Below, in pieces: positions 1 to 64,000 of a stretch of 64,000 nt of DNA. A program made the position numbers and the translations under genes. The first letter of the stretch is position 1; each line of letters opens with the position of its first letter. The stretch comes from Azolla caroliniana (taxonomy: Eukaryota; Plantae; Polypodiophyta), in NCBI GenBank assembly GCA_043228905.1, contig JBHGNT010000016.1:5208001-5272000 (forward strand). The letters are read 5' to 3'. A model generated the notes under the pieces. It saw only the letters and a program-made list of their open reading frames with translations. It ran no database searches and was not told the DNA's origin.

Positions 1-352
1 GTGTGTATACATGTGTATGATTGAATACATTTCTGTGTGTGTATGATTGAATACATTTGTGTGTGTGATGGTTGAATACATGTATGTGTGTATTTAAGAT
101 CTTCTTTGGGCTGTGAATGTGTGTGTTTGTTGTATGATGAATACATTTATTTGGGAATGTGTGTGTATACATGTGTATGATTGAATACATGTATTTGTGT
201 ATTTTAGATCTTCCATGGGCTGCGAATGTGTGTGCATGTGTATGATTGAATACATGTTTGTGTGTATTTAAGATCTTCTATAGGCTGTGATTTAATACAT
301 GTATGTGTGCATTTAAGATCTCCCATGGGCTGTGTATGATTGAATACATGTA
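1..352. repeat. Degenerate tandem array (TGTGTATGATTGAATACAT / TTTAAGATCTT...GGGCTG units)
   Basis: The motif gtatgattgaatacat recurs about 8 times in 350 bp. Confidence 0.85.
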
Positions 353-532
353 TGATTTTGATTTTGCCAACATTTGAATGCTTGAATTTGCCCATGTGAT
401 TCATGCATTATTGGGCTCTTTTTTATGCCCACATTTGAATGTCAAATCTAAAATCTTGTATACATTCTTTGCGTTTTTTCTCCCTAAATAATAGTAATGT
501 AATGAATGCCTTTCTAAAAATGTTTTGTACAG

Positions 533-2089
533 ATGGCTAGTCGGTCCAAGATCTTCATAGACTTTGATGCAGATTGGGGTGAAACAATACCCTATGAAGG
601 GAGGTATGGCATGAATCATTTCTCTACTTTATATTGTGTATAAATAATAATGTTTGTGTGCTAACTTGAATGTTGGTTTAGGGTTTATGTAAGAAAGGGT
701 GTTAGGTGCCCCAAATCCAATGATACGGAGGCTGAAAACATCATTACTCAAGACTCGAGCATGGATACGAACCCCATGCATGACGTGGGTCCAGGTGTTG
801 AAGATATCAAAGTAAATGGTGAGTTTATGTCCATTCTTATAATCATTATTGATGTAAGCATATTTTGGGTTTTTCTAATGCAAATGTGACACCATTGTTG
901 TAGTGGACCCTATGTCCCTCTTCAAGTGTGGAAGAGACTCAACAGGTATCAAATGTCGCACCTGTATTGTGGGAGATTCGTGTAGAAAAGAGGGGAGATG
1001 GTTTCGAAAAAAAGCGGACATGGAGGCCCATTTACAGAAGGCACATGGCATCCATGTAATACTGCCTCGGGGGCTAAAGATAGACGAAGAAGAGCAATCG
1101 ACCTCCATGAGGAGTACAACCACATCATTCTTCAGCGAATACGAAAGACAACGATCAATAAATCGTTTTTTGGATCCGGAGCTCAAGTATAATAGATCAC
1201 GCCAATCACACGTGAGGAAGTTGAGGACAAGAGCAATAAAAATCTTCAAAGCCACTCCGGACTCACTTCGAACATGCAAGGAGGTTGATTTCATTGCTCA
1301 ATTCGTTAGCCAACAAATGGCCAGGTATGACGAGGGAAAGGAGCATAGGATGGCAAAAGTGAGGTTGAAGATTGCGGATGCGTCTAAAGATTATGTAAGT
1401 ATGGTTTATGATTTTGTGTGCATCTTATGTGAGTTTAAAACTTATGATTATGTGTGAATCTTATGTATGAATTGTAGTGTTTGCGTCATGGAATTCCCAT
1501 ACCAAAGGATGAGGCACATGTCGAGATCGATGGTGGTCAAGACCAACTGTCAGAATCGACAATGCAACAAGCAAGGAGGCCGAAAATCCAAATCCGCAGG
1601 AAAGAAGTGGACCCATGTAATTCGGAGTTCATTACATCATCTGACACAGATGAGGATGCAGACATTGGGATTGTCTTTGTTGGTCCAGGGACAATCTCGA
1701 AAACATGGGATAACTCTGCAAGAAATAAGTTCACCAGGTATGTTGTTATGCTGGGGGCATGATATCAATAGTTAACATCATGTTTGTTTAGTAGTTACTA
1801 ATCTAGCCTAATAAACAGGTATCAGGTGGCATGCCGACGACTGGATGTAGCGGTCTTCTTGTCGGAGATACAACTATGTTCGTTGATCACAGTAGGGGAG
1901 ATGGCATCCACATGGATGATAACCCTCTTCCATTTATGGATGGAGTACTCGCTGCCCCCCGAGATCAACAAGCGGTTTCATATTGTGGATCCGCTATTGT
2001 GGAGCTCCTTCGGAAAATCATGGCAAAATGGGCACGAAGGACTTTGGGCATATGACTACGTGGAGTCATTTTGCAATGGTTGTATATGA
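533..2089 (+). CDS. Spliced MULE accessory gene, ~409 aa, with a Cys/His zinc-finger-like segment and a C-terminus resembling the start of a Ulp1/C48 peptidase domain; probably 3'-truncated
   Basis: Exons 533-603, 682-818, 904-1394, 1478-1737 and 1819-2089, all GT-AG with matching phases (2,1,0,2) and no stops. Motif CRTC...C...F...MEAHLQKAH; last exon LITVGEMASTWMITLFHLWMEY...RFHIVDPLLW. Confidence 0.55.
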
Positions 2090-2408
2090 CTCAATGTAAA
2101 TCATTTTGGTTGTATATGAATCTCATTTTGGTTGTAGATGACTCAATGTAAATCATTTTGGTTGTAGATGACTCAATGTAAATCATTTTGGTTGTATATG
2201 ACTCAATGTAAATCATTTTGGTTGTATATGAATCTCATCTTGGTTGAATATGAATCAATTTTTGAATCTCATTTTGGTTGTATATGAATCTCATCTTGGT
2301 TGAATATGAATCAATTTTTGAATCGCATTTTGGTTGTATATGAATCTCATTTTGGTTGTGTATGAATCTCATTTTGGTTGTATATGAAAATCATTTTGGT
2401 TGTATATT
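2062..2408. repeat. Minisatellite of ~22-30 bp units (TCATTTTGGTTGTATATGAATC)
   Basis: More than 10 adjacent near-identical units. Confidence 0.9.
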
Positions 2409-2545
2409 GGAATTGTTTTGGGTGTCAAAAGAATAAGACTAATAGCTTATTGACAAGTAGTGAAGGCAATGGTTTTTGAGAAAGGCCAATAAAGAGTAAG
2501 TATATAGAAAGAGTGCTTCGGTCCTTACGTAAAGAATACATAGTA

Positions 2546-2787
2546 AGACATAATGTCAATCCATTTCAAAGACATAATAAGACTCAATGTCAATCCAATT
2601 CAAAGACATAATAAGACATAATAAGACTCAATGTCAATCCAATTCAAAGACATAATAAGACATAATAAGACTCAATGTCATTCCATTTCAAAGACATAAA
2701 TAAGACTCAATGTCAATCCATTTCAAAGACATAAATAAGACTCAATGTCAATCCATTTCAAAGACATAATAAGACTCAATGTCAATC
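2546..2787. repeat. Minisatellite of ~34-45 bp units (AAGACTCAATGTCAATCCATTTCAAAGACATAAT)
   Basis: About 6-7 adjacent units; shares GACTCAATGT-AATC with the preceding array. Confidence 0.9.
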
Positions 2788-2817
2788 TTATGACTAAGGT
2801 TAAAAATCGGGAGTGCC

Positions 2818-3920
2818 ATGACTAAGGTTGATTGGGCTTTGATCTTGCATCATGCCTATGCACTCCGAGATCTTGGGAAAGTGGCACATGTTCAACCCTA
2901 CCTGCATGGTGAACCAGGATCTCCCGCCATACAACCATTTATCTTGATACTTCAAGATCAATGGATGTTGGAAATGTGTGAGCGGTTGACCCTAAACAAC
3001 TCTTGGGCAATCGACTCGACATTTAAAACAAACCAATTTGGGCTACCATTATATGCCGCAGTTGCCCCCAATGCCATGGGAATTGGGATCCCATTATGGT
3101 ACATGCTTTGTAGTTCTGATAAGGGGTCAAACCATGAGCAAGTGGCATTAGAAACTTGTTTGAGAGTCATATTCGCAAGGATGCCCACGGTGAGGCCAAA
3201 TGCGATAGTGATCGATAAATGTTGGACGTCATATAATGCCATAACTAATGTGGTTGCAACAGACCGTCAATCTTGGATTGTTGTAAATGGGCAACGGTCC
3301 CAAACACATTTGTGGTTTGACATGTGTGTGGAGGAAACTCTGGCCCAAGTTTGGTAGAATGTTCAACTATGGACATGTTGACACTACCAATATTGTGAAA
3401 AGACATTGGCAGTTTATCAAGTATACTGCCTTGAGGGGAAGAATAAACCGATCAATTACCGACCTTCTACATGTCTTAATCGGGGACAGTGAAACTGGCA
3501 CTTGCATAGGAGGAACGGTAATAGAGTGGTACAAGCAACGACAAGAAATATGTGAGAGTGGTCGGTTTGCACCACGTGCGAATTGTAGGGATCAAAGGTC
3601 TCGACTTAAAGAAGCAGAGAGAATATTGGAAAGGTATGTCGAAAATAGACATCTCGCAAGAACTTATTGGCAGCAACAATAGACATCTCGTGCAACAATA
3701 GACATCTCGCAAGAACTTATTGGCAGCTCCCCAAACACTTCCAAATCCCACTCCGGAAAAATACAAAGAGGTGCTAGTCGGGCTAGGAGGAGATTGCCAT
3801 TGGTTGACCATGAGAAGGTTCGGTGTTTGCGTTGCGATGGCTTGACCTTGACTTCAAGGGACTCAAATGTTACATGTCGGGATGATTGCATCTTGCAATC
3901 ATCCCGACATGAGCCATAAT
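2818..3920 (+). pseudogene. MULE (Mutator) DDE transposase, broken
   Basis: WAIDSTFKTNQFGLPLYAAV (first D) and IVIDKC (second D) are present. A deletion/frameshift near 3310 removes the CxxH motif. TTNIVKRHW has K at the catalytic E position. A 31-bp duplication (3644/3698) marks a second junction. Confidence 0.8.
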
Positions 3921-4087
3921 CTTAATATGTATATTTCAATTTAGGGTTGTCAACATCTGACATTTTAATATTTTATGTAAGACTTGTTATTTGAACCTTT
4001 ACGTTTTTTTGAGAAATTTTATGGTCAGTTTCATGGAAAATATTTGTTGTACACTTACAATTTTGTGGAGTTTTTGATGTTTGTTGC

Positions 4088-4275
4088 TACAGAGTCGGGC
4101 TCCTTTTGACAGAGTCGGGCTCCTTCTTATTGATGTGATCTGACAGCGGGGCTCCTTCTGACAGAGTCGGGCTCCCTCTTGCATAGGCTGTTTGACAGCG
4201 GGGCTCCTTTTTGACAGAGTCGGGCTCCCTGTGGCAGAGTCGGGCTCCTTTTCGCAGAGTCGAGCTCCTTCTGAC
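4088..4275. repeat. Subterminal repeats of the MULE (GACAGAGTCGGGCTCC)
   Basis: About 9 copies of cagagtcgggctcc/cagcggggctcc in 190 bp. Confidence 0.85.
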
Positions 4276-4409
4276 AGACGTTGTCAGCTTTTTATCCATC
4301 TTGGACGGTGGAGATCGAACGCGCCATCAGTGATGTGACCTGCACCGTCCCTCTCCGCGATTCCCTCACTTGCCCCCTTTAATATTTGGTAGCAGTTAGT
4401 CACGACACA

Positions 4410-4745
4410 CATTACCTACCTACCTATCCACATCCATCCATCCATCCATCCATCCATCCATCCATCCATACATACATACATACATACATACATACAAACA
4501 AACTATACACACACACACACATGCATGCATGCATACACACACACATACATACATACACACATACATACATACATACATACATACATACAAACTATACATA
4601 CACACATACTATACATAGATACGTATTTTGTACATGAAAATACATATGTACAGATTGGTGAAGCAAACAAGAATTCGTCCATCAAAACAAATTAGTATAC
4701 ACAGACAGAGAGAGAAAGAGAGAGAGAGAGAAAGAGAAAGAGAGG
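4410..4745. repeat. Compound microsatellites (CCAT)n, (CATA)n, (CA)n, (GA)n upstream of SRP9
   Basis: Directly visible. Confidence 0.95.
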
Positions 4746-4747
4746 AG

Positions 4748-6688
4748 ATGTATATCGAATCGTGGGACGATTTCACGAAGCAATCTGTCGATCTCTTTCG
4801 ACAACACCCTACTAAGGTTTGATTCATTCATCCATCCTTCTCTCTGTTTATTTTTTCCTCATGTATAGCTTATCTCTTTAGGTTGTTTTCTTCAGACTCG
4901 ATATGTCATGAAATACCGGCATTGCGATGGACAATTAGTTCTCAAGGTCACAGATGACGTTGTGGTAATTCTTTTGTTTTCTCTTTCTTTACCTACAGTT
5001 TTTTGTTATGTTCTCCTTTTTGCTGTTTTCTGTTAGTTGAAGATTTCTTTCTGCATCTGTTCTTTAACTGGGTATTTTTATCCTTGTTAGTGCTTGAAAT
5101 TCAAAACAGACCAGCTCCAAGATGCAAAGAAAATGGAGAAATTGAATAATTTGTTTTTCACCCTCATGGCACGCGATCCAGAAGGTTGGTTTCAGCTCTA
5201 AATTTAAAGGAGATTCATTTGTTTCTTGGATTTTCGTTCAACATTCTGAAGGGAAAATTCATTCGTCTGTTGGATTTTAGCTCAAAAGCGGAAGTAAAAA
5301 GTAATTTGGTTTGTGGGTTTTGCCAAAGTTTTGGAAGGCAAAGTTGATTCTTTTTCTCTGGGTTTAATTGTACATCTGAAATGGAACTTAATGTGTTTTT
5401 AAGTTTTAAGAGCTCAAATTGGATACACCTGAAGTAGAGACTAGAAGGATGACATCTACTGCACAGCTTATCATACATCGAGGACAATGTCAATATGAGC
5501 AATGCAATGTCCAATGTGGAAAATACTCTTAAAAATATTTTAAGAGCACACCTAAGAATATCACAATATTGAGGCTGAACTCTGTTGATGGTCTTAGTAA
5601 TAGTTCAGTGAGCATGATTTTCATGATCATTGGCATATGCAAACACTGTGATTGAGATTCGAGAAGAAAAATAGAGCAGCTCATTTTCAAAATAAAAAAC
5701 TACAAGGGTGCTATAATATTTGACTTTTCAAGATGAAACAAAGTGTTTTTGCCCACATTGGCGAACACTGTACTAGAGTAAACAAAGAGTTGTTCATGTT
5801 TTGAAGACAAAAACACTTATTGGGATGAAGATCAAAGAGTTGACTTTGTACTCTAGCTAGTGAAAATCAACCTCATGGATTTGGGATGGAGTATGTGATA
5901 TATTGGATAATGCAACACGCTTGTTGTCCGAGCCTTATAACTCATACAGAATTGTGGATGAAATATAGATGCAATGACATCACGAGTGAAAAATGGGGAA
6001 TTTGTTTTAGTGTTTTTGCAAGCCAGGTAGAAATGAGAATGTGAGGACATTCAGGATTAAATATATGGTATCTTTCTAATAGTTTTTTTAAGCAGTTGGA
6101 ATGCGAATCTTGCAAGCACACTAGTTTGTCATTCGTCAATTAGAGGAGCATATGTATTAAGATCCGAGTAATGTCTTGCTGATAGCTTTTGTTATGGAAT
6201 TTGAATAATGGAATGCATCTTGAACTATAAAGGCTTATTTTGGATGATGTTTTAGATTGCCATTACACTATTTAGATAACTTAATTCTTCCGTTCTATCT
6301 TCTGTTCTTTTTTATTTTTATTATGTCTTTAGTGAGCTTCATGTTCTCGTGTTTTCTAAAACACTAGTACGTTTCTAGAATATGTAATGTTAATGAAGGT
6401 TAATAATAATAAGTCCCTTTAAAGCACAGTAAAATATGAGTTACTGGCGAAGATCAATCTGTGGTGTTTCAAAAGTTTTGTTGAAAATGTGAATATATGA
6501 GCTACCAGAGTTTCATATCTGTACATTTGGACTGTTGATTATATCTCACGTGAAACTTGTTAATTCTATGTGGATTTTGATAAAGTCTTTTATTTCTTTT
6601 TGATTTTGTAGCTGACATTACAGAAGAACTAGCAAAGGAGACACTTGCACCGCAGCCTGTAAAGAAGGGCAGAGGAAAGAGACAATAG
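4748..6688 (+). CDS. SRP9: Signal recognition particle 9 kDa protein, 102 aa
   Basis: Exons 4748-4816, 4896-4964, 5091-5184 and 6612-6688 (GT-AG) give MYIESWDDFTKQSVDLFRQHPTKTRYVMKYRHCDGQLVLKVTDDVVCLKFKTDQLQDAKKMEKLNNLFFTLMARDPEADITEELAKETLAPQPVKKGRGKRQ, which matches plant SRP9 throughout. Confidence 0.96.
5450..6150 (+). mobile_element. Heavily decayed Ty1/Copia RT-RNaseH remnant in SRP9 intron 3
   Basis: Broken motifs in the expected order: KQSVFA (~5736), an IYxDN-like stretch (~5897) and RVKNGEFVLVF (~5983). Confidence 0.4.
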
Positions 6689-8506
6689 ATCAAGAAAACC
6701 TTCTCTTCGGGAATATTTTCTATTTGATATCTTCAGATCCTCTAATCAGAATCTGACCCGACAAAGATTTTGAGCTGAGCTAATGCTAGATATACAATGA
6801 GTCAAACTGTAGTAAAAAAATTATGCCACATCCCTAATAATACATTTTCTTGTGATGTGCTTATTATTTTGTCTGACTCTTGTGATGCTTTATCTGTTAT
6901 GATCAAAGAGATTATTACATGAAGAGAAATCATTATGTAGACAGAAAATCAGTAATAGAAAAGCCAATTTGGAAGTAGAGATCTAGAGGAGAAAATATTA
7001 CTAAACTGTTGGCATTGTCACCATGGGAATGACATTGTTATTTTGAAGCTTAATTTTGCGAGTACTTCTGACCTATAAATGTCAGTATTTGTTATTGCCA
7101 ATTCTTGTTCACTGTGTGTACACAATTCATTCATAGATGTCAATTTTTGTGATTGATCAGGCTGTCCACAAATTTGAAGTATATATTTGTGCCTCTATAC
7201 ATGGTTGCGTCAATCAAGGTGGAGGATAGATGATATTAGGCTTTCACTTCACATCAAGTTTGATTAAAATGTCTGTAAATGTGATTATGTGAGGGAGGTT
7301 CTAACCCTTTGTTTAAAACTCTTTTAGTATTTTAAATTTAATTTATGTAGCCAGTTGGAATCGTTGTTAAGTTTGGATATTTTTATTAATGCATATGGGG
7401 GCATTTCGGTTCAGATAAATTATCCTTATTGTAAATAGAGTTTCCTAACTACCATTGCAAGTTAGAGACAAGTATAGATTTCACATGTGCTCAACAATTC
7501 CAAGATAAGAAGATGCTACAAGTTGGGGAATCCATATTGCCAATTTTTCATTATATGATTTGAGAAAATGATTGAAAGGATGTGCAATCTAGCTATACTT
7601 GAGTCAAGAGAAAAGTGGTACTGAATATGGGCCTTGCTTTATTCATCATTTGTTCACCTAAGGAGGGTGATTGACCTTTCTTCAAGATTGCCCTCCACCT
7701 TAATTTTATTTCTTGTTCCAAGAAATAGAATACATCCCTCGAATGTTGAATTACTTTACATTATCATTGAGATTCTTGTTGGTGTGATCAAGTTGAGCAT
7801 ATGTGCGTACAAGCTCTAATGTACATGTATGTTGTAATGGTGCTTTGAAACTTTACTTAATGTCTATTCTTTCTTTCTGTCATTGTATTGTATCTAATTG
7901 TTGTTAATCTCCTTATTCTTTTATAATCTCTTTGTCTCCTATTTCATTTTTCTTTCTTTTCCTTAACATGTCTTTGTTTCTTCTTCGCATTATTGTAAGT
8001 TTAAGAAATTAGGATTGTCTTGTGTAGAAAATGTTAAGTTTAAAGTTTGAGGAAGTATCCATAACCTTTGCCTTGCTTCCTATAGATTATTCCTTCAACC
8101 ACTTCTTCTTTAATTCTAACAATAAGATTCACTATATTGAGAGGGAGTACTAAGAATTAGATTAATCATGCTAGTAAGTTTTGCTGGTATTTTGCCATCC
8201 ACCATTGGGTGTTTTCGTCTTTATCTTCTTCGAATTCGTACATCGTAAATATTTCTGTTCTCCTTTTGCTTCTCCATCATCCTTTTTTAAAGAGGCATTT
8301 TCAAACCAATTGTCTCATGGGCCAATTTTGGCCTTAGAAGACGTTAATACAATTCTACTATCGAGACAATACAAACTGGATAAACTCCAAATTCAATCAT
8401 AAAATCAAAGAACTTCTTGATTTCCAATCAAATCACCCAAAACCACAAATTTCTTTCACTATTCTACCTTCATCTCTTTCCTCCTTCGACTATTCTTCAT
8501 CCCCCC

Positions 8507-8817
8507 CAGGGCAGGAATTTGACGGGTGTCATGCCCGTCAAAGGCCATTTTGCCCGTCAAAAACATACACCTACTAAAAATGTCCGTCAAGTGACATATA
8601 AAGTATAAAATTTTCCTTTTCATGTGAAAGGCCCCTTAAAATTATACATGTCAAATGACATGCTAAAATTTTATTTTCTATGTCATTATTCATATATATT
8701 ATATATATATACCACATATTGTCATATAAAATTTAAATATATGTACTATCATACTATCATCTATATAGTATCAAGATTCAATTTGACTATATAGTATGAA
8801 GTGTGTAATATACTAAA

Positions 8818-8870
<53 letters not shown>

Positions 8871-10352
8871 TTATAACACGCTTAAAATAATATCATATAA
8901 ATTGTAATGATGAATCCTCAAATCAATTTAAATTTTAAACAATAACCTTGGTGCTTTATTAAATACTCTAAAAAATACTAGAGTGTAGACTAGTCACTCT
9001 AGGTTTGATTTTAAGTTTTCTTAAAGTAAATGTTTTACTAACCTACTTTTTTATACATACTTATTACTTATTACTTAATACTTAATACTTATTACTGTGC
9101 TTTATTAAAAAATTAGGGTTAGTAATAACTTTTTAGTATAGGAAAAAGGTGAGTACTTACTACTTACTACTTACTGTTAGGTAACAAGTTATTTTTCAAC
9201 TTAAAAATGATTGATTTTATGTAGTCTTTTGTGCAGCAGAAATAGAACAAAGAAAGACATCCTTCAACCTTCAACATTTTTTAACTACAGTTAAAAAATG
9301 TAAGTTACCATGATCATCTATCATATTATGTTCATTTAGCAAGTTATTATATTGTTTTTGTATTACCTTAATACCTCTAAAAATAAACTAAAAGTATTTC
9401 ATTTCAATAAGGTTTGATTTTAAGTTTTTTTAAACTAAATGTTTTACTAACCTATTGTTTTATACATACTTATTACGTTTTACTATGCTTTATTAAAAAA
9501 TTAGGGTTAATAATAACTTATTAGTATAGGAAAAGGTGAGTACTTACTATTAGGTAGCAAGCTATTGTTCCAATTAAAAATTATTGATTCTATGTAGCCT
9601 TTTTGTGCAGTGGGAATAGAACAAAAACAGCCTTCAACCTTCAACATTTTTTAACTACATTTTAAAAATGTAAGTTACCATGAATATCTATCATATTATG
9701 TTCATTTAACAAGTTATTATACAATATTGTTTTTGTATTACCTTAATACCTAAACAATAACTTCAATGTCTCTATTATAGTGAAATGAAATACTTTTAGT
9801 ACATTTTTAGATGTCTATTATTTAAATAATTTCAGGGGGAAAACAAAGAACCAAGCACAACAACATTCTATTAAGACTATGTTTTGCAAGGCAACACATG
9901 TTAATGATGCTCCAAATAATGAGCACGAGGTGGTTACAAACACAAATGAGTCGAGATCTTCTTATAACAAACAAAAAAGAAAGTATTCGATTTGTATGAT
10001 TATTTGTTTGAAGCTTATTGTATCCACTTTGCAAGAATGAATTATGATTATGGATACATATATAGTTTGTACTTTGGCTTAAAAAACATTAACACTTTTT
10101 TGGTAAAAAAAAAACATTAACACGATATTTATTTTCTGTATTTCATTATCTTTGCGAGGTAGTTGTGTCTATTTGTGTACCTTCTATAGTAATAAAATGT
10201 ATAATAATGAAGCATCATATAGAGCTTTTCATTATAAGAAATTTGTATGTCAAATGACATGTTAATTTTTGCACTCTTACGTCATATGACATACATCTTT
10301 AAAAAATGCCCGTCAAAAAACTTTAAGACTAACCCGTCAAATTCAGGCCCTG
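8507..10352. mobile_element. Non-autonomous hAT element, 1846 bp
   Basis: 21-bp TIRs (CAGGGCAGGAATTTGACGGGT vs CAGGGCCTGAATTTGACGGGT, 2 mismatches), perfect 8-bp TSD ATCCCCCC (8499-8506, 10353-10360), subterminal CCCGTCAA repeats and an AT-rich non-coding interior. Confidence 0.92.
9001..9750. repeat. Diverged ~400-bp tandem duplication inside the hAT element
   Basis: aggtttgattttaagtttt...ccttcaaccttcaacattttttaactaca...gtattaccttaatacct starts at 9001 and again at 9410. Confidence 0.85.
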
Positions 10353-10380
10353 ATCCCCCCCTCCCCCTTCTCTCTCTCTC

Positions 10381-10505
10381 ACGCATAGAGACATTGAGCT
10401 TACATGTATGAATACCCCTTCTTAGGAAGGAGACACATGTATACTCTAGTCCCATAGGTCAAAACTAGCCTCTTTATGGACAATAAAAATTCTAATTCTA
10501 ATGCT
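10381..10505 (+). mobile_element. RTEX-like LINE family A, 3'-terminal ~125-bp fragment with (AATTCT)n tail
   Basis: Aligns by eye to 45985-46103 and to the reverse complement of 43804-43935; preceded by (CT)n. Confidence 0.8.
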
Positions 10506-11201
10506 CTCTTGCGCGAGTTCTAAGCTATTGGCAGAGCATATGATCCAATAGTCAAAAGGCTGCACGATGATGATGGGATCGCAACCCAACAATAAGAAGT
10601 TTGGGAAATGAATCATGATCGTCCTCTGCCCCTGATTGCTTACCCAACAATAAGAAGATTGGGCGGGTGGGCGGGTAGGGCGGTTTCGAGACATAAGAAC
10701 AGGTTTCGACAAATTCGTATGCCACCAAGCATCTACCTACTTCTCGTGATCGTCACTCTCTCTCTTGCTCTCTCTCTCTCATATGCAACCGCCCGAGTGT
10801 TGGAACTTGGTCGTCCCGCCCGCCATGTCAGCAACGCAGCTTCCCCCCCGACATTTCATTCGTGGCCAATGATATCCTGCCACGTTAGCAGCACATTGGC
10901 CCTAAAGTCATATAGGCTCCGGTAGGGTGATGTGTTGTGAAGCTTTAATGGCGACCTTGGAGACAAGAACGCGTAAAAAAGGAAGGGAAGAAAAGGAGGG
11001 GGGGGGGGGGTTTCGCTAGTATAAAAATGCCCTATGTTTTTTTGATTTCGTTTTCTCTCATAGAAATGTGGTTTCCTGCGGATCTGGCGACGACCCATTA
11101 TCGTTTCAGAGCCAACCGCATCTTCTTCTTCTTCTGATTCTGATTCTTCTTCTGATTCGGCTTCTGCTTCTGCTTTCTCTTCTGATTCTAATTCTCAAGG
11201 A

Positions 11202-14200
11202 ATGACCCAGCAATCCTCTTTCATCTCCATGAACAACAATCACATGGACAGAGGTGTTTCTCTGTCTAGGGTTAGGACGCGATCCCAGACCTCTGAGAAA
11301 AGGCGGTATCGCCAGAATGTCGACGTTGGAAGCACAAGCAACACCACCAATAACCAGAGGATTACTATTGATGATGATGAAGACGACGAGGACGTCCAAA
11401 TTCTTACCCCTTCCGCTGCAGCTCAGGCAAAAATCATCTCTCTCTCTTTCTCTCTCTCTGTCTCTTTGTGAGGATGATGTTTTTTTTGTTTATGCTTCAG
11501 CAATATCATTTTTTTTCCGAGTATGGTTGCACAGGACCATTTCTCTGATAATTTCCCCGTGTTTTTATTGTTTTGTTTCTAAAGAAAATATTTTTTGAGT
11601 AAATGGATAACGGATTTTCCATCCTATTTCTGTTCTGACTGTTTTCCTAACCCTGATACTGTTTTGGAGAAGGGTAAGAGAAAGGAAGGGGCGGTGCTTT
11701 TGATTGATTTTCTTGTCCAAATTCTGCTTTTGACTGTTTTTTAGCCCTAATACTGATGTGCGACATATCTTTTATCCTGTATTCTGTTTCAGAATAAGAG
11801 GCTGTGTGTCTGGTTTCTTTTTTCATTTTCACCATAGTACTGTTTGGATAAGGGAGTTTGTGCTACCTGTTTCTTTTTTTTATCCTAATATTGTTTTAGG
11901 TCAGAAGCATGAGAACTCCCCAATAGACAAGAAAGTTTGGAATTGGATTTTCCAACGTCAGTGCGGGAGATAAGCTTTGAGCAGTCATTATCAGTGATTC
12001 AATTACTGCACACTGCATGTGGGACATGCACCTGTCAATGTTGTGTCATAGCATATGAATTGGCAAAATGTAAAATTTTGCAGTGACTTTTTAAAAGCAA
12101 TCCATATCCTTGAAGGAACATATCCAGTTTGGTACCTAGGTCTTGGTCAATTGGTTCTGAACTGGCAAGAAAGCTAATTTCTATTGGAGATAAACCAAGA
12201 AATACTAACAAAAGGGGGTGGGGGTAAATGCAATAACAGCATTGCTACCTTGATGAAACCTGATCCTTGATATATATGGTTTACATCCTTACCTACTGCA
12301 AATATGAAAGATATCCTGACCTTTGCACTGACATTCTCCATCTGTTGTGGTCTGGCATGACAAGTCTAAAGGTAGTTTGGGCATACAAACATCATTATTC
12401 ACCATCTCCAACTGTCTTAATTGCATCTTGAATCCCTTTTCTTATCATGCATGCCATAGACTTTCCATAAGTGTTTAGGGATTAGCATGGAATAAAGATT
12501 GAATAGTAATCAAAATAAAGAGGCCTGGGATTGGAGTCTGGAATCTGTACTCCAACAAATACCCCGGAGTTGAGGCCTATTATTTGGCACAAGAACCTCT
12601 CATGTTGCATATTGTGTGGGGAAGTAGTGGGTGCAGCTGAGAAGAAAGAGCCCTATACTTGCTACAGTGCACAACAGGTCAGCTAGCTTCTTATATGTCA
12701 GCTAACTTTGGTGTCTCCAGACCATGTCTATCTTCTGAAACTAGTTTTGTTTTAGATGGAATGCGTTTTTTCTGAGAATGACTCATGTAAAATTCATGAG
12801 TGCTTTACCCTAAAACAATGTTATTCAACACATCCTCCACATTTATCATTCAGACAATTATGTAGCTTTTGTATTGCTGCAGCCTGTCCCAATTAGGCAC
12901 TTTTGATGCTTGCTACCAGCGCAACCCCCCCCATCAATTTCTATTTCTTGCTAAAAGTTTTTTTTCTTACCTGTGCCTCAATTTCCACCTTGTTTTCACT
13001 CCCTAAAATATATGGTTCGTTTACAGAAATGTGTATGTTCATATAAAATATGTTGTCTTTTATGAAATCCATGCATTTTATTTGCAATGCTCCGTGAAAT
13101 CCAAATATGGAATCTTAAAGCTGTGAATATTGTGAAACTGCAAATGTTGCTTGTGACATTGACAGTTCATAGTGGGATAATTGTAAGTGAGCCTTGGAGG
13201 GGCGAGAAATGTGTTTTAGATCTGTATGGTGCTCTGGCCTTTCACATAAAAGATGGTATGCAAAAGCATGTCAATAAGAACTCTTCATATGCTAGGTTCA
13301 GGAGATTCTACGAAAGGTTAACTCTTAAATGAGTAAGAAAATCTCCCCTCCATCCTCAATGAGCGAGGGCTCTCAACTTCTTTCTTTGTGGTTGAATGTT
13401 TTCTTTTTAACTGAATGTGGGGTCCAAGTCTCAGATGCATCCATAAGGTTTACACACAGTGGTTCCATGGAAAAATGGGATAGTTTCCATTGACTGCAAT
13501 GTCTGGGACTGTCTCGTGTACATATCCCTATCATCAGTGTATGAAACATAGTTTCCATCAACTGTAATGTCTGGGACTGTATTGTGGACGTATCCCTATC
13601 ACCAGTGTATGAAACCTAACCTCCTAATTGGTATTCTCATTTGCAGCTTACTTTCTCTATATCAATAATAAGCCATTTAATGTTTTCTTAACATTATTAG
13701 CACTCAAGAGTCTTTTTATATATATGTCAACATTGTTTGCATTGTAGCTGATATCTTTATCCTATTTAAATTGTATCTTCAAAAATCTGATAATGTAGGT
13801 GCCATATTTTTTAGGCCAGGAACGCACGACATAATCGATGTAATGTGGCAACGCCTATACTGGATGAAACAGACTTGGAACTTAGGCTTGGTAGGTCTGT
13901 TTTTGGGAATTGTGTTATTGCTGCTTACAGAGTATATTCTGACAGTTTTAATCATCTTGTTTTATGTTTAAAATACCCATGTTAGAGATCAGATGCTGTA
14001 CAAATTTCTCATTGTTTTATTTTATATTTTTATCAATTTGTTTGTGAACGTTCAAAATCATTCATATCATCATCATCTCATTGTGTATCAAATAGTTGCT
14101 AGAAATGCTCTTAGTTCTTGGTCAATCTCTTCATCATGCATCGAAGAGACATGATATATGATGATAGTTTTAGAACTTCCATGTCCTAATAAGTGTAGAT

Positions 14201-17200
14201 CTACACACACTAGAAATAATGGCAAGTGAAAGCATTTTTTCCCATAATTTGTTGCATGCTCGGTGACTAACTTTTATGGGCCATCCTATCCATTCCACCA
14301 TCTGGTTACAGTCTCAACATTTTTATACCATAGCTCCCAATTGTGCATGCCCCTGTTGATCATTCTTTAGTGCTCCTGGTATATGCCATGTGACTCTTTT
14401 ATTTGAGGAGAAACACCAAAACATCCCAAATGTTTTGCTAGAATTAGTAAAATGCCTCACAAATTACCAAAACTTACTGCCCTTGAAACTAAAGTGAAGT
14501 AAACGATAATATTAGGTCATTAGTATTAATACTTATGCTTTTACATAGATCATAATAAGATTATGGGCATAAGTTATACTCCTATTGTTATGGAAACCCA
14601 TTATTAACAGCCTTGATATTTTTACATTTTTTATTTGTTTTTGCTGTATCATGAATATTTGTTGTTGCTACCTTACATATTTTTGGTCGATCTGTTTTGA
14701 TACCACAAGGGACCCACCTGGCAGTGCCTTCCCAGAGAATTGCTAGAGGGACACACAATTCCCGGGTATCTAAGACTGCAACAATAGATTTAACTTCTGG
14801 AAATGATGACGAAGTGATTCTTCTTACTTCCAAGGTGAGTATCATGGATGATGCTAGAATTCAGTGATGCCGTACTTTTTCTATTAATTCCATAATTTCT
14901 GAAAGCATTTCTTAGCTGATATTGATTAGCTATGGTAATTGCAGATGTGTTTGGCAAGTTTATGAAACATCATCTATTATAAAGCTAAACTAACTGGCTG
15001 AAAGATAGATTGAATAATGAAACAAGACTATGCACAGATTAACACACTTGGATTATCTTTAAACATCAATGCGAGAGTTTCATTACTGAGGCGTTTTGGA
15101 TTTCAGCGCCTTATACCTTATAGATAGGAATTAACTAGTGAAGAGTGAGACTAATGCTTTTGCATTTGTTTCAAAATGGTCTTTAGGAATTAGCTAGTCA
15201 AGAACTAAATTTACTCAAATTTATTCTGTTTCAAAAGAAAATACATAATGTGGTCAAAATACAGTATATGTGTCTAGGGGGTCAAGAGCTAGATTATATT
15301 TTTGCACTTGTTTCAAAATTTTCTAGAGGAATTAGCTAGTAAAGAACCAATCTTTCTCAAATGGCCTATCCAATGATAGAAACAACTTGTCTTTATTCTG
15401 TTTCAAGAGAAACTACATAAAGTGATCAAAATACAGTACATGTGTCTTGGGGGTCACCGGCAAAGTGGGCTTTCTCTACTGCCACATATGGTGTATGTAT
15501 ATGGCACATATCTTTGATCTTTAAAGCTATCATGAGTAAACATAATACTCGTTTTTAATGCCTAGTTGAAGCATTTGTGAGGAGTCTTAATACCTCGACT
15601 TCCATACCTATTGGAACTCTTGGAAAAAGCTCCCTTTATTACAAATTCTGGGCATTGTAGCTTTATTTCTCCACATTTTTTTTCAATATCATGGAATAAT
15701 CTATATCTATATCCATATCCAAGTTCTCATGACAACATAATTGGGTAACCACGTAAGAGCATCAATATATGGGCAGAGACTTGCATCACTTAGCGCAAGT
15801 TTCTCCTTATAAGCAGGATGTATGAGATCTTTTCCTGTTTGCATCAGTGGTCATTATGCATGGTGCACTCCAACTTTCACCATTCCCTTGGAGCATGGTC
15901 ATTCTCTACAGGCTTTTGTTGTCAGGATGGATGCTTGTTTGATTGGATCTGTTCTTCTTGTTCAGCTAATGATAATGGGAAATTTCCTATGGGAAGCTTC
16001 CACAAACAAATTTCACCTTCCTATGTATGGTTTCTAAGCACAGCGATTCCTTGATTATGAGTTTCTTCCTCTCCATTTTATGTATTGAAATACTTCCTTC
16101 CAATCTTTTATCTTCTTTGCATCAGTGGCAGTCTGTTATCCATCATTTATACACAGTTAACATCTATGATTAGTGCTCGCTAACATCCAAATCTTCCAGA
16201 CCTTATACATGCATTCTCAAGATGAATGCATGTTGTGTGGAAGTGGGTGATTATGGTACTGTTGGACACTGGAAAACAAATCAAAATGAAAATTTGGACA
16301 CTGGAAATTTATGTGGTTCTGCAATGGGCTCCATCCATTGGAGGGAGATCACTCTTTTGACTCAGAAGATGACAAGTGAAATACAAGAGAAAATTCTAAA
16401 TTGGTTCTATACCTCACTTCTATAAATAATCTTTTGGTTTCCCCAATCAGTTGAACTTAGCTATTTGCTAAGCACCTCAGGAGCTCCAGAAAACTCTTTT
16501 CTCGCACAAATGTATTTTTTTGTTTCTTTCTCAAAGAATTTTCTCTCCCTCAATGGTCCATAACAAGGAGGAATGTGAATTATGGTCTTTACAAACATAC
16601 CATGCAATAGACACTTGCCTAACGTTATCAAAAATATTTGTAGCTACATTAGGAGCATTAACTGACAATCTCCACCTTGACATTGGACTATGTGCTCTCC
16701 AAGTGTTTTTTTTTTTGAAAGACTTATTGCAACCCTCTTCTTTGGTAGGGATGCTTCTTCTCAATATAAGATAACTTGCAGTAAGTTTTCACAGTGCTTT
16801 ATCATCATTTAAATTACACTATCGTTTATGCAAAGCTCACATGTGACTTGTAATAAGTTCACAAGCATCTTCAGAGATGATTTCTTCAAATATCTGTATC
16901 TTTCGATCTCGCATGAAACTCTTGATTCATAGTCAAAAGTAACGCACTTTGACTGACATCGTACATGTATCCTAGAAAGCTTGTAAGTTCCTAACACATT
17001 GTTTTTCAACTTGGGAATATGTCAGACATTGTCCTGTGTTCAAACAATTCCGTTGTGCATTTTGATCTTCATTGTACCGATTCAAACAATAGTATGATAG
17101 CAACATTGCAAAATTGATAGGTGTAAAACCATTGCTCATGGGCCACATATGGTATGCTATGTGCATCCTGAGCTTAACATCCATGAATTTTCCAGGTATT

Positions 17201-19305
17201 ATCCATTTGTTGATGCAAACAATGTATCAATAATTTCATCTTCATTTGTGTTGTTGATAGTGTTTGCTTTTGTTTGACTTTTGATTCCACATCTCGCGGT
17301 GGACATGAGTTGGAACATCTGTTTTGGCAATTTCATCCACAAGATGTACTTTTAGCACGAATTAAATTCTCCTTGTGATGTTATTTCATGCCAAGACTTT
17401 AGGCTTGAGACAAACTGCTTGATGTTTGATCTTTTCTATCTCTAAATGGGCTGTTGTCACTTTATCCACTGTTAGAGTTTGTTTTCTCCCATAGCTTTGC
17501 CAAAGTAGTTTTGTACTGGGACAATACTGAGTCATATTTTGCATATTGTCTTTGCTTGTAATTCTTTCCTATTATCATCTTTTATGTCTGGTATTTATAC
17601 CAATGCATTATATAGACCCTGTTGACCAATGCATTTTTGACAATACCTTGCAAAATGCTGAAGTTGGCCTTTCTCTGAAAAATCATTCAGTCAAACTTTG
17701 GCGGCAAATTAAGTATGGACGTGAGAAATTTACGTGGTTTGGTAAATGCCAATGCCCATGCGAGTCAAACGCAATGTCCACTAAGAAGATTACAAGAGTA
17801 AACTCTCAATTCAATCTGAACTTCACTTTCCTAGGAAATCCTTTGGTTTTCACTCTGACTTAGCTCTAGCTATTTGCCAAGCACCTTGTCTCTTCTTTGG
17901 TGGTCATTCAGAAAGAGGGAATGCCTATTTATAGGCCTTCACAAACATCTCATGCCATATACACTTGTCTAACATGCAAGAGCATGCTATGTTTCACCTC
18001 ATTATATCAAACAAACATTGGCTTAATTGAAGTCCAAGAAGAGTATTGACTGACTGACATCAAGAGCATGGACAATATCTTTGCTTCAGGAGGGATTGAG
18101 CATGTTTGAGAGTTTTGCCAATTGATGGCTATTTTGCTGAGTTTTGCCGATCAACAGGCATATAATAGGGCGCACTGAAAGTTCTTAGAGGGTTTGATGG
18201 GTTTTCGCTCTATTAAATTGCCAGTGTCTCAGAACGGTACCACCAGGCATGTAGTGCAATTATGATCCCTGGTGACTATGTCAGTCATCAATTCCCTATC
18301 GTGAGGCCTATTGGTCAGAGTTTCTGGCTGTCACCTTGTCTCTTCTTCTGTTATGCTGACACTATGTCGTTCTCGATTCTTTGACAAAGGAAGATATATC
18401 CAATCAGGAGTGGCCAATAATACTTCGCTATGTGCTGCCTATTACACTTTTGCTGGATGTGAACTACTGGTAGTCACGTTAAACTTTTGCCTATTTCTAG
18501 CATTGCTTGGGTTGGTTCAGATGGTCTCATCGGGTTGTTAATGGCTGATTTACAAAGAAAGAGACCTCATTAATCCTCACAAGCTTCATGCATTCATAAG
18601 AAGATGCCTAGATTATTAGTGAGACTGACAAATACCTTGTTTTTTGGTTAGATTCATTCTTAGATGCTTTTTTATTTAACTTGATGTTCACTGATTTCTT
18701 TGTCACTGACTTCATAGGAGTAGATATTATGTCACATGTTTCCTTTATGTTCTGAATACGAGATATGAAGTTGTCCACACATTATCAGACTGGTTAAACC
18801 TGTACTGACTTGAACCATATGTGCTCTTTCTAGAGCAGGATCTTAGAGTAAAAGGTATAGAGGCCATAATTATATGCTAGAATACTGCTCTTAGCTATAT
18901 TTTAATTGAGGAATAAACTAATAACTAATAAATATATCTTAGCGGTGTAATTGGGTTCCTACAATTGAATATATAATGACATTTTTTTATTGCACATCTG
19001 TAATTTTAGGTTCACAACTTTGTTAATCTCCAATTCTCACCCTTTCCATTCCTTCATTTTGATTGTGATTGGAACAGAAGCGGAAGGCAATACAGATCTC
19101 TTCAGAGTCTTCCAAAGATATTCAGCTGACTTGTGCGATTTGCATGGATGTGATGAAAGAAGAAACCTCAACTGTCTGTGGTCATATCTTCTGTAGATCT
19201 TGCATACTTGGGGCTATTCAAGCGCAAAAGAAGTGTCCAAGTTGTCGAAGAAAACTCACCAATGTGAACATCCATCGCATTTACCTTCCACGTAGCTCTG
19301 GATAG
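11202..19305 (+). CDS. RNF4-like SUMO-targeted ubiquitin ligase (SIMs plus C-terminal C3HC4 RING), ~217 aa
   Basis: Exons 11202-11426 (GC donor), 13815-13890, 14710-14834 and 19078-19305 (NAGNAG acceptor). SIM-like ITIDDD, DVQIL, TIDLT and DEVILL; RING CAICMD...STVCGHIFCRSCI...KKCPSCRRKL...HRIYL. Confidence 0.85.
16950..17420 (-). mobile_element. Decayed Ty1/Copia gag-protease remnant in intron 3 of the RING gene
   Basis: The minus strand gives WMLSSGCT*H..MWP / EQWFYTYQ (cf. WILDSGCTYHMCP...WF..Y) followed by HIPKLKNNVL. Confidence 0.45.
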
Positions 19306-20554
19306 TGGTTGTATATATATATTATATAAATTTTTCTTTCTTTTTACTTGAAATTTCTATTCAGTAAGATTTTGTATCATATTGCTCATACGTGAGTCAC
19401 GGTAAAGTTGGTTGAAGTAGAGGTAACAAACACAGTGCTTCTCTTTGCAATGATTTGCAACAAAGAGGAGCATCAAGGGGATTGGTCTCATGTGAATGTA
19501 AAAGACTGCGGAAATCATGAGACAGAAAAGATTGATAGGGAAATTATATTAGAATACATCATGAGTAGCTCACAAAGTGAGGGACAGGGAGAAAATGATT
19601 GAATGCTACATCATGCACACATTTATGACGTTTTTGCTGAATCATTAATTCATGTGAACATTTGTCGTTAATTGCTTTGTTTTCTTGTTCAAGTTTGGCC
19701 AGCCAATTATAGTTTTGCTGTTTGAAAACACAACAGACTATCAAATGTTTAGAATATATGGATACTCTAACATAATATCAAGATAATAATTCTTGGACAT
19801 TTAAGCCTTTCTTCTGAATCATGGTTTTGCAGTACAAATGCTTTCACAAGTAGAATGTAGGAACTAACATTACTTGCTGTGCAATACAAATGCTTTCATG
19901 TAGTTATTGGATTAGCATGCTGTTTTGGCAGTAAAATTATTGGAACTAACTAGATTGTAAGAAATAAAATTTCTTTACTTGCTGTGTTATCAAGACATAA
20001 AAGTTCCATTTGAATGGTTTTCCTATTAGAGATAATTTGCAAAAAAACAATAGAGATTGTGCTCAACCTATCAACAGTGTACAATTGCCCAATGTAGTGA
20101 ATGTGTGACACCATGTATGCACCTTAGAGCAACCAAATCGTTTGTGCTTATGCTAATAATACAAGAAAGAACTTTTTGTTGCATCTTATGTGTTTTATTT
20201 CCACGTTAAGCACACTTGTCTTGAGTGATGAAGCTTAGGGTTAATGTATGGGGTGACACATGTGGGTTGAAACACAACTAGGGAATGTTTCTTGCTCATG
20301 ACGGTATGACCAATTCTCATATTATATGCATCAACATTACATGCTTGAGTGGAGACACAAACCATCTAACAAGTCTAGATGTAAGGCAAAATATTTAGTG
20401 TTGAAGCTACATTTTATTTTAGCATGAAACTTATGAATTTGAATGCTCTAGCTAAATCTTGAGGCAAGGGTACCAAACATAAATAGAGAGAAATAAATGG
20501 TTAGCTCATTTATGAAGCAAAACAGGGTCAATGATTTGTTGGAGGGGATCTTAT

Positions 20555-21049
20555 TAACAATCGGCAACGGTTTAGTTTGGTTTGAGATGGTTAAAACCAA
20601 ACCGTTTAAACTTTTTGAAACCTGAACCAAACCACGAAACTGTTAAACCGAACCATTAAAAAAAAATTCAAACCGTTAAAACAATTAAAACCACGGTTTC
20701 GTAGTTCAGTTTCGGTTTTATGTTATATAGAGAAGAAGGTGAATAAGTGATGAGTGGAAAATGGACAATGAAAAAGTGGAAAATAATAAAATGGAAAACT
20801 AAATCGAAAATGGAAAATAAAATGAAAAGATTGTTTAAAAACAATTTTTTTTTATTTTAAAAAATAAAATAAAATAAACAAATAAAAAGCCATTACACCA
20901 TTTTAACTACGGTTTCTGAGTGTTGAAACCGAATCGAATTGTTTAAAAAGACCTAAACCTAAACAGAACCGTTAAAACCGTTGAGTTGTTAAGCCGCGGT
21001 TTCGCGGTTCGGTTCGGTTCGATTCAAACCAAACCGTTGCCGATTGTTA
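20555..21049. mobile_element. hAT-type MITE, 495 bp
   Basis: 25-bp TIRs TAACAATCGGCAACGGTTT(A/G)GTTTG (1 mismatch), perfect 8-bp TSD GATCTTAT (20547-20554, 21050-21057) and many AAACC(G) subterminal motifs. Confidence 0.93.
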
Positions 21050-21524
21050 GATCTTATGAGACTCTCACGTCCCCAACCTCGAGCTGCCTATTTATTGATC
21101 TTACAAACCTCTCGGAGTAAGAGTGCTCTAAATACAAATAAGGGACTTGTGCAATGAATACCACGTTGTGAGGTTTTTTAGTGATCCCAAGCAAATAAAA
21201 AAAGCAGCTATGTGAGTAGCACGTATTGTTTCATTGAGAAATGGAAGGGTAGATTATGGAATTAAAGGAACCCCCCCCCCCCCCCCCCCCCCAAAAGGGT
21301 ATCTATCCTTTTGGGCCATTTTATATTAACTTTCTTTGATCAGGGTTTTTGCAGATTTCTGTCTCAGCTTTCATGGTTTCTTCCAAGACATGCTCTTTTT
21401 TCACGCGCATATAGTCCCCTGCTCTTCTTCTTCTTCTTCTACATTGAAAGGAGAAAATTAAATCAAGTCTTTTGATAAGAGGATCGCGTCTTCTTCTTCT
21501 TTTAGATCATAGATGTAGATGTAG

Positions 21525-24500
21525 ATGAAGATGAAGATGAAGATGATTCCATATTCTGCTTTCAGATCGAAACGAAATAATTGTATTTTACATATTTTAA
21601 AGGTTTTCCGATGCCTTTATACTAGTACAGATTTTGAGCAGAGGGTGTTTCCTTCAATACAAGTCAATGTTGTTAATGAAGAGAAACCTGCAAAAGCCCA
21701 TCCTTCTTTTCGTTCGGTTGGGCGAGAATTCAACACTATTCGAGGTGTGTTGTCAAATAATTTCGTGAAAGGGAGTATTTTGTTTTATCAAAACAGAGAT
21801 GAGAAAGGAAAGAATTTTAGTACAGTCGCCATACTTAATTCCATTAACAATTTTGAAGAAGAAAAAGTAGAAGATAGTCCTTCATCTAGCTTGTTGAGCA
21901 AGCAAATCCCTCCTAGAGTAGATGAAAAAAACAGTGATAGTAATGAAATCCATGATTTTGTCGTAGTAGACAAAGATGACTTGGTAGAAGTAAAGGAAGA
22001 TAGTGATAATGAAATCATTGACGTATGTACTAAAGCTGTTGTTGTAGATGAAGAAGACTTGTTTGGAGAAGATGGTAGAGATGAGAATGCAGAATTCTAT
22101 GACTATATTCAATCAGAGGATAGTATTGATGAGTTATTATCTGTATTGCTAGGTTTGGAAGAGTACTTCCCAGATGAAGACCCTAGAATTTGTTGTACTT
22201 GTTTGAGATTAGCCGAGCTTTGTTATCATAAAGGTGAGAATCCAGAGAAGATTCTAGACTATGCTCGGAAAGGTTACCATAACTTTAATGCATCAAAAGA
22301 ACCAATAAAAAGTACGAAGTGTTTGCTAATGATGGGAATCGGTCATTATAGAATGGGTGAACTCAAAGAAGCCATGCTTCCTTTGGGAAAGGCTGCTATG
22401 ATGTTGGAGAGTATAGAGGTTCCATTGGATAAAGAACAAGAAATTGCAACTTTGCAATATAGCATACATGTTATTCTTGGCCAGGTGAAGATCTCTCTTG
22501 GATGGCTTCATGAAGCCATGCTTGAGTTTAAGAAAGGACTTAACTCAATAGATAGGGTCCTTTTGCCACATGATCCGAGATTGGGAACTTACTACATGCA
22601 AGTAGCAGAGGCATATATTCAAACAAAGAACCATGAGGAAGCATTAAGTTTGTGTTTGAAAGCATTTCCAATTTATACAAGTGTCTATGGTTCTATTTCA
22701 TCCGAAGTAGCAGACTTAAGAGCACTTATGCTTCAAATACACAATGAACTGAATAATTACGAGAATGTTCTCTCTGAATGTGAAGAAGTTGTCTCTATTT
22801 TGAAAGATTTGGGAAGGGACGAAGAGGTATTGGGACTCACGTTAGAATCGATGCAAGCTTTTTTTCATCTGGGAAGGTTTAAAGAGGCAATAGTTAAGTT
22901 GAAGGATATCATTGGAAAGACAGAGAATGAAAATTCTCTTCATGTTGAAGCACTTATTCTGCTTGCAAGAGGTTATGCTGGTCTCAAAGATGAGAAAACT
23001 TGTGCTGATTGTTGCATTAAGGCATTTAACACTTTAGAAGGAGATGATCAGTCCGTTGAGAGTGCAAAAAGTTTGGTTAGATTGTCTATAGTATATGAGC
23101 AACTGCAGAATTATGATCAAGCAATGTTAGTTATTCATAAGGCCCTTGAGATTTTGGGTCAGTTTGCTGATAATGAGGAGACATCTTCAGTTTCAGCAGA
23201 TGTTGAAGGTCACTTAGGTTATCTATATCTTTGTATCGGTAAACCTAATGAAGCTTTACCTTATTTGGAAAGGTCTATTGCTAGAAAGAAGGATATCCAT
23301 GGCCAAGAAAGCACGGGGATGGTTAATGTATGGAATCATCTTGGTGTTGCTTATGCACATGGGAGGAAACTTGAAGAGGCATTATATGCATTTAAATCTG
23401 CCCAGTTGATAATAACCGAGGGCTGTAGAAGTTTTGATTTGCTCTCAATTTACATCCACAACAACCTATCCCTCACATGCAAGATGATTGGCAGGTACGC
23501 ACAAATTTATGTTGATTAAATGTTTAAATGAAATTACTGGGTGTTATATGATCCCATTTTAGGCTGATTTCAATAACTAGACAAACTCCAGGATAATAAG
23601 GCTCAGTTTCTGGGAGGCTCTATCCTGATGTAAAGAAAATTTAAGTTTCTAGTAGTAAATATATTCTAGCAGTGGCCTTGGGGACATTTTTTCTTGAATG
23701 TCATTTTGATTTTCTTATAAGTTGGGTGAGTTCATGGTGTGTGCTCCTATCTCTGGTGTGAATGCATGAACCTGGACAGCTTACCCCTTTGAGGTACTCA
23801 TGCACATTCGTGTTTGGAGGATTCATGTTTTAAGAATATATTGTGGGATCCTTAGTGTGTGTTCCACCCAGATGGCAAAAGGATGTGAGAGCGTAAACCT
23901 TGATTTATGGAAGGTTAGGATGTGTGATATTCGATTTCTTAAGGAATGTGAATATGCTTTGGAAAGTGAGAAACCAACCACTATGCCAAACCTTGTATGG
24001 TCTAACTTGAATAAGAATGCCATTACATATGTGCAAATGAAATCATTGTGAATCTTAACGAGTGCAGCACTACTTACAAAGTTTGGGAAAAGCTAAGACC
24101 AACATATGAAAACAATTCGCTTGTAAATCAAGTGCATTTGATGAGAAAACTAGTATCTGCAATTGAAATAGTTGAAAAGTTCCATTGGGCACATATCGAT
24201 TTTCATAAGTATGTTGAATCAATTGGATTGAGACATGCAAGCCTTTGATGATTGGTTGAAGGCCATAGTACTTCTAATGACTTCTTCCATCTGGTATACC
24301 ACCTTGTGGTATTGGTCTCATTTTAATATTGTATGTGTAAACTCTCATAAAACATTTTTTAGCAGCCTATTCCCACCCCAATAAAATTATAGAAAAGGGA
24401 GTGTGCTGTTAATGCCTGAATGGTGACATTAAATATTCTTAATTGCTTTGTTGACATATGTGTCTATATTGATAACTCTATATTTTTCTACCATCTATTC

Positions 24501-25373
24501 TTCTTTTCATACAACACTTTTCATACAACACCACTGTGGAAGCAAATCCTAAATATTTGAAATTGTTGACTATCTTCATTGTTTGATCTTTGTGTTATAA
24601 CTTTTCCTTCTCTCACGTTAGTTGCAAGGCCAATAGAATCACCCAATTATGTTGTATCCAAGTAGTTGCTGCGATGTTGAGAAACTCTGTGATTCGAAAA
24701 ACTGTATCATCAGCATATTGAAGAAGCATAAATTGATGCATATCATAAATTTGTTTGTCTTTATTAATCAGGACCTCCAGTCAGCAAGAGATGGGCTGGC
24801 CCACAAATAATAAAATTCTGAGACTAAGTTTGTTTGTTTTTGGTTTCATGACTAAGTTTTGCTAGGGACATCTTCACCCTTTACAAGAAAAACTGTGTGA
24901 TTTTGATCCTAAAACATCATGCATTTCATCCATAATGTGGTGTTGTCTTTGGGATCTGTTCAACTAACCTGTAAGATAGTGTAACTATTTGATGTATTAA
25001 TCTTCCATATGGAATTGAAGTTCAGGTTTCCATGCAATGGGTGCATAGCGGATCAGAACATGATGACCAATGCAATAATTTAATACTTTCTTTTTTAGTT
25101 AAATTTTTTATTTGATTAGTTGTGTTATGTGTTGTATTTTAATCTGAGTTTGCTGTATTGTACAGGATTGATGAAGCCATCAAATATAAACAGACACTGA
25201 TAGAGCTAATGAAGAAAAGCAAGAATACCTCATTTGACTTGAATGAAGCTCAGGAGGAGCTTGAGGCATTATTATTAACACACACCACAAAGAATGGTGA
25301 AGTTGATGAAACAACTGAGCAAGTACTTGGCAAGATGCTGAGAACTTGTACAGGAACATGGATTACTAATTAA
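21525..25373 (+). CDS. TPR-repeat protein (kinesin-light-chain-related/nephrocystin-3-like), ~725 aa, possible organellar transit peptide
   Basis: Exons 21525-23494 and 25166-25373 (phase 2, GT-AG). Multiple ~42-aa TPR units, e.g. GHLGYLYLCIGKPNEALPYLERSI and NHLGVAYAHGRKLEEAL; acidic linker. Confidence 0.85.
23870..24300 (+). mobile_element. Ty1/Copia gag remnant in the TPR gene intron
   Basis: NLDLWKVRMCDIRFLKECEYALE...WSNLNKNA and VWEKLRPTYENNSLVNQVHLMRKLV match the UBN2-type Copia gag pattern; frameshifted. Confidence 0.7.
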
Positions 25374-27635
25374 ATAAGAGCATTATGGAAAAAACATTGT
25401 TTATCTTCACTCATTTATGTGTGCTGCCTGATACCTCCAGCCTCCCTCCAACATACCATAATTCTTGGCTGCAAGAATCCATCTATCAAAACTAGCAAAA
25501 TGCTAATGACTAGTGAAAATGGATCAATCGAAAATGTGCCATTGTTTTCTCATTACTTTGTGGGAATTTGGAAGGATATCAGGGAGGTTGGGAAAGTGGT
25601 TCGATATGGGGGATACACCATACCGTAAGAGTGTGGTATATCGATTGTGTGTTGGGGAGTTGTCAAGTTTAGGTCTGGAAAAGAGGGTGGTTTAGGCAAG
25701 GGGAGGGGACAAGACATAGTGTCAGGGGTATGACTTGGTAATGCATTGAAGGCATTGGATATTCAGAGGTGATGATGCAATGTCCAACATGAAGATGTTA
25801 GTTTAGAAGAGTTGATGTCGTGAGTAATAATAAATCTCATATATTCTAGGTAAGGTTGCCTTCAAATATGGTGAGTGCATGGAGGGATGAATGATATGTT
25901 GATTAGGGTCTCAAAGTGGTGTTCATATGAAATTATGGGAGGATTGTGACTAGTAGTCATAGAGGCTAGTTAATTGTTGTCTAATGGGATTTGTGTGGAG
26001 GTGATAATGCTTATAGAATCAATGATCAAAAGAATGTGATCCGATATGATGATACACAATAGAGATGATTGTTTGGATAGTGGGGTCATGGTGTGGTGGT
26101 GTAAAATCTCCATGATTCAAAGTATTTTGACATTTACAAGCTTGTTATGCACACTTGGAAAAGGGTAAAAAGAAATACAATTTGACGTAAACCTACAATT
26201 TTATTGGATTGTGTAGTTGTGAAAAATGGTAGTCTTATTAGAATGGTAAACTTCTAACTTCATTGTTTGTTGATATTCCAAAAATTGTCCAAAAGCACAA
26301 ATGTAAGGCATTCTCATAAATCCCCATAATACATATAAACAAATGTCATGTATTTGTGTTTTAATAACTTGCTATCATGAAAATGATATAATCAACCACC
26401 AAAAATTAGCATCTCAAATACATGACATTTGTTTATAATGATATAATTGCACAGTATTATAAAAAGATTATATTTTCCATCTTATATTATGCAACTTCAT
26501 AACATCTCAATTCCTTTCATGTTATTTGTAGCAAAAAGGGGCTAAGAGTTAACCTATTAAAGACTTAAAGCCATGATATTCCAGACAAAAATAGCATCTC
26601 CAAAACTGCATAGTATTATAAAAAGATTATATTTTCTGTCTTACCTCATGCAACTTCATAACAACATCTCAATTCGCTAGACAAATTTTGCCATAGAAAA
26701 GGGCTTAGAGTTCACCTAGGAAAGACTTAAAGCCATGATCTTCCACATATCCTCTCTAGCTTGTTGACAAGTTGTCTTCACTCTCTTAGTTGGGCAAGTT
26801 GATGTAGTGGATTCCTATGTATATGTAGGAGTCTCGGTTACAAGCATGATTGAAGTGCTTCTCTATGACCCAAGCCGCCAAAGATTCACAGAGGATATGT
26901 ACCTCTAGCCATGTTAGAACAAGATTGCCACTAAGCACGCTTCCAAAAGTCATGTACCAAATTATTTTTATTCAACACCATGGTTGCCTTAACCTATGGT
27001 GCATCCAGATAGGCTCCAAGCTTGCCAATGTATGTATGGATATAAATAGCACGTCCACTAGCCATGATGTTGTAGATGGTGCATCTCAAAGCATTCACTC
27101 TAAATTGACAACGCCTCCCATTATTGGAGAACATTATCATATATAGTTAACTTAATCAACCAAATTGAAACTATTCCGTACTAGAGAATAACCCATTAAG
27201 CCGTTGACGCATTGAAGCAAATAGCAAAAATAGAATACATTGAATTATCGTAGTACTCAAACGTGATTGAAGTTATTCATCAATAATGACCTTGACATCA
27301 AGAATTTAAGCACCCTTTTGATATCGTATCCATCTCCAAAATGACGAGAGAAACAAGAGCAAATATAAATGGTAGCTCCATATGCAAAAGGCTTGGGTTT
27401 AACCAAGGGAGACACTTCTCACAAACCTAGTCTAGGACAAATATCATTTCGTGAACTTTTCAGAGGATGGATTCATGAACAGATCGAAGTACATGGACAT
27501 CTATATTGTAAGATGACATAGATAAAGAAGGGGCAGAGATATCTCGACGTTTCCGGAGGCAACAAAAAAGCACATACAAATACATATACATATATGTGAA
27601 CAATTACACGTTACTCTTTCGTTCCAATAATCTAT

Positions 27636-27940
27636 CTGTCTACGTGAATCTTTCCAGGTGGTCTGCGAGACCATGCTCCTACACACACACACACACTAAT
27701 GGGATGGGCGGGTTTCAAACACGATAAAAGGGTGGATATATCATATCAGATGGAGCTTTCTAGTGTCTGAATACCACACCTCATCCATGTCTACGTGAAT
27801 CTTTCTAGGTGGTCTGCGAGACCATGCTCCTACACACACACACACACACACACACAATGGGATGGGCGGGTTTCAAACACGATAAAAGGGCGGGTGTATC
27901 ATATCGGATGGAGCTTTCTAGTGTCCAAATACCAGACCTC
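27636..27940. repeat. ~152-bp tandem duplication upstream of CDC20
   Basis: tgtctacgtgaatcttt...gagctttctagtgtc occurs twice (27636 and 27788) with different (CA)n lengths. Confidence 0.9.
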
Positions 27941-28479
27941 GTCGGGGTTCTGATCTTGTCGAGAAAATGGCCTCGAGACCACATACACATACACATACAG
28001 AATGGGCAGTTTCACACACGATGGGACAAGAGGAGGGCGGACATATCCTCTGTTCTCTGACCGACCGTTGGAAAATGGCCTCCCTCCACTTTCTTTGTTA
28101 TGTATGTATATATATATATAAACAAAGCCATGGCTATGGCGTTCTCATCATTATCATCATCATTCAACAAGCTCTCCATCACTTCTGTCTTCACATCAAC
28201 AAAGTTATCTGATTGCACAGCCATTCTGCCCCCATATCAATTCTATGCTCTGAAAAGCTTTCTGAATCTGATTCTGTTGTTCTCTGGTTCTATAAGCATC
28301 TGTTATTTAAGTCGTGTGTTTTTTTGTTAAATTTGCTCATCGTTGTTTACAGGGCTGTGAATTTCTTCTTTCTGCAATATTAACCCCCTCCTACTCCTCC
28401 CCTTTTGTGGAGGAACAGTAATCGTATATTTCTACTCTCTTTTTTGTTTTCTGTTTGTTTTGCTTTGTTTAATCTAGCA

Positions 28480-30662
28480 ATGGCGACTACTGGATCGTGC
28501 GCAAGGAAGGCTCTGAGCGATCGTGCATCACCTGCAGAACCTCTTCACTCCAAGAAGACACAGCAGCAGAATCAGGTAGGCATCCATATGATCTCTATGT
28601 ATTGTGAGGATCGCATGTATGTATAATTTCGATGATGCCTACCATATGATCTCTATATATTGTAAGGATCGCATGTATGTATAATTTCGATGATGCCTAC
28701 CATATGATCTCTATGTATTGTAAGGATCGCATGTATGTATAATTTCGATGATGCGCATATTATTTTATCTTACTTCTTCAATCATCAAACCACTCATTTC
28801 GATTAATGTGCGACTCTTGTTTTACAGGATCTGTGTTTGTTTTCCTACTAAACATGCATCTCGAATCTTTCTTTAAATCTTGTAGTTTCTCGTAGTGTAA
28901 CAGTCTGATTTCCGGTGAATATATCATAAAAAGCTTTGCATCCTTTCCCCTTGTTTCCTGAACCCTGTCCAAACCTTGCAACAAATCATGATCAATACAT
29001 TTACGTTTGCAAACCCTATTTGTTTTAGGGATGCCGTTTCATTGCATCGCGCGCCTCCATGGACTTTGATGTGGCTAACTACATGCTCTCCAAGGAGAAT
29101 CTTGACAGCAAGCTTCCGGTCCAAAATGTATGTACACTTTTCCGATCATCATACTACCTGCTTTTTACTTCAGTTTCCCAACTCCATGGATTATCCAAGC
29201 TGCGTCTGAACGTTTCTTGTACTGCGTTCTTTTTGCAGGAGGAATATCGAAAGCAATTGGCTGGAAACGTGTTGAAGGACAGCAGTCTAATCAACAAAGA
29301 CTCCAGAATCCTTGCGTTCAAGAGCAAGCCTCCTCCTCCTCCCGAGGGATTCGAGAGGAATGCGAGGTTGCTCTATTCTGAGAACATCCAATCTTCTTCC
29401 GCTCCCAAGCGTAACAAGATCTTCCGTCACATTCCCCAGGTATGTATGGAGATCCTTTATGAACATTTCCTACCATGATCAAGTGCATAAAAGATCATTT
29501 TTTTCTGATCTTCATTGTTGGTGTTTTGGTTTTCATTATTCAGTCTGCGGAACGAACGCTGGACGCACCAGAATTGCTCGATGACTACTATCTCAACCTA
29601 CTCGATTGGAGCTCCAAGAATGTGGTGTCAATTGCTCTCGGTAACACTGTATATTTGTGGCATGCGACATCAGGGGCCATTGAGGAGCTGATGCAAGTTG
29701 GAGAGGAACAAGGTCCCGTGACTAGCGTCAACTGGGGCCCTGATGGGAAGCACATCGCTGTTGGTCTGGAAAACGGCGAGGTTCAGCTCTGGGATTCCAC
29801 GGCCCTCTGCAAAGTGAGGACCATGAAAGGCCACAGTGGGAGGGTTGGGAGCTTGGCATGGAATGGTGGCCCCATTCTGAGCTCGGGAAGCCGGGATAAC
29901 ACCATCTTCAACCACGATGGTGAGTTCCATCCATTCTGATCGTTCTTTGCTTTCATTCTCTGCTGGATAGCATATTGAGATGTGTATTTGGTTCTCTGTA
30001 CGTATGTGGCAGTGCGCATCCGAGATCATGTGATCACGAAGATGTGCAGTCACGAGCAAGAGGTGTGCGGGCTGAAGTGGTCTCTGTCGGGGCAGCAGCT
30101 TGCGAGCGGGGGGAACGACAACCTCCTGCACCTGTGGGATGCCAAGATGATGACCAGCGGAGCCCCAACCTCGTACCTGCACCGCCTGGAGGAGCACCGC
30201 GCTGCAGTGAAGGCCCTGGCATGGTGCCCCTTCCAGAGCAACCTCCTCGCCACCGGCGGAGGCACGGCAGACGGCTGCATCAAGTTCTGGAACACGCAGA
30301 CCGGCGCCTGCCTCAACAGCGTGGACACCCACTCGCAGGTCTGCTCCCTCCAATGGAGCAGGCACGAGAAGGAGCTGCTGAGCTCCCATGGCTTCAGCCA
30401 GAACCAGCTGTGCCTGTGGAAGTACCCGAGCATGACGAAGATGGCGGAGTTGAGGGGCCACACCTCCAGGGTCCTGCACATGGCGCAGAGCCCCGATGGC
30501 TACACCGTCGCATCGGCAGCGGGGGACGAGACCCTCCGCTTCTGGCAAGTCTTCGGGACTCCCGACAACACCAGCAAGCAACAACAGCAACAGCAGCTGC
30601 TGAGGTCCAGGAGCACAGAAACTGGGTGCATGAACAGCAGCAATTGCACCATGATCAGGTGA
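28480..30662 (+). CDS. CDC20: CDC20/Fizzy APC/C co-activator (WD40), 473 aa, with a non-canonical C-box
   Basis: Exons 28480-28575, 29029-29127, 29239-29439, 29544-29919 and 30013-30662. Motifs RILAFK (Mad2-binding), [19 protein letters not shown] and [14 protein letters not shown], plus a terminal IR tail. Confidence 0.95.
28585..28755. repeat. 58-bp tandem repeat x3 in CDC20 intron 1
   Basis: catatgatctctat.tattgt.aggatcgcatgtatgtataatttcgatgatgc at 28585, 28643 and 28701. Confidence 0.92.
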
Positions 30663-30735
30663 GTTATCTAGTGGGGGGCAGGTAAGATATGTGTATGTTT
30701 ACGTGTATTTTTGTGTATATGTAAAATCTACAGCA

Positions 30736-30861
30736 ATTAGGTCTCAGTGTATCTGTATGTATGCATGCTCTTTATGTTGTATATACGGCCATTAGGTCTC
30801 AGTGTATCTGTATGTATGCATGCTCTTTATGTTGTATATACGGCCATTAGGTCTCAGTGTA
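30736..30861. repeat. 55-bp tandem repeat x2.3 downstream of the CDC20 stop
   Basis: attaggtctcagtgtatctgtatgtatgcatgctctttatgttgtatatacggcc is repeated. Confidence 0.9.
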
Positions 30862-32513
30862 AAAGCTTGTACTGCATTGAATGTGTTTGATTGTTTTTTT
30901 GGATATAATTTTGCATATGACGGCGTTTGTCAACGCCAACACATCTTTCTGAGCTATAGATATCACCCCAAGCATGTTTTGATCATGTCTAGTTCCCATC
31001 ATCCGAGCATCCCAGCAATTATTAATTCAATGATCAAGATGCTGTTGGTATAAACAAGCTCTGGTCTTATGATATCTCCCTGTAAGATTATTTTGGTAAT
31101 AATACAATTATTATGCATTTTTTTGGGCAATCTCTCATCTTTGGCATGCAGACACATACAATTAGCAACACTAGGATTGTAAATCCTAGTATAAACGAGC
31201 AGATTACTGATGGTGAATAGGTAAGAATTGTCGTAATGACAGCTATATAATCAATCAGAATCAGAATACTCGAAAGTGAGTAGGAGCTTAATTTGTAGGT
31301 GTTATAGAAAACCCTAGAATGGGTAAAATATATTTCCATTTTCTCATATTCCATTCTATATTGGTTCAGGGGTTTATATAAAAACCAGTTTACAAGAAAC
31401 CCTGCCAAGTGTTCTCAATAACTTTTGTATGTCATTTTGAGAAATCCATGTCATTCGAACATTTGTATCTCAATGCAATCTCTCGAGAAGGGATCTATTT
31501 TGTATACTATGTTGTAAACATTTATTTTTAATTTCAGTGCCATGGTACCATCCATGTATGAATGGTATATACATATGCTTGTTTACATGTTTAATTTGAA
31601 CGTTTGTATGTAGCTAACGGACCTACCCAACCATAACCATGTGCATTTCCATTTTCTCCTATTTAATTCTAATTGATAGATCATGTAATTGTTAACATGA
31701 CTATTTTACAGAAGATATGATATTTCCTTTATAATAATTACTGTAGTTATTTCCAAATGAACAAAACAAACATAACTTGTTCGCTGCACGACATGGGGTT
31801 AACAGTAAACTTAAGGATTGGTAAACTTAATTGTGCTTGCAATGGGAAGTACAAAATCCAAACCAGTTTTGTTACACAAGCACATACGTGAAAGTAAAAA
31901 TTCAAAGCGCAGACAAAACATTACTCTGAATGAACACCTATTAATGTAGCATTAACCAGCCACTCTGTCTCTCTTCGTGGTTTTGTCTGTTTTCAAGTGA
32001 TAAACGACCAGTATCAACTCTCGGTTCTACAACAAGTTTGGTGATTTGGTTTCATGGCTCCAATCAAAGTTCCAAGACTCAGAAAAACTACTACCTAAAA
32101 AAATCACTTAATTAAATCATTTAATTGGATTTACAGTACCATCCTTAATGAAATCACGCTTCAAGTGTTTATAGACTTTATTGCCCGTCCTGCCTTTTAC
32201 AAGTTTGGTAATTAGTTTTCATGCTATAGTCGAACTTCCAAGACTAGAAAAACCAATACCAGATGAGATCACTAAATGAAATCAATTATTTGGGTTTACA
32301 ATATCATCCCTGATGAAACAACACTTAAAGAATTGCAATTTCAAGTATACTTTTACAAAGCTTCATAAGTTTACAGGCAAATTTTGACATGACAATGTAG
32401 CTAATTGGTTTTACTTGCCATGGCCATCAATGATCTCTTTGAAAAATGTCTCATTTCCCAATATATACAAAAACAAATATTTCTGGTCAAAGAAAGTCTA
32501 AGTCGTTTAGACA

Positions 32514-35645
<3,132 letters not shown>

Positions 35646-38600
35646 CGTCTGGATTGAACCTGACTGTCTCAGATTCTATCGACAAAGGAAAGGCTACATT
35701 ACATGTCAGCACCAAATTAAGTGCCAGTGATGATCCAAGCCGCGTTTTCTCATTATTTCCAGGACATGCCCCTCGATCTAATGGGGGGGGCCAGTTTCGG
35801 AGAGACTAAGGGGCATAGGAAGAAATAAAGAAAACCGGAGGCCTGTATGACCCGAAGGCACATACCGGTGTCATGTGCATTCTGTTCATGCCTTGGGCGA
35901 ATGTATCGAACCAGATAGCTTTTCGTACATAGGCCTGGAGGATGGACAAACAGTACAAATGCAATGGGCAAACATTTTTGTATAATTTGTGCCTCGTGAG
36001 ATCCAAACCTAAGAGGGAAGGCGCAACATTGAATTTCCATACTAGCTAAAAACGTTGATATGTTGTCAGGGTGGTTGTTTGAATAAAGCCCTGGAAAGAA
36101 AGGGTAAGGTAAGTAAGTAAACAAATATTAATGAGAAAGACACATTTTAACAATCACAAAAGCGGTTAGATTTAAGATAATAAAATTATGTGATTCAAAG
36201 TTTCATTATTGTTGAGATCAATTTGATTGAAGGACTTTGTTTAGTTATATAATCATCTTTATAGACATAACTACTTGTAGCTACAAGAGGACGGTGCCAC
36301 ATACCATGGGAAGAAGCACACAAATGTACTAGCCACATCAGGCAACAGACTCAAGGTAAAACATGGGTGTCAAATGTAGCACCTTGAGAGAATCAACATT
36401 TTCATTTCCTTTGAGAAGAGGATGTACATCCTATAGTAGACATGGAAATCGAACAAACAATTTCAGAATGAAGTGGGAACACACTAACGACTTTGTTGGG
36501 AGTGTGATTCCTCCCTACAATTGATGTGAAAGTTGAACAACTTGTAAAAATGACTACATTGATGGTTGCAGGTAGACCAATGTCATGAACAATCGTACAA
36601 TTGACAATACAAGAAGACAAGGTGATAATCCTTGCCACCATAAGATCTATGCAAGATTGCATCAAGCATAAACAATGTGGCGTGTTACAGCCAATCACCT
36701 CAATCCAAGAGAGAGATCCTTTGAACAAGCCTTTGATATGAGCAATCACACAACTGACAAGGACGGGAAGATAATGCCAATATAGTTGCAACCATAAGAT
36801 GTAGGCAAGATTGCATCAAGCATAGACAAATGTGGTATGTTATAACCGATCACTTTTGTCCAAAAGAGATATCCTTTGAACTAGCTTATGGGATTAGGAC
36901 ATGTTTGGGCAATGAGATGCAATGGGACAAATCAACGCGATATAACTGCCAAACCCGAGGATCAATGGCAAACCAGGAAAACTACGGAACCAAAAAACCC
37001 ACTAGGGAACTACCAAACTAGATATACTACCGGACGGATCGATCAATGGCACAAATCAACGCAATAAAATCTCATGCATCTGGTGAGGCGAGGCAAACCG
37101 ATCGGGACCAGACAACAGAGGCTGCGAATGATGTTACGCGGACAATAAGTGTAGATCATGCCGTCGACAAAAATGGAAGGAGTGTGCGGGAGTCCGAGGG
37201 ATGAATCCGAGTCTTAGAGTTCGAATGTGAAAGCGAGACGGGATTTAGAAAAACCAGTCCTTTTATTTTCTCTTTCATATTTGCGAAGAGTTTTGCTTGC
37301 AACCTTTGGGGGAAGAGAAACACAGAGTAGATTTGGCTTTCTCTTTCTTGCCGGTTATTTATCAACAGTGTAAATCGATCCTTCTCAATCGGCTTCCATA
37401 TTTCAACTTCACAGAAGCAGATAATAGTAAGTCCTTGACTCTGCTATCACAGGCTTCCAATTATTTGTTTTGCGTCTTCATGACAACTGGCCATGTCAAG
37501 AGTTCTTGTTTGCATTTTTGTTTCCCATCATGAATATGCATATTGTAGCGTATAACAATTTGTTTTTTCGGTTAAAATTCTCTGATCCCGTATGTTATTT
37601 TTATATATATTCACGACAATGTCATGTGTATATATGTTGTGTATATGTTGTTTACATTTCGCTTTCTATCGTCAAATTTTTTTCCATATACAATTGTGTT
37701 CAAATATTGAAATTTGCGAATTGACTAATGATGCTTGATACAAATTTGTTTGGCATGTTATGATTTCTACTATGTGTATTGATCCACCTTTGAAACGTAA
37801 TTGGGCTAGATTTGTTCTAGTGTCTTATGACATGTTTTGTTGGGATTTAATTGTTGATTGAATGAGATATGTTTGGTTATTAGTACATACATATCAAAGA
37901 GTATTTGATGGTTATCATAGGAATGCAGAGATTCCTGAGGGTACATATTGTGATTCAACGAGCATGTAAAAAGCTAAAAAGTGGAACTCTACCTTTCACT
38001 TGCTAAATAGTGACGTTACAATCTTACTCCATACCATATCAATTAGTTATACCTAGTTGAAACTAGTATAGCAATATTCGATTTCAGTTCATTTGTTCAT
38101 GGAATCATAACCCTTTCTCTATTGATTGCTTGCCCCTGTTAGTATGTGTGTTTTCAGAAATTCAGAAAACACTAAATCAACCCTACCTTTGTCACTAATT
38201 TCCAGGATACATCTTCATTTTTTTAATTGTCAGAACACCACTAAGTATTTAAAACATTATGAATATAATGAATTTTTAATTAGCTTGAAGTATCTTTATT
38301 GATTATCGTGAATGGTATTATAGGCCCCAATTAATACTCATAATCAGAATGTAAAACCTTAAAAAAACACATGTTTCATGTTAAGACAACATATACGCTA
38401 TCAAAATATTGTGTAGAGATGTAGGGTTTAAGGGCGTAAGATGTCAGGTTCATGCATAGAAATTCGTAGCATACCTTGTTATCCATGTTTTTATTAAACT
38501 AACTGATGTTCCAAACAGAAAATGATGTTTTTGTATCATGTGGATACATCATGCATGTTAAGTGAGATGTTTTCCACATAATGATTTGCGACATTTGATG

Positions 38601-38976
38601 TTAAATGTGGAGATAATTAAACCAAATCTTACAGAAATAGCCTAATCACATGATAATCATAGAAAATGGAGCCAAATGGGTCTAATTGACTGGCTTCGTT
38701 TATGGTCAATGGTGCATTAATTCAGTCCATTAGGATGGGCCCATTTGTGTGTGATTATACACATGAGATGGTGTTTTCTCTTATTTTATATGCTTCACGT
38801 GGAGTTACACATCTCAAGAATCATTGATACATAAATGTGATATCCATATGATATTTACATAAAGTGCTTAGTGATTTTTTATAAGCTTAAATTATGCATT
38901 TTCATGATGCATAAATTAGTCCACATCTTCACTCTCATCTGACTCATTTTGATTCCTTGAATTGCAGCAACTGAGA

Positions 38977-40141
38977 ATGTGTTCAAACGCATTCAAAATG
39001 GACTCAAGGATGAAGAAGTATCAAGTGATCACTGGGTGGATGAAATGGGAACAGGATAACACTCTACGTCGGCATCAACTACGTGTTAAGAATGTAAAAC
39101 CGTCAATTGATAACAAATGCCCTGACCGAGGGGCATTTGTTACTCTGAACACAAAGAAAATGAGACTTCAAGAAGGTTTGTTTTTCTTATGTTCTACAGG
39201 TCCTGCATACCTCTGAGAACTATATTTGTGCCTTAAGGAAGCCATCAGCCACAAGGGAAATTTGTTGTCCATTACATTCAAGATGTGTTACTCTCTCTAT
39301 ATAAATGGGGATCAACATTGTTCCAAAATTTGCTATTTGGTGTTGGCGTCATTGGTGTTACCAGACAGGGTTGAGAAAATAGAGAGAAAGAATCGAGTCC
39401 TTGTGAAAAGATTGCGGGCTATCAATGAAGTGAAAATGCCAGACTTTTGCTATCTCAAAAGGAGGACCCACATTAAAGGAGATGCATACAAGTGAGTGAG
39501 TTTGACCACATTCATTTGTTAATTACCTGACTCTACTGGATCATTGGAACGAGAGAAAAAGATCTTCCATTAGGCAAAACTTTTATGAAATGATGATATG
39601 ATGCTACTGGGCAAGAGGATTAGGTACAATTATGAAATGATGCTATTAGTATGAGCAAGCGCAAAAGATATTCCATTTGGCACAGTTATGAAATGATGAT
39701 ATCGGATACTAATACTAATTCTATCGTCGTGTTGGCGGTAAAAGGCTTAAGCCACCAAGTGGTGGTAAAGAATTTAGGTATGATTGGGAAGCCTTGAAAG
39801 GCTCTACTCAAAGGAGGAGCTTGCGGAAACAAGAAACTATACTACGTAGACTCATTCATTCCCAGAAGATATCGCCAGAGGATGCGAAGAAGATGCAAAT
39901 ATACTTACCTAGGGCCCAAGATGTGCCTATTGATTACTTAGATTATGACCCAAAAGACAAGCAAACAGGTTCGGGAATTGGTAATGACTCGGCAAGGTAT
40001 GTTGAAGTTGGGGAACCTGACAGTATCTTGACCAAACTAGCTGCTATTCGGCTTCACGTGAACTATGGTGACCACAGCAACCCTGATGGACTTTATTCCC
40101 AACGTCTTGACTTAAACACGAAGCATGAAATCTTGGCTTGA
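38977..40141 (+). CDS. CFAP97/Hemingway (KIAA1430)-domain flagellar protein, CFAP97D-like, ~240 aa
   Basis: Exons 38977-39175, 39365-39491 and 39745-40141 are in phase. KWEQDNTLRRHQLRVKNVKPSIDNKCP...KKMRLQEDRVEKIERKNRVLVKRLRAI fits the family pattern W...H..+V....P.ID..P...KK..LQ..R...I.R.N..L..+L..I. Confidence 0.75.
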
Positions 40142-42318
40142 TATGCCAGTGCCCACAAAAACTATGTGATACGTGATATGGACTAGTGTGAGTTTCTATT
40201 CTTTCTTTGACTTTATGTTAAAACCATGCACCATCATTTCACATGCTTTGGTAAGGTTATATTGGAAATGGTGTTTATATCGTTATTTATGATGGATTTA
40301 TATCCAGTATAGAATTAAAGTATTTATTCAGTTTTTTGGAGAAAGGTATGCTGGATCGAACCAACTTTTTGAGCAAGGAGCTGAGAAGGTACTCTGAATG
40401 ATATTAAGATTTGAGGATAAATGTTAAGAACAAAAGATATTGAGAACAAAGTACTGCAGTTTGAGACATTGTAGTGAAGTTCATGGCAAAGGATTTTTTA
40501 CCCTTATGTTCCAAGAGACTTTTAGGGGACGAGACTAGCTGAAAAGGGATTGTGGAGAAGTAGATATTGCTAATCGATTTTGGTAATTTAGAGATAAATA
40601 TCACAAATGTCATGGATAAAAGGAGAGATCAAAATGTCAAGAAGAAGCACTTGGGAATTAACATGAACTAAACAACCATTTCTCCTTGGCTTTTTCGTGA
40701 TTTTGATAGTGTTATGTAGCCTTATAAGATCATTAATAATGTTGTTATTGTTTGCTTTCGGACTGCCTTTGAGTACTTCTCTCTTCATCTGGTAGCAATT
40801 ATGATGTTTATCGTTTAAACATAAACCTGCTCATTTTTGTGTTACTCTATAGAAAATGCTAAAATTGAAATTGTATTGTGTTTCAAAACTCTAGTTCAGG
40901 AAATAAAATGTGAAGTGTCAAGACCATGGAAGAGTAAGCTATTTGATATAGTAATTTTCCACCATCATATTCTAATCAATCTTTTTTATGAAGGTTCAGG
41001 GATATTTGATTTGCGATGAAGGTTCAGGATGATTTAAGATGATTGGGATATTTGATTTAAGATGATTGGCCTATGTTTACATTTGCAAATAAATTGCATT
41101 ATGCTTTGCATGTAACTTAGAGGTACCTAGTTTGAGTCTATGTTTGGACATTGACAACATTAGTTGTTTGACGAAGCTTAAAGCATATGTTGGATTGATA
41201 TCTCTTTCTAGATTAACACATTCTTTTCCAAATGATCTGAGTAGAAGGATATGCATTCTAGTGTGAATGATATAATAACATTTAGAGCCTTTATTGAATC
41301 AAGAAATCATTCAAAACATGTGAGGATGGAGTTATAATCAATCCTTGTTTATATCTTGTATCTTCCTGTGCTGAATATTTATAATGTCTATTATTTTTAG
41401 TTTTTGCTGGATTTTCATTGCGTGTTATGCATTTATGAAAATTTCACCAAATGTTACATAATATATTATTTCAAATGGTTCTTCTAGTTTAGACAATGTA
41501 GTTCGAATTATCATATTGAGGTGATGTTAGTTGCCTTCATTACGAACCATTTGGCGTGATTCCCTATAGTTTCTATCAAAATTTGTTTTGTGTGAAAGGT
41601 GTTTGTGGAGATAACCAACTAGTGAGGGAACAAGAATAACCAACTTTGTTGAACATTGTGTGTGTGTGTGTGTGAGAGATGGAGAGAGAGAGAGAGTTCC
41701 ATTCTGGTTCAGTGTTCCTTTCCTTAGTTCTTTGGCTCGTTTTGAAGCTTGCACAGAGGGCTTTCTAAAGAGTAGTTGCACGTAACATTTGGGGGTTTTT
41801 GTAGAATGTTACGAGCAAAATCGTCATTTGTTTTTATGCATCTCATGGTTGCTTGCTTTGTTTCCTTCTCCAACAAAATTGCTTGTAAGTGAGCTCTCAT
41901 ATATTTTTTGTCATATGGATGTTGGTGTTTTCATGAATATGGATGAGTTTTTGAATTCCTCAAAGGATGCATGCATGGTTGAGTCAGTATCGAGTCCAAG
42001 AGGAGATGGTAAAAGACAACGATTTATTGGAGAGAATCTTTCCCTTTTGATTCGCAAGTTGGGGTGAGAAAATATGTTGTAAAGTTAGAAGAACTTCTTT
42101 TGTGGCAAATGACAGTGCTAAAGAAGTCACGAAATCTCAATCATGAAGAGAGAGAGAGTTATGCAAGGTCACATATCATCATATTCACCATTTGAATTGG
42201 TGTGTAGGGTAGCATTGAGTTTGGAGTCGTAGTTGTATTTATCTCCCTATAAGGTTTCTATACTCTGTAGTAAGTTAGTAATAGTGGTGTATTTTTCTTT
42301 CGTAATGAAAGCCATTAT

Positions 42319-42359
<41 letters not shown>

Positions 42360-42360
<1 letters not shown>

Positions 42361-43060
42361 ATTGTTGCATGGATCTTTGCGTATGAAAACGAATGTTGTA
42401 CCTTGGGTGGATTGGCGGTTATGGGATAGTAAACACTTGTTACAATTCACGACAAATATTTGGATAATCATACAATGACATCATTAGTTTGGTTATCACC
42501 TAAAGTATAAAAGGTAGTGGCAAATATTGCAACATGGTTGGAACTTGGCATTCCTATTTGCCATTTCATGTATAGAAGTATTCATATGGAGAGTCATGAT
42601 TGGTGGGCTCCCATTACGTTCACCCTTTAAGAGACGAGGACTAGGGTCAAGTATGTGCTTTTTTTGCACCATTCTGTTGCAGGACAATACACATTGGTTC
42701 ATTAAATGCTTATAACATGTATCATTTCGAAATACTTATCAAACATTTGACAAATTTTAAGCTGTTGTTATTTGAGGCCTCAACAATAGGTTTTTTCTCT
42801 GTATGTTCAAAATGGTCCAAATGATGAGTTAGAGATATTGTTCCAAAATTTATGATATTGGGGACTCCAACACAATTGGAATATGGGTAATACTTTTATG
42901 TTTGATAGTAGACATGGGGTGAAAGTTTATATGAAGAAGTTGAATGACATTCTTATGTGGAAGTTTTAGATGTTAGAGTAATGGGGATCATTTCCTCAAG
43001 TGCATATTCATGTTTTATATTAGCTTTATAGCATGTCCCTTTCCCTACATAGGATAGGTA
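42360..43060 (+). mobile_element. L1-clade LINE 3' remnant (zf-RVT region)
   Basis: VFIWRVMIGGLPLRSPFKRRGLGSSMCFFC...HWFIKC; flanking frames are broken. Confidence 0.7.
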
Positions 43061-43292
43061 GGCAATGCAGGCTAATGTGTAACGAGTATAATTGTGTGCC
43101 TTTACTAGAGAGAGAGAGAGAGAACCCATGACCACCTGGTCTCCATTGGGCAACCTTAACATTTGAGCTACATTCCACAGTGGCATCTAGTGAGATCAGA
43201 GATATCTATAAAGTAATTGAGAGGTGAGATAAACCCAAGATGATGTTACTAGTGTACACAACTTACCCCTAGTGTAAGCTAATTACGGTAAG

Positions 43293-43759
43293 AGATAGAT
43301 AGATAGATTATATTATCGTCTTCGGAGGTCAAATATGACCTATGAGACCAAAAATATTACATTTCACATGATACGTGTGAAAGTGAGTATTGACTCTTGA
43401 TGTTCAAGAACTTTACCAATGAATGTTGCAATCGAGAGTGCACATTGTGGTTGTGAGAGGAATTCATGCAAGGATTGGGCTCGGTCGAAGAGATGTGGAA
43501 AGCATGGTCGAATATGATCAAAGGTAGAGCATTGTATCAAAGTGTGATACTTAGACTCGCGAACTTTTTTAGGGCAAAGTGTGCATAGCCGACCACTCTC
43601 ATCACTTGTGCCCCAACGCCATGTCTCAAATCACAATGCATGTGAGCTAAGTTGCATGGAAGCAATGGTTCTAATAGTAGATAACGGTATGGGCTCTAAC
43701 ATGTATCGATGTGTACGGTTTCCCTGTTCCACAAAGAATATGGTTTTGTAGTTAGGTGC

Positions 43760-43762
<3 letters not shown>
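43293..43762 (-). mobile_element. RTEX-like LINE family B, 3' fragment with (ATCT)n tail
   Basis: The minus strand translates IASMQLSSHAL*FETWRWG...RLCTLC...ESKYHTLIQCSTFDHIR; its 3' part matches 61205-61429. Confidence 0.8.
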
Positions 43763-43803
<41 letters not shown>

Positions 43804-43809
<6 letters not shown>

Positions 43810-44063
43810 AGAATTAGAATTTTTATCCTCCATAAAGAGGTCAATTTTGACCTATGGGAACAAAGTTGTTCTTGATATAAGTCTCCTTCCTAAGAAGGGG
43901 TATTCATACATTGAAGCACAAAGTCTTTATGTGTTAGTAAAGCATACACATATGAGCTCAACCTGCTAGGTGGTGTCTTAAGTATGGCACTTAAGTTATC
44001 ACTCCCTCTTAGTATGTCAGCATATCTTGAACGAATTGCACTATATGTCGAGCATGTGAAGAG
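43804..44063 (-). mobile_element. RTEX-like LINE family A, 3' fragment of 260 bp
   Basis: The reverse complement aligns to 45848-46103; (AATTCT)3 tail; (GA)n on both sides. Confidence 0.88.
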
Positions 44064-44605
44064 AGAGAGAGAGAGAGAGAGTGTGTGTGTGTGTGTGTGT
44101 GATAAATTGGTAAAGGTTGTTTTGTGAAGACAAGGTTGGGCATTGAGCTAAGGACTATATTCGTGTAGCAAAAGACATGGGATTTGAGCCAAGGCATGTG
44201 AGTCAATAACAATATAGCCTACAACTAGGAAAAGCCTTGGAACACAAATGACGCGACGAGTGAGTTATTACTAACCTAGTATATTTATATTGGTTTCTCC
44301 AACTCATTAATCATTTCACAATCAACTATTATCATGATAGTTACATAAGTATGAGCAGGTTGTATGCACACATGCACTTAGGTGAGGGGGTGTCCACAGA
44401 CTTGATAGGGTAGGACAAGACAAGACAAGACAAGACAAGGGTAAGAAGGGAAACACTATGGGTGTCCAAGAGATGGGCAATCTATGAGAGCTAGGGGGGG
44501 GGATTAAATGGTCGGGACTCGAGCCTAGAGAGTCTATGAGTAAAATTCCTCCATTAGTGTTTGCACACACACACGCACACACACATTCTCTCTCTCTCTC
44601 TCTCT

Positions 44606-46097
44606 AAGTGGATTCTCAAAGCACTTTTTAAGTAACATGGGGGTCAAGCAAGGATGTCCACCCACACTTTTTGGCTTATGTATTGATAAATTAGAAGAAG
44701 TGGTAAATAAGGTTGCAAGAAAAGAAGGATTGAATGCTCCCAAATTGATGCAATGTGTTATCTTATTGCTTCTATATGATGATGATGTGGTACTCTTCTC
44801 ATATGATGTTGATTGTATGCAAAATTTACTCGGGGTATTAGAAGAATTTTGCCATAGTAGTGGACTAGCAGTGAATGTGGAGAAAACAAAAATGATGGTA
44901 CTGCAAACCATCCAACCTCATCATTACCCTATCCTAACATATAGAGGTGAACATATACAATTTGTTTAAAGCTTTAAATATCTTGGTATTGATGTACCTG
45001 CCACAAATAAATGGAGTGCATGCTTTGAATCAAGGCTCCAAGTCGGTTGGAAATCGTATTACCTTTTGGAGAACCAATGCAACCAAAGTGATACGTGTGG
45101 ATGAGAAGTAAAACTAATGTTGTTCAATGCATGGTAACTCAAGCATTGCTTAATGGAGTAGAAGAATGGGGTGGCACCATCTCTCTTAATGCATGGAATG
45201 AGATTGAGAAAATTCAAAAGATGTTTTTAAGTAGGCAATTAGGAGTTAAATGCACTACCTCTTACTAGGTTATGTTCTTGGAAACAGGTGTTCGACCCAT
45301 AGAACTATTGGCACTCCAAAAACTTAAAAGTATATAAATACATTACAAAAGTTAAGAATATGTTGAATCATCGATTATCACATCTTGCTTGGAATGTTGG
45401 ATGTAAGCTACAAAAGAATCATAAAAGTAAGATTCTCTCATCCGGTTGGGTTGTTGACATAAGGAGATGGTTTAGAAGATGGAGTTTGGATGATCTTTTA
45501 GAGCTTTCACGCAAGGCAATGCTATGCATTATGTAATGATTGAGAAAAGGTTGGTGGAATCATTAAGGATGAAGTGGGAAGATGCTAAGAGGACAAAGCT
45601 AGAATACTACGTTGCAAATGTCAACCCTCAATGTTGGTCTCAATATAAAGCAAGAATGCCTACTGATCGTATTCAACCTTATCTCATTACCAATACGAGT
45701 AGTAATGCTCGTAGAGCCCTTACACTACTTCGCACTCAGATCTCACAAGTTAGGTATTGAAGTTGCATCATGGTATCCGAAATGTAACTAATGTGAAGAC
45801 ATGCAAAGTATGCAATGACGGCATGGCAGAGGATGAATGACACTTTGCTCTTCACATGCTCGACATATAGTGCAATTCGTTCAAGATATGCTGACATACT
45901 AAGTAAGAGGGAGTGATAACGTAAGTGCCATACTGAAGACACGACCGAGAAGGTTGAGCTCACGTGTGTGCGCTTTTATTCACACATACAGACATTGTGC
46001 TTCAATGTATGAATGAATACCCCACACATATCGAGAACACATGTATGCTCTGGTCCCATAGGTCAAAATTGGCCTCTTTATGGACGATACAAATTCT

Positions 46098-46103
<6 letters not shown>
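44606..46103 (+). mobile_element. 5'-truncated RTEX-like non-LTR retrotransposon, family A, with RT pseudogene
   Basis: GVKQGCP, LLLYDDDVVLFS, LAVNVEKTKMM, FKYLG and a C-terminal LLRT.SHKLGIE...DE..LLFTCSTYSAIR motif, with stops and frameshifts; (AATTCT)2 tail; embedded in (CT)n. Confidence 0.88.
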
Positions 46104-46153
<50 letters not shown>

Positions 46154-46163
46154 TAGGTATAAA

Positions 46164-46228
<65 letters not shown>

Positions 46229-46330
46229 ATAAAACCTAACACTCAATAATAATATGTAGTGTGTGTGTTAAGAAAACGAGATTTTTGTTTTGTTGTTTCA
46301 AATCCCGACCTAGCGAGGCTTCCTGGCCAC

Positions 46331-46360
46331 GGGTTAGGGTTAGGGTTAGGGTTAGGGTTT
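46331..46360 (+). promoter_or_regulatory. GGG(TTAGGG)4TTT telomere-like tract ending in a telo-box, ~105 bp upstream of the UBA2 ATG
   Basis: Sequence gggttagggttagggttagggttagggttt; a second TTAGGGTTT at ~46420. Function is inferred from known telo-boxes. Confidence 0.6.
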
Positions 46361-46464
46361 CTCTTTCTCCGCTCGCACAGCGCGAGAGAAAAACAAAAGG
46401 CTGCGCTGCCTGCCCTGTCTTAGGGTTTGGAGCTTCCCCGAATTCTCCCCCCTAACTGCCCGCC

Positions 46465-47967
46465 ATGGATATGACGAACACAGAATTGAAGAAACGGAAG
46501 CTTGAAGAGAATGGCGGAGCCTCTGTTACGACCATGACTGTGACCACTAATTCGACTGCTAATTCTACTCCAGCCATCGCGATCGGGCCTTCAGAGGTCC
46601 CTCTTACTCTCCCTCTTTCCACAGAGAGCAACATTGGCATACCTTCTTACCTTACTCGAGACACAGCTCGCCCTATGCTCGACCTCCTCTCCAAGGAGGA
46701 CCTCGCAAACATAGTTCTGGACGCTGTTCTCCGCCATCCCGACGTGCTTGACGAGGTTCGACGGATAGCCGACCGGGACCCTTCTCACCGCAAGATCTTT
46801 GTACGCGGACTCGGGTGGGAAACCAATAGCCTCAGCCTCAAAAGTACGTTCTCAGAATTTGGGGACCTCGAAGAAGCCATTGCGATCATTGACAAAAACA
46901 CAGGTAAGTCTCGTGGATATGGCTTTGTCACGTTCAAACACATGGATGGTGCAATTAATGCTCTTAGAGAGCCTAGTAAGAGAATTGATGGTCGAATCAG
47001 TGTCTGCCAGCTGGCCTCTACGGGTTCTGCCTCGGCTCAACCTCCACAAGACCTCGCCGCAAGGAAAATCTATGTGGGTAATGTCCCTTTGGCTTGGCCA
47101 GTTGACCATTTGCTTAGCATCTTTTCTGAATATGGCGAGATCGAAGAAGGGCCTCTCGGTCTAGATAAACAAGCAGGCAAAGAGAGGGGTTTTGCTCTTT
47201 TTATATATAAAACTGCTGAGGCAACCAAAAGGGCACTTGAGGAACCGGTGAAGAACATAGGTGGGCATCAACTCTTCTGTAAGCTCGCTGTAGAGGGTGC
47301 AAAACAAAGGTTAAACCCCATGCATGGTCAACCGGATTTGTCAATGCCTGGTTTGGGTATGACCCAACCGGGTGGATCTGGTCCAGTTCCTTCCAATATG
47401 CCCCCATATGGTAGTGGAGGGGGTAGTAGTCAATATGGTGGACCAACGCCACCACAAGGGATGATGACACCTGGTGGAGTTTCATATGGTCAAAACATGA
47501 GCAATTCTATGAATCCAGGTCTTAACCAGGGTATGCACCCAAACTTGCCCATTGCGAACCAACCTGGTGTCAGTAATCCAATGGCAGGTTCATCAATGAA
47601 TCCTGGTCTTCATGGTGGACAACCCATAACCACAGGTGTTGGCCAACTGGGTTCTGCAATCAACACCATTCCACCATCGTATGCATCAGTTGATCCCTAT
47701 GCTCCCTCACATGCAGGATCATATGGAGGAGGTTATTCAGGTGGTGGAACAAACCCTTCATCATACAACAGTCCTCTTCCCATTGCTTCTCAAGGTTTGT
47801 CATCTCTTCAAGGACAATATGGAATGCCAGCTTATCAAGTTCAACAACCTCTGCCATCATATCCATCACAGCAACAGATGGCCTTGCCATACCAGAGTCA
47901 ACAACAATTGGCTGCACCTCGCATGCAACCGACTGGAGCTCCTTCAAATCCTTACTATACCATGTAG
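46465..47967 (+). CDS. UBA2: UBP1-associated protein 2 (two RRMs plus a G/P/Q/M-rich low-complexity tail), 500 aa, intronless CDS
   Basis: IADRDPSHRKIFVRGLGWET, DKNTGKSRGYGFVTF, RKIYVGNVP and YGEIEEGPLGLDK are UBA2 signatures. Probable 3'UTR intron at 47978-48433. Confidence 0.93.
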   Translation: MDMTNTELKKRKLEENGGASVTTMTVTTNSTANSTPAIAIGPSEVPLTLPLSTESNIGIPSYLTRDTARPMLDLLSKEDLANIVLDAVLRHPDVLDEVRRIADRDPSHRKIFVRGLGWETNSLSLKSTFSEFGDLEEAIAIIDKNTGKSRGYGFVTFKHMDGAINALREPSKRIDGRISVCQLASTGSASAQPPQDLAARKIYVGNVPLAWPVDHLLSIFSEYGEIEEGPLGLDKQAGKERGFALFIYKTAEATKRALEEPVKNIGGHQLFCKLAVEGAKQRLNPMHGQPDLSMPGLGMTQPGGSGPVPSNMPPYGSGGGSSQYGGPTPPQGMMTPGGVSYGQNMSNSMNPGLNQGMHPNLPIANQPGVSNPMAGSSMNPGLHGGQPITTGVGQLGSAINTIPPSYASVDPYAPSHAGSYGGGYSGGGTNPSSYNSPLPIASQGLSSLQGQYGMPAYQVQQPLPSYPSQQQMALPYQSQQQLAAPRMQPTGAPSNPYYTM

Positions 47968-50900
47968 CTGCAGCATGGTAAGTGCCCTTTCCTAGCCCAG
48001 AAAGTTTGGGTAACTTGTGGCGATGTGTTCTTTTCTAGCCTTCAGAAAATAAGTAATTTACAGTGATTGATTCTCTTTGCTAGCCTAGAAAATGGAGTAA
48101 TTTGTGATGACATCCTCTTTTTCTAGACAAGAAAATCTAATGATGTATGTTGAGTGTTATTGTATTGGCTAGAAAATTGAATAAGGTATGGTGACTTATC
48201 TTTTCTTGGCTAGTTGTGTTATACGAAACTGTGTGGATTATATAGATGACGCAGCAGTACTTTTTTTGCTTCTGAATATGCATATATACACATTTTTCAC
48301 TAAGTTTTCAGGGCATTGTTTTTACTCAGGAGTTGTTAATATTCATTGCATCAATCACACTTTCATCAAGTTTCAGAGCATTTTCCTTTGATCTTAACCT
48401 TTATTCCTGATGTTTTTTCTGTTTTCTCCCTAGGAAAAAAATGTGTCATCATTCGGACTTGATTTGGTTTCAAGCTTTTACTGTTTTCTAGAACCTTTTA
48501 CAAGGTTCTTAATGAAGTGTCCTGCTCTGCATTCCTCTCAGTGCTATCTGGTTTTATCATCTATTTCCAGGCTTTGTTTGATCCGTGTTGAAGCTATATT
48601 GTATTGAGAATAATATGGACCATCTATCTGGCAGCAGCATGGAGATATTTTATGTCATTTACAAGGACTGAATTGATGTGGGATATAGGAGTCCATTTAC
48701 AGTTGCATTGAGTGTATCACAAGAGTTTTACAACTTTTAGGTGCTTGTATTTTGAATGCAATAGTTTACTTCACTGATGTTATTCCGGTCTAATATAGAT
48801 ATTTGACTGAAAATCATTGTTTTTTAAAGGTGGATGTGCATATTTGATGGTATTATTGATTAACAATTTCTTAGCTTAACATAAAGTATGGAGATTTTGG
48901 ATCCACAAACTTTCTAAGATACTGGTGTTTGTGTTTTCTTATATAATATCTTTGTATATAAAATTTGTAGGCTGTTTTTGTTGGAGCTTTATTCAATCTT
49001 AAAGGTGCTGATGAAAGCAACACATAATAGATTGACAACTTAGTACTTGCGTTTTTCTTTACAACCGTCTTTTACATTCTTTCCATACTGTTTTATTGGT
49101 GCTTATTTTATGCTTGATTGAAAAGTTTTTCTTGATTGCTCATTTTGCTTTTTATAGAATGTCTTTGGATATAACGTCTAGGCTGTTTCATTTTAGCATT
49201 ATTCAATATTAATGGATGTATATATGTGATGCTTACTTAACAAAATCTGACTTTTTTGTGTTTGTATGCATGTTTCTCTTTGTTCATTTGATGTACTGTA
49301 TTTATGATTTAAGTTTTACAATAACTGTCTTAAATGACGTCCAAATGTGTTAATTCTCATTTGTTTGACATCATTTCTAGACCTAAGTTTTGTATTGGAA
49401 ATCAATATAACATTGTTGTGATATCTGTGGATTCAAGTGTACAGTGAACTGTTTTCTAGAATTGCATTCAAATTGCAGCTTTTGCTAGCATTGATGCAGA
49501 TTAATTTATATATTAAATTGGAAACAAAAACTTTCTTGTGTCTCAAATGTTTCCATGCATTTCAAATTTTATCATTAGACAACCTTGCAACTAATCCATG
49601 ATGTGCAACTTTCATCTGAACATTCTTCACAGCATTTTATTAAGCTAATTTTTTGCTGGTGACATTACACTTGATGTTGCTAATTTTCATGTTAATTGTT
49701 ATGCAATATTACACTTAATGTAATTATTTTTGACACATTATACTGTTGATTTAATCTTTCACAAAATAAAAATAAAGATTACAGTTCACTGTACACTTGA
49801 AATTGCTGATTTAACATCTTTTGTCTAGTTGTGTAATTGATTTGGAATTATGCCTAGTTATGAAATTATTACTCTGATGGATTTTGATTGTCAAACTTTT
49901 GTGTTAATTTGTACTGGATTTGATGCATTTTGCCAATCTTATCAACATGTGTAACATCTTTATTTCATAAGAGATGGAATGACCATTTGGTTGTACGTTG
50001 TAAATATAGCTTAATAATGTTGAAAGAGGGCATGTTGCATTTATATTCACATGTGCATTTGCCTTAGGATGAGGGTTTTTATGACACCGAAAATGATGCG
50101 GAGAACATGGGGTTAAAAGAGGGGATGGTCCAAAAGTCAGGAAACTTTCGTTAGCATTTACTCACTCAAAAGTGGAATTGGATGGTCTTCCTCGACTAAA
50201 GTCCTTTTGCAAGTATTGACAAATCAGAGCTCAAAGATTTGGGAGTGAGCTTAACTTGAGTAGAAGTGTATATAATCATAATTCCACATTGGTTGTCGAA
50301 TTGAACATAAAAACACATTTTGGAGTGTGGTTTTATGATTTAGTGGAGCAATCAAAAAGATGAGTTGGTGTGAGCACCATCACTGTAAATTTGCATGCAC
50401 AGAAATTTTGAAATTTGTGTACTCTTCCTGGAAATGCTACTGTTTGTACAATTATTTGCAAAGGCATCGCTATAAATAAGTATCAAGGGAGGAAGTCAAA
50501 TACACAACACGATGCTTTGTAATATTTTAGTTCACAATAGAAAGCTTGTGTAAAAGTATGTGACGGAAGTGTATTTGTTTATTTAGCCATATGGCAATGT
50601 CAACTTTGTGCTCACTGATGTACTCCATGTCGTATGATAATGTATGCCAAAATCACCCAAGAATCCTACTGTTTAAAGTCTATGACTGATTCTCGGGCAC
50701 ATGCCATTGGAAAATGAAAAGATGTATGTTGTGTTCAGCGGTGAAGTGCTAATTTAATGTATCACTTGAAACTTAAAGTCAAGAACAGGTCTTTGCACCC
50801 ATCATATCAAGTTCCTCTTAGCTCTTATACAGCAGTGATGCCCTTGTCTAATGGTAAGGTCTAGAGAGCTCTACTACACAACCATGTTAAATTGGAGAGA

Positions 50901-51639
50901 GAGGGAGCATATCACTTTAGAGCGTCAAAGTACAGGGATTGAGATAATATTGACATAGACTAAGTCTGCTCATACATATTTGTCGATTTGTTTGATTTGT
51001 TACAATTTCATTGTTTAGCATGGAAATGAAACAGCTCAATCTTATTGTGCAAATCAATGAAGTTTAAGCAAATGCTTAAGCAACATCTATCCAGGAGAAA
51101 TATGTGTAAGATGTTGCTGGAAATGCTTTAGCAAACCTCTATCTAGGAGAAAGATTTGTAAGAAAAAGATACATAAAAAAAGCAACTTTATTTTTCACAA
51201 AGATAGTCTTTTTGGACTATTTCTCATACATAGTAGCACGTCTTGACTCACATCTTACTAAATTCAGCTCTTCAAATATTTTTTCAAAACGATATAAAAA
51301 TAAGAATTAGTTGGAAGGCAAATCGAGCTAGCCCTAGAACACAATTGAAGTGTGTGAATGGAAATTGTTGTTCAATTCATGTATGTCATAGTTCCTTGCT
51401 CAAGCAGGTGTGAAAGCAACAATTTTGACTCTTGAATAATACAAGCTTAATTCAATGCATGGATCGTTAGGTTTTGCACATGGGCTTGATACACTTCTCA
51501 GACATTGCTTTTCACCACATCTTGACCAAGGTTCATCCATGGAAATGCTTGACACAGGTAAAATAAGATCCAACTGCTAGGAGTTGGCAACGGTTCAGCT
51601 TAAGCATGAACCCGCCCTTTTAATCGTCGTTAAATGGTT

Positions 51640-51835
51640 TGGCGGTTTGCTCAAGCTGGAGGTTTGTTAACCGTTTTGAGCTTGGGCTCTTGCGGTTTGG
51701 TCAGGCTTGAGGTTTGTTAACCGGTTTGAGCTTGAGTTCTGTGCGGTTTGGTCAGGCTGGAGGTTTGTTAACCGGTTTGAGCTTGGGCTCTGTTCGGCTG
51801 GAGCCCTGGTAACCGACTCAAACCGGTTAAACCAT
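51640..51835. repeat. ~51-bp subterminal tandem repeats of the hAT element
   Basis: aggtttgttaaccg.tttgagcttg.g.tct occurs three times. Confidence 0.88.
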
Positions 51836-52277
51836 TTAGGTCATCTAACAATAATTTTAACAGTATCTTGAGCTGCAACTCGGAGCACGCCTTCTTCTGT
51901 CGACTCCTCAGCAGCAGCAGCCTACGACCTGCACGGCTTCTGTCGACTCCTCGGCAGCAGCCTACGAGCAGCACGGCTTCTATTGATTTTCTGAACTGCG
52001 AGGCTCGACCACACCTTCTGCGGACTCCTACACAGTATGTTTCACCTCCTTCTTTTGAATCATTAGTTGTGGCTGGATCATAGAATTTAAAATCCGTTTT
52101 CTCCAATTGCTTTGCATCCCCCTGTGTCTTCATTCAAGGCGCCTTGTGACCACACACGTGATGATCCTGTATGATTTCTTCATGCTGTCCCTAAATTGAA
52201 GTCATTAAGTGTGGGTTAAGTTATGTTTTAAGTTAATCTCTTTTTTTATCTCCTTTAGTTAAGAGATGAAGGACGCG

Positions 52278-52535
52278 ATTAGGGTGTTTTCTTAGGGAGC
52301 TTAGGATCTTATGTTTGCTAAGTTCAAGAGTGGTTGATACCCATTGCTGACCGCATCACCAGCAAAATGGTGCATGTTCGCCTGATCCCATGCAATGATC
52401 TCCTTTAGGGTGTGTTTTTTAGGTAGCCTAGGATCTCATGCTTGTTAAGTTCAAGAGTGGTTGATATCCATTGCCGGCTGCATCACCAGCAAAATGGTGC
52501 ATGTTCACCTTATCCCATGTTTGTTAAGTTCTTCA
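52278..52535. repeat. ~127-bp tandem duplication in the transposase 5' intron region
   Basis: aagttcaagagtggttgata.ccattgc...catcaccagcaaaatggtgcatgttc occurs twice. Confidence 0.85.
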
Positions 52536-54229
52536 TATCTTCTAACAAACATGGGGTCAAGAAGTACTAGTGAGTGGCCTTGGGAGGTTGGGCCAATAAT
52601 AATTTGAAAAGTAATCAGCAGACAAATTGTCAGTCAAGAAGCTAAAATTTCCAAATTTAGGGTAACGTAAAAAAATGCAGGGCATCGGTAGATTTTGTTT
52701 TACGAAAATGCGAAGGAAAGCTTCTCTAATTTGTTTTTGTCTACCACCTAGGCCTGCCCAGCTGGGTTTCTTTCACATGAATCATAGATGTTTGAATGTT
52801 TAAGTAAAGTTATCGTTTGTGTATTTTCATGTCCAAACTAGAAATTTCCTTTTTTTAAGGTCATGTTTCCTGCATTGTTTCATAACTGATATTGCTTGTA
52901 TTATGACATAATGTGATAATGCCAAAAATTATAAGAGTGATACCTTGAGCATGATTTAAAATGTGTATTTTGATTGATATGTTAATGGTTGCGATATTAT
53001 TGTTATGATATTTTCACGATGATTGTTTCACGTACAAGAATTATCACGTGTCATTTTAATATACATGGAAGATGGTTTTATTTTAAGAAAGAATGGATGG
53101 GTTTTCAGGTTAGATTTAAAATCAGATTTATTGAACCATGCCAAAGAAGGTTCAACATGATTCTATTAAATACTATATGATATAATGAAGGGACAAGGTG
53201 GCATTTATTGAGCCAATAACATGATTCTATACAATGTTACACATTTGTGTTACCCTATTTGCATAGTTCCATTAGACATATTGAGTTACTTCAAATTATG
53301 GTTGTAGATTTTGATGAAATTTATGATGATACATAGTTAAATGCATGAAAGAGAATTGTGTACATAAAAGAATGCATCGACTTGTGTGCATTATGCATCT
53401 CAATGGTTATGATACGATTAGCCTTTGATATTTACACCAATAAGCTTTTATATTTTCTTGAAGAGAGTGTGAGATGGTCATGCAATCCAAACTAAAGAAA
53501 CACTTCTATCTTTCTAGAGGACACAAGCTCCATACTTGGTCCTGACCTTTACATTTTTCCTTCTTGTATATGATTAACACAAAAATAAGAATCACCAAAC
53601 ATTTTTCCTTCTTGTATATTTTTCCATATTTCTACTTCAAAAAGTAGGAATCACAAGCCAAACTTTTAGTTGCTTCTTGAAAAATAAATCATGAGTTTTT
53701 TAACAAATCATAGACATTATCCTTGAAAAGTTAAATGCTACGGACGGAGAAATCCATAGTTTTTAACTAAATTCCTCAGGACAGCACAAAGGTGGTTATG
53801 CTTCATAACTCACGTAGTACCTTTGCCTGGTAGTGGAGGTGAAATGTTCATAAAATGAGTTCGTTCTTGCAAACTAGGATCATGAATGAATAAAAACACT
53901 GTACCCATGGCTGAAGCCAACTTTAAGTTTTAATTGGGACAAATGTTAACTTTAGAATCTCAATACAACAAAATTGGGAATATTGAATTTGAGACTTCAC
54001 AATTATATTGTTTTATGTATAAAGGCAATGTTTGCACATTTTGTTTTATCATGTCATAGTCTTGTTTGTAACTTTTTTTGCATGCTGTGCAAGTCGTTAT
54101 TAAATTCAAATGATAGTACTGCTGAGATGTCATCTTTCGATTTTTGTACGAAATAATTGTACATGTATTTATTTATTTGTTATCTAACACCATGATTTCT
54201 AATTTGTAATACAGATTCCAGACCTTTCT

Positions 54230-56428
54230 ATGGAAGATATTCAAGCTATAACTCCTTCTTTATCATCACCCACTGAGGTGGCATCAACTACAATCACTAG
54301 ATGCAAAATAAGGGCAAGAAAAAGATCTTCATGGACTGAGCAACACATCCTCTCCATCAAAGAAGGAGATGCATCTAAACGTCGATGTAATTATTGTCAC
54401 TTGTTATGGTCAAGCTCTACTTCTACAGGTTCTATTGCCAAACATTTATCAGATAAGCATAATATTAGTAGCACAACACCGCCACAAGTTTCTAATAGTG
54501 TTTTTGTCCAATCTCAAATAGATGCACCTGCATCTTCATTAGCTATATCCCGTACTTTAGAGAAGAAATTTGATAGTTCTATTGCTAGGTTTATAGTTTC
54601 AACAATGTTGCCTCATGCATATGTTGAATCCTCTAGTTTAAGAACATTAGTGCACGATTTCTCGCCAAGTTATCAACTTAAATCAGCTCATACAGTTAAA
54701 AGATTAGTTTTACGAATGTATATTGTTCTCCGTCAATTAGTTATTACTTATTTGTCCTCACAAAGTTTTAGATATGCTATGACGTATGATGGCTGCACAA
54801 ATGATAGTTTGAAAGGATTTTATCCAATGACTTTACATTGGATCTCTTTAGAGTCTGGCAAGTCAATTAGTGTGCTTTTAGACCTTCTAGATGTCTTTCC
54901 AGGAGATGGAGTAGGAAAACGTGTCGGGCAAGCTTTATTCTCGCGTCTAAAATCATTTGGTGTCTCTTCACGTCTTCTATCCACAACATGTAATGGTGTT
55001 AGTGAAAGTCCGATTGCATCAAAAGAACTAGCTAGGTTGTTGCTTAGTCATCATGAACAGGACATTTTGCAACCATCACATATGTTAAGATGCATGGTCC
55101 ATACATGTGAGCTTGGTGTAAAGTCTGCAATAGAGGTTATTACTCCTTCTACTATGAAATTAAGGAAGACATTATATTCTATACGCACAAGTAAAGTTGG
55201 TAGAGCTATTTTTAAAAAATATTCAAAAAATATACATGAGAATGGAGAGCAAGAACCGCCACGTTTAGATTGTGCCACTAGTTGGAATTCAACTCTAGTA
55301 ATGTATCAACAAGCCTTAAAGTTAAGAGATGTCTTGAGTTATACCATAAATGACAAGGCTATTGCCCATGAGTTTGTGGACCATACTCTCTCAATAGAAG
55401 ATTGGAATCATATACAAAGTATGGAACGATGGCTACTTGTGCCTGCTGTAATTTGTAATTACATAAGTGGCTTAAAGTACCCAACCCTCTCAATAGCAGC
55501 ACTTGCATTCAAACGTTTGTTATCACATTGTAATAATTATATATCTATGGATATGGATTCAATTGAGTCACCCTCCGAGAGGACCAATCTTGAAGTTCAA
55601 CAGGAGGCTAGTAACAAATGTTTACAATACCTAATCGAGTACCAAGAATCATTGAATTCTATTCCATCTCGGATCACAATGTTTCTTGACCCAAGGTATT
55701 TCTGTTAGATTGACATCTTCACTGTTTTTATCTTTTGTAATGTATGATTTTCAAAATGTTTTACTAATATTGTCTTCGATCTTGATGTAGAGTTTCAAAA
55801 CCAAGTAATCCAATAGAGAGAAACCTTGATATAGAATTGGTCGGAAATGTATTAGACTTAAACTATCTCGTCAATAATGTCCATACTTCTCCATCTTGTG
55901 ATACATCTGAAGGACATCATTTTGGACATGAGGAGTTTTGGAAAATGTTAGGTGCTAATGGGAAATCTCATGAATCATCAACAAGTTCAGAAATTGAAGA
56001 TTTCTTGAAGTTGCCACGAGCAAAGACTAACATAGACCCTCTTCAATGGTGGTTTACTAACAGGTTTTGTCAAATCTTTTTTCATGTTTTAAACACATTT
56101 GTTGATATTATCTAATTTGTTGACTTGAAATAGATCCAGTTTACCAAGGTTGTACAAGATGGCATGCGAATATTTGGCAATTCCAGCTTCATCGGTGCCT
56201 TCAAAGGAAGCTAATTCCGAAGCTAGTTATAAATTTGAAGATAGTGTTCACTTACATTCATGCATTTTTAAGGCGGAGATGTGCATTAGATCTTGGTTGG
56301 ATCTACTTGATAGTGCAAACATTTCTATACCCGAAGATATTAATGATGCGTATAATAGTTTGGATATTGATTTAGAAGACATGATGGCAGAGGATGATGT
56401 CATGGAATACCTGTACTTGGACCAGTGA
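54230..56428 (+). CDS. hAT transposase-derived protein (BED zinc finger, RNase H-like fold, hATC dimerisation domain), 677 aa, catalytic residues substituted
   Basis: Exons 54230-55695, 55791-56063 and 56134-56428 (both introns phase 2, GT-AG), with no stops. Motifs CNYC...HLSDKH, MTYDGCT, RCMVH, TSWNST, FLDPR, DPLQWW and YLAIPASSVPS. Confidence 0.9.
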
Positions 56429-58172
56429 TAATTTTTTGAAATTTCGAAGTACATGATGATTTTTGGAATACTTGCTGTTTATGATTTTTAGACTTTTGGA
56501 TTACTTGACGTTTATTTAATGATGACGTTGGATGCTAGATAGTGTGGTTGCTCAATGTTGAAAACTGCTTGTTAGAAAGAGTTTCTTAAGTGTCAAGAAT
56601 ATTCTTCTTTCTTGGCCAAATGGGATCATTTGAACATGAAATATATTGGTCTTTAGAACTTATGAGTGTATTAAGACTTGTACTATGTACTATGTAGTGT
56701 GTATGTAGTATATAGTTTGAAACAATGTGCGTTTTAATTTGTCACAACAAACTCACTAAGTTTTATGGAAAAATACAGATGAAAGAATTGGTGGAACTTT
56801 GAATTTTCTCATAATAGGCTATTAAAAGCTACAATACACATTTGATCTTGGGAAAAAAGTGTACACTTTTTTCCTAAATATTTTCTATACAATGTAAAAA
56901 GTGATCCGTCAACTCACACAACTTCACCATTAACGCAACGTTGTTTAGAAACTTCATTATCAGAATTTGTATGACAACGATGATGTCAACAATCCCGAGA
57001 AACAATTACTTTGTAAAGATTCCTTGGAACTTGTTCTTGATCTTGAGTTTCTATGCATTCACTTCGCTGAAGCTAGAAAAACGCAAAACTATTGAATTTG
57101 ATCAGTCCTATTGATTTGGGAGGCATTTGGCCCACCAAACAATCCCATTATATCCTCTCCCTTGAGCTAAAGGGTCAAAAGAATGGCAAAGTGATAAGAG
57201 GGCCAAGAAGGAGATGTTCCTCCACATGACATCCAAGATGAGGGGCTCTTTTTTGCCCCATTGAGGGCGCCCAATGCTCCCAACATGTCCATAATTAGAT
57301 CACCCGTACCTTGGATGCCCATGGCAAGACTGACATATGCTTCTCAGATCATCAATGCATCATTAGTACTACTAGTTATTGTGGCAAAGAACTCGTCCAT
57401 TTCCTCAATGCCCGCACCATCAACTAATTCAACGGAGACAATCTCACCAAGCTAAAGATGATTGGCAAATGGCATATTCTTTCATCATTTGATTAGTTAT
57501 GGAATCCTCTTCCTTTAATAGCAAAATCCCCATCTAAAGGGATCCTTTGCAGTCATGAGGTCTTGTGCCACCATTTGCACCTTGATACTAGCAGCTCGTC
57601 AATGCTTCATGGCATCATGGACTTGGGGTCAAGAAGGATCCTTGATCCCCACAATCACGAGAAGGGTCAAGTTAGAACTAGTGGGAATCCCCTAATACTT
57701 TATAATCTCAATCAACAATACTTTGGACATCTGAGATCCATGTATGAGAAAGCTATGCATTTTAAGCTCTCAAAAACCATTGCGTGAATTTGTTTCTCCC
57801 GTCTCTTGTAATGGGGATAAGGGGTATTATTTTATGACATCATGGTTTTGGAATGTTTGGAATGTAATTTCAATTCGTTTTGATGTGGATTTTGAATATC
57901 ACACTTGACCAAATATCTACTACACATTGAGCTTAACCGATTTGGGGGGCGAGCCAAACCAATTTCAAAACCGGTTAACGCTTAACCGGTTTAGAGTTTT
58001 GGACCAGTTTGGCTTGAACAATGCTAAACCAGTCAAGCCTAAACCAAACCATTGCCGATTCCTAACAGCTACCTATGTATAAACAGAAAAGAAACCCCAT
58101 ATACATTTACATATAAATACAAATATTACAAACGTTTTCATTCTACTTCCAAAATAAAAGTTTAACTGTGGA

Positions 58173-61100
58173 TTAATTATCCCCACGGTGTTTGAAATTA
58201 GATGACACCCATCCAATGCCAGCACGGCCATTATTACTTAACCCTTGTAAGGGTTGCACCATTCCATCTCTCTTTTTTCCTAAGCCTTCACCCTGCACAT
58301 ATAACACAAAAGCTAAGGAAAAAGTTCTTCAGCAAGCCATAAAATTGGAAAGCTAAAAGCATTGGCATAATTGATTAACAGGAAAGAAAATAGATAAATC
58401 AAACTTGCATTGCCAGTTCAACTGGAAATTGATTAAATTCTGGAACTCAAAAGCCACCATCATTTAACAAGGAAAAGAGAAAGAATAAAGGAAAAGTGTG
58501 TGAAAAAGTGCATGCACAATGCTGGGTTCCTTTTAGTCAATAGAATATCACACTTGACCAAATATCTACTACACAGGTGATGAACCATCCTTCTGAATAA
58601 TTACAGGATGATTGATTGCCCTTTCAATAAAATAGTAAGAGAAACACATTGTTTCCCCAGTCAAGGAAAGTTGAATGAAGATGTAAAGATAGGATGATAT
58701 TGTTGATAATAGTTTCTAAAAGTCTTCATTTTACTCTCGTAAGAAATTTCCAATGATATAACAGAAGATCGAGTTTTCAAACCTAACACCCCTAGCAGAG
58801 AAGGGTTATAATAAATAAGGCTTTTGACTGTGTTAACTGTGATATCATTCACGAATAGAAATAATTCTTTACAAAATTTATATGCAAGGAAAAAATTTAG
58901 TCGTCTTATAGGCTTGTCACAAGGAAATATGTAGTGGACAATTTAGAGAAGATCAATCCACAGGTGATGATACTAATACAAGGCTTAACAGAAATGTTAG
59001 ACAATGGTCTAGTAATTGTGGGCAATGTAAAGCTTACAAGAAGAAATTTCTGATTCCAGACCCATGGAAGACACTAGTCAGCTTCAGACCCCTTGCAATA
59101 TATTATCAAGGGAAAACATCAGATGTGTGATGGATAATCTGACCAAATGGCCTAAGACTTAAGCTTCAAAAAGATGAACAGTCAAAGACATTAGTCTGTT
59201 TGACATTCCCTAGTAAATTGTAGGTGAACACAGAAGGTCCTTTTTAAGTGTCTTCATATGCAAGCACTCACTAATTGATTACAAATTAAGCATTAGCTCT
59301 CCACTCCATATTATGCCTAGCGTTACTTAAGACTTCATGTAGAAATAAAACATGGAAAGTTGTTATTTCAGTTAGACAGAGAGCCAAAACAGAGCTACAT
59401 TTTTACAGCATCTAAAGCATCTTCAAATAAGAGACACTAGGATAGTTTCTTCTGGGATGACTGAGCCTTGGTGTAAGCGTCCAATCTTTAGTACCTTGGC
59501 ATAAATGCAAATATAGAGAATTTCTTTCTACACAGGAACTTCTCAAAAAAGTCTAAAAACATTTCTTCTCAATAAACCTCTACAGTTCTAAACTTTGAAT
59601 TCCCTTTATTTTTTGTGCTTGCACTCACCTCAGACCATCCCATTTTCTCCAACATGTGCTCCGCAGTTGGACACTTTGTGAAACTATCCTTTGTTGCTGA
59701 ATTTAAGTTTTGAAGTTTATCATGGACTTGTTCAGCATTCCTGCGTTCTTTTGCTCGATCCCGGTATTTCTGGTTTCTCTGTATAGGGGGAAATTAACCA
59801 CTATGGAAATAGATGGGTCTCAAATACAAGTATACGTCATGACAAGATAAAAATTTACAACCTCTTCCACTGAAGCAATTTCTTTCTTTGTTAAAACCCG
59901 AACAGCAGATGGTATCAAATGTGCTTTTTCCTGCAAACCTTTCATAAGTTCACTTTCTATTTGTTGTAGAGATAGCATGCAGAAGTTCCAGCATTCAATA
60001 GCTACCTTTCTTTTAAGAAGCTCGAATCTTCGATGATTAAGATTTGGTGAAAAAGGCTTTGCAATAACAGTATCATGAGATGGCTTCAGAGCAGAATCCA
60101 AACCTTCACTGTTAACATCTTTCAAGAAATCCAAGTTTAGGCATGGAAAATCCCAATCTTTAGTTGGATTAGAGGAGTCATATTTTGTGACTGACGTCAA
60201 ATATTTGTAGCTTGGTTGTCGTAATCTGTATACTTCACCTGCAAGACAAGACGGTAACTGATGTTGGAAGCCATTATTTGAATGTATTTTGTGTAGTATT
60301 TTCTCGTTTGATGAAATCATCTGCACCTGATGAAACTTTTACTAGATCAAGATTGACCTCACAAATTTGGCTAGTTTTAATAATTCCATTGCGATGCTGG
60401 AGTGACGGATGAAGGGTACTTTTATTTGCAGCAAGCTGACCCACAAGACATATAGAGGCCCTGTTCATATTTATTATTTTTTGTGTAGATATAGTCCAGT
60501 ACCAGAGATTTATTGCACCAAGGGATGACTCTGTTTTTACATTAGTCCTCACAACTTGCCCATATTGATCCTGCCATGATTGAATATCCTCGCTTGCATC
60601 AATTTCATCCATTAAAGAAGTATCATCACTGACAAATTCGAAACCTGGAAAAGCTGTGTCAATGAAGATTACCTTATTCGCATTTGAAGTTAAATATGTG
60701 AAATATTGAACATATTTCAGAATTTTTCCCTAAGATAATAACTGTGGGGCTCTAGCGTGCACCTACATAGATTAAATTTAGAATGTGGGCTGATGCCTAC
60801 CACTTGTTGCATCCTCTTCTTCAGTGGATTTTATAAGCAGATTAGGAGGGGTTTCCCAGTTTAATGGAAATTGTTGACTACAATGCAATTTGTCTTGTGC
60901 ATTTAAGTCACTTTTTCTATGGTCGTCCTCTTCGACATGATGTGTTCCAGTTGAAGAAGCATTCCAAGACCCCCCTAAATATGCTTCAATAAGAAATTCC
61001 TCAACCCTGTTGCAAGAACACAGCAAGGCGAGAGGATTATCAAATTTAGCACTATCTGGTTCAACTTGTCAGAGAGTAGAATATAATATAAAAATTAAAA

Positions 61101-61397
61101 GAGAAAGTTTTATGATCCTCTTTGACATGGCAAAGACACAGCATGTGATATGAATATACACTACGCATGCATGTATGTGTATTTACCCTAGGCCCTCTCT
61201 CTCTCTTCCACGTATCTTTGACCAAACCCAATCCTTGCATGAATTTCTCTCACAATCACAATGTGCACTCTCAAATGCAACACTCATTAATAAAGTTCTT
61301 GAACATCGATAGATGCTACTCATTTCCACACATATTACATGAAATGTAATATTTTTGGTGTCATAGGTCATATTTGACCTCCGAAGACGATAATACA

Positions 61398-61429
<32 letters not shown>

Positions 61430-62866
61430 GAATCCAGTGCTTACCATCCAGATGGCAAAGGTTCTTCTGGTAAGCCATCTATGTCATGATTTTGACCCTG
61501 AATCTCATGGGATTTGTATGAGACATTTTGACATGCGAAGTTCTGTGGAACAGATTCATCATCATACCTAACATTTGGTTTATCTGCAATGACACACAAT
61601 TCCTATTAGTTGAGTGTCCAACAGAAATTATATATCCTTTTGCTATTCTATTCTCTTAGAGTCTACAAAAATGTGTTCCTTTTTCTTGTTCAACTCTCCT
61701 ACTCCTACCTTAGGATTTCAATTTGAATCAAACACATTGTCTTACTGTATTATTATTTCCACACACAAAAAAGAACATTGTATCTTATTTTTACAAGAAT
61801 GAGATCCTTTTTCTTGTTATTATTCATTATCGTCTCAATCATGATTAGGTTGGCAAGGATTTATACAAATAGTACCATTGTCTTTACTTTAAAGGGATGA
61901 TATCATTTGTCTTTCTAGCTATTTAATTTACATAAATAAAGCCTCTTAATCTATTGAGATAAGATCCTTCTTTTGCTCTTTAGGATCTCCATACAAAAAG
62001 TGCATTCATTCTCTAACTCTACAGAAATGGTTTCCATTTATAAAGTTTTTCGAAGTAAATATTTTCATACTGATTACCATTTTAAGAAAAGGTATCCATA
62101 AACAACAACATCTGTTCCACTCTACAGAAATGGAATTCTTTTTTCATGGTTGAGGATTTTCCAGAGAAAAAACAATCTTACACTTCAGAAATGTGATTTT
62201 GTTGTATGATTTCCACACACATTGTGTTGCTCTAAAGAAATGAAATTACCTTAGGAATTCCATTAAGACAAACATTGTCATGCACTACATGAAATGGGAT
62301 TATTGTAGTGTTTCCACAGACACGAAAAAACAACATTTCCTTACTCCACAGAGGTGAGATCATTTCTCCATTAACTCTTTACCATCTCGACCTTGATCAT
62401 CAGGTTGAGGTGGATCACCATAGAGAACGTCCGTGCCATACATAAGGCAAGCATTCTGATCTTCGGAGAAATACCAGTAAGTGGAACGTTTGTCATCATA
62501 ATGCCACACGGGATACAGAAGGTAATCCTTCTTCTCTTCACAAAAGTACCAGTAAAAGGATCGATCTTCATGGTGATACCAAAGAGGCCAAGGAGGATTC
62601 ACAGTGTCTGTCTGGTCCGTTGCTTCTGCTTCTGCTATTGGCAGTGTGTAGAGGAGGTAAGCATTGGAATCCTTGCAATAGTACCAATACTCGTTCTTCT
62701 GTTCGTGGATAAACCAAGGCGGGTAGGAGAGCTTTTGGTAGTCTTCTATGTCTTCGGCGTCTTCTTCTTCTTCTTCTTCTTCTTCTTCTTCTTCTTCTTC
62801 TTCTTCTTCTTCTCCTCGTCGTCCTCCATCATCATCATCATCAGAATCCATCTTTGTCATCTTCAT
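58173..62866 (-). CDS. G-patch domain protein with N-terminal acidic tract and OCRE-like aromatic repeats, ~597 aa
   Basis: Exons 62866-62383, 61583-61445, 61006-60801, 60644-60327, 60238-59862, 59778-59629 and 58292-58173 are all in phase. KYRDRAKERR, MLEKMGWSEGEGLGKKRDGMVQPL...GRAGIGW (G-patch) and YDSSNPTKDWDFP are present. The start ATG is uncertain. Confidence 0.88.
61205..61429 (+). mobile_element. RTEX-like LINE family B, 3' fragment with (ATCT)8 tail, antisense in a G-patch gene intron
   Basis: Aligns to the reverse complement of 43293-43500; preceded by (CT)6. Confidence 0.85.
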
Positions 62867-62902
62867 CAAAATCGGCCGTCGTCTATGCAGACTGCAGGCA
62901 GG

Positions 62903-63481
62903 AATGTATGTATGAATGTATGAATGTATGTATGTATGTATGTATGTATGTATGTATGTATGTATGTATGTATGTATGTATGTATGTATGTATGGATGGA
63001 TGGATGGATAATGTATCTATGTATTATTATTATTTAAGTTGTGTCGAGTGAAAGGGTATGTTGTGCTAGATTTGATGTGTGATGGGGGTGTGGGTGTGGG
63101 TGTGGGCGAAAAATATGGGGGGTTGTTTGAGGCCGGATTGGTCCTTGAAGGGTGGTTGTATGTATGTATGTATCTATCTATCTATCTATCTATTATTATT
63201 GTTAAGTTGTGTCAAGTGAAAGGGTATGTTGTGCTCACTGCTAGATTTGATGTGTGATGGGGCTGTGGGCGAAAAATATGGCAGGTTGTTTGGGGCCGGA
63301 TTGGTCCTTGAAGGGTGGTTGTATGTATGTATCTATCTATCTATCTATCTGTTATTATTGTTAAGTTGTGTCGAGTGAAAGGGTATGTTGTGCTAGAATT
63401 GGTGTGTGATGGGGCTTTGGGCGAAAAACATGGGGGGTGTTTAGGGCCAGATTGGTCCTTGAAGGGTGGTTGAAGAGTAGG

Positions 63482-63524
<43 letters not shown>

Positions 63525-63525
63525 T
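62903..63525. repeat. Microsatellites plus three ~160-170-bp tandem units upstream of the G-patch CDS
   Basis: ttaagttgtgtc.agtgaaagggtatgttgtgct...gattggtccttgaagggtggttg at ~63033, 63202 and 63361. Confidence 0.9.
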
Positions 63526-63649
63526 GCGAGCGCGCACGTGTGCGTGCGCAATGAGTTGTGAGAACAAAGGGAAGGGTAGGAGGTGTGGCCCAAGATGATG
63601 TGCCAGAGGGTGATGGTTGCAGAGAGAAATGGGGGGTCATGGTGTTACG

Positions 63650-64000
63650 AGTAGGGCCATAAGGTACCTAGGGTGGGCCATGAGGCATTGCATCATCATA
63701 GTTTTCAGCCTCATAATTACTTGAAGGATGTACATGTTAGTGAGGCATATTGAAGCATCCATGGCCATGGCACAAGCACATGCTTTTACAAATGTCATCT
63801 CCACGAGTCGTGGGGAAAGCTTTTGATAGTCGAGAATGGTTGTACTTGTGATAGTTCTAAGACAATGAGGCCACTCAAAATATCTCTTAGGGATGAATAC
63901 AACTTGGTGTATGATATGGCATCTACCATGTGTGAAGGCAATCCACTCACGAGTATAAGAATCCAAGGGGTGGAATGTTGCCTTTGTTGTTGAAGGCCTC
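63650..64000 (-). mobile_element. Possible decayed RTEX-like LINE C-terminal remnant
   Basis: Only a weak PR.RGDDIC..C-like motif on the minus strand, with broken frames. Confidence 0.3.

Follow-up and report, generated by a model that had tools for sequence, protein, structure and literature searches.

A probably domesticated hAT transposase gene, with its element ends still in place, in the fern Azolla caroliniana

Introduction

When a spliced, full-length hAT transposase gene has lost part of its active site, is it a gene that the host keeps or a transposon copy whose frame is open by luck? In plants the known cases of hAT domestication, SLEEPER among them, are old and no longer have their ends, which leaves the first steps of this kind of domestication invisible. 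Here we analyse a locus in a window of 64,000 nucleotides of Azolla caroliniana at which introns and element ends are preserved and for which several diverging copies, as well as intact parent elements, still exist. An earlier note on this DNA had proposed a lineage-specific domestication with recognisable terminal inverted repeats, and this is supported by our analysis: the gene is spliced, its insertion is shared, it is single copy and its recent changes are biased to silent sites. We consider it likely that the gene was domesticated in place.

Results

A spliced gene within recognisable element ends

The three coding exons (Table 1) splice into the uninterrupted 677-aa frame that had been predicted, with zero internal stops, and both joints occur in contigs of runs X1, X3, X7 and X11. 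We treat these as RNA-type runs from at least three studies, although their RNA-type status is a guess and X1 and X3 possibly belong to a single data set. Transcription would begin in the element's own left end, ahead of the likely 2.2-kb intron. In contig matches, X1 record 1 has 141 unplaced letters joined to 54215, directly after an AG; RNA-type depth in X7 is present at 51870-52143, and X11 carries an untemplated A-run after 56448. An Rfam search gave zero matches. The coding region is depleted in CpG (0.47) and CHG (0.58), which resembles the window and nearby genes and is uninformative.

The terminal inverted repeats agree at 24 of 32 positions (chance ~2e-8). The earlier count of 8 mismatches was thus correct, but it overstates decay, because terminal sequences vary somewhat among copies of the family; compared by eye with relatives' ends, those of the candidate differ by ~5 changes in 42 bases, mostly CpG. 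The flanking 8-mers match at 5 of 8 positions, as had been noted, and since the chance of this is 0.04 the target-site duplication is only weakly supported by itself; an empty site was not seen in the contigs. The ends themselves are real, because 23 contigs of X2 stop matching the window exactly at 58064 and because the terminal 21-mer is also carried by relatives. Relatives' contigs with both ends have no matching flanks and are likely collapsed copies. AACCG/CGGTT motifs number 12 in the element's first 253 nt, 1 in the 5.8-kb interior and 0 in the flanks, and the filler insertion described earlier lies in the non-coding interior.

Table 1. Features of the candidate gene and its element, in window positions
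Feature	Position	Strand	Remarks
Left flank 8-mer, putative target-site duplication	51570..51577	+	5/8 match with 58065-58072
Left terminal inverted repeat	51578..51609	+	24/32 vs right end; relatives L006, L011 and others start alike
Left subterminal region	51610..51830	+	three 51-nt repeats; likely BED-binding sites, by reference to Hermes
Likely non-coding first exon within left end, then 2.2-kb intron	51890..52035	+
Coding exon 1	54230..55695	+	K/R-rich stretch, BED finger, dimer-forming DNA-binding domain, RNase H core (D187, W189C, D255N, CxxH, R351S, W352)
Intron, 95 nt, GT..AG	55696..55790	+	skipped in X1, X3, X7, X11
Coding exon 2 (insertion domain, end)	55791..56063	+
Intron, 70 nt, GT..AG	56064..56133	+	skipped in X1, X3, X7, X11
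Coding exon 3	56134..56428	+	hAT dimerisation region with E604K, acidic tail, stop codon
Filler in 3' interior	56800..57930	.	includes pieces similar to another expressed sequence and a 33-nt stretch identical to 58543-58575
Right subterminal region and right terminal inverted repeat (58033-58064)	57915..58064	-	5 AACCG/CGGTT motifs
Right flank 8-mer, putative target-site duplication	58065..58072	+

A hAT protein with an altered active site

The candidate protein is of hAT superfamily origin and fold. Exon 1 gives a structure model of high confidence (pLDDT 89), and all ten of the structures that match it best are from Hermes; against Hermes of Musca domestica (PDB 8edg, 4d1q, 6dww) Foldseek gives E 3e-9 for the same fold. 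The parts said to be kept are kept: the dimerisation domain matches PF05699 (E 2.4e-7), CxxH is present, and the BED finger, although its Pfam match (E 0.076) is under the cut-off, has C53, C56, H72 and H77 in conserved columns. Nominally, replacements are also rarest in the BED finger among the eight regions compared (2 of 23 columns vs 0.14-0.22 elsewhere), and replacements in exon 1 show no significant avoidance of conserved columns (5 seen, 8 expected).

Four of eight active-site residues retained in intact relatives are lost in the candidate, namely W189C, D255N, R351S and E604K, and the changed motifs read DGCT, TTCNGVS, TSWNS and PSKEANS. This bears out the reported absence of the second catalytic Asp and the changes of DxWT to DGCT and of TRWNS to TSWNS. 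The reading of PSKEANS as a departure from PSERxFS stands for the catalytic Glu; in the family itself these motifs read TSDGASE and SVPSEEANSE or SVPAEEANSA, so that only E604K, and not 'EANS', departs from the family. Set against the Hermes key residues D180, D248, R318, W319 and E572 (PMC6027215), the candidate retains two (D187 and W352) and has lost three (now N255, S351 and K604). When the family profile is aligned to Hermes (E 0.003), DGW corresponds to D180-L-W and TRWNS to the TRWNS of Hermes. A role for W189 is suggested by conservation of its column (85 of 87); literature searches for Hermes W182 found no paper. Losses are more frequent in the active site (4/8) than among other near-invariant residues (3/28; Fisher p 0.03). 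A single base substitution accounts for each of the losses, and changes of the same types are found one at a time in broken relatives (N255 in L047, S351 in L043, C189 in L046).

A single-copy allele of a multi-copy family

Judged by contig depth, no more than a rough guide to copy number, the family is multi-copy at ~25-45x single-copy depth (coding depth 25-46x in X2), while the candidate allele itself lies at single-copy depth. Right-end depth of 165-270 in X2 and X6 places family ends in many dispersed copies, and loose ends in these runs read D-G-A-S-E and T-R-W-N-S. Relatives with intact motifs are many; the candidate protein shares 75-85% identity with intact relatives and falls within this intact group in the tree. 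No protein exceeded 86% identity among 88 cluster members, or 80% among 48 short hits. Neither close nor far copies of the gene were found as a sequence among 51 loci (best 82-88% DNA), the 88 cluster members or the 48 short hits, and an exon-3 search for longer proteins found nothing; uncovered stretches in X2, X16 and X17 were not counted as absence. The insertion occupies the same site in divergent haplotypes, its left junction being crossed by two contigs of X6 and two of X16 (contigs, not assembled synteny).

There is also a second, far copy of the gene that is spliced, gap-free, 10% diverged and likewise without W189. In X7 its match extends over 1708 of 2031 coding nt and shows zero gaps and 176 differences, where 6.7 frameshifts are expected, and the candidate is therefore probably part of a gene pair. 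Assignment to near copy, far copy or one intermediate contig is uncertain. R351S is missing from one close contig (X16 record 11), and N255 and K604 in close copies are read only from missing rows, among the rows listed. Two contigs, X2 record 14 and X16 record 11, look mosaic, a hint that copies or haplotypes may have exchanged sequence.

Selection over the whole branch and among the closest copies

Branch rates were derived from pairwise-distance triplets and from site-pattern counts. For the entire branch leading from the family, triplets put dN/dS at 0.76-0.96 and site counts put it at 0.75-0.88; the intervals span 1, and this overall range (~0.75-0.96) is not distinguishable from neutral. 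The same branch carries 0 stops vs 4.5-5.4 expected (P 0.004-0.012 with two reference sets; P 0.04 with a third set of 472 codons) and 0 frameshifts vs 5.6 expected (P 0.004), the latter expectation coming from low-copy relatives, which have 42 frameshifts in ~1107 substitutions and carry them in 15 of 16 pieces. Part of this open-frame excess may date from the lineage's mobile phase, and the finding itself was picked for its open frame.

Among the rows listed, the candidate differs from its closest copies by 4 replacement and 10 silent changes, where ~10:4 is expected (omega 0.14-0.17, CI to 0.60, p 0.002-0.0004). Looser row choices give replacement:silent counts of 6:14 and 8:16, and across all the choices omega is 0.14-0.22 (p<0.002); the sample comprises 14-24 rows among 40 listed of 521, the ranking rule of the listing being unspecified. 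Close copies differ less in coding (3.6-4.6%) than in non-coding sequence (8.1%; X16 pieces, p<0.001), a comparison that depends on copy assignment. The sole coding indel among the close-copy rows listed is in-frame, 3 nt at 54993 in X11. The purifying selection suggested by the earlier note would thus show in the open frame and in the recent, mostly silent changes, but not in the whole-branch ratio, and because that ratio is near 1 we place amino-acid selection on the candidate late. Two tempering points had not been foreseen, the whole-branch dN/dS near 1 and the second spliced, gap-free copy.

Discussion

Because the cutting residues are lost, yet the gene is spliced, its frame is unbroken and most of its differences from the closest copies are silent, the host likely keeps the candidate as a non-cutting DNA-binding protein. 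Its history would have had two phases, with free or relaxed amino-acid change first and purifying selection later. Such selection would act for the host, since a protein without cutting activity offers selection no way to favour movement of its own copy.

The function most likely for such a protein is to restrain its own family, and P-element-derived repressors, which are animal and transposase-derived, provide a model for a dead subunit acting in this manner. They are mostly truncated, whereas the candidate protein is full length with point losses. It would bind the end repeats of the still-abundant parent family and join family transposase oligomers, dampening transposition. The coding depth of the family in X2 and the loose ends with intact motifs show that targets for it are present. 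Hermes collects several BED domains from its subunit ring on the left end (PMC10368747), and because of this a dead subunit with BED and dimerisation domains could, by analogy, compete with or poison the complex. Given domestication, we lean slightly towards this repressor job; for domestication in place and end-binding repression taken together, the chance falls a little short of even.

The evidence at hand leaves a repressor and a regulator of host genes alike, with nothing that separates the two. In the manner of DAYSLEEPER or ZBED6, the protein could bind family-derived ends near genes as a transcription or chromatin regulator that does not restrain transposition, which we hold to be a serious possibility though not a probable one. 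All of the selection evidence for domestication applies to it equally, the BED finger, K/R-rich stretch and dimerisation domain are retained, and the family ends are scattered (right-end depth as above); DAYSLEEPER is described as DNA-binding without DDE (PMC8616336) and ZBED6 as a regulator (PMC2780926). Against a regulator, however, the candidate is young and lineage-restricted by the identity limits given above, it retains the entire transposase fold, and the excess of active-site loss over loss at other invariant residues suits selection against cutting.

That the candidate is instead a decaying, still-transcribed copy with a frame open by luck is unlikely, even though the whole-branch omega is not different from 1, the lost residues are single base changes that recur in broken relatives and dozens of copies give many chances for one open frame. 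Nor does splicing need selection, because the element comes with introns and a likely promoter of its own. Luck fits poorly with the joint absence of stops (P ~0.01) and frameshifts (P ~0.004) on a branch whose low-copy relatives nearly all carry frameshifts, with a second gap-free copy at 10% divergence and in-frame indels in close copies, or with recent changes at 4:10 vs ~10:4 expected among the rows listed. Least probable of all is that the protein adds BED domains to mixed oligomers as a non-catalytic helper promoting transposition, or that the copy is kept similar by gene conversion with intact copies. In Hermes, cutting is done by only some members of the ring, and BED domains are contributed by others (PMC10368747); the mosaic-looking contigs would suit conversion; but a helper fixed at one site gains no copies, and conversion with intact copies would bring the lost residues back and would leave changes without a bias to silent sites.

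The domesticated reading finds several parallels. Like the candidate, SLEEPER and DAYSLEEPER are hAT-derived and full-length, with a BED finger adjoining a K/R-rich stretch, a dimerisation domain and an intron ahead of the start codon, and lack residues needed for transposition; unlike it, SLEEPERs are reported from angiosperms only, without coding introns, terminal inverted repeats or target-site duplication (PMC3499209, PMC8616336). The candidate has two coding introns, common to its family, both ends, a partial duplication and a fern host. Identity with a SLEEPER gene was rejected, given the two coding introns, both terminal repeats and a position within its own family at 75-85% to intact relatives. 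From its sequence, the candidate appears to be a domestication independent of SLEEPER, much younger, and in place. ZBED genes are likewise transposase-derived DNA-binding proteins kept by the host, but animal and ancient (PMC3606216, PMC2780926). LOC26532114 of the Drosophila obscura group is, like the candidate, a recent, lineage-restricted domestication with DDE lost and spliced expression; it has syntenic orthologues under mild constraint (dN/dS 0.7) and is a Tc1/mariner in an animal rather than a hAT in a fern (PMC13548663). The candidate differs from it in that its ends are still visible, that the same genomes contain intact relatives and that selection shows signs of two phases.

Searches of the open-access literature turned up no domesticated hAT reported from a fern, and the candidate is a new independent case of a known phenomenon, transposase domestication. 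Tentatively, we propose that a fern lineage recently made a pair of host genes from a hAT element with its ends intact, in which selection removed the active site while the frame was kept and then turned purifying, giving a full-length dominant-negative repressor of the co-resident parent family. The locus makes it testable whether catalytic loss was selected or drifting, when purifying selection set in and whether self-repression was the first job. If the proposal is true, the steps of domestication could be ordered residue by residue across living species.

Structure of the element and its neighbourhood

The hAT element is a genuine feature of the window. Its terminal inverted repeats are identical at 24/32 bases and its flanks match at 5/8 (chance 0.04), in line with the counts of an earlier note, and AACCG/CGGTT motifs are concentrated at the ends (12 + 5, versus 1 in the 5.8 kb interior). 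Joined, the three exons encode 677 aa uninterrupted by a stop, which bears out the spliced frame that had been claimed. Exon 1 is modelled with confidence (pLDDT 89), and the ten best structure matches of the model are Hermes transposase. A 33-nt exact direct repeat links the right part of the element (57894-57926) with an intron of the adjoining minus-strand gene (58543-58575) and is likely local templated filler; in sequencing runs X2 and X6, contigs have a form of it that is longer by 19 letters. Filler pieces at 57103-57350 are ~88% alike to an RNA-type contig (depth 187 in run X1) that continues into different sequence, and are likely captured fragments of a different expressed gene.

The style of the genes in the window suggests a fern host. 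Among the neighbours, the two-RRM gene is presumably the UBA2 of the earlier note. The last exons of the gene to the right look G-patch-like by eye; its Pfam match is to RED_N only (E 1e-4). A Pfam search of the 218-aa frame gave no meaningful match.

Features of the window and the basis on which each was recognised
Feature	Positions	Strand	Basis or description
Broken MULE transposase	879-3682		PF10551
TPR gene	21525-23519		
CDC20-like WD40 gene	29029-30662		by eye
Long PPR-like frame	32514-35144		by eye
Reverse-transcriptase fragment	44544-44969		PF00078
Single-exon two-RRM gene	46456-47967		PF00076
hAT element	51578-58064		terminal repeats, flanks, three-exon ORF
Spliced host gene	58118-61600	minus	ends about 54 nt from right TIR, tail to tail
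Stop-free frame, 218 aa	62360-63016	minus	acidic run, three W/Y-rich repeats, adjoining microsatellites

Loss of the active site

Of the 13 matches in a protein search, 12 have 51-77% identity; scanning the contigs yielded 51 loci. Family motifs read DGW, TSDGASE or IFDGASD, CMVH, TRWNS, and SVPSEEANSE or SVPAEEANSA; these last two forms place the catalytic Glu at the first E of EEANS. The window protein has K there, with the remainder of the motif as in the family. The eight active-site positions are D C N C H S W K in the window protein and D W D C H R W E in 10/11 near-full-length relatives. Thus, the dead catalytic site proposed earlier stands as regards the Glu to K change and the loss of four of eight residues, but the EANS part is normal for the family. 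Three of the five residues listed as essential in Hermes (PMC6027215) are gone. Since broken relatives show single losses of the same kind, any one loss alone proves nothing. Losses are more frequent in the active site (4/8) than among other near-invariant residues (3/28; p 0.03). A more distant subfamily (loci L012-L028; ~51% protein identity, motifs IFDGASD and PAEEANSA) appears to lack the second coding intron.

Copies and expression

We aligned the contigs of four runs to the window at 80% likeness, using contig depth as a rough proxy for copy number. In X2, depth was ~18x over the flanks versus 455-855x over the coding region, which by this rough proxy gives roughly 25-46 related copies, although the window's own allele has single-copy depth. 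Loose ends of the coding-region contigs carry intact motifs. Contigs of X1, X3, X7 and X11 skip both introns at the predicted GT..AG sites, so both predicted junctions are seen; these are putative RNA runs, a status that the splice joints and the missing intron cover support, X1 and X3 possibly being one data set. X11 also has an untemplated A-run 20 bases 3' of the stop codon.

Contigs reach across the left junction of the element in both X6 (two, 98% and about 92% alike) and X16 (two). The insertion is therefore older than those haplotypes, and a duplication of the locus is likely. Close copies of the gene differ by 0-1% in X1, X3 and X7 and by 2-5% in X11, X16 and X17. A far copy is about 10% diverged, single-copy by DNA depth and spliced in RNA; its Cys at 189, seen in X7, X11 and X17, comes from a different codon, and it retains R351. 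Two contigs, X2 record 14 and X16 record 11, are intermediate and of uncertain assignment to close or far copy. The former differs from the window by 3.8% in the coding tract 55283-56179 versus about 1% in flanks and interior, shares its gap count in that tract with the X16 copy, and is possibly a recombinant or introgressed allele. The sole coding indel of a close copy among the difference rows listed is a 3-base insertion in the dead D255 motif (54993) in X11. Close copies also show a 9-nt tandem unit at 54273, near the N-terminus (a loose end; runs X11, X17).

Selection on the window gene

Along the entire branch that joins the window gene to its family, dS was 0.08-0.10, dN 0.06-0.09 and omega 0.76-0.96, with intervals spanning 1; for the intact multi-copy lineage L002 the same triplets gave 0.42-0.56. 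Site counts (71 replacement, 26 silent) agree with the triplets, giving omega 0.75-0.88 (p 0.13-0.37), and replacements on this branch showed no clear avoidance of conserved columns. Neutral change of amino acids is thus compatible with the branch as a whole. The frame, however, was kept. No stop was seen where 3.2-5.4 are expected (P 0.04-0.004, three reference sets), and no frameshift where low-copy relatives (42 per 1107 substitutions, a rate possibly inflated by low-coverage assembly errors) predict 5.6 (P 0.004). Across 1708 coding bases of the far copy in X7, 176 differences were counted and not one gap.

Recent change was sampled from 40 listed of 521 difference rows, setting aside 1 intron row, 8 family-member rows and 11 with the difference in the far copy or family only. 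Within this sample, the 20 retained rows comprise 6 replacements and 14 silent changes, the 14 with the derived state in the window alone 4 and 10, and addition of 4 ambiguous rows gives 8 and 16. The resulting omega of 0.14-0.22, set against a neutral ratio of 2.3-2.9 (p at most 0.002), contrasts significantly with the whole branch (p 0.0005). In four of the listed rows, close copies have the window state and the far copy and family do not; each of the four is a replacement. Additionally, divergence is 3.6-4.6% in the coding parts of close copies versus 8.1% for X16 non-coding pieces, which we infer to belong to the close copy.

A proposed two-phase history and a possible role

The simplest account is a history in two phases: amino acids would first have changed freely, with the frame kept and the active site lost, after which purifying selection would have acted on a protein already unable to cut. 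A gene that is fixed at one site and encodes a protein unable to cut cannot be selected for moving itself; therefore the protein likely serves the host, assuming that close copies share N255 and K604, as the lack of such rows among the 40 listed of 521 suggests.

The window protein keeps the K/R-rich stretch, the BED finger and both dimer-forming regions. The same genomes also contain abundant intact relatives. In Hermes, BED domains of several ring subunits serve in finding the left end (PMC10368747). A dead subunit would compete for element ends or poison mixed rings, a job that, on our analysis, may be rated slightly above that of a DAYSLEEPER-like regulator of host genes. The window gene is not itself a SLEEPER, because these, as described in PMC3499209, are angiosperm-specific and lack coding introns and flanking repeats. 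Its closest parallel in timing is a mariner-derived gene, also young, in the Drosophila obscura group (PMC13548663). No domesticated hAT in ferns was found in the open-access literature, searched outside supplements, which possibly list such genes.

With zero stops and frameshifts, and recent rows biased to silent changes (among 40 listed of 521), the lineage-specific domestication with still visible ends that was first proposed remains probable. We conclude that the hAT gene is probably a young, in-place domestication, and that it probably adds a further case to the already known class of domesticated transposase genes.
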